A stretch of DNA of 64,000 nt from Phaeosaccion multiseriatum (lineage: Eukaryota; Protista; Ochrophyta, other classes), in NCBI GenBank assembly GCA_965112735.1, contig OZ218954.1:620001-684000 (forward strand). Reading direction: 5' to 3'. Both the position numbers and the translations under genes were made by a program. How positions within the stretch are numbered: position 1 is the stretch's first letter; each line of letters opens with the position of its first letter. The notes beneath the pieces were generated by a model. That model did not search any database, had not been told where the DNA came from, and saw only the letters and a program-made list of their open reading frames with translations. This document shows, piece after piece, positions 1 to 64,000 of this stretch.

Positions 1-3000
1 CTCCACCGCTACCGGCCCTTGTGTCTCCACAGCTACCGGCGTAGGCGTCTCCACCGCTACCGGCGTAGGCGTCTCAACAGCTACCGGCCCTTGTGTCTCC
101 ACTGCTACCGGCGTAGGTGTCTCCACCGCAACTGGCCCTTGTGTCTCCACCGCTACCGGCCCTTGTGTCTCCACAGCTACCGGCGTAGGCGTCTCCACCG
201 CTACCGGCGTAGGCGTCTCAACAGCTACCGGCCCTTGTGTCTCCACTGCTACCGGCGTAGGTGTCTCCACCGCAACTGGCCCTTGTGTCTCCACTGCTAC
301 CGGCGTAGGCGTCTCAACCGCTGCCGGCGTAGGCGTCTCAACAGCTACCGGCGTAGGCGTCTCAACAGCTACCGGCGTAGGCGTCTCAACAGCTACCGGC
401 GTAGGCGTCCCCACCGCAACCGGCGCTTGTGTCTCCACCGCTACCGGCCCTTGTGTCTCCACCGCTACCGGCGTAGGTGTCTCCACCGCTACTGGTGTAG
501 GTGTCTCCACTGCTACCGGCGTAGGTGTCTCCACCGCTACTGGCCCTTGAGTCTCCACCGCTACCGGCCCTTGTGTCTCCACCGCAACCGGCGTAGGCGT
601 CTCAACAGCTACCGGCCCTTGTGTCTCCACCGCTACCGGCGTAGGTGTCTCCACCGCTACTGGTGTAGGTGTCTCCGCTGCTACCGGCCCTTGTGTCTCC
701 ACTGCTACCGGCGTAGGTGTCTCCACCGCAACTGGCCCTTGTGTCTCCACTGCTACCGGCGTAGGCGTCTCCACAGCAACCGGCGTAGGCGTCTCAACAG
801 CTACCGGCGTAGGCGTCTCCACCGCAACTGGCGCTTGTGTCTCCACCGCTACCGGCCCTTGTGTCTCCACCGCTACCGGCGTAGGTGTCTCCACCGCTAC
901 CGGCGTAGGCGTCTCCACCGCTACCGGCCCTTGTGTCTCCACCGCTACCGGCGTAGGTGTCTCCACTGCAACTGGCGCTTGTGTCTCCACCGCTACCGGC
1001 GTAGGCGTCTCAACAGCTACCGGCGTAGGTGTCTCCACCGCAACTGGCCCTTGTGTCTCCACCGCTACCGGCCCTTGTGTCTCCACAGCTACCGGCGTAG
1101 GTGTCTCCACCGCTACCGGCGTAGGCGTCTCAACAGCTACCGGCGTAGGTGTCTCCACCGCAACTGGCGCTTGTGTCTCCACCGCTACCGGCGTAGATGT
1201 CTCAACAGCTACCGGCGTAGGCGTCTCCACTGTTACCGGCGTAGGCGTCTCCACAGCTACCGGCGTAGGTGTCTCCACAGCTACCGGCGTAGGCGTCTCC
1301 ACAGCTACCGGCGTAGGCGTCTCCACCGCTACCGGCGTAGGCGTCTCAACAGCTACCGGCCCTTGTGTCTCCACTGCTACCGGCGTAGGTGTCTCCGCCG
1401 CAACTGGCGCTTGTGTCTCCACTGCTACCGGCGTAGGCGTCTCAACAGCAACCGGCGTAGGCGTCTCAACAGCTACCGGCGTAGGCGTCTCAACAGCTAC
1501 CGGCGTAGGCGTCTCCACCGCAACTGGCGCTTGTGTCTCCACCGCTACCGGCCCTTGTGTCTCCACCGCTACCGGCGTAGGTGTCTCCACCGCAACTGGC
1601 CCTTGTGTCTCAACTGCTACCGGCGTAGGTGTCTCCACCGCAACTGGCGCTTGTGTCTCCACAGCTACCGGCGTAGGCGTCTCCACCGCTACCGGCGTAG
1701 GCGTCTCAACAGCTACCGGCCCTTGTGTCTCCACTGCTACCGGCGTAGGTGTCTCCACCGCAACTGGCCCTTGTGTCTCCACTGCTACCGGCGTAGGCGT
1801 CTCAACAGCAACCGGCGTAGGCGTCTCAACAGCTACCGGCGTAGGCGTCTCAACAGCTACCGGCGTAGGCGTCTCCACCGCAACTGGCGCTTGTGTCTCC
1901 ACCGCTACCGGCCCTTGTGTCTCCACCGCTACCGGCGTAGGCGTCTCAACAGCTACCGGCCCTTGTGTCTCCACCGCTACCGGCGTAGGTGTCTCCACCG
2001 CTACCGGCGTAGGTGTCTCCACCGCTACCGGCGTAGGCGTCTCAACAGCTACCGGCCCTTGTGTCTCCACTGCAACTGGCCCTTGTGTCTCCACAGCTAC
2101 CGGCGTAGGCGTCTCCACCGCTACCGGCGTAGGCGTCTCAACCGCTACCGGCGTAGGGGTCTCCACCGCTACTGGCCCTTGTGTCTCAACCGCTACCGGC
2201 GTAGGTGTCTCCACCGCAACTGGCGCTTGTGTCTCCACCGCTACCGGCGTAGGCGTCTCAACAGCTACCGGCGTAGGCGTCTCAACAGCTACCGGCGTAG
2301 GTGTCTCAACCGCTACCGGCGTAGGTGTCTCCACCGCAACGGGCGCTTGTGTCTCCACCGCTACCGGCGTAGGCGTCTCAACCGCTACCGGCGTAGGTGT
2401 CTCCACCGCAACTGGCGCTTGTGTCTCCACCGCTACCGGCGTAGGCGTCTCAACCGCTACCGGCGTAGGTGTCTCCACCGCAACTGGCGCTTGTGTCTCC
2501 ACCGCTACCGGCGTAGGCGTCTCAACAGCTACCGGCGTAGATGTCTCCACCGCAACTGGCTCTTGTGTCTCAACCGCAACTGGCGCTTGCGTCTCCACCG
2601 CTCCCGGCGTAGGTGTCTCCACTGCAACGGGCGCGTGTGTCTCCACCGCTACCGGCCCTTGTGTCTCCACCGCAACTGGCCCTTGTGTCTCCACAGCAAC
2701 CGGCGTAGGTGTCTCCACCGCAACCGGCGCGTGTGTCTCCACCGCTACCGGCGTAGGCGTCTGCACCGCTACCGGCGTAGGCGTCTCCAAAGCTACCGGC
2801 GCTTGTGTGTCCACCGCTACCGGCGTAGGCGTCTGCACCCCTACCGGCGTAGGCGTCTCAACCGCTACCGGCGTAGGTGTCTCCACTGCTACCGGCGCTT
2901 GTGTGTCCACAGTTACCGGCGTAGGCGTCTGCACCGCTACCGGCGTAGTCGTCTCCACAACTGCCGGTGTAGGCGTCTCCACAGCTACCGGTGCGTCTGA
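1..3000 (-). repeat. Coding 24-bp tandem repeat (~125 units) with 144-bp and 360-bp higher-order periodicity
   Basis: Unit ctccaccgctaccggcgtaggcgt / ctccaccgctaccggcccttgtgt. 1-144 recurs at 145-288; 1441-1560 recurs at 1801-1920. Confidence 0.95.
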
Positions 3001-4030
3001 CTCCACAGCTACCGGTGCTTGTGTCCCCCCTGATACTGGTGCTTCTGTCTCCACACCTACCGGTCCCTCCGTCACGACAGCAACAGGCACTTCCGTTTCC
3101 ACATCTATCGGCGCTTGTGTCTCCACCGCCACCGGGACTTGCGTCTCCGACGGCGGTAGCGGAACGATTGGTCGTCGTTCTGTCTCAGGCGCTTGCGTCT
3201 CCACAGCAACAGGCGATTCGGTCTCCACAGCTACGGTCGTCGGAGGCGCCTCGACATCAGCACGTGTTGGTGATTCAGTCTCTGTCTCTGCAGCAACAGG
3301 CGTAGGCGTCTCCTCAGCTGCCGGTGTTGCCGTTTCAGGTGCTTCCGACTCCGCCACCTCCGGTGCTTGTGTCTCCACAGGCACAGGCCCTTCCGTCTGC
3401 TCAGCGGGGGACTCTGTTGGAGCTCCTGCTGGAGCTGCGGATGGAGTTGTGATCGTCAAGTCCTGTGGTGTTGATACAAGGCAGCGAGAGAGGGACCGTG
3501 AGGAAGAGCAAAAGGAAAGGAAAGAAGGTTTGGAGGAGGAGGAGGAGGAGGAGGAGGAGGAGGAGGAGGAGGAGGAGCAGGAGGAGGAGGAGGAGGAGGA
3601 GGAGGAGGAGGAGGAGGAGGAGGAGAAGGAGGAGGAGGAGAAGGAGGAGGAGGGGACGGTGCGGGTGGGTGGGGTCGAGCCGCCGTTGCATGTGAGACCA
3701 TTCGGTATCGCTATGCCCATGACCCGATGACGAGCAGCAGCAGCAGCAGCAGCAGTAGCAGCAGCAGTTGGTGATACAAGCACGCACCTGGCAAGTGAAT
3801 AAGGTGAAGGGGACGCCGCCCGCGATGCTGTTGATCGTCCGGTGAAACGCACATTGGAGCCCAGCGCAGCAGGGTGGGGCAAATGTGTTTACACCGCATA
3901 TATCGCCGGCAGCCCCGCAGGAGGTCACCGGCAGCGATTGCGTTTGAGAGGTCGCCGGGATGAAGAGGAGACAGAGGTGCAGGAGGGAGAAGAGGGCAGC
4001 AGTTGGTGCTACAGCAGCAGCAGCAGCCAT
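1..4030 (-). CDS. Secreted mucin-like protein: signal peptide + six-Cys knot-like domain + (VETPTPVA/VETQGPVA/VETQAPVA)n stalk; 3' end lies outside the window
   Basis: Exon 1 4030-3788 (MAAAAAVAPTAALFSLLHLCLLFIPATSQ...CGAAGDICGVNTFAPPCCAGLQC...FTCQ), GT donor at 3787, AG acceptor at 3463, exon 2 from 3462 open to position 1 (DLTITTPSAAPAGAPTESPAEQTEGPVPVETQAP...). Unit-to-unit variation in the 24-bp repeat is mostly synonymous in this minus-strand frame. Confidence 0.85.
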
Positions 4031-5481
4031 CCTTCCTCTGTGCTCACAACTGCGCCCCCGCTCTAAGGGTCTGCTTAAGGTGGAGGTGGAGGTAGGGTTG
4101 GGCCCGACTCGGAAAGAGCTGCCTCCTCCTTCTGCTGCTGCTGCCCCTCCTCCTCCTCCTCCTCCTCCTCCTCCTCCTCCTCCTCCTCCGCCTCCTCCTC
4201 CTCCTCCTCCTCCTCCTCCTCCCCCTCTTTTTCTTTTTCTTCTTCTTCTTCTTCCTCTTCTTCCCCTTCTTCCTCCTTCCCCTCCTCCTCCTTCAAGTCC
4301 TCCTCCGCCTCCTCCTCTTTCAAGTCCTCCTTCTTCTTGTTCTTCTTCTTGTTCTTCTCCTTCTTTTTCGTTTTCTGCCTCTTCTTCTCCCCCTCCTCCT
4401 CTTCCTCCTCCTCCTCCTCCTCCTCTGCAGGCCTCCTCAAGGACAGCCTCAGGCCCATGTAGACCCTGGTGAGCCTTCCGTGTGTGGGCAAGCGAGTGTG
4501 GGCGGGGGCCGTGGTGCAAGCAGCCAACGAAGCAAAGGGTGGGGGCAGCAGTGAAAACCAGGGGCACAAGGACAGGTACAAGAAGCAGTGGGGCGGAGGC
4601 AAATAATGCACCCCCAGGAGCAAAGGAATAATTTTCAGTTGCTGTGGCGTTAAGAATACCGATGTGGTGGAAGAGTTGGCAAGCTGTGTTTTCTAAGCAG
4701 CCGGAGCGACCAATCCCCTCCACCCCCCTCGCTTGGAGCTAGCGCTTGCCAGGACTGAGCTCTACTCTCTCTTTCTCTTCTTTTCTCACTCATGTGTTTC
4801 CTTCAAAGCTTGTAAGCATGGGTATAACCCCCTCCTCTTCCCCACGACACAGCCAAGCGCACCTTGTTGTGTCGTAGGCCGTGGGCCACCACCACAGTGA
4901 GCACGGGCAGGCAGACCAGCAGCAGTAGTGCTGGAGCTGTGGTCAATCGCAGTAGTAGTATTAGTAGCGTACCACGGAGGATGGACCTGCTGAAAAGCGG
5001 AGAACAAAGCGCCTGCTCGACCTGCTGGCTCTCCGTACACCTTTTTTGTCGTTGCCAACGAAGTGGACTTGTCGCGCCCACTACAGCTGCAACAAGAGCC
5101 AGCAGGTTGGCCCCAGAGGAGACCTCAAGGTGAGGCTTCCCCATGGTGCTCCTTCGAGCGCTACCTCTGCCTATAGAAAAGATGTGATGAGGGTCTTGTA
5201 GTAGAGGAAAACCCCCCTTAGTGGTGGGTTAATCTGCTGCTTCCCCTCCCCAAGCGTGCTACTGCTGCTGCTGCTGCTGCTGCCTGCGTTCTATTGTATC
5301 CATTGCTGGATCTCCTCTTTTCCCCACACCAAACCCGCAGGCTTTTTCTTTTTTTTTTTTCCTTCCACCTCCTCATGGAGATCTTTCGGGGCCGCCCCAC
5401 CGTCGGATTTCTACCGTTACAATTTCAATTTCACACAACTTTTTTTTTACTCTTTTGTAGCAATCCGTCGACTTACAACAA

Positions 5482-6616
5482 TCAACTATCTCGCACCTGC
5501 ACGCTGTGTGCCTCCACCTGCCCCGCCACGAGGGCCGACAGCTTCTGCGTCAAACCCTCTCTCTCAAAGCAGTGCGTCACAGATGGCTCTGGCTGCTGTA
5601 CTGGTGCTCCATCTCCATCACCATCACCACCACCACCACCACCACCCCCACTCTGAGGCACCACCATACGATCCACCGGCAAGGCCAGTCTGCTGGTGCT
5701 ACTAATGATACACCCCTGCCAGTTGCCAACATCGGACAGGTTGGGCGGTTCCATCACCACCGGTATGCCTTCCCTCTCACACACCTCCAGGAGAAGTCTC
5801 CGGACTGTTCCCTCGAGGATACCGTCAGCCGCTGTCAGGACCTTGCCGTCCTTTGTAACGGCGAAAAAGTTGGTCTGAGTGCCCTCATAGAGTGCCCCGG
5901 CGGCGTTTGGCAGGACGATTTCGTTTGATTCGGGTGCCATCTGCGTCTCTAGGGACGCTCTCTCGAGTACCCAGTGGCTGTCCTTGGCCAAGGGGTTGTG
6001 ACGAGGACGACCTCTGACCTCGATCTGGACAGGACTGGCAGGAGGCGGGGGAAGCTTCATACCGTGGCAGTAGAGGTGGAAGCCGTCCACTGCCTTCTCT
6101 TCATCAAGTACCGTCGCCCCTTCCCCCCCTTGCTGCTGCTCATCATTGCACCCGGACTCTGACCCAGTGTCTGACCACCCCCACTCTGCAAGCATGGTCA
6201 GCTTAAGCTCGCTGGCGTCGTTGTGTGGGTACTTGCTCTCGAATCGCTCGAGACACGCCGCCATGCAGGCCTTCATTCTCCCGCGAAGCTGCCGCGGATC
6301 AACGAGCGCAGGTAACTGCAGTTGTAAGTCTTCTCCCTTCCTCTTCTCCTTCGCCGTCTCGTCCTCCCCGCTACTCTTGTCTGCCTCCGCCTCTGCCTCG
6401 GCCGCTGCCTCCTCGAGCATGAGTCGAGCGGACTCTGCGAGGCGTTCCACATGCGTCTCGAACTCAAACACCGCGGTCTTGCCCCTCGTGGTCCGCGCGG
6501 TTGTGTAGGCCCCGCGATGAAAGCGTGTCAAGAGCCCCTTGGAGGTGTCGCCGCCCGGCATCTCCTCCGCCACGTCTGTATCTCTGCAAAAGGCGAAGTA
6601 GCCAGTGCTTTTGCTG

Positions 6617-6652
<36 letters not shown>

Positions 6653-6963
6653 TTACTGCTGCTAGACTCGCTTTCTTTGGAAGTACTTGTAGACGAAGCA
6701 GCAGCAGACAAAGCAGCCATCCCCTTCTGCTGATGGGCCCCTGCTCCTCCTGCGCCTCCGCAAAGCCTGCTCCGTCGCCAAGGGCTTGCTCGACTCCGAT
6801 TGTGGTGTATGTGAGAGTGAGCAGCAGGAGTCTCCGCAAATGCACACGCTGTCCTGCTTCTCACTCTGCCTACTCGGCTAGCGCTGCTGCCGAAGGCGTA
6901 AGTGCTTGGCAACTTCCATAGCACGAGGAAAAGATTCAAAGGGATCGCGGGATGAGGCTTCAT
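5482..6963 (-). CDS. PLP-dependent class-IV aminotransferase (BCAT / D-amino-acid aminotransferase / ADC-lyase-like), single exon, probable organelle-targeting leader
   Basis: 493-aa ORF with GAYTTART, HVERLAESA, RHNPLAKDSHW (likely PLP lysine), LYEGTQTNFF, GILEGTVRRLLLEVC and IISSTSRLALPV. Hydrophobic N-terminus ending STYA-F followed by an S/R-rich stretch. Confidence 0.85.
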
Positions 6964-7485
6964 ACCATTATGCGACTCTCTCTTTCTCTCTCTTTACTCC
7001 ATCTGTCTTCTTGTTTCTGAATGAGTCAGGAGCCAGCGCGGTGGAACGGAGGAAGTATGCGTTTTCAAATCCGATGGAGGTTTGGCTTGGCGACGGCACC
7101 CCCCCTGGGCCATTCCCCTTTGTTTCACGTTGCGTATAGTGTAGAAAACTCACGATGGTAAGAGAAGAGAGAAGTGGGGCAGGACTTTGCGTATAGATGT
7201 GTGCTTGCTGCTTGTGTAGGGTTTGGGACATGTGATGGCGCCGAAAGACGGGGCAGTCGCTGAGTTTGTTTTAGAGAGGGAAGAGAGAAAATAGAGAGAG
7301 GAGGGAGGAGATGGATGTACAGTAAAGGATGAAGAAGCAGCACCACAAGCAGCAAAAGCCTCCTACTGCACTCGAGAATGAGGTCTTTGTCTTGCTCTTT
7401 GCGCATGCGCTGTCCCGCATGGCTAGACGTTTCGGCGTATTCTCTCCCTTACAGAGTTGACAGCGAGGGTGCAGTACCGCTTGGC

Positions 7486-8331
7486 ATGGTGGCTGCTCGG
7501 GGAGGACCGTTTGGTAGTATCTCCCCCCCCCCCTCTTTTATCTCTAACGGGCAAGCTCGGCTTGTTGTGCCCCTTGCCTTGCCTTCCCCTTGCCCCCTTC
7601 CCTCCCCTCCCTTCACCTCCCTCTCCACCCCCTCCTTCCACACCCGCTCCTTGCAGGCCTCTCTTGCACGCTCCGCTTTGCGCATCTCCTCCCGGGCCTC
7701 TACCCCTGCCCCCCCCTCCTTCGCCCGGCGAGCTATGTCTGGCGGAGGAGACGCAGCCTACCACCAAGAGCGAGTCAACCACTGGGCGAAGGTGTCTCTG
7801 GCGGGTATCGGCGCCATTGCTGTACTGTCGTGCACCAGCTTGTATATTGAGATTGAGCATCAGGAGCACAAGAAGCACCACCCGCATGAGGTACAGGGGA
7901 AGGAGGGAGTACCGTCCCTTTTCTTACTTGTACCCGTCATTGCTTTGCCCCTCCCCCCCTTCTTAACCCCCCCTCCGCCTACTGTTGTACTCTCTCTCGC
8001 TGCTTTCCTCGCCCTCTCTCTCTTTCGCTGCTTCCCCCCCCCCCTCTCTCTCACACACACACATCGCGTGTGTCCTCTCTGTCTCTCCTACAATACGCCA
8101 GCCACCCGCATTCTCCCACTTGAGGGTAAGCAGTCACAATACTATACTCTGGATGGCACTGGATGGCACTGGATAGGAGCAAGAGTAGGCAGTTGCTTTA
8201 CGCTCTAGAGCAAGTAGTAGGTACTTCGTGGTAGTAGGTTAAGGTGCGCCAAAGAGTGGACAGGACAGAGTGCAGAGAGAGAACGAGGAGAGGGACAGGG
8301 GGAACGAGCGAGAGTAGGAGAGAGAGAGAGC

Positions 8332-8363
<32 letters not shown>

Positions 8364-8833
8364 CCTTCACAGTATATGCTGCTTCGTGCAACAATCACGG
8401 TATGTCGCTCCGTGCGACCACGTCTTTGCGTGCGTTGCATTTTGCTCTATATGGAAGTGGTGAAAAGAGCAGAGGGCAACAACCGCCAAACACAGGCTCA
8501 CCTCGGCTCCATGGTAGACGCACGACTGCGACTCTAGGATTCGAGGGGGTCGATGTTCTAGGGAGTCCGTGCCTCCTGCCTGACGACCTCCTCCCCACAC
8601 TCCTCACCCTCCTCCTCGCTTTGTTCCCACTCACACTTATTCCTCTCCCCCCCCCCTCCGCCCCTCCCGGGACCTCTGTTCTCTGCATGTGTGTGTGCAC
8701 GTGTGTGCGTGTGTGCCACTCACAGATCCGCAGCAAGCCCTTCCCGTGGAAGTGCAGCGATTGCACATTCATTCCCTCCACAAAGGCCGACATGGAGTGC
8801 TACGCGCAGTGCATGGGTGGGGAGGAAGAATAA
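7486..8833 (+). CDS. COX6A: Cytochrome c oxidase subunit 6a
   Basis: Predicted exons 7486-7488 (ATG only), 7657-7890, 8102-8125, 8726-8833. Mitochondrial-type presequence MASLARSALRISSR, then HWAKVS + one TM helix, then PPAFSHLR-IRSKPFPW (COX6A signature). Confidence 0.85.
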
Positions 8834-9782
8834 GTCAGTGGACTTGGAAGAATAAGTCAGTGGACTTGAAGATTATGTCAGTGGACTTGGAGGATACGTA
8901 GACCTACGTATTATTGCCTCAGTGATTGCACTGTCGTTGGCTCCAAAGGTGAATGGGAGAGGAGGAGGAGGAGCAGAAGCAAGAGGGAAAAGAGGAGGAA
9001 GAAGAAGAAGAAGAAGAAGAAGAAGAAGAAGAAGAAGAAGAAGAAGAAGAAGAAGAAGATTAGGCCAGCAGCGGCCGGGCGGCGGGGCGGGGGGGGGGGG
9101 GGGGCAAAAGGGTGTGTATACGGTATATCGTACAGCGAAAGAAACGGGCGTGGGGAGAGGGGGAGGAGACATGGACATAAAAACGTCTAATACACAACAC
9201 TTTTTTAAAAGTAAACTGAACCATAGCAGCGGATGTGGAGAACAAGAAAGAACATGTCAAAGAAGGATCCTTTTTGGAAGTTCGTCCTCCTGTGCCATCA
9301 TCCTCTGTATTTCTTTGGGTACTCAAAGTGTTTAATTGGGGAAAGAAACATGAGTGAGCTTTTGCCGCCATAAAAGCTTTGTTATCACTTGCCACTTGCC
9401 TCCTCACCACCCTTCCTCTCAGCATCCCTCTTCCCAAGACAAGGTAGTGGGCCATGGGACCCACTCCCTCCTCCTCTTCCTTCCTTCACTACTACTCCAA
9501 GTAGTAGTACTGCTAGTTTCCCCCTCACTCTTCCTCCTCCTCCTCCTCCTCCTCCTCCTCCTCCTCCTCCTCCTCCTCCTCCTCCTCTTGACCGGGGCCA
9601 ATACGTAGGGGCCTATAAAAAAAATTCGAAATGCCTCCACCCCCCACCCCAACTAGACCCAACCTCTCCTTCATCTCCTTCACCTGAGCGCCCTCTTCGC
9701 TCAAACTCATACTACAGTTACAATAGTCAATTTTTCAATCCCCTAGTCACCCTAGTGCCTTCCTTACTCAAACTCAAAGATA

Positions 9783-11921
9783 TCACCGAGGCGTGGTGCT
9801 ACCCCTGCCCTCCTTCGCCTCCCTCGTCCGATCCATTAGCAGCAGGAAGATATTCTCCAGGATTTGGGCGTCTCTGTCCTTAGTTGACTCAAACGAAGTG
9901 CTCTTGCCGAACACCTCCCCCTCCTCCTCCTCCTCCTCCTCCGATCCACCAACCCCTCCAACCCCACCAACACCGGCACCGTCCTTCTTCTCCTTGTTCT
10001 TTCCCTTGGGGCTCTTGCTAGTAGTATTGTTCCTCTTGGGGCTTTTACTCTTTCCCCTCCCTCCTCCCCCATCCACTGCCATCTTCCTCGTCAGTGTCAC
10101 AACGAGCCCCTCTCGCTCTACTTTGGCAAGGTCTTTGAGCAAGATGGAGTTGTCCTTTCCCCCTCCAAGGAGCTTTTTGGAGCCCCAGGTGAGCTCGTTC
10201 TTCGCCTCGTTATAGCGGAGGACGCGCGGCACCTTTGCAAGCGACAAGAGGGAAGAGAGAGGGAGGGAGGGAGGGAGGGAGGGAGGGAGGGAGGGAGGGA
10301 GAGGGAGGGAGGGAGGGAGGGAGGGAGGGAGGGAGGGAGGGAGGGAGGGAGGGAGGGAGGGAGGGAGGGAGGGAGGGAGGGAGGGAGGGAGGGAGGGAGG
10401 GAGGGAGGGAGGGAGGGAGGGAGGGAGCGAGCGAGGGAGGGAGGGAGGGAGGGAGGGAGAGAGGGAGGGAGGGAGGGAGGGAGGGAGGGAGGGAGGGAGG
10501 GAGGGAGGAGAAGAGAAGATGGCAGTGGATGGGGAAGCGATGGGGGAGCGACAGACAAGGAGAACACCCAGTGAGTGAGAAGGGAAGGGTGAACCAATTG
10601 TTGAAAGCGAGCAGTCCCGTGGTGGGGTTCATCTCCCACGCCGTGGCGATGGCGGTGTGGTGAGGTGCTATCCGGCCTGCTCATACCCCCTCCCTCCCTC
10701 CCTCCCTCCCTCCCTCCCTCCCTCCCTCCCTCCCTCCCTCCCTCCCTCCCTCCCTCCCTCCCTCCCTCCCTCCCTCCCTCCCTCCCTCCCTCCCTCCCTC
10801 CCTCCCTCCCTCCCTCCCTCCCTCCCTCCCTCCCTCCCTCCCTCCCTCCCTTCCCCTCCCCTCTTCTCCCGTCCCTCTCCGTCACCCCTGCCCTTCCATT
10901 ATCTCCTCTTCTTCCTCCCCTCCCTCCCTCATGCCTGCCCTACCTTCTTGGGGGGCTTGTCCTTGTCCTTCTTGCTCGTGCCGCTCTTGCAGTGCTTCTG
11001 CAGCACCAGGCCGGGCCCGTTTTGCATCGTCGCTTTCAAGAACTTGTCAAGGACTTGGTCGTCCCATCGACTCGTCCCTCTCTTGGGCGTGACGGGTGAG
11101 GCGGGGGCCGTTACATTCTTCCGATCTCCACTCTTCTCGTTCTTGTTCTTCACATGTTGGTTGTTCTTGGGTGAGGACGACAAGTCCTTTCCTGCGATGA
11201 AGTCCGTGAAGCCCAATCCCTCTGCAGCAACGCCCGAGTCGGTTGTGTCTTTCTCCACGTCCGCGCCCTTCTTCTTCCCTGCGCTATTTGGCCTTTGCTG
11301 CCGTCGCTCCGCGCTGAGAGGACGAGAAGGAGGAGGAGGGGGAGAGGAGGTATCCCTATCTGCCCTATCACGCCTGCCTCCTTTGGGCGAGTAAGATGAT
11401 GATGTGACAGCAGCCCCTGGCAGATGTCGCCGGCTGGCACTGCTTCTTCTACTGCTACTGCCGGTGCTGCTTGGCCCATCCCGCTCTCCCCGTTCTACTC
11501 CTCCTCCTGCTCCTCCTCCCCCTCCTCCCGCCGCCATCTTGGGTGTCGCCGCAAAGCTCCGGCAAGCACTCTCGAGGTCACCAGGGTCAACGATGGTATC
11601 ATCCAGCCCCCCTTCCATCACCAAAGGAGGATCCCGTGTCCTATTCCCTAGCCCTTTCCGTTTGCCTTTCCCGCTTCTTCCTCCTCGTGATGATGGTGAG
11701 TGGTGGTCGTGGCGCTCGTCCACCTTGGTGACCGTACCGCTGTCATTGTCCACCACGAAATCGTAATTGTGCTCCTCCTCCCCCCCCTCCTCCCCCTCCT
11801 CCCCCGAATCCTCCCCCTCTTCATACTCGAAAGGCTCATCCGAGTCATCTATCATGCGACTCAGGTCTCCGTCCTCGCCGCAGCAAAACATTGAGTTAAT
11901 TCCATCCAAGATTGAGGCCAT
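9783..11921 (-). CDS. Hypothetical protein with low-complexity N-terminus and C-terminal PH-like domain
   Basis: Exons 11921-10944 and 10232-9783 joined in phase 0 across a (GGGA)n/(TCCC)n intron. LVLQKHCKSG...PKKVPRVLRYNEAKNELTWGSKK...SILLKDLAKVER...STSFES resembles PLC-type PH folds. N-terminal MFCC may be palmitoylated. Confidence 0.6.
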
Positions 11922-12188
11922 GACCGATCCACTTGGTCCCTTACCAATACTCGACTAAGCCACGCAAGGACAATACTAAGAAGAGAGGGTCAAAGAGAAA
12001 AACACTATATGGTATGGCTGAATAACACAAAAGAAGGACAGATAGCTCGAAAGAACGGCGGTGCCGTTACAGAAATTTCAGGTCGTCGGGTATGTGGTAA
12101 GTACGAAAAACGACCCCTTTTTAAAAGCACATGGATCAATCAATTACAGGTTAAGGTCTATTGACCTGAACTGAACTGAACTTTTACT

Positions 12189-12725
12189 TCATCTCTTCTT
12201 TTTGCATCCTCCTGCCGCTCCTCCTCCTCCTCCTCCTGATACATCACATCCTCCCCCTCCTCCTGCTCCTGCCGTATCACCAACTGCTGCAGCCTTCTTT
12301 GCCGCCGCCACCGCTGCCTTGACCTGATCCACCTTCGCCGCCTCACAGTGCCTCTCCACCACCTGTTGCAAGTAAGTCAGTGACCGTCAGCATCTAAATG
12401 AACAGAGAGTGGGCGACCATGGATCAATTACGGTTACAGAATGAGGGCCGACGGCGGGTGGGATTGTCTGACACGAGGTAGTTATGTCACACTTACCTCT
12501 GTGAGCAGGTCCTCCCTCGCACCCACCACCACGTCGGCGTCCACCCGCTCGCCTTCTCTCCACACCTGATACCACAAACATAGACACCGGGTGAGGTTAT
12601 GTGAGGTTATGTGAGGTTATGTGAGGTTATGTGGGGTTAAGTGGGGTTATGTGAGATCAGGGGTAAGGGTTGACCGACCACGTGTAGCGGAGGAGAAGGA
12701 CATGTGAAGACACAACTCCAACAAG

Positions 12726-12787
<62 letters not shown>

Positions 12788-12835
12788 TTACTCTACTACT
12801 ACTACTACTCTTTACTACTACTACTGCTGCTACCG

Positions 12836-12884
<49 letters not shown>

Positions 12885-12910
12885 CACTTCTACTACGACT
12901 ACTACTACTT

Positions 12911-12945
<35 letters not shown>

Positions 12946-12985
12946 TACTACTCCTACTTCTACTACTACTACAACTACTACTACA

Positions 12986-13034
<49 letters not shown>

Positions 13035-13035
13035 T

Positions 13036-13072
<37 letters not shown>

Positions 13073-14269
13073 GCTGCACTACTACGGATCATGAGATAAA
13101 TGCCGTCCGAAGAGACCACTACAACTACTAAGATACGGACAAATGAGAAGAAATCCGCTCCACCGTCCGTACCACAATTGCTGACATATTTATCATTGTT
13201 GGGTCTCTCTGGACCCAAACACGCGTACTACATGTACCGTCTATACCTGGAATGTGGGCAGGGAGAGCACCTCTGCATCCTCTGCCACGTCCTTGAGCGC
13301 ATCAATGTCCACCTTGACAAACGTTACCGCCCTGGGGATGGCAGTGGACCGGGGTGGATGGATGGCAGTGGATGGCAGTGGTGGGTTGCCGTGAATGAGG
13401 TTGGGTGGAAGGGTGGGTAGGTTGGGGGAGAAGAGAGAATGTAGGGGGCGGGGGGGGGGAGGGAGGAGGAGTAAGTGATTGCGTGCTCACTCAGTTACAG
13501 GCTTCCGAACACAAGCACACGCATATGCACGCACGCACGCACGCGAACGAATGCACGCACGCACACACACACACTTGCGCGGAGAGAGAGAGAGGGAGAA
13601 CAACAGAGATACAAAGAAAGAAACAAACAAGAGAGAGAGAGTAAAAATCAAATGCTCACTCACGCGTATTTGCTGGCCAGGGCGTCAAAAGTCGGGGCCA
13701 TTTTCTGACAAGGCTTACACCACTTCGCCGTAAAGTCAACAATCACCAATGGAGCAGACCTGTTCAGAGAGGTAGGCATTGGACCGACGGACGGACAGAG
13801 GGAGGGAGGGACGGAGGGAGAGAGGGAGAGACGGAGGGAGGGAGAGAGGAGGGAGGGAGGGAGGGGGGAGAGGAAGGGAGGGAGAGGGAGGGACGAGGGA
13901 GGGGAGGGAGGGAGGGAGAAAGGGGAGGAGAAAGTACGTGTTTGTGTGAGAGAGAGAGAAGCAGATAAGTGGTAGAACGGTGGAGATACATGGTAGTGGA
14001 TGGGGAGGATGACGGGGGTGGGATGGATGCTATCCACAAGCACTTGGTGATCATCTGAAACTGGAACAGTCGTACTCCACCCCCCTCTCTCTCTGTCTAG
14101 AGTTTTCTTACCGTAACAGCTTGTCCCAATGCTCGATGCTCACAACCTCAATCACCTCCCCCCCACCCCCCAGCTCCCCCTCCACCGTTTGACCCTCGCA
14201 CCCGCAACAGCCCTCTGCCTTTGTTCGGAGCTGGCCCTTCCGAGATAGAGATATCGAGAGAGAAGGAGG

Positions 14270-14315
<46 letters not shown>

Positions 14316-14710
14316 AAGGGAAATGAGAAGGGGGTTAAAGAGAGATTTAAAAAATGAGAGAGGAGGGGGCATTGGAAGACTGAGGGGATGGCTAGCGGAT
14401 GGACGGTGTGGGAACAGCTTTCTTGACGGGGCAGCTGCGGTAGGAGACAGACACACACACACTCTCAAAGGAAAGGTGTCTATCAGCCCCTCCCTTCGCC
14501 TCCCGTCTCCGCAAATCCCCTCCCCCGCTTCGGCAATCAACCCCCCTTTCCCGAACATTCTCTGACCTTGCCCCCCTTCCACTCGGGAAGCATGCGTTCG
14601 CCGATCGACGTGTTGTTCCGAAGCCAGTCATAGATAGGCTTGATAAACAGGAGTACTAGCGGGAAGAAGGCCTCCACGGGGATACAGCAAGGCCCGATGC
14701 ACACAGGCAT
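12189..14710 (-). CDS. Thioredoxin (WCKPC) with N-terminal Cys-rich hydrophobic leader
   Basis: Six exons: 14710-14567, 14236-14112, 13759-13664, 13331-13247, ~12564-12497, ~12362-12189. They give ...PLVIVDFTAKWCKPCQKMAPTFDALASKYAAVTFVKVDIDALKDVAEDAEVLSLPTFQVWREGERVDADVVVGAREDLLTEVVERHC. Confidence 0.9.
12588..13075. repeat. Intronic (GTGAGGTTAT)n decamer array followed by a long (CTA)n tract
   Basis: Six to seven decamers at 12591-12655; (CTA)n 12727-13075. Confidence 0.9.
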
Positions 14711-15012
14711 TTTTTTCTCTTCTTTGTCCCTGCCTTTCGTCTCTTTCTACAACTTCCCTCTCCGCTCTCTCGGGATATACGTCCTACTTCTCCTGATCTC
14801 TTTATTCGTCCTGGTTCCTTCGTCAGTAGTTAGAGCTGTGGGGGGAAAAAAAGGGAAGTTCTTACCACCCCATCTCACGGGGAAGCCTTGAATTTGACGT
14901 GAGCTCGTCAGCCCGGGTCGGATTGAATCATCATGGGTAGGTGATCCATTGATCGAGCAGCAGAGAGCCAGGAGAGGAGAGAGAGGAGAGAAGAGAGAGG
15001 CAGAGGGACGTG
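14711..15012. promoter_or_regulatory. Probable bidirectional promoter between the thioredoxin and EF-hand genes
   Basis: Divergent start codons only ~300 bp apart (14710 minus, 15013 plus). CT-rich then GA-rich halves. No specific element identified. Confidence 0.5.
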
Positions 15013-28926
<13,914 letters not shown>

Positions 28927-29403
28927 GAGGGAGGGAGGAGAGGGGGGGGTTTGAGTTTCATGTGAAGACCAAAGTATCGATAGCAGTCGAGGAGAGTCGA
29001 GTTGGCATCGTGGGATGCCATCCCTTCCCGAGGGCGAGGTGGGGGTGAGAGGGAGTTTGAGTTTCAGATGTAAGACCTTACAAGTATGACTAAGAGGATG
29101 GTGAGCGGTGGAGCCGTCACTGTCCACTGTCCGTAGTGTAAGCAAGTCTCGCCTCACAGATTTACGTAAGGGAGGAAGAATAGTACGTAAGAGGAGTGCA
29201 AGCAACGCTCGCCTCGTCCTTTTAAGTGTTATTGTCAGGGTTTCCCTCCTCGCGTCCCCGATTTACGTAAATGAGAGATAATACTACGTCCTTCGTGGTA
29301 GTACGTAAGCCAGACTTACGTAATACTTCGTACTTGGTATGCAAGACTTGCTGGCCTGCATTTGCCATCCGTCGCTCCGACGCTGGAGTTGTAGAAGTAG
29401 GCA

Positions 29404-29468
<65 letters not shown>

Positions 29469-30088
29469 AGAGGGCCTTGGCAAGCGAGAACACGAGGGAG
29501 GCCGCTGGTGCTGCTGCCTTGAGAATTCGTCGAAGATTTGAAATAATAATAATAATAAGTAATTCAATTGGTTTAGGTCTAGGGTGTTTAGTCGGTGTAC
29601 GCACCGCTCAGCCACGCTACCCTCTGTCCCTCTCTCTCATATGCACCGCTCAGCCACACTACAAGCTTGTACCTTCTCTCCCTCTCTCCCTCTCTCTCTC
29701 ATGAGCATGTGCGGCCCGCGTATCAAGGGGGGCCCCGCCCTCGCCGTGCCATCCGGTGCCATCCGTGAATAGCGTGTCGGAAACCGCGGTACGTAAGATT
29801 GGGTAACAAGAGGCGCTTTTTGAACCCCATGACCCAAAAGGCGATAGAGGGTCAAGTAGGTATGTAAGAAGCCTCCATGGAACCTCCAAAGGGGAGGGGG
29901 TTGGTCACCTGCACGGGTTGGTGATCTAAAGAGTGGAGACCTTCCACACACACCCCTTGCTTGCCTGCTTGGGCTTGCAGTTGCCCACCCGGCCCGGCCC
30001 CTCCCCTCCCGTCTTTCAGTGCCATGTGTTTGTTTCTATTGAACCAGGTTTGAGGGTGTTGTTGTGCAGTACCATTGGTGTTGGTGGT

Positions 30089-33000
30089 TTACCACTTACT
30101 CACAGCTGGCTTTTCACGGGTGGTGGTGCGGGTGCGGTGATTCACGTAGAAGTCCTCTCCGCTGTGGTATCAAAAGAGAGGGAGGGAGGGAGGGAGGGAA
30201 GGAGGGAGGGAGGAAGGAAGGAAGGAAGGAAGGAAGGAGTGAGTTAGGGATGTCATCAAATGCCAAGCGAAGCGTCAGGGGTCGAGTCATGACTGCATGC
30301 ATTAACCTGCTCTTCTCCTCCCTTTGCTTCCACCTTCCTTCATCCTGCCATCCATTCTCCCTCCTATCCACCCACGCACGCACCGACTATCCACGTCCAC
30401 CCTTTACCCACATACACACACACCCATGCACGCACCCACCCACCCACCCCCCCCCCCACTGTCCTGACACCAACCACCAACTCACGCGTTGTCTTTCTTG
30501 ACCTCGATATGCGCTGGCAGCACGTGGGGGTTAATCACGGGCCTCTCCCACGTGGTCTCCTGAGTAATTTCAGTTTCAGTTTCAGTGTCAGGGTCAGGGT
30601 CAGGGTCAGTTTCAGTTTCAGTGTGTTTAGGACCACATACGTACTGTCGTACAAAGCAGCCCAGCGACTGTCAATCAAGAGGCAGATATCAAACAAACGC
30701 CCGCGCTGTGGATGGACAGCTCAACACTCAAAGGCAGGTTCACACATCCGGGTGTGTGCCACTCACTCACTCACTCACTCACTCACCCCATTCGCTCCCT
30801 CCCCCCCCCTCAAGTCCACCTAAAACTCAAACTCACCTGCGTGACGTGATCCACGTAATATATCTTACCCCCTTCCGTCTCTTTGGTCTCAATGTACGGA
30901 GGCAGCCGCGCCGAGGGTGACGTGATGGACTGAATCGGCTGTCTGCTGCCATCGCCAGATGGTGATGAGAGGCCAGAGGAGGCCCCCGGGGCCACGGGCG
31001 CAGGCATCTCCCACGTGGTTTGGTGGGTTTGGTGGTTGACGAAGTAGGGCCTTCCCTCGGGCGTCAGGCGCTTTTCGATATGGGAGGGGAGGTAAGATTC
31101 TTCCGTGGTCAGCGGCACCTGAGGAAGAGGGGGGGGGACGGGAGGGGGGGGGGGCGGGAGGCGGACAGAAAGAGGAGGAGAGGGTTTTGCACGCAATGAG
31201 AGTTGTCTCGCCCTTCCCACACGCACACACACACACACACACATACACACACGCACACACATACACCCACCCAGCCACACACACACACACGCACGCACGC
31301 ACACACAAGCATACACACACACGCACGCACGCACGCACATACACACACACACACATACACACACATACACATACCCAACCACACACACACGCACGCACAC
31401 ACCTTTGTGCGGCTGCGGGAAGCCATCGCGGCTCCTCCAGGGGGGTTCCAAGAAGACACCTGCATCCGTTTCAGTTTCAGTTGAGTTTGTTAGATAGACC
31501 TCACTCACGAATGCAACGACACGCATCAAAATGAGGATTATGCAATATTTCGATAATATCGAATGCTCTGCTTCCGACTCAGCTCTGGATCTCTTGATTT
31601 GTTCGATACGTACACGTCGACATACCGACAAAGTACCGAGGTCGACATAGAGTATCGAGGTCTTCCACAAAACTGAAACTGAAACTCACTTTTGTGTTGT
31701 GATCGAGGTAGTACGGGGTGCCATCAGGCAGGGTCCGTTTCTCCACATGGGATGGCAGCTGGGAAGTTGGTGATACGGCGGCGGCGGGAGGAGGAGGGGG
31801 GGCGGACGGGCTGGGGGGGGCAGCAGCAGCAGTTGGTTCTTCGGCGGCGTTGGCAACGTCGGGTCTCTCCCACGTGGTTGTCTTTTGGAGGGAGGGGGGA
31901 GGAGGAGGGCGAGGAGGGAGGGAGGGGGAGAAGGAGGAGGGGGAGGAGGAGGAGGAGGAGAGGGGAGGAGGCAAATCAAAGCCAGCAATTGATCACTGGC
32001 GGGTACGAACTTCTCTTCCTCGTTGCTCTGCATGGGCGTTGCGTTAACGAGTTGCGCCGTTAACGAGGGCGCCTGTACCACCAACACAACCCCTCAACCA
32101 CCACCCACAACTGGCGCACCACCACCACAACAACTGGCGTATACAGTTATACCACCAACTGTCGTACCTTTGTGCGATGGTTGAGGTAGTAGACCCTCCC
32201 GTCCTGCGTCCGTTTCTCCTCTATGGAGTCCGGGAGAGCTCCTGCACGTCCACTGCCATCCCCACCCTGCTGCTTCTCTTCGCCCTCCTTCTTCGGGGAA
32301 GGTGCCAACGCCGCAGCACCGGCAGCGAGATGGGCGGCGGAAGAAGAGTAGGCAGAGGAAGAGGGTCGGCGAGGGGGAGAGGGGGAAGGGGAGGGAGAGG
32401 GAGAGGGAGAGGGAGAGGGAGAGGTGCTACCGGGGTACTCCCACTGCGTCTTGCGGAGATTGTGCGATACGTAGTAGATCCTGCAGGGGGGGATGGCAGT
32501 GGATGGCAGTGGATGGCAGTGGATGGCGGTGTGACGGGGTGGGTAGGTGAGTGGGTAGGTGAGTGGGTGGATGTGGGTGGGCGGCTGTGGGCGAATCACT
32601 TGCTGCTACGCCATTCTGACTCTTCCCCTGCGTCATCCATCTCTTGCTGACTCATCGCCCCCTCCTCTTCGGTGATTCCTCATATATATATATATATACA
32701 AATAAGTCCATGAACATTCACTCACCGCCCTCCCGAAGTGATGCGCTGCTCCCATCCCGGGGGCAGGTCCTTTTCTTTCTCCTTCATGGCCTGATTGATT
32801 GATTTTGAATGATTGATTTGTTTCAGTTGTCAATTTCGGTGTCAGGAAGAGGCAAGGTCAACACACATCGATGCCATTACAGTGCAGAGAGTGGATGGTG
32901 AATTGGATGGCAGCAGATGGTTTAACTCGATGGTAGTGGATGGTTAATTGGATTGCAGCACATGCTTAATAAGACGGCAGTGGATGGTGAATTGGAAGGC

Positions 33001-33670
33001 AGTAGACGCTCATTGGATGGCAGTGGATGGTGAACTGGATGGCAGCAGACGGTTTGAGCATTGCAATCGAGGAAAGCTCCCTCTTACCAGGCGACTCGCG
33101 ACGACGCTGGGGTGTTCCCAAGAGGTGGTCATGCCGATGTGGTCAATGTAGTACCTGGTGTCAGCCCAAACCCCCCCCCAAACACACACACACACGCACA
33201 CACATACACACATAACACACACACACACACGCACATACACACACGCACACACACACACGCACACACACACGCACATACACACACGCACACACACACACAC
33301 ACACACACATAACACACACACACACACGCACATACACACACACACACACATAACACACACACACACACGAAAGAGAGATGTCAGTGCAGAGGTGTGTCAG
33401 AAGTCAGCAGAACGTACACACATCTACACAAGGAAGAAAAGGCACACACAGAGAGAAGTGTCCTCACCTTCTGCCGCCTTCAGTGTACTTGGCCTCCCAG
33501 CCGGGTGGGAGGTTCTCCAGCTCCAGCACGGGATTCAAAAAGGCCTCCTGCTGTTGAACAGTGACGACGGGGGGGTCCCACTGCGATCGACGACAGCGAG
33601 AGGGGAGGGAAGGAGGGAGAGAGAGGGAGAGGGAGAGAGAGGGAGAGGGAGGGGAGAGAGAGAGAAGGGG

Positions 33671-33705
<35 letters not shown>

Positions 33706-36700
33706 AGGGAGAGAGAGAAGGAGAAGGAGAGAGGAGAAGGAGAGAGAAGGAGAGAGCGAGGTGAGTATCGACATGAGTCTTTGGAAAGCATTAAGCATAG
33801 AGAATGCCCACCCCACCCACCCCTTCCTCACAGGCAGTTACAGTCACAGTTACACAGACAGTTACAGATCACACTTCTCACAGACACAGTTGGTTGTCGT
33901 TTTCTGGCTCGTTCGTTGATATCTAGCAGCCAGCCTCTCCCCCCCCCACCGCCCGCCCTCCCCTCATCTCCCCTCCCCCCTCCCCCTCACTTGCCTGAGT
34001 CGTCCGCGTCTGGTGGTTGACGTAATACACGCGACCGTCCGCCGTGAAATTCTTCTCCCACCCGTCGGGGAGCTGCCCACCCCCTACTTGGCCAGGTCGG
34101 GCCATGGAGCCGGGACCCGTTGGCGCCCCGACATTGACCTGTTGAGGGTGTTGTTAGTGGGAACAGAACACACACACATACATACACAGAGAGAGAGAGA
34201 GAGACAAGAGGGAGGGAGACAGACAGACAAGAGAGAGAGATAGAGACAGACAAGAGAGAGAGAAATAGAGAGATAGAGACAGACAAGAGAGAGAGACAGA
34301 CAGACAAGAGAGAGAGACAAGAGAGAGATAAAGGGAGACAGCCAAGTGAGAGAGAGATAGAGACAGACAGAGAGGCAGGCAGACAAGAGAGAGAGGGAGA
34401 CAGACAAGAGAGAGAGAAGTGATTCAGAGCGAAGCGAGTGGAAGGGGGTGGCGAGCGTTACAAGAATGCAAATCGAATAGATACATGGAGGAATGACCGA
34501 CTGACAAGAAACATGGGAAAGAGGGGATTGGCAGATGGATGGATGGATAGATAGAAAGACAGATTGGTAGGTAGATGGATAGATAGAAAGATACATGGAT
34601 GGATGGATATATAGATAGATACATGGATGGATGGATGGATAGAAAGATAGATAGATAGATAGGTAGATGGATAGATAGATAGATACATGGATGGATGGAT
34701 GGATGGATAGATCGGTGGGTAGATGAGTAGCCAGCCCCCTGTGATGCTCTTGACACCTTCTAACGTTCCCAACCCCCCGCCCCCTCCCCTCACTCACCGA
34801 GAAGAGGTCTCCCACCCCGCCCCCCAAGTTCGCCAAGCCGCCGAAGCCCGGCAACACCTGCCCCATGTGCACCTTCAAGCGAGCGTTACAAAAGAGCGTC
34901 ACAAAAGAGCGTTACAGACCGGGACAGAAAAAACAAACAAACGGGAAAAACGGGTGGGGTATACAGCATCATTGGAGCAACATGATTTCAGAGTCGCAGC
35001 ATCGGAGCAAGTCCCCCTGTTCACATCATGTGGTACTAAGTCAATAAACAGTTCACACCATTTAGATTTTGTATATATATATACTCCCCCGAGCCCCCTC
35101 CCCCATACGCCTCTGACTGATAACGGGTGGATGAAACAAGCATAGGAGAGCAAGTGAGGAGGCTGTAAAAGGCCGCCCGCCACATTGCCCATACACCTCT
35201 ACCCTACCCTGCCCATATGCCTGCCCCATGTGCCCTCTCACCGTTTGCTGTCCCTGTTGGCTACCAAAGGCCGCCACATTGCCTCCAAGCTGTTGCACAA
35301 AGGCCACGCCCTGAGCGTGTAGTACCTCATGGGGGGCAGGGTAGAACTTCACCTAAGTGAGCACGTTGGTGATACGGAGGAGGAGGAGGAGGAGGAGGAG
35401 GAGGAGGAGAGGAGGAGGAGGAGGAGGAGGAGGAGGAAAGGAGGAGGAGGAGGAGGAGGAGGAGGAGGAGGAGGAGGAGGAGGAGGAGGAGGGGACGCCG
35501 GATCACATCACAGGTTGGGTGGAGGGTGTGCGTCCTGACACCCACCCACTGTTCTGACACGCACCCACCGTCCTGACACCCATCCACCCACTGTCCTGAC
35601 ACCCACCCACCCACTGTCCTGACACCCACCCACCCACTGTCCTGACACCCACCCACCCTCTGTCCTGACACCCACCTACCCACTGTCCTGACACCCACCC
35701 ACCCACTGTCCTGACACCCACCCACCCACTGTCCTGACACCCACCCACCCACTGTCCTGACATCCACCCGCCCACTGTCCTGACACCCACCCACCCACTA
35801 TCCTGACACCCACCCATTGACTTACTACCCACCCACCTTGGCGAAGAGGGCGTCTCTCTGCTTCTTGCTAATGTCTGGGAACTCCTCCTCCGTGCTCAGA
35901 GAAAGGCCGTGGGCACTGAAGTCAGTGAAATCAGTAAGAGCACGTGAGCAGGGATGGTCATTAATGGCACAGAGGAGGAGGGTCAATCAGTCAGCCCAGC
36001 AGTCACGAGTAAAGAAGGGAGTCACAAGTCAACAAACCAATGAAGTCAGTGCAAGTGAGAGAGAGAGCAACACACACACACACTCAAGAGAAAGAGAGCA
36101 GTCGGGGCGGGCCATGGCCAGTAAGTCAACGAGAAGCCAGCAAAACTATGTCAATGAGACGAGACGCGCCTGAAGTGGCCGCCCACTCGGAGTGGCAGGA
36201 AACGAGTGGCGTTGGCGGGAAGGTCTTTCACGTCGAAGGCGAAGAGCGGGTCCGTGAGCTGCGCAGTCTGCATGAGTGGACAGTACGCGTCGATGCCCTG
36301 CGTGTGTGTGTGTGTGGGGGGGGGGGGATAAAAGGAGGGGGAGGGGAGAGAAAGCGGGATCGGAGGAGAAGATTTAAAAAACAAGGTAATCTCCTCCTCC
36401 TCCTCCTCCTCCTCCTCCTCCTCCTCCTCCTCCTCCTCCTCCTCCTCCTCCTCCTCTTCGTCCTCTACCCCCTTCACTCACTCACTCACTCACTCACTCA
36501 CTCACTCACTTACTCACTCACTCACTCAGTCACTCACTCACTCAGTCAGTCACTCACTCACTCACTCACTCACTCACTTACTCACTCACTCACTCACTCA
36601 CTCACCTGAACATCCCGAAAGTCAATGTCCTTGGTCTCTCCATGCCCCCCCCCGGCCTTCTTTCTGCACAAGCGAGAGATGCTCGACCACAGTGCATACA

Positions 36701-39700
36701 GAAATACGAACCCTCCTCCGAACACAAACAGCGCGCCAGCCAGCACCTGACAGCAGTTGGGTGAGTGGGTGTGAGTGTGGGTGTGAGTGGGTGGGTGTAG
36801 GTGGGTGGGTAGGTGGGTGGGTGTGTAGGTGAGTGGGGGTGTGTAGGTGAGTGGGGGTGGGCGGATGTGTGGGTGGATGTGAATGGGCGATAAGAGTGTG
36901 GGTAGGGCATGAGTGTGGATGTGGGTGGGTGGGTTTGGGTGTGGGTGTGGGTGTGAGTGTGTGGGTGGGTGTGGGTGGGTGGGTGTGTGTGTGTGGGTGT
37001 GTGTGTGTAAGAGAGTCGGAGTGGGCGGATGTGTGGGTGGGTGGGTGGGTGTGGGTGCGTGGGGGTGGGTATATGTGATTGGGCGATGAGAGTGTGGGTA
37101 GGGGATGAGTGGGTGAGTGAGTGAGTTAATGAGGCCAAAAGGGAGGGAGGGAGGGAGAGGGCTGAAACTCAAACTCAAACTCAAGTGGCTCAGAGGGTGC
37201 CCATGCCTTCCTCTCCCTCCCTCCCTTCCTCCGTCCCTCCCTCCCTTCTCCTAACCTCGTAGGTGGTAACAAGTGAGCTCTGCGAGTTGGTCCACCGCCC
37301 GTCGTCGCCAGTTGGCGATAAAACCGCCTCTGCCGCACTCAGCGTAGCCCCCTGGGAGCAGTAGAAGAACGAGCAGTCCGCCTGCGTGTGTGTTTGCGTG
37401 TGCGTGCGTGTGTGTGTGTGTAGGGGGGGTGGGTGGGTCGGTGTGTGGGTGACAGTTCGTATGAGGTGGTACCAGGAAGGGATTGAAATTGACTGACAAA
37501 CTGACTGACTGAATGAAGGACTGACTGACTGACTGACTGGGTGACTGACTGACTGAAGGACTGACTGACTGACTGATTCACTATCCACCTAAAACCAATT
37601 GACCACTGCCCTGACTGCCTGACTCACAAATGACAAACACTGACCTTGACTGCTCGGCTCTCGTAGGGCCAATTGGCAAAGAAGACCCGCGTGATGAGGA
37701 GGTGGACCCACACAGAAACAATGAGGTAGAATCTGTTGGTGCCATTTGGGGGGGGGGGGAGGGGGGGATGGAAGGCAGTGGATGGGGTGAGGGAGGAGGG
37801 AGAAGAGAAGACAAGCAAGCGGGGTGAGGGAAGGGGTGGATGGCAGTGGATGGGAGAGGGCCACCCACCTGGACTGCTGCGCCAAGCTCTCGTCAAAGTA
37901 CGGAGCTCTCCTCCACAGGCGGAACAGACTGTATTTGTCCACCCAGTACGTCGTCACCTGGGCATGGCAAGTAGAGGCATATGGGACATCATGTTAGAGG
38001 CATATGGAGGGGAATGTAGAGGCAAATGGTGATCTGGGCATGCCAAGTTGAGGCTTATGGAGCAATGTAGGAGCATACGGGGGGAGGGGGGGTTGGGTAT
38101 GTAGAGGCATATGGGTGTGTGTGGTGACCTGGGCATGCTGGATAGAGGCATATGAGACATTTAAGAGGAATATGGTGACCGGGGCATGCTAGATAGAGGC
38201 ATATGAGACATCATGTTAGAGGTATATGGTGACCTGGGCATGCCAAGTAGAGGCGTACGGGGGCATGTAGGTTGTGTCCACGCGTTGAGCTATATGTTCC
38301 ACAATCTTGCGTTCCACCTTTTGCCATGTCTTGAGCTTGAGTATAACCTAACGAACTCAACCTCAAACTCACCATGGCGGCCGTGGTGACGAAGAGTCCC
38401 GTGGGTACGAGGGCGGAGTAGAAGAGGCCCACAAAGATGGTCTTGACCATGTCTGTGTAACGCTCTGCCAGGTTCCAAATGGCGCCCTGTGAGTGAGTGG
38501 ATGTGGAGTGGGTGAGGATGGGGGTAGTGGGTGTCGAGGGAGGGAGGCAGGAAAGGAGGGAGGGAGGGAGGGAGAGAAGGAGGGAAGGGAGAAGGAGAGG
38601 GAGGGAGTGAGGGGAGAAGGACAGGGAGGGAAGGAGGGACGGAAAGGCGTATGGTCAGGAGCACGCACACACACAGGAGTGACGTACAGTTCGATCGTTT
38701 GTTTGTCTTGTGTTGGTGGCGCAGGGGGGTGCACTCACTCACTCACTCACTGACTCACCCACTCACTTAGTCACTCACACACTGACCACTGCCTCTCCCC
38801 CTTCCTCACTCCCTCACTCACTCACTCCCTGTCCTGACACCCACTCACCTGGAAGAATACGTTCATTTCTGCCTGAGTTTTTGCCTGAGTGAGGCAGAGT
38901 GCCACGAAGTCCACAAGAGACATCAGCAAGCAAAGCAAGCAAAGCACGCGAAGCACATGAAAGACAATTAAAAACCCCACAGCCCAGCAAAGGCAACGGC
39001 AAGGGCAAAGACAAAAAAGCAGGTAAGCCAGGTAGGTACGGCAAGGAGCCGGGCAGTTTCAGCTTGACTTTCAGATTATGGACCTCCCATCCAGTGAGGT
39101 CGAAATGATTGATGAATGCGAGAGAGATGGACCCGTTCACTGCCATCATCCACTCCATCCACCCACTGCCGTCCATCCATCCCGCCTATCTACTGCCATC
39201 CATCATCACCTGCGGGGCGAAGAACTTCCTCATTCCCCAATCGTAAAGGTTGAGCACACGGAGCACAGGGGTGGTGAAGGCATCCGCAATGAGGATGGAC
39301 ATGACCTGAAGAGATGGCAGTGGATGGAAGAAATGGCAATGGATGGAAAGAATGGTAGTGGATGGGAGGGATGGCAATGGATGATAGGTGAGCACACGGA
39401 GCACAGGGGTGGTGAAGGCATCCGCAATGAGGATGGACATGACCTGAAGAGATGGCAGTGGATGGAAGAAATGGCAATGGATGGAAAGAATGGTAGTGGA
39501 TGGGAGGGATGGCAATGGATGATAGGTGAGCACACGGAGCACAGGGGTGGTGAAGGCATCCGCAATGAGGATGGACATGACCTGAAGAGATGGAAGTGGA
39601 TGGCAGTGAACGGGAGGGATGGCAATGGATGGAAAGAATGGCAGTGGATGGTAGGTGAGTACAGGGCAGTGAATTGGTGTGAGAAGGGGCGGATGACAGT

Positions 39701-42700
39701 GGATGGGAGCCTTATGAAGGATGGACAGGACCCCAAGAGATGGCAGTGGATGGCAGTGAATGGGCGTGACTACATGGGGGAGGTAAATGGGATGGCAGTG
39801 GACGGTTCTGGATGTGAGGTTGGGGGGGTAGTATACGTGGGAGGTGGGTGGATGGCAGTGGATGGCAGTGCACCTACACACCTGATTGAGGGTTGCGGGG
39901 TCCAGCGTGTCAACATACTTGGTACCAATGTAAATGAGCAGCGCAGAGTTGATCATTCGAGCCACTGTGAGCTTGAGCATCATGCTGCTCTGTGTGTCTG
40001 TACGGGACTTGTGAGACTCCAGCATCAACGTCACGTTCTATTGTGGCCACACGTAGGCACACATAGGCACACACACGCACACACACACACACACACACGC
40101 ATGCACATACACGCACGCACACACACGCACACACACACGGGGAGGGAGGGGGGGTATATAGATGGATGGATACACAGAGACAGAGGGGAGAGAGAGAGAG
40201 GAGAGAAAGGTTAGGGCTAAGGTCTCGTACGCACACTGATCCACACAAACAAAAAGATACACAAGCACGCGGCAAAAGTCCCCCCCCTAAACCCCTTTAT
40301 ACTTCCCTTCTTATCCCCCCCCTTCCACCTCCCCCACCTCCTCCTCCTCCTCCTCCTCTCCGACCTCACCTTAATCACAATGGGAAGGCCAGCGTTAACG
40401 AGCGAGATGAACACCGCGGCTCCGGCGTTGGAGTCGTTGGGGATGGCGAGAGTCACAAAGAAGGACGCGAGAAGAAGGCAGCCGCAGACTGGGCCGGGGA
40501 GGGATGGCAGTGGATGGATGGGGTGGGATGGGATGGCAGTGGATGGAGTACGGTACAGAACAAAGGCCAAGAGGAGAAGAGTGAGAGAGGCAGAGAGAGA
40601 GAGGCAGGAGAGAGGTAGAGAGAGAGAGAGGCAGAGAGAGAGGCAGGGAGAGGAGAATCGGCAAGTGAGTGGGGGCAAGCCGCACTAGCGCTGAGGGAGT
40701 GAGACATACACAGGCACACAGAAAAGAGGCAACGAGGGAGAACGGTGCAGAGAGAGAGAAAAAAAGCGAGCAAGGGAGCGAGAGAAGGGAGAGAAAGGGA
40801 CAGAGAAAGAGAGAGACCCACGGAAAGACACACAGAGATAGAGTGTGCATACGTGCGCGTGTTGGTTGTACACACCGAAGAGGCTGGCTAAGAACCACAT
40901 GAGGCGGTGCGTCTTGGAGAGATGGAGGTTCTCCCACACCATGGAGTTGGGCTCCTGCGCCTCTGTGATGTTCAGCACCTGTTGGTGATTCGGGGGGTGG
41001 TGATTCAATCCAAATGGCATGGCACACGACGGATGGCAGTGGATGGACGAAGGCGAATAGTTTTTTGAGTGAGTGAGTTTACTCGAGGTCGAGAGAGAGA
41101 GATAGACCGCCGGGGGGGGGTGGAAGAGAGGGAGAGAAAGAGAGGGGAAGAGAGAGATGGAGAGATGGAGAGGGTGAGAGAGGGGGAGAGAGAGAGGGAG
41201 AGAGCGAGAGGGAGAGAGAGAAAGAGAGAGAGGGAGAGAGAGAGCCCTTCTCACCTTGCCCTCGAACACGCTTTTGGTGTTGCTCTCGCGATGCTTGTTG
41301 AACTTCTCCTCCAGAATGCCTGGCAGGGAGGGAGGGAGGCGGGGAGGGAGGGAGGGAGGGAAGGAGGGTGGGAGGGAGGGAGGGAGGGAGGGAGGGAGGG
41401 ACGGAGGGATGGATGGAGGGAGGGAGGGAGGGAGCAAGGAAGGAAGGAAGGGAGGCAGGGGGTAATGAAGGAAGGTATCTTGGTGGGCCCCGTCTCAGGC
41501 AGGATTGAGGCAAAGCAAAGGTAAGACCTTCAATTCGTACAAAAAAAGGCACAGAGGCAGGCAGGCAGGCAGACAGGTCGACATACACACAGACAGACAG
41601 ACAGACACACAGATAGACAGACAGACAGACAGACAGGTAGGTAGGTTCGGACCTGACACCCATCCGCCCTTCAATCTCTGAGGCAGCGGCGCTAGAAGAC
41701 CTCCCTGTCCTGACACCCATTACTCTGTCCTGACACCCATTACTCTGTCCTGACACCCGTTACTCTGTCCTGACACCCATTACTCTGTCCTGACACCCAT
41801 TACTGTCCTGACACCCATTACTCTGTCCTGACACCCATTACTCTGTCCTGACACCCACCCGTCTCGCAGTCTCTGATGCAGCGGCGCTGAGACACCTCCT
41901 TGTTGAAGGTGATGCACACACGCCTGGGGGAGTAGTCCTGTGTTTTCAGGCCCTGGGGATGGCAGTGGATGGGAGGGGGGATCGGAGGGGGGATGGGAGG
42001 GGGATGGCAGTGGATGGGAGAGGACGGCAGTTTATGGGGAATGATGTGATAGAGGATGGCAGTTGATGGAGGTTGCGGGATGCTACAGCTGGCGACGGAG
42101 AGTGGGGTGGCCGCGGATGGGAGAGGATGGCAGTGGATGGTATATGGGGGGGGGGGGGTCGGGGAGGGGGGAGAACGCTACAAGGGAAACGCACGTAGCG
42201 TAACGTTTACGTACTACACACGCACGTACGTACTGCTTACGTAATGCTACCGTACGTACCACGATCCTGGCCTCGACGACCTTCAAGGCCCCCTCCAGAT
42301 ACTCCACATTTTCAAAGTAACCGAAGGGCTGAAGCCTTCGCTTCCACATTGGCATGAGAGCTTGCGTTTCGCTCACTTGCAGGAACCGCTCCACACGGCT
42401 CTTCTTCGCCTTCGCGACCTGGAGTGGGTGTCAGGACCGTGGGTGGGTGGGTGTCAGGACAGTAGGTGGGTGGGTGTCGGGACAGTGGGTGGGTGTCAGG
42501 ACAGTGAGTGGGTGTCAGGACAGTGGAGTGTCAGGACAGTGAGTGGGTGGGTGTCAGGACAGTGGGTGGGTGGTGTCAGGACAGTGGGTGGGTGCGTGTC
42601 AGGACAGTGGGTGGTGGCAGGACAGTGGGTATCGGGAAAAATGGTGTCAGGACCGTGAGTAACCCCACCCACCTTCTCTGCCTCCCTGTCCGTCACGGTC

Positions 42701-45700
42701 CGCAGTGACACGGCCTCTCCAGGGCGTGGAGCCAGAGTACCGTCACGGCTGCCGAAGGAGGGAGGGAGGGAGGGAGCGAGGGAGGGAGGGAGGGAGGGAG
42801 GGAGGGCGGGAGGGAGGGAGGGAGAGAGAGAGAGCGGGAGGGAGGGAGAGCGGGAGAGAAGGGGGGGGTGGTAGGAGAGGGAGAGAGCGAGAGGGGACAT
42901 GAGAGAGGAAAGAGAGAGCAAGAGAGATACAGAGAGAGAGAGGAGAGAGAGAGAAGAGGGTCAGTGGGACACACAATGAGGGAGGGAGGGAGAGACAGTG
43001 GGACACACAAACAAGGGAGGACGAGAGAGGTACACACATACAGAGAGACACACAGAGCAAGGGAGAGCGAGAAAGACGTGCGGGAGAGGGTCACCCCACT
43101 ACGGCTGTGAGAAACCAACAATTAAGTCAGTGAGACACCCACCCTACCCATATACCTGGCCTTGGCTCGGTTGAGGAACGCCTTCATGCTGATGAGCTTG
43201 TGCTCGATCACTCTCTTACGGGCAAGGGCCTAAGAAGGCAAAACATGCAGGGGCATGCGGGAGGGTAGGGAAATAGAAGCATATGGGAGAGAATTGGAAG
43301 CATATGGGAGAGAATTAGAGGATCACTCGCTTACGGGCAAGGGCCTAACAAGGCAATTTGCAGGGGCATACGGGAGGGAAGGGAAGGGAATTAGAAGCAT
43401 ATGGGAGAGAATTAGGGCACACGGTGAACCAGAGGCCTCTTGCCGCCCCTCCCCCCCGCCCTCCCCAGGCCACGCGAATGCACGCACGCACACACGCACG
43501 CACGCACTTTGATCAACTCTCCGTTGTTCAGCGCGATGGTCACAAACACGATTTCACCTGGGATGGCAGTGGATGGGATGGTGGTGGATGGGATGGTAGT
43601 GGATGGGATGGGAGTGGATGGAAGTGGCCGTGAACGGTTACAGATAAAAATGGTGTCAGGACAGAGGGTAGGTGGGTGCTGGGGAGGAGGGGGGTGGGGC
43701 GAGGGACGTCGGCTGCGATTGAGCAAGCAAGGAAAGCAGAAAGGCAAATGTAGTGAAAGAGTGGATGGATGGATGGATGGATGGATGGCAGTGGACGGAT
43801 GGCAGTGGATGGCTCACGCAAACGTCCTATCGTAACCCCCCGAAACGGAACCATTGACGGAACATACCAAACTGCTCGAAGTGCTTCTTGTACTTGTCGG
43901 GGTCAATAATGTCGACGGGGGGGTTGTGAATGGTCACAGAGTAATCCTGGGGGGTCTGAGGGTGGGTGGGTGTCAGGACAGAGAGTGGGTGGGCGTCAGG
44001 ACAGAGGGTGGGCGGGTGTCAGGACAGAGGGTGGGTGGGTGTCAGGACAGGGGGTGGGTGGGTGGGTGGGTATGAGTGGGTGGGTGGTGGGTTGTGTTGG
44101 TTGGTGGGGAGACAAGAGGAGAAGAGAGGAGAGGAGAGAAGGAAACGCTGGGCCATGACCCTAACCCTGACCCCAAGGCTTCGCGCCACACGTAGACACG
44201 CACACACAAACACCCACACGCACACAAATACCTCTTAATGTAGATACATACTACCACTATGAAGCCCAAACAATAATACCCAAACACGAGGAGAGAAGGT
44301 ATGTCCATATGACCCTATTGTAAGGAGAGACACCTCCTTCTTGTACAATGTACCTGCTGCGCCAAGTCGATGGCCTCAACGGCGACGCTCTCCGCCTTTC
44401 GAGCTGTGAAGATGAAGCCGAGCAGGATCACGCTGACAAAGATGTCTGTTTTGAGGGATGGCAGTGGATGGGGATGACAGCGTTTTCATTTTACTAAGTA
44501 CATACTATTATTCAAATACCCCTATAGCCCCCCCCCCCGATGCGCTCAATGTGTCCCACACATGCTCTACATACACGTGTATAGACCATCCCCGCCCATC
44601 CACAAACACACACACACACACGCCAACCCCACCTACCGCAGAGACAAGAACGAACAACATAGACAGACTTAAGCACCCCTAACGTACAGACGCCCTCCCC
44701 CCCCCCCAACGCACCCACCTGGGATGCCGTTCTTCTTCATCGACAAATCGTCCCGCGTCGCTCCTACCACCGTGCCCTGGGGATAAGATTCAGTTTCAGT
44801 TTCAGGTGCTGAGATTAAGTTTCAGTTTCAGTTTCAGGTGTTGTACCCACGGGATCGGAATAGATAGATACATGGACGGTGTGGAAACGCGTCGGTTTCC
44901 CCTCCGTCTCCCTCTCCCTCCCTCCCTCACTCCGTCCGTCCGCCCCTCTTTCCCTCCCTCCCTCCCTCCGTCCGTCCCTCCCTCCCCAACCTGGATGAGC
45001 GTGTCCGTGTCCTCGGGATTGAACCCCGTGTTATACGCTATGGACGCAAGGTAGATGACCCCACAAAACAGCGAGAGAGCCCCTAAAAACACAAGCTGAC
45101 GAAAGTAGAGGGCAATGCCAATGCCGAACTCGTCAAGCGTTTTGATGCCACTCGACCACGTGTGGTATGGTTCCGCGACCTGGTGTCAGGACAGTGGGTA
45201 GATGGGTGTCAGGACAGTGGATGGGTGGGTGTCAGGACAGTGGGTAGATGGGTGTCAGGACAGTGGGTAGGTGGGTGTCAGGAGAGTGGGCGGGTGAGTA
45301 TGAGGACAGTAAGTGAGTGGTGTCAGGACAGTAAGTGAGTGTCAGGACAGTACGCTTCCACCTCATACCCACACCCATACGCTTCCACCTCATACCCACG
45401 CTCCTTCCCTCCCTCCCTCCCCTTCCCTCCTCTCCCCTCCCCCCCTCTCCTCTCCTCTCCCCTCCCTTCCCTTCCCTTCCCTTCCCCTCCCCTACTCCCC
45501 TCTCCTCCCCTCCACCCCCCTCCCTCCCCTCTCCCTTCCCTCCCCATGCCCTACTCCGTACTCCCCTTCCCTACCCACTTACGTTTCCAGCCGAGTCCCT
45601 CTTCTCTCCAGGCCTTGCCAAGCGGTATTGCGTGACGTGAGTGGACATTCCCTCTACACCATCTGGGATCCTATGGGGACGATTGTCACGCTGAGAGAGA

Positions 45701-45703
45701 GAT

Positions 45704-45758
<55 letters not shown>

Positions 45759-46431
45759 AAGGGAAAGAGGGGGTGGAGGGAGAGAGGGGAAAGAGGGGGT
45801 GGAGGGAGAGAGAGAAATAAATGTAGGGCACACGGGCAGAGCGATGGAAGGGAGATTTTGGGTGGGCAGCTGGAAAGGAGGTTCTCCTCTCTCGTTTGGT
45901 ACGTCATGTACTGGCCCGAGTGCGCTCTGCTTCCCTGCCTCCTGTGTAGGCTTGGCTCAGGATTGGTTCTGGTTCTTGCATGTGAAATGTGTGTGTGTGT
46001 TTTCTTCTCTCTTTGTCTCATCTCTCCACCCCTCTCTCCCTCCCCGACCCTCTCTGTCCCTCCCTCACCATGAACTGCTCCGCTTGCTCAATCTCGGGCG
46101 GATGGTAGCCCGGCGGTGGGGGCTCATCGTCCGGCGCACCATCCACCCCCCCGCGCGGACTCACTGGAGGGGGAGGTAGATCCTCCTCCCCGGCCTGCAC
46201 CCCATGGTATTGATGACCGCTGTGACTCTTGCTGTGACTCCGGCCGCGGGAGGTAGAGGCCGTCGGACCTGAGTGGCGCTGGTTCAGTTGGACGTTCATG
46301 AATGAGCCTCTTTGCGATCCATAGAACCCACCATCTGCCGCGGAGGAGGAAGGCATGCCTCGCGAACGAGGAGCGGGCGTTTCCACTTCCCCGTCATTGT
46401 CCTCCGGCTCTCCCTGAGAGTGGTGGGACAT
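30089..46431 (-). CDS. OSCA/TMEM63(CSC1)/TMC-like multi-pass channel with a C-terminal array of eight WW domains
   Basis: Channel motifs [15 protein letters not shown] (45179-44991), [13 protein letters not shown] (~43950), [13 protein letters not shown] (~40950), [21 protein letters not shown] (~38480), [14 protein letters not shown] (~37950). In-phase linker exons 36297-36170, 35915-35837, 35352-35242, 34873-34797 lead into WW-coding exons 34138-30089 with no stop codon found. Confidence 0.75.
35530..35815. repeat. Intronic ~23-bp minisatellite (ctgtcctgacacccacccaccca)n, member of a dispersed TGTCCTGACAC family
   Basis: About 12 units. Related arrays at 20545-20605, 41705-41855, 42430-42650, 43970-44050, 45184-45350, 57270-57385, 61755-61835. 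Confidence 0.9.
39209..39600 (-). repeat. 138-bp tandem triplication of a splice acceptor plus exon start ([18 protein letters not shown])
   Basis: gagcacacggagcacaggggtggtgaaggcatccgcaatgaggatggacatgacctgaagagatgg begins at 39252, 39390 and 39528. Confidence 0.95.
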
Positions 46432-47402
46432 CCTCTTCTTCTTCCTCCCCCTGCTGATGCTGCTGCTGCTACTACAGCTGCTGCTACTGCTGCTAGTGCT
46501 GCTTGCCGCTGCTATAAAGCGATCAGTTACTGCTGTTGATGGTGTTTGCTCAAGAGAACACGCTTATTTTCTAGTTGCAAGTCTACAGCAGGGAGCACAG
46601 AACTTAGACAGAGAGGCAGCCGGACCCAGTACCAAAGGGCACTGAGCGGGGTATGAAAGCAGCAAGCTGCGAATACGTCGTATTGTCTATCTATCACCTC
46701 TCCTTGTGGAGTTGACGAATCCATGCCAGGAAAACTCAAATTCTCGTCAATCTGTGAGTACCAGTGTGACCCGTCGTTCCCTCCTTCCCTCCGTTCTGCT
46801 CTCACCTCTTGCAGTAAAGGGCAGAGGGAAAGTGTAGTGACCATGGTCATCCACACTCTGCGTGTACGATGCAGCCACAGAAGTTCGAGGAGCGAGGACC
46901 GCCCGGAAGAGCATTTTAGGCTCTCCATGTTGACGCTAAGTGATTCCTAGTAAGTCAATAAATGTATTATACTCTCATGGCAGGGAGCAGTCCCGCGCAA
47001 AGAGACTGTGCTTTCATCGATACTCTCGTTAGGCAGTACAGGGCCTCGCTCGGACATCGTCGTGCTTATCGTGCAGGAGAATCTCAAGCCTCGGTGAGCG
47101 CCCTTGTGCTCTTTGGGCCTGGCGGGGTTGAGTGGTCTTTGTCTTTGTCTTTGCGGCGCTGTGAGTCCCTCTATCCCACTGCGAATGTGCTAAGCCCTCT
47201 CCTCCCCCTCATGCTTTGCTTGATAACGATGAGGCAAGGCGGCAAGAGGGGGGGCGTAGTCATGAGTGGCTGTGGCTGCGGGGGAGAGGGTGGGTGAGTG
47301 AATGAATGGGGTAGTAGATGAGGGGAGCAATGAAAGGGCAACCTCATGTTGGAAACCCATGTTCCAGTACCAGTGTCTTGGGCCCACAGCAGCAGAAGCA
47401 GC

Positions 47403-47800
47403 AGGAGGAGGAGGAGGAGGAGGAGGAGGAGGAGGAGGAGGAGGAGGAGGAGGAGGAGGAGGAGGAGGAGGAGGAGGAGGAGGAGGAGGAGGAGGAGGAG
47501 GAGGAGGAGGAGGAGGAGGAGGAGGAGGAGGAGGAGGAGGAGGAGGAGGAGGAGGAGGAGGAGGAGGAGGAGGAGGAGGAGGAGGAGGAGGAGGAGGAGG
47601 AGGAGGAGGAGGAGGAGGAGGAGGAGGAGGAGGAGGAGGAGGAGGAGGAGGAGGAGGAGGAGGAGGAGGAGGAGGAGGAGGAGGAGGAGGAGGAGGAGGA
47701 GGAGGAGGAGGAGGAGGAGGAGGAGGAGGAGGAAGAGGAGGAGGAGGAGGAGGAAGAGCAGCAGGAGGAGGAGGAGGAGGAGGAGGAGGAGGAGGAGGAG
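47403..47800 (+). repeat. Long (GGA)n microsatellite
   Basis: ~400 bp nearly pure GGA, intergenic. Confidence 0.95.
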
Positions 47801-48564
47801 AGGAGGAGCAGCAGGAGGAGAGGATGATGATGGTCTTGCTTGTAAACTGCTCACGCACTCCGAAATCAGTTCTCGAAGATGTCTATATTTCATGTAGGAC
47901 GGCAGGTATAAATATATGAGGAAAGCGTTTCTGCCCGCTTGGGTTTGTGAGGCTGGGCAAGAAACCCGTAGGAGGGCGTGCTGCTCACATGTGATGATAA
48001 GATGCTCTGAAGTGCTCTGCCTGCACTGTCTCGTGGGGGTTCGGCGGAGGGTTGTAGGTCCCTGTCTGTTGCCGAACCCAATGTCGATTTCGGATACCGA
48101 CCTCGGCCTCGCTATCGATTTCGGATATCGACATTGATATTGATGATATCGAGTCGATAGAGATAGAACAGGGACCTCCCCTCTTCCGCACCCAACATGG
48201 TGCATGGACGGGACAGAGGAAGCAAGAAGACAATGCTGTCTAAGGAGTAGAGCTACATGCAACACACTGAAAGACGCCTCACTGCCCCCCTCCTACTGCC
48301 ACCCACGGTCGTCCCCGGCCCCACCCCGATGGGTTACGGTTTCATTTTGGTCCGACGGTGTCTGACGGGCTACGGTTTCATTTTGTTCCGACGGTTTCTT
48401 CCGCCCCCCGCTTGGGTTCGGCTTGGGTTCGGCAGCCCTCCCAGGTTCCGCTTTCCTAAGGACAGTACCTGCCGCCTTAGCCGCCAGTTTCATGCTTTCC
48501 TGCACACTTTCTCTCAGTTTGTGCTAAAGAGGAGAGAGCGAGCTGTTCACAGTGCTTGCGGGTT

Positions 48565-51500
48565 ATGAATGCGACAAAAGTGTTGAATGTGCTCAAAGGG
48601 CAGCGCAGAATACTCACCGCCTTCTTCCACGCCACGGGCGGACCCGATTGGGATAACCAGACAGTAAGGAACGAGAAGGACCTTCCTGTGTGGAAATGGT
48701 CCGGAGTGAGGGTAGAGAATGGCTATGTAGTGGAGCTTCAACTGCGATGGAAGAAACTCAAAGGTGAGAGAGACGTAGGTCTCTACAGTGTTCGGGAAGG
48801 ACGGAGCAGAGCCGAGCGAGAGAAAGCGTGAGCCAGCGGCATCTGACACAATCTTCCATTCGCGTTCCTTGAACTCAGTTTAAAGCGTTTCCCTCCCATC
48901 CTTAGGGAGCATTCCACCCGAGCTCGGAGCTCTGGAGAACCTTGTGGGACTGGCCCTCGACAGGAACGAGCTCACAGGTGCGCGAGCCCCTTCGCGTCCC
49001 TTCCCTTTCACTTGATATGAGTATGACCAAAAAAACTTTCCTTCAATACTCAGGGAGCATTCCACCCGAGCTTGGAAGTCTGGAGAAGCTTGTCTATTTG
49101 GACCTCTCTGACAACGAGCTCATTGGTAAGTGGCACGCGTACCCGTTCGCGTCCCTTGGACTCGATCTCAGTGTGACCAAATAACGTTCCCTCCGATACA
49201 TAGGTCCTATTCCCGCTGCCCTCATTGGGCGTTTGGGAATACAGATCACCAGTTACAGGTTCGAGGAGAATGCGTTGAGTCTTCCTGAAGACATCAACAC
49301 CCAAACACATCTGACCAAGCTCGATTTATCCCGTCAGGGCCTTGTAGGTAGGTGGGACGCGTCCCTTTGACTTGATATCACTCTGGCCAAAAGTCATTCC
49401 TCCAAGCTAACCCCAGCCAGGGAGCATTCCTCGCGAAATTGGAGGGCTGCGAGAACTTGCTTGAGAGTTTGCCCCTCTTTTGCAGCTACCTCAGTGGTAG
49501 ACTAAGTGTACACGTACCCGTCCGCGCCTCTATCAAATGACCGAAAGAACTCTCCTCCCATCCGCAGGGAGCATTCCCAAGGAGTTGGGAGGTCTTCAAA
49601 ACCTTCAGCAACTACGACTCCGCGAGAACAAGCTCACCGGTGAGTGGTACGCACACCGTTCGCGTCCCTTTCACTTGATATGAGTGTAAACACAAGAATT
49701 CCCCTCCCATCCTTAGGGAGCATTCCACCCGAGCTCGGAGCTCTGGAGAAGCTTGAAGAATTGGCCCTCAACGTGAACGAGCTCACAGGTGCGCGAACCC
49801 CTTCGCGTCCCTTCCCTTTCACTTGATATGAGTGTGACCAAAAAAACTTTCCTTCAATACTCAGGGAGCATTCCACCCGAGCTTGGAAGTCTGGAGAAGC
49901 TTGACTATTTGGACCTCTCCGACAACGAGCTCATTGGTAAGTGGCACCCGTACCCGTTCGCGTCCCTTGGACTCGATCTCAGTGTGACCAAATATCGTTC
50001 CCTCCGATACATAGGTCCTATTCCCGCTGCCCTCATTGGGCGTTTGGGAACCCAGATCACCATTTACGAGTTCACGAAGAGGAGAGGTTCATTTATAGCC
50101 GACAGCAATGCGTTAAGTCTTCCTGAAGACATCGGCACCCAGACACATCTGACTGAGCTCGATTTGTCCGATCAGGGCCTTGTAGGTAGGTGGGACGCGT
50201 CCCTTTGACTTGATATCAGTCTGGCCAAAAGTCATTGTTCCTCCCAGCCAACCCCAGCCAGGCAGGGAGCATTCCTCGCGAGATTGGAGGGCTGCGAGAA
50301 CTTGAGAGTCTGCCCAACACCCTCTTTTGCAGCCACCTCAGTGGTAGACTAAGTGTACACGTACCCGTCCGCGCCTCTATCAAATGACCGAAAGAACTCT
50401 CCTCCCATCTGCAGGAAACATTCCCAAGGAGTTGGGAGGTCTTCAAAACCTTCAGCAGCTACATCTCGGCCAGAACAGCCTCACGGGTGAGTGGTACGCG
50501 TACCCGTTCGCATCCCTTTCATTTGATACTAGTGTGACCGAAAGAACTTTCCTCCCATCTGCAGGAAACATTCCCAAGGAGTTGGGAGGTCTTCAAAACC
50601 TTCAGCAGCTACATCTCGGCCAGAACAGCCTCACGGGTGAGTGGTACGCGTACCCGTTCGCATCCCTTTCATTTGATACTAGTGTGACCGAAAGAACTCT
50701 CCTCCCATCTGCAGGAACCATTCCCAAGGAGTTGGGAGGTCTTCAAAACCTTCAGCAACTACGACTCAGCGAGAACGAGCTCACAGGTGAGTGGTAAGCG
50801 CACCCGTTCGCGTCTCTTTCACTTGATATGAGTATAACCAAAAGAATTTTCCTCCCATCCGCAGGGAGCATTCCACCCGAGCTTGGAAGTCTGGGGAAGC
50901 TCGAGGGTTTCGACTTCTCCAACAACAAGCTCACTGGTGCGTGGTAGGCGCACCCCTTCGCGTCCCTTTCAATGATATGAGTATAACCAAAAGAGCTCCT
51001 ATCCGCAGGGAGCATTCCACCCGAGCTTGGAAGTCTGGAGAAGCTCGAGATGTTGCACTTCTCCGACAACGAGCTCACCGGTGAGTGGTGCGCGAAGCGT
51101 TCGCTTCCATTTGTCTTGATACTCCCCGGAGGGTGTCGTGAACACGCATGGATGCGGAGGCCCTCTGTGCCTACTACTACCTGCTTGCTCTCATATCTGT
51201 GGGCCCTCTGTGCCTACTACCTGTTTGCTTTCATGTCTGCTGCCACGTACCCCAGTATACTTGTGCCCCATTTAACGTGACTCTGTCTCTCCTCATCGTT
51301 GCTTGTCTCGGGGGGTTGGAATGATTGGTCCGGCCTTGCTTACAGAGTTTCCGGCCGTGGTGGCAGAGAAGCTCGGACCTCTAAATTTGCTCGAGAGGCT
51401 TTCCACATCCGGCAACCCATGGTCTAGCCCCCCTGGGGATGTCGTGGCGCAAGGGTGGGAGGCGATCATGGCATGGTGGAGAGACATCGAGGCCTCGGGC

Positions 51501-54500
51501 TCCGTCAAGTCCAGCAAGGTCAAGGTGGTGCTCGTCGGTGCTGGCACGGCGGGGAAGACGAGTCTGATAAGGGCAGTCACCGGCAAAGGGGAGGATCTCC
51601 CCACAGAAAAGGAGCGGACCATCGGGGTGGAGCGGAGGAAGACAGTGCGGGTCTCTGACTGCTTCAAGAGGCACTACCCTATTGGCGGGGTGGAGAAGTA
51701 CCTGGAAGGGCTGGCGGCTGAGGAAGAGGCACGAGCGGCGATTCGGGCAACGGCACAGGACCTCGGCTTGGTAATGTGGGACTTTGCCGGGCAGGAAGCG
51801 TACTTCAGCCACCACCAGACCTTCCTCACCGCCCACGCGCTCTACGTGCTCGTCGTGGACCTGCCCGCCTTCCTGGAGAGGGACAGTGAGGCGCGGGATG
51901 CAGCAGTACACCAAGTGGTGCATGACGACTTCGCCCACGAGCAGGAGATCTCGCTTTGGCTGAGCATGCTCGACATGCGAGTGAAGGACTGTCACGTGGT
52001 GGTTGTGGCGACGAAGACGGGCGGGATGACCGACAAGGAAAGGATGCTCGGTCAGAAGCGGGTTACGGAAGCAGTCACGGCCGCAGCCACGCGACTGAAC
52101 AAACGGAGGGAGGAGTCCGCCAGGGCGCGGAAAGTAAAGGGTTCCTCAGGCGTCACTGTTTTAAAGTGTGCGGATGGTCAGCAAGTCGCTGTGCTGATGG
52201 ACAGTAAGGAGAAGTGTGGTGTCGGAGAGGTGTTGCTGCAGTTTACGAGAGCTGTGCACGACAAGCCTATCGCCTTCCCCAGTGTGGGTGCGTCTATACC
52301 GAAGAGCTGGAGCGAGGCTATGGACTTCCTCCAAACACAGGCCGAGGCCCGCAGCTTCGTGGCGTGGAGTGAGGTGGTGCAGGAGTGGGAAAAGCGGAAG
52401 GAGGCAGAGGAGGCAAGCAGCCTTCTAGGGGAGGAGTCCCCCATGCTTACAAAGGGAGAAGGGATGAAGGAAGGAGGAGGAACCCCTGAGCAGATACTGA
52501 GGCAAGCGGCGTATCTCCTGGAGCGGCAGGGGACGATGCTCTTCACCAACGGGAAGGTAGTGCTGCACCTCAAGCCGGAGAGGATCATTGACCTTCTCAA
52601 GCCCATCGCAGACCACCGCATCACGACGGAGGGGAGGGCCTTCTGGAAGCCCAGGATGAAGGACTACTTGACAGAGACCGGCGAGTGGAGCTCACGGGCG
52701 ACAGAGGAATTGTTGAGAAAGTTCTTTGAGCTTCAGGACTTGGGCATCCTGAACGAACAAGTGCTCGACTTTCTGTGGCTGGCGTGGACACCGAGTGGAA
52801 ACGAGGGGAGGAGGGGCAGCAGCAGCAGCACCAGCAGCAGCAGCAGCGGCACCAGCTCGACACTCGAAGGGCGGCAGGCCCAAGTCACGGCTGAAGAGGG
52901 CTCCTTTCTCTCCGAGTTGCGGGGCCAGGATCAACACGCCCAAAACAAGCGGAAACTCATGCGCCGGCTGCTGGTGGAGAGCGGGGCGCTTTATGCACAT
53001 CTCGACGAAGCCAAGAGCGGGAAGGAGGAGGTGGAGGAAAAGAGCGGGAAGGGAAAGGTCGAGGTTGGGAAGACTCGATACTGTGCTCCTTCTCTGCTCG
53101 AAGCCTGGGTGGACCAAGGGGAGCTTCAGACGGCTTTCTACCTCTCCACAGGGCAGAAGATGAGCCGACTCTCCATCTCCATGCCTGGTCAGCCCTTCAT
53201 TCCGCCCGGCCTCATGCCTCGCATTGTGGCGGCGTGTATGAGGGAGGCTGAGCGCGACAGTATTGAGTCCCGTGGGTCTTGCCGAGTGACCTTGTGCTGG
53301 CGCTATGGCGTTGTGCTTTACTGGGGCACCGAAAGAGTGCTCATTTACCACTCAAAGGCAAGCATCAAGGAAAGCAGCAGCATCGGCCCCTCGAGCACGA
53401 AAGATAACCACCGGAGGCAAAGCCACCAACGCCGCAACAGCAACGCTGGCTCAAACAGCAGCAGCAGCAACAGCAGAGGCAGCGTCGCGGGGGGCGGGGC
53501 TGTCGTAGAGTGGTGTGTTCTCGGAGACAACGCCGGCATGTGCGATGCGAAAGCGAATGGCGTCGTGCGCGAGTGCGTGTTGGATGTCATGGATACCAAC
53601 TTCAAAGGGATGGACTATGAAGAGGACTTGCCCGACGAAACCAAGTGCACGATAAAGGCCGCGCTGCACTCGCTGGAGCAGCACATAGATGTCCGCCTGG
53701 ACATCATCGAGAGCAAAGTGGACGGGATTGTGGAGGCGACCCGAGGCATCGAGAGCTTCATCCGCTTGAGCTGCGAAAAGGACATGCCGTACCCTGCCCT
53801 CGCGGTGCTTCTCCCGGAGGGACATCCAATGCTGAGCAACGGAGGATTCGCGGGTGCTGAGGAGGGAAAGAACACACCTCCGGGGGGTGGAGGCAACCAC
53901 CAAAAGGGTCTCGATCTCTACCAGAAGCGAACGTGGGAGTGGGCCAAAAGGAAAGCGGTTAACACTGTGGCTAGGAAGTACCGCCTCTTCTTTCTGTGCT
54001 CGCACGACCTTAGTTTGGTGCCCACTGGGCCAGACGGGAAGGGATACGAGGTGCCCATGCCCAAAGAATGGCTCAAGAAGGCCGCACCCTTGCTTAAGCT
54101 GTCGCTGCTGGCCCTCAAGGTCGCCGCCAACTGTACTCTGCGCATTGATCTGCCTATTGACGGACTCTTTGAGGCTCTGAACGAGACTGTTGTGGAAGGA
54201 ATGAGCGAGAAGATCGCAGAGCGCATCGATGAAGCTTTCACGGGGGTGGACGCCTCGCTAGACCGCATCATGCAAGAGGCGATGCAAGCGACCCACGCCC
54301 CTCCAAAGGGGGAGGAGGATGGAGGAGATAGGAAGCTGCGGCAGCCCTTCTCTCGTGAGGGCGTCGACTTCGGGCCCGCTTACGACGCGTATCTGGCCTT
54401 CCTCAAGGCGAAGGTGCCTGTGCTGGACAAGGCCCATCACGGCACGAATATGGTGCTTTTGAAGGGAGGCACCGAGGACTCGTGGGCGTGGGTGAGGAAG

Positions 54501-54735
54501 GCAAATGCGAAGGAATGGGAGAAGACACACGATGGCACAGGCGCAAGAGCACAAAGTGCGGACAGTGGTGGTGGTGCTTTCGCGCCTTCGGCCCTCAATG
54601 GGGCTGCTGACAGCGTCGTAGGAGGAGGAGGGGGAGGAGGAGGAGGAGGAGGAGGAGGAGGAGGAGGAGGAGGAGGAGGAGGAGGAGGAGGAGGAGGAGG
54701 AGGAGGAGGAGGAGGAGGAGGAGGAGGAGGAGGAG

Positions 54736-54770
<35 letters not shown>

Positions 54771-55531
54771 GGAGGAGGAGGAGGAGGAGGAGGAGGAGGA
54801 GGAGGAGGAGGAGGAGGAGGAGGAGGAGGAGGAGGAGGAGGAGGAGGCCAAATTGATGGTGTTGTGGCGGCAGCAGCGGGCTCACCGACCCCTCCACCTC
54901 AGGAACATCAGCAGGCGGGGACAGGAGGAGCTCCGACCGGAGAAGAGGGGGAGGGGCAGGACATTCGGAGGTGGCTGCAGGAGGTGAGCTTCATCGCCAA
55001 GAGAATCGACCCCGTGGTGCAGCTGCTCGTGAGTGAGGACTGCGACTCCCTGGAAATGCTTGACAGCTTCGACTCGGACGACCTAAAAAAACTTTGCTGA
55101 AGGAGGCAGGCATCCTCCAAAAGGGTTCCATGAGTTCGTTCATGACACACTTTGAGCGTCGGAAGGAGCGGGCAAGGAGTCATGAGCGCAGCGGCGTTTC
55201 TCCTCCCTCTCCTTCTCAAGGGACCGCACGGCCGCTGTCGCGTGACGAGCCACCGATGGCTACGGCCACGCTGCGCCTGTCGCAGTCGGACACTACGGTG
55301 GGGGTGGAGACGCCCCCCGCGAGTGGAGCAATTGGGGGACCAGCAGCAGCAGTTGATGGTACAGCAGCAGCAGCGGGAGGCCACTCTGACTTAGATACTT
55401 GTTCTTCTGCTCCGTATGAGAAGGCCGACGGGGGTGGCATCTTGCGAAGGTTATCTCGTACCATCAGGGGACCCAGAGGAGGAGGAGGAGGAGGAGGAGA
55501 AGGGAAAGTATTTGTCGCAGCGGAGGAGTAA
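48565..55531 (+). CDS. LRR-Roc-COR (ROCO) GTPase without kinase domain; C-terminal SAM-like segment interrupted by a frameshift
   Basis: LRR N-cap exon 48565-48763 (AFFHATGGPDW...WSGVRVENGYVVELQL), 14 LRR cassettes 48906-51080, large exon from 51346. Contains GNPWSSPP, P-loop GAGTAGKTS, RTIGV, WDFAGQEAYFSHHQTFL, a COR-like region and YRLFFLCSHD...GYEVPMPKEWLKKAAP. Stop at 55100; the -1 frame continues to 55531. Confidence 0.9.
48890..51090 (+). repeat. Tandem LRR exon-intron cassette array (unit ~150 bp; ~811-bp five-cassette block duplicated)
   Basis: 72-nt phase-1 exons at 48906, 49054, 49568, 49717, 49865, 50415, 50565, 50715, 50865, 51009. Longer cassettes at 49204 (144 nt) and 50015 (171 nt). 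Degenerate cassettes at 49421 and 50266. Introns share the consensus gtgagtggtacgcgtacccgttcgcgtccctttcacttgatatgagtgtgacc...cctcccatccgcag. Confidence 0.95.
49421..49496 (+). pseudogene. Inactivated LRR cassette (pseudo-exon)
   Basis: 76 nt rather than 72 because of a CTTG duplication (gaaCTTGCTTGagag). It reads GSIPREIGGLRELA-stop and has a weak donor, GTAGAC. Confidence 0.8.
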
Positions 55532-55982
55532 AGCAATAGCTTAACGGAACTGCTTAGCTTAACGGAACTGCTTAGCTTAACGGAACGGCTTAGCTAGGGT
55601 GGGGACGTTGCCATCCGACCCTCGTGCCAGCCCCAAGTGCTGCAGATGGGCCAGAGACGTGCCGTGCGGGCCGAAGAGGGGGCAGACACAGTTGAAAGAG
55701 AACAACAGCAGCCGTAAGGGGGAGAGAGATTCACGGCAAGACGTGCGACAGCCAAGCCAAGCCAAGCGACGAAGGAGGCCTTTGGTATGGTTTTGTACAC
55801 CGAGTAACCTCCCAGTTTCTGATAGTTGTTGACACATACATTAAAAGAACTGCCACATCGCCTCCCCTCCTCCCGGAGGTCCGAGTCGATGTGTCGATTA
55901 CTCAACATTGATCCGACTGGTCTAGTTGGCGGTCACGTCTCGGAAACGTGCCCAGCCCCCCCTACCAGCTTCTCCCTCCCCC

Positions 55983-56830
55983 TCCCTCCTCCTCCTCCTC
56001 CTCCTCCTCCTCCTCCTCCTCCTCCTCCTCCTCCTCCTCCTCCTCCTCCTCCTCCTCCTCCTCCTCCTCCTCCTCCTCCTCCTCCTCCTCCTCCTCCTCC
56101 TCCTCCTCCTCCTCCTCCTCCTCCTCCTCCTCCTCCTCCTCCTCCTCCTCCTCCTCCTCCTCCTCCTCCTCCTCCTCCTCCTCCTCCTCCTCCTCCTCCT
56201 CCTCCTCCTCCTCCTCCTCCTCCTCCTCCTCCTCCTCCTCCTCCTCCTCCTCCTCCTCCTCCTCCTCCTCCTCCTCCTCCTCCTCCTCCTCCTCCTCCTC
56301 CTCCTCCTCCTCCTCCTCCTCCTCCTCCTCCTCCTCCTCCTCCTCCTCCTCCTCCTCCTCCTCCTCCTCCTCCTCCTCCTCCTCCTCCTCCTCCTCCTCC
56401 TCCTCCTCCTCCCCCTCCCTCTCCTCCTCCTCCTCCTCCTCCTCCTTTACGGAGGGTAGGAGGGAGAGTAGGAGGGAAGGTAGGAGGCAGAGGGGGAGGG
56501 AGGGAAGGTGGAAGGGAGCGAGGGAGGAAGGGCGGGAGGGAGGGAGGGATGGAGGGAGGGAGGGAGGGAGGGAGGGAGGGAGGGAGGGAGGGAGGGAGGG
56601 AGGGAGGGAGGGAGGGAGGGAGGGAGGGAGGGAGGGAGGGAGGGAGGGAGGGAGGGAGGGAGGGAGGGAGGGAGGGAGGGAGGGAGGGAGGGAGGGAGGG
56701 AGGGAGGGAGGGAGGGAGGGAGGGAGGGAGGGAGGGAGGGAGGGAGGGAGGGAGGGAGGGAGGGAGGGAGGGAGGGAGGGAGGGAGGGAGGGAGGGAGGG
56801 AGGGAGGGAGGGAGGGAGGGAGGGAGGGAG
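55983..56830 (+). repeat. Long (CCT)n tract followed by (GGGA)n tract
   Basis: (CCT)n 55983-56446, (GGGA)n ~56550-56830, intergenic. Confidence 0.95.
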
Positions 56831-57049
56831 ACCTTTACTCCGCCAGAGGAGAGACGCCGCGAGCAGGCTACATCATCCTTCCTTCCCCAGCCACTACCCA
56901 CAGCACGCGCTCAAAGTCTGCTCAAAGGCCTTCAAAGATGGCTCAAATCGGCTTCAGGGGGACCCTCAACCCCGAAGGTACAGGACGAACGGCCCTAAAA
57001 ATAATATTATTTATAAAAAAGTGTTTACAAATACTACACATTACGCAGG

Positions 57050-57086
<37 letters not shown>

Positions 57087-57437
57087 ACAAACGCACACAC
57101 ACACACGCACGCACGCACGCACGCAAACAGCAGCCGCAACCACCCACTCCTAATGTAACGATTTGTTAGGCCTTACAAAAATACCAAAACGACGACCGAG
57201 CACCACTTCCAGAGCAGCACCGGGCCGAAAACAGTGGTGGCATGTCATCCAGCGGCTATGGGGTACTGGGTGTCAGGACAAAGAGTCCAGGGGGTCAGGG
57301 TTGTGCTGGGTGTCAAGACAGCAGATGCTGGGTGTCAGGACAGCAGGTCGTGGGTGCCAGGACAGCAGGTGCTGGATGTCAGGACAGATCAGAGGGGTGG
57401 GGACGTGTCGTCCGATCCTTGACCTCGTCCCTTTTCC

Positions 57438-60400
57438 TCATCTCACATCCACTCCCGTCACTACCGCGGAACAAGTAGGGGTGGCGGGGTTGGTGCCCGA
57501 ATTGCCCCCCCCAGGGCTTGTGGTCGACCCCAAAATACCCCGCAGGCTCCACCCCTGGGTGCCCTGGGTCCCGCCCCCGCCTGCCTCCATCTGCAATTGG
57601 CTCTGAGCTCCTCCTCCTCCTCCTCCTCCTCCTCCTCCTCCTCCTCCTCCTCCTCCTCCTCCTCCTCCTCCTCCTCCTCCTTCTCCTCCTCCCACCCGGA
57701 CCTTGGATGCCTTCTTCTCGCCCTCGGGATGGCCCTCCTCCTCTACTCCTCCACATTTGCCAGCACCGGCATTCCCCACATGGGAAGTGGCCCTGTTGTA
57801 ATCACACCAATTGAACGTCGCCATACAGTGTATCACCAACACCTTGACGGCGTCCTGGATGAAGAACCAAATGAGGCAGTACCCCCATACAAACACCGCG
57901 GTGTCTACATGAATGGAGTGAGCGTCCTGATGCAAGGGCCAAGTTAGGGCCATGGTGGTGCTGATGATGACTGAGAAGAGGAAGGCGCCCATGAGCAGCT
58001 TCCCAGGGGTCTGATTGATGGATGAGGGAGGAGGGGGGAGGGAGGGAGGGAGGGAGGGAGGGAGGGAGGGAGGGAGGGAGGGAGGGAGGGAGGGAGGGAG
58101 GGAGGGAGGGAGGGAGGGACGGAGGAAGGAAGGGGCGGTGTGAGGGAGAGGCGCGCGTGTCCACCTTTCGGAAAGGACATAGAGGAACGAGAAGCACACA
58201 CACACACACATACGCACACACACACGCACACACGCACACACGCACACACGCACACACGCACACACGCACACACGCACACGCACACGCACACGCACACACA
58301 CACGCACACACGCACACACGCACGTACGCACACACGCACACACGCACACACGCATACACGCACACATGCACACATACACACATACACACACGCACACACG
58401 CCCTTACCTTATTCCAGAACCACGTCCTCGAGCGCGCTGCGAAGAGCGTGAGGAAGTCTGACAGCGAGATCTTGAGGTACATCATGGTGACGCACTGCTT
58501 GTAAGTGAGGCCCTCTGCGCCGAGGGTCTTGAACACAGAGCCTATGGGATTGATGGGGGGAAGGGAGGGGAGGGTAAGGAGTGGATATGGGAGGGGAGTG
58601 AGTGAGTGAGTGAGTGAGTGAGTGAGTGAGTGAGTGAGTGAGTGAGTGAGTGGGTGGCTGAGTGAGTGAGTGAGTGAGTGAGTGAGTTGATGAGTGGGTG
58701 GGTGAGTGGGTGAGTGGGTGAATGAGTGTGTGAGTGTGTGAGTGAGTGGGTGAGTGAGTGGATGAGTGGGTGTGTGAGTGAGTGAGTGAGTGAGTGAGTG
58801 AGTGAGTGAGTGCGTGCGTGAGTGAGTGAGTGAGTGAGTGAGTGAGTGAGGGAGTGAGTGAGTGAGTGAGTGAGTGAGTGAGTGAGATATACTACAGAGC
58901 GTGCTGGCTGGCTCGGTAGACAAAGCGTTTGCTATCAACGTCCGAATAACAGGTGCTTTTGAGTGAGTAAGTAAGAGCGTGAGTGAGTAAGTGCGGCAGT
59001 CACCTTCATTGTTGGAGTTGAGGCCCATGTACAGACACGCCAGGCTGGAAACACAAGCAACCCCGCCCAGGGCGGAGGAGATGAGGTAAATAGAGGGCAT
59101 GTTCCACCTTAGGGAGGAGGGGGGGAGAGGGAGGAGGGAGGGAGGGAGGGAGGGGAGAAGGAGGAGGGCGGGGAGGAGCGAGGGAATGAGGGAGGGAGGG
59201 GAAGAGGATAAGTACATAAGTACGAATACGTACGCTTACAGGCACGGAGAGTCCCAGTGGCGAGGAGAGCGTCCGTTCGAAATTGAAACCGAAAGCATCG
59301 CGGAAAGCATCGCGGAAGGACAGTGAGCCTAGGCTGGATCGGTATCTCTTGCTGTCTCTCTCTTCCTCTCTCTATCCTCTGCTTTGGTCATTTCTCTCTC
59401 TTGTGGTCTCGCTCCCTCTGGCTCTCCTTCTTCTTCTCCTCTCCCCTCTTCCCCCAACATTCTCTCTCTCTGTGCAAACTCTCTCTACTCTCCCTCCTCC
59501 CTCCTCCCTCCTCCCTCCTCTCACTCACTCTTCAGGAGTCTTGCGGGAGTTGACATTGTCGTATGCGATGCTGATGATGGTGCCGTCGTTGAGGATGGTA
59601 ATGAGGATGAGCGCTATAACAGGCATGCTATAGAACTGCGGAGGGAAGCAGGGAGGGAGGGAGGGAGGGAGGGAGGGAGGGAGGGAGGGAGGGAGGGAGG
59701 GAGGGAGGGAGGGAGGGAGGGAGGGAGGGAGGGAGGGAGGGAGGGAGGGAGGGAGGGAGGGAGGGACGGAGGGAGGGAGGGAGGGAGGGAGGGAGGGAGG
59801 GAGGGAGGGACGGACGGAGGGAGGGGCGCGGAGAGGGAAGACGGTGTTAGCTAAGCAAGCTGCAAGCCAAGGACAGAGGAGATTGTTTGCACCCCCCTCA
59901 CTTCCCGCTCCCGAAAGAGTGCTTCCGTCCCATTAAGTATCGATCCTTACTCGCACGAGATGACTGCTTAAACCAAACCACGCAGAAACAGAAAGCTGAA
60001 ACCTGAAACTGTCACCAACTGGACTGGATCACCAACTCATGTACCTGCGGGTAGGAGTCGTCCTCCGGCTCAAAGTTGTCGGGGTGCATGAAGAGCACCG
60101 CCAGGAAGAAGAAGATGAGCAACTGGAACGTGCAGGCCACACGATAGATGATGAAGTTCTTCATACGCGCGAAGATCTCGCGGCTGATGATTATCGCCTC
60201 CACCTGGGGGTGTAGTAAGTCAATGGGTGTAGTAAGTAAGTCAATGGATCGTTTGGTGGGTGCGTGTGGGCGGGTGCGTGTGGGTGGGTGCGTGTGGGTG
60301 GGTGTGTGGGTGGGTGGGTGGGTGCGTGTGGGTGGGTGCATGTGGGTGGGTGTCAGGAAAGTGAGAGAGTTGGTGTCAGATGAAAACAGAGGGGGGTTGG

Positions 60401-60952
60401 ATGCGCTGGGCACTGGTGGAATGGGCTGCCTTGCCTCCCCTCTCTCCCTCCCTCCCTCCCTCCCTCCCTCCCTCCCTCCCTCCCTCCCTCCCTCCCTCCC
60501 CATGAACTCACCACCGTGCTCAGCCCCGGCGAGGTGAGCACAATATCGGCCGAAGCCCTTGCCGCATCAGTCGAGCCCTCTACAGCAATGCCCACGTCAG
60601 CCTTCTTCAGTGCGGGTGCGTCATTCACGCCGTCGCCAGTCATACCCACGTGATAACCCATTTGGCGCAGCGACTCTACAATGATGAACTTGTGCTCGGG
60701 GAAGACCTTTTGCAAAAGGATTGTTCAAAGATGAGGTAAGGGGTGGTACGTAAGGGGAGGAGGGGGGTAGGGGTTGAGAGGTTTGGAGACAAAAACAGCC
60801 CCGTCGTATCGTACAGACAGCCATCCACCCACACACACACGCACGCACGCACACACACACACGCACTCACACACACACGCACGCACGCACACACACACAC
60901 GCACTCACACACACACACACGCACGCACGCACGCGCGCACACACACACACAA

Positions 60953-60983
<31 letters not shown>

Positions 60984-63046
60984 TGCACTCACACACACAC
61001 ACACACGCACACACACACACACGCACAGACCATGAAAACAACAATCCACCCTTACGTAAGGACCCCACCCCCTTAATAGAAAGGTTTACGATTGGACACA
61101 CTTAATAGAAAGGTTTACTATTGGACACGCCCACCTGAGCGAAGCCGTTACAACTCATAGCGAGTGGCCCCACGGTGGTAGCGAGGTTGTCCGGTAGAGT
61201 GCCATCCGCCCCGAGAGATGGCAGTCCATCGCAGTTCAGGATGTGAGATCCCATGCCAAGCTGGCGAGCGGTCTCCTTGGCCACCGCCTGTGGGGAGGGA
61301 GGGAGGGGGTGAGGGAGGGAGGGAGGGAGAGAGAGAAGGAGGAAGGGAGGGAGAGAGGGAGGGAGGGAGGGAGGGAGGGGGTGAGGGAGGGAGGGAGGGA
61401 GGGAGGGAGGGAGGGAGGGAGGGAGGGAGGGAGGGAGGGAGGGAGGGAGGGAGGGAGGGAGGGAGGGAGGGAGGGAGGGAGGGAGGGAGGGAGGGAGGGA
61501 GGGAGGGAGGGAGGGAGGGAGGGAGGGAGGGAGGGAGGGAGGGAGGGAGGGAGGGAGGGAGGGAGGGAGGGAGGGAGGGAGGGAGGGAGGGAGGGAGGGA
61601 GGGAGGGAGGGAGGGAGGGAGGGAGGGAGGGAGGGAGGGAGGGAGGGAGGGAGGGTGGGAGGGGGGAGAAGGGAGGGTATGGGGTGCCTCTCTTCACTTC
61701 CTTCCTCCCTTCCTCCCCCCCATCCACCCACCCACTCTCGTTGCACCCACCCACTGTCCTGACACCCGCGTACAGTCCTGACACCCCCCCACCCCTCCCA
61801 TCCACCCACCTACCCACGCACTGTCCTGACACCCACTACTCACCCGGTGGTCTCCAGTGAGCATCTTAACATCCACTCCGTGCTCCAGCGCTCTCTCAAT
61901 TGTGCGCTTGGTGTCCTCTCTTGGGGGGTCCAAGAACTCCAGGATGCCCATCATTTCCCACTTGCCGTCGGCATTTCCGTCTGTGGTGGCCACGGAGAGG
62001 GAGCGAATGCCTCGTTGAGCGAGCTCAGCTACCTTGCCGTCCACCTGTTAATGGTTGATTACGTCAATGGTTGACATGTTAACGGTGGAGAAGTCAATGA
62101 TTAATAAGTCAGTGGTTAGTGAGAAGTCCACCTGTTAATGGTTGATTACGTCAATGGTGGCCATGCTAACGGAGAAGTCAATGATTGATAAGTCAGTGGT
62201 TAGTGAGAAGGCTGTGCATGGTGCTTGGTTGGGCTGTAGCTTGACTACCCTGCCGTCCACCCGTTGTGTTCTGAGATGCGAGGAAAAGTAAGTCAAGGAA
62301 GAGGAAAGTATGTCAAGGAAGGATACTCCCTCCTTTGGGAGAGTTCTGTCGTAGTTGCTGTGTGTTGTTGTCAGTGGTAGTGGTGGATAAGTCAATGGAG
62401 GATGCCCACCTGAGCTCTGATTGCATCCTTGTTGTGGCACATGTTGAGCACCACGTGAGGGGCACCCTGTTTGGTGTTTGGAGGGAGGGAGGGAGGGGAA
62501 GGAGGGAGGGACTATGTGCGTTTCAGTATGAGGATTGAACGCTATCAGTATGGACATCCTCCTTCTGCTTCTCCTCACCCTCCTCATCCACCCCTCCTCT
62601 CCTCCTCATCCTTACCCCCCTCCTCCTTCTTCTCGTCCACCGTCTCCACTTCCTTCCCCTCCTTTCTCCTTCGTCCTCTCCTCCCGTCTCCTCCCTCCCT
62701 CTTCCCTCCACCCTCGTACGCACCTTGGTAACCTTAAACCGTCTTCCCTTTCCCTCCCTGAGCCTAAGCGTGGCTTCCGTGCGCTTGTTCGTGGGGTCGA
62801 AGGGAAGGTAGTGCTCCTGTGTTGTTAGAAGTCACGGTAAGAGGTTTTTAGGGCAGAGTTACAGGGCTTCGGGAGGAGTGAAAAGGATCAATCAAATCAA
62901 GGGGATGACAGTAATGTTTATAGATAGATGGATTGATACATAGACAGATAGATACATAGATAGATAGGTGGATAGATAGATAGATAGATAGATAGATAGG
63001 TGGATAGATAGATAGATAGATAGATAGATAAATAGGTGGATGGATG

Positions 63047-63088
<42 letters not shown>

Positions 63089-63112
63089 GGAGTCAGTGAG
63101 AGTGACAGGGAT

Positions 63113-63144
<32 letters not shown>

Positions 63145-63850
63145 CTGCTCGTACGCATCGCATTGTCGGAGGTTGGCAGCTCCAAGCACCTGGGCAGGAC
63201 AGGGGATGGCAGTGGATGGGTGGGCAGTGTTGGTGTGAGTATCAGCCCGGTCGTATGAGTGCAGAGGATGGTAGTGGATGGATCCATGTCAGTGTCAGAG
63301 GATGGTAGTGGATGGGTCCGTGTCAGTGCCAGTCTCAGTAAAAGATGGAAAGCGAAAGGTGCATGTAGGCATGTTAGTGACTAAGAAGGAGGTCACTTTC
63401 AGTGACTCATGTCGACATTTTGGTGACTTATTACGCACCATGGTGTCCAGGGCATCCTTTGGGGGCTCTTGCCATCGCGCGGAGAGGGCCGCGTATTGAA
63501 TAACCTTAAGGGGGGGGGGTCGGTGGATGGCAGTGGATGGGAGTAGATGGCAGTGGATGGCAGTGGACGGTAGTGGATGGCAGAGGATGGAGGTGGATGG
63601 CAGAGGATGGGCGGGCCCGACGTGGGCGGAGGGGGGGGGGATAAGTAAGCAGCCTCAATTTCGATTTCTTCCAAATGTCGAGCTCAATTCTCAGTGTCTA
63701 TTTGGACCAAGTAAACTTTGACTTCGACCCCAATCCTGAGCTTAAAGTCGACCTACCTCATGTCGCTTCCACTTATTAAACACGACGCAATCGTCCTGTA
63801 TGGCCATCTTGTTGAGTGTCAATGTACCCGTCTTGTCGGAGCAGAGCACG
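57438..63850 (-). CDS. P3A-type plasma-membrane H+-ATPase, 5' part outside the window
   Basis: [15 protein letters not shown] (~63850), [19 protein letters not shown]...[96 protein letters not shown]; stop at 57438. Confidence 0.95.
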
Positions 63851-64000
63851 CTGTACATTACGTAATGTTTAGTATGGTGAGGTGAGGAAGATGGTGGATG
63901 GTGGATGGGGGGGGAGGAGGGGAAGGAGGGGGAGGAGGGGGGGGAGGGGGAGGAGGATGGAGGGGGGGGAGTGTGCTGAGGACCTCTGATTGGCGACAGC

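Follow-up and report, generated by a model that had tools for sequence, protein, structure and literature searches.

A predicted OSCA/TMEM63-like membrane protein with a C-terminal array of eight WW domains in Phaeosaccion multiseriatum

The locus described here lies within a window of 64,000 nucleotides (the whole stretch of DNA that was analyzed; contig OZ218954.1 of Phaeosaccion multiseriatum, positions 620,001 to 684,000), and it raises the question of whether a multi-spanning membrane domain and a run of WW domains, encoded one after the other on the minus strand, belong to one protein or to two neighboring genes. No family of eukaryotic mechanosensitive channels is larger than that of the OSCA/TMEM63 proteins, and to our knowledge little has been established about their intracellular tethering or regulation. 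In animals and fungi, the PY-WW logic operates in trans, via Nedd4/Rsp5 ligases; channels with PY motifs (e.g., ENaC) are regulated in this way by HECT ligases of the Nedd4/Rsp5 family (e.g., Nedd4-2). The original prediction proposed an OSCA/TMC-like channel fused to eight WW domains. Our analysis favors, with a probability of about 85%, the view that one intron-rich minus-strand gene encodes a single membrane protein combining a channel-like domain with a WW array, together with the functional proposals made below.

The manually constructed gene model runs from 46431 to 30089 (all features below are on the minus strand) and comprises 35 exons (E1-E35) and 34 introns filled with microsatellites, giving about 1396 codons without an internal stop. 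All acceptors are AG, and the donors are GT save two GC donors, whose introns start at 36169 (CAG|GCGCGT, after E22) and 33994 (CAG|GCAAGT, after E26), precisely where GC-AG introns had been predicted. A codon/PWM gene finder written for this analysis was used as a source of candidate exons only and was given no weight as evidence of fusion; it called too many short exons and overextended exons once a homology bonus was added. Its parse placed one gene across the channel-WW junction in every run.

E1 (46069..46431; 121 codons) contains the start codon (the first ATG of its reading frame) and encodes a hydrophilic, putatively cytosolic N-terminus; it ends at a GTGAGG donor and its tail aligns to the homologues P0009 and P0039. 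Within it are a polyproline motif LPPPPVSP (46156..46179), present also in brown-algal P0055-P0058, and a PPxY motif (PPGY, 46105..46116), with [P/L]PxY occupying the equivalent site of most family members. The conserved N-terminal segment with YRLARPGE is encoded by E2 (45583..45690; AG acceptor, GTAAGT donor; tblastn matches to P0009, P0024, and P0039). TM1, with a 14-residue motif, is located in E3 (44991..45179; maximum hydropathy 2.34; tblastn to P0002, E 1.8e-15), the TM1-TM2 loop in E4 (44719..44776; 65% identity to P0002), and TM2 in E5 (44354..44445; 68% identity to P0009). The RRM-like cytosolic domain starts in E6 (43868..43955; P0009, 61% identity, E 2.5e-9) and continues through E7 (43508..43557; P0004, 75% identity), a helix in E8 (43143..43229; a gene-finder parse that fits the homologue consensus, with a less certain donor choice), E9 (42263..42418; P0002, E 1.9e-6), a beta strand in E10 (41859..41952; P0009, 65% identity, E 8e-8), and E11 (41255..41319; gene-finder parse and splice sites, weak homology). 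It ends in E12 (40876..40978; P0004, 56% identity; fitted phase-1 donor), where TM3 begins.

The remaining membrane part is distributed over E13 (40370..40488; TM3/TM4 region; P0004, 44% identity; acceptor found), E14 (39882..40037; TM4/TM5 region; P0009 and P0004, E ~4e-10), E15 (39210..39305; TM5/TM6 region; P0004, 59% identity), the short E16 (38849..38884; 12 residues; P0002; acceptor found), E17 (38373..38486; the most conserved TM segment; P0004, 74% identity, E 6e-15), E18 (37869..37957; a conserved 11-residue segment; P0002, 67% identity), E19 (37645..37732; a TM segment ending in FFANWPY; P0009, 60% identity), E20 (37256..37381; a loop with conserved cysteines, invariant in alignments A1 and A2, and a tblastn match to P0005), and E21 (36606..36746; the last TM helix, hydropathy 2.18). 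The earlier exon outline had the channel-WW junction right and missed E2, E4, E16, E19, and E20.

To which family does the membrane part belong? The channel exons of the window, taken singly, gave no hits against Pfam and PDB, and a word search with E14 returned nothing; an Atlas look-alike search with E14 produced weak leads alone, to RSN1_7TM and Anoctamin clusters (score 0.88). A PDB profile search with 11 relatives returned TMEM63 and OSCA chains only (E 2.8e-5 to 0.02), plus one borderline RRM match (E 0.053). The AF2 model of residues 60-830 of the homologue P0005 (pLDDT 70.8) shows the OSCA/TMEM63 fold, with the TM3-TM10 core and the cytosolic domain. In a Foldseek search of the PDB, its top 35 matches were all OSCA/TMEM63 proteins (CSC1-like; RSN1_TM, PHM7_cyt, RSN1_7TM; e.g., PDB 8xw0, 8wg4, 6mgv, and 8ehw), matched over nearly the full length, with E 4.7e-12 to 4e-7 and a TM-score of 0.44-0.56 by target. 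TMEM16 (anoctamin) and TMC proteins share the superfamily fold, the 10-helix topology, and cytosolic termini, and some relatives of the alga's protein give sub-threshold Anoctamin matches in Pfam; they lack, however, the RRM-like insert, and they score much lower in Foldseek (E about 1e-3, TM-score 0.25-0.3). TMC-1 ranked just 44th (E 2.2e-3), and no TMC match was found by Pfam in the homologues scanned. The OSCA-like half of the original prediction is therefore retained, in agreement with the profile and Foldseek results on homologues, and the TMC-like half is abandoned.

Pfam profiles are in line with a distant relationship. None of the proteins reached the gathering score of RSN1_7TM (PF02714; 28.7 bits), as the window exons taken singly gave no hits and the homologues scored 28.5 (P0004), 28.1 (P0066), or 18-24 bits (others). 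PHM7_cyt (PF14703; cutoff 27 bits) was exceeded in P0027 (36 bits), P0056 (29.1), P0057 (27.9), and P0066 (33), and it matched nine of the 11 A1 members at E up to 0.1; E6-E11 of the window align, exon by exon, to this region of the homologues. No TM0 was detected: the maximum 19-residue hydropathy of E1 and E2 is below 0, in the model no helix precedes TM1, and the homologue N-termini are hydrophilic. The N-terminus would thus be cytosolic, with 10 helices in place of the 11 of OSCA/TMEM63 proteins, to which identity is only about 12-13%. Taken from homologue models and profiles, the prediction that the membrane part is a distant, TM0-less OSCA/TMEM63 relative with an RRM-like insert between TM2 and TM3, as in that family, is strongly supported.

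The continuity of the frame from the last TM helices into the WW domains depends on the exons that follow. E22 (36170..36297), which has coding-like codons and encodes a conserved C-terminal cytosolic segment, is 67% identical to residues 707-748 of Pylaiella P0055 (E 6.5e-17) and ends at the weak GC donor GCGCGT. The linker exon E23 (35837..35915; 58% identity to P0055 750-775) is coding-like only downstream of its TTCAG acceptor, contains no ATG in frame, and requires entry in phase 2, which can sensibly be supplied only by the GC donor of E22. A canonical GT donor for E22 at 36186 (phase 0) was considered and rejected, as E23 has no phase-0 acceptor and the homologues run on through '...GG.Y|.A..LS'. 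E24 (35242..35352), a linker exon starting with VKFYPAPHE, matches P0055 776-786, P0002 696-733, and P0054 828-851, and its coding signal ends at a GTGAGA donor. Since P0055, P0002, P0009, P0024, and P0054 contain the segments matching E22, E23, and E24 as one contiguous stretch, the weak GC-AG splice is confirmed. With the linker exons excluded from the training of the codon table, E22, E23, E24, and E25 appear as coding, and the bases just past their splice sites do not. No conservation is seen in the linker from E24 to E26, and therefore the optional, Gly-rich E25 (34798..34872; phase 0 at both ends, GC3 0.96, GTGAGT donor) has no homologue support. The stop-free splicing from the TM helices into the WW domains was thereby borne out, and the ...RDALFAK | VKFYPAPHE... 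join is real.

The search for this architecture in relatives, suggested together with the original prediction, revealed WW-tailed ochrophyte proteins. In a large homologue search, E3 gave 44 hits; with this TM1 exon alone as the query, full-length relatives were found, of which 8 out of 10 carry C-terminal WW domains, and four further relatives with such a tail (three of them brown-algal) were identified. From the N-terminal segment and the TM domain through to the conserved C-terminal segment and the WW tail, the proteins are colinear with the window exons (tblastn and blastp; tblastn E down to 6e-15; in conserved exons, identity is 40-75%). Two relatives, P0005 and P0024, derive from MMETSP transcripts and have complete ORFs; two others, P0039 and P0054, are each encoded in genomic DNA by one uninterrupted ORF (L001:3001-6129 and L003:2001-5105, respectively). 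A single predicted protein in which a poly-WW tail follows a channel domain, as originally proposed, is thus supported by WW-bearing relatives and contiguous E22-E24 equivalents, that is, by homology and not by transcripts of Phaeosaccion multiseriatum. The same homology supports a 35-exon manual model that had to cross microsatellite-filled introns and two GC-AG introns.

Reading through beyond the splice donors meets a stop three codons after E21, five codons past the E22 donor, and, after E24, where the frame stays open as far as 35065 (stops near 36597, 36154, and 35065, respectively), so WW-less isoforms may be produced. It is possible, albeit not probable, that the fused form coexists with such isoforms, generated when an intron is retained or an alternative polyadenylation site is used at E22 or E24, and that the WW tail is in this way regulated. 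The weakness of the E22 donor and the occurrence of WW-less members in the same family would fit this scenario, which is compatible with the single-gene reading, but the read-through tails show non-coding codon statistics.

Considerably less likely are two neighboring genes of the same orientation, i.e., a WW-less channel gene ending at one of these read-through stops and a WW-only gene starting at an ATG at 34866 (E25) or 34105 (E26). In-frame ATGs are indeed present just 5' of WW1; the non-repetitive, AT-richer, non-coding stretch at 35064-34873, between the E24 read-through and E25, could be UTR or intergenic DNA; and the brown-algal model P0058 ends about 30 residues past the E24-matching motif. 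Moreover, the RNA-labelled runs compared with 33050-38550 gave just short GACT-type or other low-complexity repeat matches and no splice joints. On the other hand, the equivalents of E22, E23, E24, and WW1 are found in one ORF in the relatives' transcripts and intronless genomic genes, and the coding statistics end at the splice donors, not at the read-through stops. Furthermore, E26 has a textbook CAG acceptor with an ACTAAC branch site, both located 5' of its internal ATG (34105), and only about 200 bp would be left for a 3' UTR, a promoter, and a 5' UTR.

In the single-gene reading, the tail starts with E26 (33995..34138), which encodes the end of the linker and most of WW1 and carries the second GC donor (nearest PDB sequences Itch and NEDD4L). 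It is followed by E27 (33468..33580; the end of WW1, WDPP, and the first half of WW2; Pfam and tblastn), E28 (33088..33154; the second half of WW2; Pfam E 3e-4), E29 (32726..32790; the first half of WW3; tblastn to P0002 and the model), and E30 (32168..32480; the second half of WW3, a Ser/Pro-rich spacer, and the first part of WW4; an open frame with Pfam matches at both ends). Next come E31 (31690..31881; the end of WW4, a spacer, and the first part of WW5; Pfam and tblastn), the optional E32 (31403..31459; the end of WW5, VSSWNPP; a gene-finder parse with its donor inside a GT microsatellite), E33 (30837..31118; the whole WW6 and the first part of WW7; nearest PDB sequences NEDD4L and Itch), E34 (30486..30559; the end of WW7 and the first part of WW8; from the model and peptide locations), and E35 (30089..30161; the rest of WW8; Pfam E 7e-5; stop at 30091-30089). 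All eight predicted units are present, and Pfam WW (PF00397; cutoff 26.9 bits) matches every WW exon, best in WW1 (34072-33995; 48.1 bits) and WW6 (31091-31002; 43.7 bits), whereas intron-split units score 16-25 bits per half.

Three canonical WW domains are followed by five atypical copies (WW4-WW8), in which the first Trp is replaced by Ile or Val; in WW8, the second Trp is additionally replaced by Arg. The solved sequences nearest to these domains are Itch, NEDD4L, WWP1, and YAP. The brown algae possess three canonical WW domains and one LPxHIE-type WW; in brown-algal orthologues the atypical WW is a single terminal copy, and it was thus amplified to five in this lineage. Neither C2 nor HECT was found by Pfam in the scanned exons or homologues, no catalytic part was seen in the tail, and the gene ends seven codons past WW8. 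A decaying, partly pseudogenic locus with a recently expanded repeat array is the least credible alternative: the missing Trp residues, and the fact that a 138-bp tandem repeat (99% identity), of which E15 forms the third copy, duplicates the start of this exon, would suit it, but all 35 exons stay in frame without stops, family-invariant residues are visible in the window exons, and the conservation of the LPxHIE-type WW in brown algae indicates a functional variant.

The encoded protein would therefore, by the single-gene reading, possess a cytosolic N-terminus without a membrane helix, bearing the polyproline and PPxY motifs, then a putative 10-helix domain with the RRM-like insert, the conserved cytosolic segment of E22-E24, a Gly/Gln-rich linker, and eight tandem WW domains, three Nedd4/YAP-like and five atypical. 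By analogy with its structural relatives, the membrane part may act as a cation channel, gated by tension or osmotically, or as a lipid scramblase. PY motifs are known ligands of such WW domains (PMC8509885), and the array may thus serve in the cytosol as a platform on which PPxY/LPxY ligands dock. The most obvious candidate would be the N-terminal PPxY, whether it belongs to the same protein, to partner subunits, or to WW-less paralogues, and binding could cluster, tether, or regulate the channel, or hide the PY motif from Nedd4/Rsp5-type ubiquitin ligases. Like PY-motif channels and their ligases, this system pairs a channel-like protein having a cytosolic PPxY with WW domains of the Nedd4/Itch/YAP type; in contrast to them, channel part and WW domains are covalently joined here in one protein, with no C2 and no HECT.

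Conservation of [P/L]PxY in the cytosolic N-terminus across the family makes a WW-PPxY self-interaction plausible at the sequence level. The PPxY is also present in WW-less members, hence it does not distinguish the fused form, and it was rejected as a marker of WW-bearing proteins. In the full-length AF2 model of P0005, the PPxY region has pLDDT below 50 and no docking onto the WW domains is predicted, which is uninformative. Only tentatively, and against the odds, do we propose a self-contained PY-WW circuit, in which the N-terminal PPxY of one subunit or of a WW-less paralogue would be bound by the WW array of the same or a neighboring subunit, latching or clustering channels in competition with ubiquitin ligases. 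If this were so, a channel would carry a motif plus its reader, and the five atypical WW copies would tune the valency of the clusters.

Considering the wider distribution, the architecture was originally regarded as unusual. What sets the alga's protein apart is its copy number of eight; the fusion itself is a trait of an ochrophyte family and not unique to this genome. Compared with OSCA/TMEM63 proteins, the alga's protein adds the N-terminal PY motif, the extra conserved C-terminal segment, and the WW array. Its relatives, namely A0A7S1XXG6 of Phaeomonas parva, CAM9375034.1 of Chrysoparadoxa australica, and unnamed products of Pylaiella littoralis and Scytosiphon promiscuus, share the order of PY motif, YRLAR.GE, 10-TM domain, GIDxY...LFxxVKYY, linker, and WW. 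They carry 1-4 WW domains (four in brown algae, three in Chrysoparadoxa, and two in Phaeomonas) versus eight here, and some are intronless versus 34 introns here. No paper found on WW together with OSCA, TMEM63, DUF221, or CSC1 describes such a fusion. Brown algae and their relatives would thus possess a TM0-less branch of the OSCA/TMEM63 fold in which an N-terminal PY motif is matched by a WW reader at the C-terminus; for ochrophytes, both multicellular and unicellular, this may offer a testable model of force sensors that self-associate or are coupled to a scaffold. In the databases, this family, to which attention is drawn here, is listed only under unnamed or 'WW domain-containing protein' entries.

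The analyzed region is GC-rich, eukaryotic DNA with numerous short exons, the introns between which are packed with microsatellites and low-complexity repeats, and all features of the channel-WW gene lie on its minus strand. The curated model of this gene, read exon by exon for phase checks, comprises 35 exons (E1-E35) from an ATG at 46431 to a stop at 30091-30089, i.e., about 1396 codons without internal stops; all acceptors are AG, and the donors are GT apart from two GC donors. The peptide landmarks of the original prediction, an OSCA/TMC-like channel fused to eight WW domains, were each located exactly in the window, and the fusion of a channel with eight WW domains was supported by the gene structure and by colinear relatives carrying both parts in one ORF. 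These two lines of evidence were used because public RNA-labelled candidate runs, which shared only about 5% of sampled words with the window, had matches in low-complexity repeats alone (GACT-type and similar) when placed on 33050-38550, with no splice joints seen there. The matches were confined to 37500-37576 and 33939-33992, and the same repeats occur in contigs of unrelated organisms.

At the channel-to-WW junction, the exon holding the last membrane helix (E21, 36746-36606) ends in phase 0 at CAG|GTGAGT, and a clean CAG precedes the first linker exon (E22, 36297-36170). In the second one (E23, 35915-35837), the sequence becomes coding-like only past a TTCAG acceptor; in-frame ATGs are absent, and the required entry phase is 2. 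The E22 donor that provides this phase with AG|G in the exon is of the GC type, CAG|GCGCGT (intron start 36169, exactly the predicted position), the GC counterpart of a GTGCGT donor used elsewhere in the same gene. E23 ends in phase 0 at AAG|GTGGGT, and E24 (35352-35242) begins behind TTAG. With a codon table trained without the linker exons, E22, E23, E24, and a candidate Gly-rich exon E25 (34872-34798) were classed as coding, at 0.23-0.63 bits per codon with GC3 of 0.59-0.96, and the score became non-coding past each linker donor, including a 58-codon read-through after E24. The WW1 exon (E26) starts at 34138, and a branch site (ACTAAC) and a CAG acceptor precede it upstream of the ATG at 34105, which makes it look like an internal rather than a first exon. 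It ends at the other predicted GC donor, the consensus CAG|GCAAGT (intron start 33994), and the following exon restores the WDPP end of the WW domain.

Exon-by-exon BLASTP against the Pylaiella relative P0055 matched E22 to residues 707-748 (67% identity), E23 to 750-775 (58%), and E24 to 776-786 (64%), while E26 matched further downstream (61%); the split codon accounts for the single residue left between the matches of E22 and E23. The E22-E23-E24 matches also lie contiguously and in this order in three other relatives (P0002, P0009, and P0024) and in the intronless P0054, which validates the E23-E24 join as well as the weak GC-AG one. Within the junction, conservation in the relatives breaks down only between E24 and E26, and therefore E25 was kept as optional, as was E32 (31459-31403), with which WW5 would be complete. 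WW-less isoforms of the gene are possible. Inside the E24-E25 intron, segment 35064-34873 is non-repetitive, AT-richer, and non-coding, in contrast to the microsatellite-filled introns elsewhere, and could contain an alternative 3' end or a regulatory element.

A full HMMER search with E3 alone (63 residues covering TM1 and remote from the WW part) retrieved 44 proteins. Eight of the ten long hits carried C-terminal WW domains alongside weak PHM7_cyt, RSN1_7TM, or Anoctamin matches. The relatives include CAM9375034.1 of Chrysoparadoxa australica and A0A7S1XXG6 (UniRef) of Phaeomonas parva, whose ORF is complete in an MMETSP transcript; P0024 is a second complete MMETSP ORF. A word search from P0009 yielded further proteins, all with four WW domains, from Pylaiella littoralis, Scytosiphon promiscuus, and EukProt (one protein). 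Moreover, P0039 (Tara metagenome scaffold) and P0054 (NCBI genome contig) are uninterrupted single ORFs of 3129 and 3105 nt, respectively, and P0010 occupies an entire 2993-nt contig. The transcript ORFs and uninterrupted genomic ORFs indicate that in several organisms the channel-plus-WW protein comes from one reading frame, with no splicing model needed. In TBLASTN searches, the relatives formed a colinear chain across all exons of the window gene (E down to 6e-15, 40-75% identity in conserved exons) and exposed five exons absent from the original prediction (E2, E4, E16, E19, and E20). The architecture, predicted to be unusual, is a conserved ochrophyte trait not peculiar to this locus; what sets the locus apart is the increase in WW units to eight. 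Literature searches found no paper on a WW-bearing OSCA/TMEM63-like protein, and public databases label the family members "WW domain-containing protein" or "unnamed". It is also worth mentioning that the 815-aa P0058 of S. promiscuus is a WW-less gene model ending about 30 residues past the VRYYPGP motif matching E24; this may reflect either a WW-bearing gene whose annotation was cut short or a genuine WW-less paralogue.

From its own sequence, no family could be assigned to the channel part, as individual membrane-part exons gave no Pfam match, nothing meaningful in PDB, and nothing in the word search. A profile of 11 aligned relatives, however, matched TMEM63A/B and OSCA3.1 chains in PDB (E 2.8e-5 to 0.02), the sole other match being one RRM chain (E 0.053), and PHM7_cyt was matched in nine of the 11 members (E up to 0.1). 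When the AF2 model of the relative P0005 (residues 60-830; pLDDT 70.8, pTM 0.72) was used in Foldseek, the top 35 hits were all OSCA/TMEM63 (E 4.7e-12 to 4e-7, alignments of about 600-750 columns), whereas TMEM16 and TMC structures reached only about 1e-3. This model supports an OSCA/TMEM63-like membrane part, and the TMC-like alternative in the original wording was ruled out. Compared with canonical OSCA/TMEM63 proteins, the family never reaches the RSN1_7TM gathering threshold, shows about 12-13% identity, and lacks TM0. Since the N-terminal exons are hydrophilic and the model begins with TM1, both termini should be cytosolic.

The N-terminal part contains PPGY (46116-46105), where most family members show [P/L]PxY, directly followed by a conserved helix and a YRLAR.GE segment. 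Besides PPxY, a further conserved proline-rich motif of ligand-like character is LPPPPVSP (46179-46156), which is shared with brown algae and near-identical in their homologues. The PY motif is a family trait and no correlate of the fusion, because it is present in WW-less members and absent from three WW-bearing proteins with one WW each. In the full-length AF2 model of P0005, a low-power test, the PPxY had pLDDT <50 and docking was not predicted. In topological terms, an intramolecular latch would be plausible.

Pfam WW matched every WW-coding exon, with the best scores of 48.1 bits (34072-33995) and 43.7 bits (31091-31002) at a cutoff of 26.9. WW1-WW3 are canonical (LPxGWE...W..P), while in WW4-WW8 (LPxx[I/V]E) the first Trp is replaced by Ile (Val in WW5), and in WW8 also the second one, by Arg. 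The nearest solved structures for WW1 and WW6 are WW domains of Itch, NEDD4L, WWP1, and YAP, a class reading PPxY/LPxY motifs (PMC8509885). As brown-algal orthologues finish with a single LPxHIE-type WW after three canonical ones, and the last unit of Chrysoparadoxa is similar to this type, the window gene retains the ancestral order with the terminal atypical unit amplified to five copies. The WW units (34072-30092) are intron-split at two recurrent positions, i.e., after GG and before R/x-YY in phase 2 (WW2, WW3, and WW8) or after NH.TK or H.TQ in phase 0 (WW4, WW5, and WW7), with WW6 intronless, a pattern suggesting that units were duplicated in two or more rounds.

A consensus GTGAGT donor at 30104-30096, seven codons ahead of the stop, makes additional 3' exons possible; the stop at 30089-30091 is favoured as the gene end, because homologues terminate shortly past the last WW. 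Furthermore, in a 138-bp tandem repeat at 39251-39603 (2.6 copies with 99% identity), the acceptor of E15 and its initial 54 nt are duplicated. This results in three identical CTTCAG|GTCATG acceptors, and in-frame splicing could include each of the two upstream pseudo-exon copies (at 39581 and 39443) as a 48-nt insert.

Follow-up and report, generated by a model that had tools for sequence, protein, structure and literature searches.

The plus strand of the 64-kb window, the whole stretch of Phaeosaccion DNA analysed here, carries a gene made up of an ATG exon (48565-48763), 14 LRR cassettes and a 3.75-kb Roc-COR exon. The first of these exons contributes the ATG and an LRR N-terminal cap (66 codons plus 1 base, with a phase-1 end). 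The exon encodes neither a signal peptide nor a membrane segment, and its cap matches the N-termini of brown-algal ROCOs in BLASTP searches (5e-6 to 5e-5). It is separated from the cassettes by intron 1 (48764-48905, 142 nt), whose final ~50 nt are homologous to the 3' half of the introns within the array (nhmmer, 48856-48905, E 0.0017). The opposite arrangement is seen at the downstream border, where the 5' half of the array introns has its homologue in the initial ~42 nt of intron 15 (51081-51345, 265 nt); this intron also contains a 40-nt tandem duplication (51159-51239). The large exon (51346-55100) follows in phase 1, encodes Roc, COR and a conserved C-terminal domain, includes Gly runs at 54621-54848 and terminates with a stop codon at 55098-55100. 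With one cassette, E5, skipped, the gene reads as an ORF of 1688 aa, stop-free over 5067 nt. The array itself is compact and packs 15 LRRs into 2.5 kb of genomic DNA. An aminotransferase gene lies adjacent, with its best matches in Phaeothamnion, Tribonema and Chrysoparadoxa.

The preliminary description had recognised an LRR-Roc-COR gene, and this identification is borne out by a Pfam Roc match (7e-12) and by the position of the LRR cassettes upstream of the Roc exon. Sequence matches in the PDB are to the Roco proteins of M. barkeri and C. tepidum and to LRRK2 Roc. The fold predicted for the Phaeosaccion protein, in a structure model of moderate confidence (mean pLDDT 56, pTM 0.64), matches LRRK1, LRRK2 and C. 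tepidum 6hlu and 3dpu at E 2.5e-12 to 2e-9 over ~700 aligned columns. Among the Roc motifs, the G1 P-loop (GAGTAGKTS) and G3 (DFAGQ) are present, while G4 is TKTG instead of the [TS][HK]xD of relatives, one of which, from Ectocarpus, deviates at this motif as well. The product is a putative cytosolic LRR-Roc-COR GTPase, in which the LRR arc would bind a variable ligand and signal through Roc-COR and the conserved C-terminal domain.

Cassettes and introns of the array

The cassettes and their introns follow one another on the plus strand as two block copies, a single unit between them, a run of tandem units and two closing cassettes. Block copy A (48906-49567) comprises E2 (48906-48977, 72 nt), E3 (49054-49125, 72 nt), E4 (49204-49347, 144 nt) and the inactivated cassette E5 (49421-49496, 76 nt) together with introns I2-I5. 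It is followed by E6 and I6 (49568-49716), E6 being a K-type cassette of 72 nt (49568-49639). Block copy B (49717-50414) holds E7 (49717-49788), E8 (49865-49936), E9 (50015-50185, 171 nt) and E10 (50266-50343, 78 nt) with introns I7-I10. Three tandem exon+intron units of 150 nt, E11/I11, E12/I12 and E13/I13, occupy 50415-50864. The array closes with E14 (50865-50936), I14 and E15 (51009-51080), spanning 50865-51080, where P-type exons sit inside K-type-like introns and thus form mosaic units.

Ten cassettes are exactly 72 nt long, as had been reported, with starts at 48906, 49054, 49568, 49717, 49865, 50415, 50565, 50715, 50865 and 51009. Each of the ten is bounded by AG/G acceptors and G/GT donors (the slash marks the exon boundary) and encodes one GxIPxELGxLxxLxxLxLxxNxLT repeat; the remaining 4 of the 14 measure 144, 171 and 78 nt and, for the broken one, 76 nt. 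Cassettes start in phase 1, the Gly codon of GxIP being split after base 1 (G/GN), and introns obey GT..AG throughout. The preliminary claim that every cassette is phase 1-1 is valid for the intact cassettes and fails for E5, which has 76 nt, or 73 nt with an alternative donor. The length of every intact cassette is divisible by 3 and its phase is 1, so the frame survives any skip.

Compared with its twin E10, E5 carries a 4-nt insertion and a 6-nt deletion, which produce a frameshift and an in-frame TGA, so that with E5 included the first stop falls at codon 177. Rescue by alternative splice sites was considered and rejected, since the TGA precedes both candidate donors and each of them leaves a length of 1 mod 3. 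Given the frameshift and the stop, a full-length product requires that E5 be skipped; such skipping, together with the use of every other cassette, is assumed in the gene model.

The 13 introns I2-I14 are 71-80 nt long and mutually homologous over a full-length alignment, in keeping with the earlier account, and one exon plus a ~76-nt intron makes an array unit of ~150 nt. Among I2, I3, I6-I8 and I11-I14, pairs that are not recent copies share 60-86% identity; I4/I9 and I5/I10 diverge further, with 36-65% identity to the other array introns. The array introns score between E 1e-18 and 1e-24 in nhmmer. Their ends are conserved, with GTGAGTGG at the 5' end and a CTCCTCCCATCYGCAG tract at the 3' end, and the middle is well conserved too; the conserved ends are likely ordinary splice signals. 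The array is also free of microsatellites, as previously described, and lies within the longest repeat-free stretch of the window (48434-52815); tandem repeats of period <=12 cover 22.7% of the window.

Outside the array, the intron profile finds no nhmmer match in the 64 kb except at the inner ends of introns 1 and 15. An introner-like dispersed intron family was considered and discarded, since nhmmer finds no copies in unrelated genes within the 64 kb. Orphan cassettes are absent from the rest of the 64-kb window on either strand. Rfam and tRNA searches over the entire window gave no matches. Within the array there are no reverse-strand or intronic cassettes, for which introns of 71-80 nt leave no space. 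RNAalifold predicts no pairs in the intron consensus, and 4 of 5 single introns fold no better than shuffles, the exception being I2.

Duplication, exchange and divergence within the array

The block duplication is real, with 300 nt at 95% (offset 811) and 135 nt at 91% (offset 838). It is smaller than the five-cassette block first described, however, and consists of four cassettes and the first two thirds (~50 nt) of a fifth. Offsets range from 811 to 847 nt, the right breakpoint falls inside E6/E11, and E9 has a 27-nt in-frame insertion relative to E4. The 150-nt unit is indeed present in three copies, at 50415, 50565 and 50715. The first two differ at a single position (50549, T/C), and between the units at 50565 and 50715, 23 of the 150 positions are different. 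The proposal that the array was recently active is well founded, its units being 99% and 95% identical.

Exons and introns of the same unit do not always share a history. For instance, E14 clusters with E8 and its downstream intron with I13. In a mosaic test of unit 14, on a triple picked after viewing the identity table, the score was 2:23 for the exon and 17:1 for the downstream intron (p = 5e-7). Such a conflict between exon and intron histories implies recombination at the scale of single cassettes. No in-array donors for the variable patch of E2/E7 were evident on inspection of the alignment.

Furthermore, the two block copies have diverged unevenly. Their exons show 27 mismatches in 288 positions (9.4%) versus 8 in 298 (2.7%) for their introns (p = 7e-4), and the introns are more conserved than synonymous sites. 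Within the coding part, pS is 0.114 and pN 0.087, and dN/dS between the blocks is ~0.8, below 1. The LRR positions with the most residue types per column are 14, 15, 17, 19 and 20, and all amino-acid changes between E2 and E7 fall at positions 12, 14, 15, 19 and 20. These are x positions of LxxLxLxxN, which form the predicted concave ligand face. The location of the changes and the contrast with the introns, rather than a formal codon-model test, suggest positive selection. In Ectocarpus, sites 15, 17, 19 and 20 are under positive selection (PMC3341825).

Relation to brown-algal and Chrysoparadoxa ROCOs

The preliminary description had seen in the array a system equivalent to that of Ectocarpus. 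This view needs correction, in that the array is not an independent equivalent. Ectocarpus sp. 6 and Chrysoparadoxa have exons of identical length, phase and boundary, and the genes belong to the same family by descent. A Roc-COR phylogeny, which had been proposed as a check, places the Phaeosaccion sequence in a 13-row clade with all brown-algal and Chrysoparadoxa rows (SH-aLRT 95). The tree was built from the top matches only (26 rows from a quick search) and rooted at the midpoint. A Chrysoparadoxa protein, CAM9859843.1, is the sister of the Phaeosaccion sequence (support 89), and amphioxus MASL1, a pelagophyte protein and other environmental sequences are left out of the clade. The nearest Roc-COR relatives come from Chrysoparadoxa, Hapterophycus, Cladosiphon and Ectocarpus, and the C-terminal domain is homologous to that of the Chrysoparadoxa protein (E 1e-14). 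An exhaustive protein search returned no relative above 37% identity and a word-index search one weak match, while scans of metagenomes for sister loci with intron-motif and exon-motif patterns gave 0 matches.

The common ground with the brown-algal ROCOs that carry a "type I LRR exon" (Zambounis et al. 2012, PMC3341825; groups 1 and 2 of Teng et al. 2024, PMC11378527) is extensive. They have the same LRR-Roc-COR order and likewise encode one 24-residue plant-type LRR per 72-nt exon, with the intron after base 1 of the Gly codon of GxIP. The presence of one LRR per symmetric 72-nt exon in Phaeosaccion agrees with the published description of Ectocarpus (PMC3341825, PMC11378527), in which nucleotides 3-71 code for 23 residues (Teng et al. 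2024, PMC11378527). At the Ectocarpus sp. 6 locus L001, a 72-nt exon recurs with the same G/GN split codon and CAG/GTGAG donors. Also in common are hypervariable positions 15, 17, 19 and 20, a Pfam COR model that is usually silent, a homologous N-cap and C-terminal region, and membership of one Roc-COR clade. Inactivated cassettes may be a further common trait, with a single one, E5, on the coding strand of the Phaeosaccion array.

The differences concern chiefly the introns and the host. Those of the Ectocarpus locus examined are ~345-485 nt long and share only short patches, whereas the 71-80-nt introns of the Phaeosaccion array are colinearly homologous from end to end. The Ectocarpus locus has reverse-strand cassettes inside its introns, which the Phaeosaccion array lacks, and Phaeosaccion, unlike the hosts of the brown-algal ROCOs, is not a brown alga. 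In Chrysoparadoxa australica, the best Roc-COR match (CAM9859843.1, P0002; E 2.7e-42, 37% identity) is encoded at locus L002, where a 72-nt cassette has the same phase and a GTGAGTGG donor, and where the final LRR exon joins the Roc exon at the same point (VFP.. versus EFP..). This locus differs in showing a single cassette, because the contig ends there, in the 243-nt intron before the Roc exon and in an annotated protein that lacks the LRR part.

To our knowledge, the one-LRR-per-exon ROCO architecture has so far been regarded as peculiar to brown algae and tied to their multicellular defence. A 2024 survey found it without a strong relationship to other SAR lineages (PMC11378527). Identical exon length, phase and boundary, together with the Roc-COR clade, in an ochrophyte that is not a brown alga, and a trace of the same in Chrysoparadoxa, imply that the architecture predates brown algae. 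The locus extends a known candidate immune-receptor family and is not a new kind of system. Its 2.5-kb array would make variation, splicing and any somatic change readable in single amplicons, and its slow introns, fast exons and exon/intron mosaics are concrete, quantifiable signs of cassette-scale exchange.

Readings of the array and comparison with known systems

Taken together, the locus is probably a compact, short-intron member of the brown-algal LRR-ROCO family in a related ochrophyte, with an array remodelled by germline recombination. Unequal crossing-over and short-tract gene conversion between units would change the array in the germline. Their products would include the very recent unit duplication E11/E12, the older block duplication (E2-E5 versus E7-E10), units whose exon and intron have different nearest relatives, and the dead cassette E5. 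Since the block duplication, substitutions have built up preferentially in exons, and recombination, possibly exon skipping too, would tune cassette number and identity. The product may have a role in immunity.

That the block duplication or the 150-nt triplication is merely a shorter array misassembled is highly improbable. Copy-number errors are frequent in tandem arrays and a single base in 150 separates E11/I11 from E12/I12, but 38 substitutions distinguish the block copies across the aligned E2-E5 and I2-I5, along with several short indels and the 27-nt in-frame one. The last of the 150-nt units likewise shows 23 differences, and read duplication cannot yield copies so diverged. Decay is a likelier alternative, and the locus may be partly decayed. 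In its full form, a (near-)pseudogene whose cassettes, introns and duplications are the passive residue of unequal crossing-over and have no present function, this reading is unlikely, though far from negligible. It draws on the frameshift and stop in E5, on the loss of the Roc G4 Asp and on the dN/dS of ~0.8 between the duplicated blocks, and many of the ROCO loci of Ectocarpus have been assigned pseudogene status (PMC3341825). The ORF also stops just past an A7 run at ~55085-55091, beyond which a different frame stays open for 145 codons; a SAM-like C-terminal tail joined to this open frame found no Pfam support, either as separate pieces or X-joined, and the pieces had no matches among the relatives compared. 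Against decay stand the 5067 nt that remain open with E5 skipped, across the 3.75-kb exon and 13 cassettes with GT..AG intact throughout, as well as the intact P-loop and DxxGQ motifs. Moreover, inactivated cassettes are normal in otherwise expressed Ectocarpus ROCO genes (PMC3341825), and the G4 Asp is also missing in an Ectocarpus relative.

The same architecture invites readings in which diversity arises beyond the germline sequence. Regulated skipping could recombine the symmetric cassettes, with short conserved introns carrying the signals, and so draw many LRR arcs from one gene. The intact cassettes, all multiples of 3 in phase 1, would permit it, the full-length product already needs one skip, that of E5, the introns are more conserved than synonymous sites, and up to 9 splice variants are annotated for Ectocarpus ROCOs of this exon type (PMC11378527). 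It is nonetheless quite unlikely, as the introns show neither conserved RNA structure nor complementary docking/selector pairs, and part of their conservation lies at the ends (GTGAGTGG, CTCCTCCCATCYGCAG), likely as ordinary splice signals. It is doubtful to a still greater degree that selection or repeated conversion keeps the short introns alike as homology tracts or splicing signals for cassette exchange or choice. If true, a compact-genome relative of the brown algae would possess a receptor that actively generates diversity, either by programmed gene conversion at exon scale or by regulated combinatorial skipping, in a 150-nt unit small enough for amplicon sequencing. Somatic rearrangement of the array, earlier raised as a possibility for Ectocarpus, would yield receptor diversity within an individual. 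It finds in Phaeosaccion only a permissive architecture (symmetric exons, homologous introns) and mosaic units, and is scarcely credible: the mosaics are fixed in the germline assembly, where ordinary meiotic or mitotic recombination accounts for them, and the cassettes are spliced exons of a complete gene, not promoterless donors. The 64-kb window is without orphan cassettes on both strands, and somatic recombinant ROCO loci are unreported in brown algae (PMC11378527).

The Phaeosaccion gene can be set beside other proteins and receptor systems. Prokaryotic Roco proteins and animal LRRK1, LRRK2 and MASL1 have in common with the Phaeosaccion protein the Roc-COR tandem fold with preceding LRRs, but lie outside the brown-algal/Chrysoparadoxa clade. 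The Phaeosaccion protein differs from them in its LRRs of plant-specific type, and from the LRRK proteins in having no kinase or other known LRRK output domain. Arthropod Dscam and lamprey VLR, which rely on cassette choice or copying, are like Phaeosaccion in that interchangeable, frame-neutral modules encode a binding surface. Mutually exclusive splicing of the Dscam type was set aside, as RNAalifold predicts no docking/selector RNA pairing in the introns. In contrast to the modules of Dscam and VLR, the Phaeosaccion cassettes are constitutive-looking exons of a complete gene rather than flanking donors.

Gene model and LRR cassettes

One gene can be read across positions 48565-55100 of the plus strand, and what the preliminary description had observed there is essentially correct. 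Exon 1 (48565-48763) opens with an ATG, and its last base is the first of a split codon. It is followed by 14 short exons, the LRR cassettes E2-E15, each of which starts G(G/A/T)N directly past an AG. As had been described, ten of the 14 are exactly 72 nt long; they end in ...CTCAC(N)G/GT and each encodes a single 24-residue repeat, GxIPxELGxLxxLxxLxLxxNxLT, with its glycine codon split G/GN by phase 1 introns. The other four measure 144 nt (E4), 76 nt (E5), 171 nt (E9) and 78 nt (E10). Introns I2-I14 span 71-80 nt, I1 142 nt and I15 265 nt, the last of these holding a 40-nt tandem duplication (51159-51239). The phase is kept into a large plus-strand exon of 3755 nt, which terminates with a TGA at 55098-55100. 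About 170 nt before the ATG stands a 36-nt direct repeat (1.9 copies, 48331-48399).

Phase 1-1, claimed for every cassette, holds for 13 of the 14 and fails for E5 (49421-49496). This exon is 76 nt long, or 73 nt if the other candidate donor is used, and is interrupted by an in-frame TGA. An alignment with its twin E10 shows an insertion of 4 nt and a deletion of 6 nt in E5. The frame that includes E5 stops at codon 177; the spliced ORF minus E5 comprises 5067 nt, or 1688 amino acids, and has one stop, the terminal one.

Repeats and recombination in the array

The repeats reported in the array are real and far above chance. Repeat search and TRF recovered the block duplication at about 811 bp (copy A, E2-E5 with I2-I5; copy B, E7-E10 with I7-I10) as 300 nt at 95%, offset 811, and 135 nt at 91%, offset 838, as well as the three 150-nt exon and intron units at 50415, 50565 and 50715 (E11, E12 and E13). 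An assembly artefact is unlikely to have created the block duplication or the third unit, given how many sites separate the copies, with unit 3 departing from unit 2 at 23 positions. Such an artefact may lie behind the E11/E12 pair; units 1 and 2 are distinguished by a single base, at 50549.

Introns I2-I14 align over their full length, bearing out their proposed mutual homology. When profiles were made of the 72-nt exons and of nine introns (I2, I3, I6-I8, I11-I14), they matched every array member, with E values of 1e-18 to 1e-24 for these exons and introns and weaker ones (1e-7 to 6e-9) for the irregular cassettes E5 and E10 and introns I4, I5, I9 and I10. The only further matches, over both strands of the 64 kb, were at the array-facing ends of I1 and I15, a trace to be expected if an ancestral intron-exon-intron unit had been amplified in tandem. 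The array is indeed free of microsatellites: short tandem repeats (period 12 or less) make up 22.7% of the window, and the LRR array and the Roc exon lie in the longest stretch without any (48434-52815), an array at 1-3531 excepted.

Elsewhere, positions 1-2991 form a tandem array of period 24 nt in about 125 copies (TRF periods 48, 72 and 120), on the minus strand of which an open frame of over 1000 codons, (ETPTPVAV)n, runs past the window start and may encode a Pro/Thr-rich repetitive protein. In the 64 kb there are 23 exact copies of the 10-mer TGGATGGCAG (its reverse complement being CTGCCATCCA), against about 0.1 expected by chance, and because it often stands in short degenerate runs (e.g. 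63520-63610, 39597-39859 and 32500-33036) it is a dispersed minisatellite-like motif. Two long plus-strand ORFs with EF-hand matches lie at 17168-19279 and 19894-21126.

Within the block duplication, exons diverge faster than introns. Mismatches affect 8 of 298 aligned sites (2.7%) between I2-I5 and I7-I10, against 27 of 288 (9.4%) between E2-E4 and E7-E9 (Fisher p = 7e-4), with an additional 27-nt in-frame indel between E4 and E9. The exon excess is patchy (8/72 in E2/E7, 17/144 in E4/E9, just 2/72 in E3/E8), and all five amino-acid changes between E2 and E7 fall at positions 12, 14, 15, 19 and 20. Nei-Gojobori estimates for the block exons (pS 0.114, pN 0.087) give a dN/dS of about 0.8, and synonymous divergence itself exceeds the intron value. 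At this one locus, the contrast may reflect either constraint or conversion acting on introns, or patchy replacement of or selection on exons, and we rank neither above the other.

Across the array, the two LRR exon classes, P-type (GSIPPELG..) and K-type (G.IPKELGG..), are 55-68% identical overall and 38-67% identical at third codon positions (38-58% without E2), whereas their flanking introns are more alike, at 59-86% identity. Seven of 12 same-residue codons differ between E13 and E14, both flanking introns of which are 83% identical. Where units 13 and 8 differ, exon E14 agrees with E8 at 23 sites and with E13 at 2, but the intron downstream of it agrees with I13 at 17 and with I8 at 1 (Fisher p = 5e-7). 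Further triples of units are discordant in the same direction. The right-hand breakpoint of the block duplication falls within exon E6/E11. Taken together, the divergence contrast, the likeness of the introns, these discordant histories and the E6/E11 breakpoint show unequal crossing-over and short-tract conversion, with breakpoints at and within cassettes, and change in the array is thus exon shuffling in the brown-algal sense. Ordinary splice signals probably account for the intron ends, GTGAGTGG on the 5' side and a CTCCTCCCATCYGCAG tract on the 3' side. The intron consensus is well defined over most of its length, beyond the ends too, and a search of the array introns for conserved RNA structure found none.

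The encoded protein and its possible role

Pfam recognizes a Roc domain in the large exon (7e-12), whose sequence matches the Rocos of M. barkeri and C. tepidum and the Roc of LRRK2. The Pfam COR model had no match in the window protein and is silent too for most brown-algal ROCOs, 93 of 111 (PMC11378527). An AlphaFold model built with 13 relatives, of moderate confidence (pLDDT 56, pTM 0.64), aligns over some 700 columns with the structures it most resembles, those of LRRK1, LRRK2 and, from C. tepidum, LRR-Roc-COR and RocCOR. The protein has GTPase motifs G1 and G3 in intact form; its G4 (52008-52019) reads TKTG against [TS][HK]xD in relatives and lacks the guanine-specificity Asp, and it deviates in one Ectocarpus relative too (NQRE). 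The predicted protein is taken to be cytosolic because visual inspection showed no signal peptide and a rough hydropathy scan returned a single marginal 19-residue window. In-frame runs of 42 (54621-54746) and 28 (54765-54848) Gly codons form a coding microsatellite in a region without homology to relatives.

A cytosolic sensor is the most likely reading. Its LRR arc of about 15 repeats, given skipping of E5, would bind a variable partner, and the signal would pass via Roc-COR and a conserved C-terminal domain. Germline recombination among 150-nt units would renew cassette number and identity. Somatic recombinant ROCO loci are, as Teng et al. note, not known from brown algae (PMC11378527). The most variable positions of the array coincide with sites 15, 17, 19 and 20, reported to be under positive selection in Ectocarpus (PMC3341825). 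A diversifying-receptor function, as first proposed, is what we infer. The locus could be partly decayed: E5 is broken, the Roc G4 is altered, and the TGA at 55098-55100 lies directly past an A7 run and is followed by a 145-codon open frame in another frame (55094-55531). This arrangement may be due to a homopolymer indel or to chance; Pfam found no match in the ORF tail, the 55094-55531 frame or the X-joined read.

Kinship and contrast with brown-algal ROCOs

In two large protein collections the closest Roc-COR relative is 37% identical, and the named top matches come from Chrysoparadoxa australica and the brown algae Hapterophycus, Cladosiphon, Ectocarpus, Pylaiella and Nemacystus. Exon 1 matches brown-algal ROCO N-termini, and the post-COR region matches Chrysoparadoxa (E 1e-14) and, weakly, Ectocarpus. 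At an Ectocarpus sp. 6 ROCO locus (L001, protein P0007) the LRR exons are also 72 nt, with flanks ag/G...G/gtgag and the same Gly codon split identically. The Chrysoparadoxa locus carries a 72-nt cassette of the same phase with a GTGAGTGG donor upstream of its annotated start, and its next exon starts VFP...NPW..PP, matching EFP...NPW..PP in the window, so the last LRR exon meets the Roc exon at a conserved boundary. In a 26-row Roc-COR tree, a comparison already suggested in the preliminary description, the window sequence falls in a clade (SH-aLRT 95) with every brown-algal and Chrysoparadoxa row and is sister to a Chrysoparadoxa protein (support 89); amphioxus MASL1, one pelagophyte protein and the remaining environmental sequences lie outside. 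Judged by these sequence comparisons, the gene belongs to the ROCO family of Zambounis et al. 2012 and Teng et al. 2024 and is not a convergent look-alike. Calling it an equivalent of the Ectocarpus system was right in kind, but exons, junction and tree make it a member of the known family and not an independent system. A minus-strand class IV aminotransferase ORF (5482-6963) has its best matches in Phaeothamnion, Tribonema and Chrysoparadoxa (42-46% identity), and its signal-peptide-like N-terminus, ending ...STYA/F, presumably resembles a complex-plastid signal peptide. By these relatives the host is placed among ochrophytes close to the Phaeophyceae-Xanthophyceae group.

What is new is that the family architecture reaches beyond brown algae, and that it does so in a compact form with colinearly homologous introns, in which exon/intron discordance is measurable. 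The introns of the Ectocarpus locus hold reverse-strand LRR cassettes, whereas the window array has no extra cassettes on either strand. Such cassettes lie within and around the ROCO introns at L001 2130-10641, as in Zambounis et al. (PMC3341825), and a 6.4-kb intron precedes the last LRR exon there. In this one Ectocarpus locus compared, LRR introns are about 345-485 nt long and share only short patches, some of them inverted, whereas those of the window are 71-80 nt long and align from end to end.

Follow-up and report, generated by a model that had tools for sequence, protein, structure and literature searches.

In the window, by which we mean the whole stretch of 64,000 nucleotides analysed, a gene with an array of short LRR exons carries two exon copies that differ from each other more than do the introns following them. 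The preliminary description of this DNA placed the differences at the exposed x positions of LxxLxLxxN and suggested diversifying selection, or else patchwise gene conversion, on the ligand-binding face. The locus raises the question of which process made the exons diverge and whether the introns next to them are a fair yardstick. The reading that we consider probable is a tandem block duplication with diversifying selection at exposed codons, in which the scaffold is under purifying selection, the introns are conserved and some recombination takes place.

The LRR-Roc gene and its cassette exons

The gene that begins at position 48565 of the forward strand encodes an LRR-Roc (ROCO) GTPase of the type known from brown algae, and the stretch described here is its sensor end. 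Fourteen short exons lie between exon 1 and the large last exon. Ten of them are exactly 72 nt long, with AG/GT flanks and an open frame; the product of each is a single LRR of the form xIPxxLGxLxxLxxLxLxxNxLx. These are the "type I LRR exons" of brown-algal ROCO genes (PMC3341825). In each cassette exon the first two bases complete a Gly codon and the last base begins another (phase 1-1), and the same phase is kept at both ends of the array, exon 1 being 199 nt long and the last exon also starting in phase 1. This symmetry permits the gain, loss or skipping of cassettes without a change of reading frame. The introns between cassettes are typically 76-78 nt long. The features, all on the forward strand, are as follows.

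48565..48763 (+): exon 1, start codon and N-terminal cap ahead of the LRR array; 199 nt, ends in phase 1, GT donor at 48764, as read from the sequence
48906..48977 (+): type I LRR exon E2 (SIPPELGALENLVGLALDRNELT), opens duplicated block A; 72 nt, AG/GT, phase 1-1
48978..49053 (+): intron after E2, member of the conserved intron family; 76 nt, 2/76 differences to 49789-49864
49054..49125 (+): LRR exon E3 (…VYLDLSDNELI); 2/72 differences to 49865-49936
49204..49347 (+): irregular 144-nt exon E4; its duplicate, 50015-50185, has 171 nt, with a 27-nt indel and 14 substitutions
49421..49496 (+): dead cassette E5; 76 nt, frameshift and in-frame stop in translation
49568..49639 (+): LRR exon E6 (…LRLRENKLT), closes block A; 5 differences to 50715-50786, 10 to its positional partner 50415-50486
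49717..50486 (+): duplicated block B, exons 49717-49788, 49865-49936, 50015-50185, 50266-50343 and 50415-50486 (the last is E11)
50565..50636 (+): LRR exon E12, identical to E11 (0/72); following intron 1/78
50715..51080 (+): last three LRR exons, 50715-50786 (E13), 50865-50936 and 51009-51080
51346..55100 (+): large last exon with the Roc GTPase domain; ORF 51303-55100, a frame of ~1250 codons

The dead cassette E5 must be skipped, since the reading frame would otherwise fail; its counterpart in block B (50266-50343, 78 nt) is open. E12 is a very recent 150-bp tandem copy. The Roc domain of the last exon was recognized by Pfam (PF08477, E=7e-12, 46.1 bits against a cut-off of 27). No Pfam COR match at E<=0.01 followed it; brown-algal COR domains are reportedly missed by standard scans (PMC11378527). 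The best match of the Roc-COR exon in a word-based protein search was a bacterial COR-domain protein with only 26% identity, and the same search returned no algal relatives. A Pfam search of exon 1 (48565..48763) gave no match.

Simple repeats occur at this locus. Just upstream of the gene, at 47500-47830, there is a run of GGA/GAG trinucleotides that exceeds 330 nt, and a 36-bp tandem repeat (48331-48399, 1.9 copies, 90% identity) is found ~170 bp ahead of the start codon. Long poly-Gly, poly-Pro and poly-Ser runs, coding or non-coding, occur at about 54600-54850 and 55950-56900.

Divergence within the tandem duplication

Global alignment showed that two five-exon blocks of ~810 bp, 48889-49700 and 49700-50500, align throughout. 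Eight of 72 nt differ between the exons that open them, 48906-48977 and 49717-49788; seven of these differences lie in amino-acid-changing codons and all eight in the beta-strand half (exon nt 35 to 58), as had been described. The codon changes from the first copy to the second are N12K, V14E, G15E, L16L (silent), D19N and R20V. The introns that follow (48978-49053 and 49789-49864) differ at only 2 of 76 nt, also in agreement with the earlier count. Eight differences fall within a single 24-nt window in 0.6% of random placements (P=0.006).

Taken in block order, the exon pairs differ at 8/72, 2/72, 14/144 (plus the 27-nt indel), 3/72 (plus 10 indel nt) and 10/72 positions, and the internal introns of the block at 2/76, 2/78, 3/73 and 1/71. 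Pooled, this amounts to 37/432 (8.6%) for exons against 8/298 (2.7%) for internal introns (Fisher P=0.0009); the intron after the fifth exon pair differs at 14/76. A similar trend had been claimed for the other cassette pairs, and there the picture is uneven. The VYLDLSD/DYLDLSD pair differs at only 2/72 nt, the same as its introns, and the LRLRENK/LHLGQNS pair is a recombinant mosaic and no simple duplicate, E6 being closer to 50715-50786.

The three canonical exon pairs have 19 in-frame differences (20 nt when the split Gly codon is included), and 13 of these 19 fall in 15 exposed codons. Exposed-codon pN is 0.26, compared with pN 0.033 and pS 0.05 in the rest of the exon and 0.027 in introns, so that the rest of the exon evolves about like the introns. 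Within the window alone, the exposed-codon ratio of ~2.3 relative to silent sites is not significant (P=0.10-0.19), and whole-exon pN/pS is 0.67. Silent exon divergence in the duplicated block (10.5/81.8) itself exceeds intron divergence (8/298, P=0.001); part of this excess is due to multi-nucleotide changes in exposed codons. Codons changed at two nucleotides are frequent (2/6 in the 48906-48977 pair, 4/10 in the long exon) and are compatible with templated replacement as well as with several hits on the same few selected codons.

Mis-joined repeats could in principle turn non-allelic or chimeric copies into apparent duplicates: assembly is difficult where tandem units of 150 and 810 bp are 92-100% identical, and E11 and E12 do not differ at all. 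Such an assembly artefact is nevertheless very improbable, since the differences between the blocks are ordered and codon-specific, indels are in frame, splice sites are intact throughout and more than 20 loci share this architecture.

Conservation of the cassette introns

One exon-plus-intron unit was used as a BLAST query against the whole 67-Mb, 22-contig assembly, in which the window lies on contig C5. Cassette arrays were detected on at least nine contigs, and in many matches the intron was better covered than the exon. We fetched 24 loci and extracted 317 cassettes in 25 loci, 276 of them with unique exons. We counted 307 occurrences of the intron core in the assembly and none in the reversed control, which indicates that most of the cassette family was sampled.

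Ungapped pairwise differences were calculated for 97 cassettes with 77-nt introns. They average 0.18 for whole introns and 0.158 for the intron interior without splice signals, compared with 0.34 for exons and 0.40 for fourfold degenerate sites. Across the family, introns are thus 2.2 times more conserved than fourfold sites. Their rate of change being less than half that of silent exon sites, the introns are unusable as a neutral reference in this cassette family, and the contrast between exons and introns overstates exon acceleration roughly twofold.

Two causes of the intron similarity were considered and rejected. Local concerted evolution or homogenisation does not account for most of it, because intron distance is nearly the same for neighbouring cassettes (0.142), within arrays (0.146) and between chromosomes (0.161). 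An ascertainment bias due to the intron in the query was dismissed because loci retrieved with an exon-only query have equally conserved introns. Changes are spread very unevenly over intron sites (variance/mean 9.3), a few sites being as fast as silent sites and most being nearly fixed, and such strong heterogeneity is the signature of site-specific constraint. How closely two exons are related says little about the relatedness of their introns: between nearest exon neighbours the intron distance equals the family average, and introns that are almost identical can flank unrelated exons (30/72 differences).

About 60 of the 77 intron positions are constant across all arrays and chromosomes, well beyond the needs of the 5′ splice site, branch point and polypyrimidine tract. 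The introns (49640-49716, 50487-50564 and the family consensus) open with GTRAGT followed by GGTACGCGTACC, which in some copies is a 12-nt perfect palindrome; the two most variable intron columns lie inside it. No consensus RNA fold was found in 36 diverse introns, and an Rfam search of the cassette intron matched no family. A metagenome scan with the intron core returned 29 single matches, none with an LRR cassette, and we therefore take these matches to be due to chance.

As to what maintains the introns, they may be dedicated cis-elements, that is, 76-78-nt homology or recognition signals for the in-frame exchange, duplication or skipping of cassettes. We consider this improbable; were it true, cassette introns would be a built-in diversification device rather than a product of passive repeat evolution. 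Whatever its presumed reason, the conservation bears on how cassette shuffling or skipping works.

Probable selection at exposed codons across the cassette family

Over 116 disjoint nearest-neighbour exon pairs, crude counting on 72-nt recombining units, which is distinct from likelihood site models, gave a pN/pS of 2.37 (bootstrap interval 1.84-3.28) for exposed codons 14, 15, 17, 19 and 20, 0.67 for semi-variable codons and 0.27 for scaffold codons. Family-wide, pN at exposed codons is 0.248 and pS is 0.104, the latter being no higher than at other codons. Counts of the same crude kind were made on a FastTree phylogeny with parsimony ancestors, with dN taken over global dS and site-wise binomial P values; they were 2.16 at codon 15 (P=0.0065), 2.23 at codon 17 (P=0.006) and 2.69 at codon 20 (P=9e-6). 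Codon 19 had the second-highest value (2.40), yet its P was 0.099. Sites with P<0.05 were codons 14, 15, 17, 20 and 22, of which 14 and 22 were weaker. Pairs chosen instead by one or both near-identical flanking introns gave exposed pN/pS of 0.6-1.65 with few informative pairs, for which reason the nearest-exon pairs and the tree counts are preferred.

The genome-wide counts therefore place dN/dS at exposed codons above 1, and exposed pN (0.25) also exceeds intron divergence in the same kind of pairs (0.12-0.13). The proposal of diversifying selection on the exposed x positions holds when silent sites serve as the baseline; the part of it that leaned on introns overstates the effect. The variable sites are taken to be exposed from canonical LRR geometry and published models, and they would be the ones to contact a ligand.

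Silent sites in the exons are partly constrained as well (pS 0.013 at Ile-3), which could inflate pN/pS. In exon nt 1-12, silent positions are almost invariant family-wide (the ATT of Ile-3 has a pi of 0.03), and constraint at the nucleotide level thus continues beyond the intron into the exon. Zambounis et al. mention a miRNA target region predicted in these exons (PMC3341825).

Such constraint opens the way to an explanation without positive selection, in which exposed sites drift under relaxed constraint, introns and many silent sites are held at the nucleotide level by splicing signals or recombination homology, both baselines are too low and omega only appears to exceed 1. The excess conservation of introns over fourfold sites and the near-invariant Ile-3 codon speak for it. 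The fastest silent sites (codons 2, 4, 5, 19 and 21) have pS values of 0.16-0.40, near the exposed pN of 0.13-0.36, and the array does contain a dead cassette. However, exposed pN is above pooled pS with a bootstrap interval that excludes 1, and likelihood site models in two other species recover the same four sites. The downstream frame of 1250 codons is also intact, so the gene is not decaying. On balance, we think relaxed constraint distinctly improbable and retain diversifying selection as the preferred reading.

Recombination between cassettes

E6 (49568-49639) differs from E13 (50715-50786) at 3/36 positions in the 3′ half of the exon and at 1/43 in the first part of the intron. The corresponding figures against its positional partner E11 (50415-50486) are 8/36 and 4/43, with 1/71 in the upstream intron. 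The divergent tract of E11/E12 begins near exon nt 47 and takes in the first 45 nt of the intron; it is of separate ancestry and reflects recombination or conversion rather than selection on point mutations. Gene conversion, which had been offered as the alternative to selection, thus applies to the LRLRENK/LHLGQNS pair. For the 48906-48977/49717-49788 pair no donor was found: none of the 317 cassettes could have supplied either patch, the nearest being 5-7 mismatches off (of 32-36 nt compared), and a BLAST search of the assembly gave best whole-exon matches of 84-86% to these exons. A search for third-party donors over all close pairs was uninformative, since close triplets mimic donors.

It is conceivable that conversion or recombination acts patchwise throughout, with clustered differences imported at once from diverged cassettes and break points located in the conserved 5′ half of the exon and in the introns. 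The E6 tract, with its mid-exon break point, is an instance. In a ~450-bp block common to arrays on contigs C16 and C11, the flanking introns differ at 2/77 and 2/76 and the exon between them at 11 positions, with one 3-nt and three 2-nt codon changes among these. Among pairs with near-identical flanks, 13 of 22 changed codons differ at two or more nucleotides, and copying from a diverged template would give the same two-nucleotide changes; intra- and intergenic recombination has been traced in Ectocarpus (PMC3341825). Apart from the missing donors, however, diverged templates would bring silent and replacement changes together, and exposed pS (0.104) is not raised along with pN (0.248). Constraint on introns would by itself also leave near-identical introns around unrelated exons. 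As the main cause of the pattern, patchwise exchange is in our opinion unlikely.

The ~810-bp five-exon block was duplicated in tandem, and one 150-bp cassette was duplicated again later. According to the selection reading that we favour, changes would since have been kept mainly in five or six codons lining the concave beta-sheet face (the x of LxxLxLxxN), we propose because new binding surfaces were favoured, with the scaffold codons under purifying selection. The introns, near-constant across arrays and chromosomes, understate neutral divergence about twofold, and recombination between cassettes adds to the variation, one pair of this gene having a tract of separate ancestry.

Comparison with known LRR systems

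Much of this architecture is shared with the LRR-ROCO genes of Ectocarpus, which also have one LRR per 72-nt exon (GxxPxxLxxxxxLxxLxLxxNxL), an array ahead of a Roc GTPase, dead cassettes in the array, and cassette duplication and recombination. There, PAML-selected exon codons 15, 17, 19 and (20) lie on the concave face (Zambounis 2012, PMC3341825). In Saccharina japonica, four sites on the concave face emerged from site models of the ROCO genes, 14, 16, 18 and 19 in 23-residue numbering (Teng 2024, PMC11378527), which are codons 15, 17, 19 and 20 here; LRR exons have 72 bp in both. The genome studied here, in contrast to Ectocarpus, is apparently that of another, compact stramenopile alga (67 Mb), with uniform 76-78-nt introns, and the gene has no cassettes on its non-coding strand. 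The intron phase, called 2 in PMC11378527, is read as 1 here, one base of the Gly codon preceding the intron. Alternative splicing of cassettes has been proposed for brown-algal ROCO genes (PMC11378527). Neither PMC3341825 nor PMC11378527 contains an intron baseline or reports intron conservation, and a literature search on ROCO and conserved introns came back empty.

Because the same sites have been published for Ectocarpus and Saccharina, selection at these codons is supported yet not new, and the gene in the window is an ordinary further example of the known LRR-ROCO system. It places the exon-cassette receptor design with a fast-evolving binding face in one more alga, and simple counts in a single genome suffice to recover the published sites. 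What this locus adds is a warning against introns as a baseline and a cassette of mosaic origin.

The LRRs of plant NLRs and receptor-like proteins belong to the same LxxLxxLxLxxNxLxGxIPxxLG class and have an excess of replacements at the same solvent-exposed beta-strand sites. Plant LRR domains, however, are mostly encoded in long exons, whereas here there is one repeat per exon, and the signalling domain is a Roc GTPase here and NB-ARC or a kinase in plants. Lamprey VLRs likewise consist of LRR cassettes in which the ends are conserved and the binding face varies. They are assembled somatically, by cytidine-deaminase-driven copy choice. Here no sign of somatic rearrangement was seen, and the observed events all fit germ-line duplication and recombination, as judged from a single assembly. 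VLR-like copying over short homology was offered as an analogy by Zambounis et al. (PMC3341825).

Other cassette arrays in the genome

Several other arrays in the assembly have an organization of their own. In many of them (L005, L015, L013, L022 and others) two cassette types alternate, SIPPELGxLxKL…NKLT and then NIPPQLGQLSNLRxLxLxxNxLE, each with its own intron variant, which implies a two-cassette super-repeat of ~298 bp. The array L019 (G000:C10:561000-570999) forms a higher-order tandem repeat (~740 bp), in which 20 intact-looking LRR cassettes of the minus strand are interleaved with 14 of the plus strand. Three array copies spaced ~14.5 kb apart (L002/L003/L004, G000:C16:204000-240000) have cassettes and introns that are 100% identical and represent either a very recent segmental triplication or an assembly duplication.
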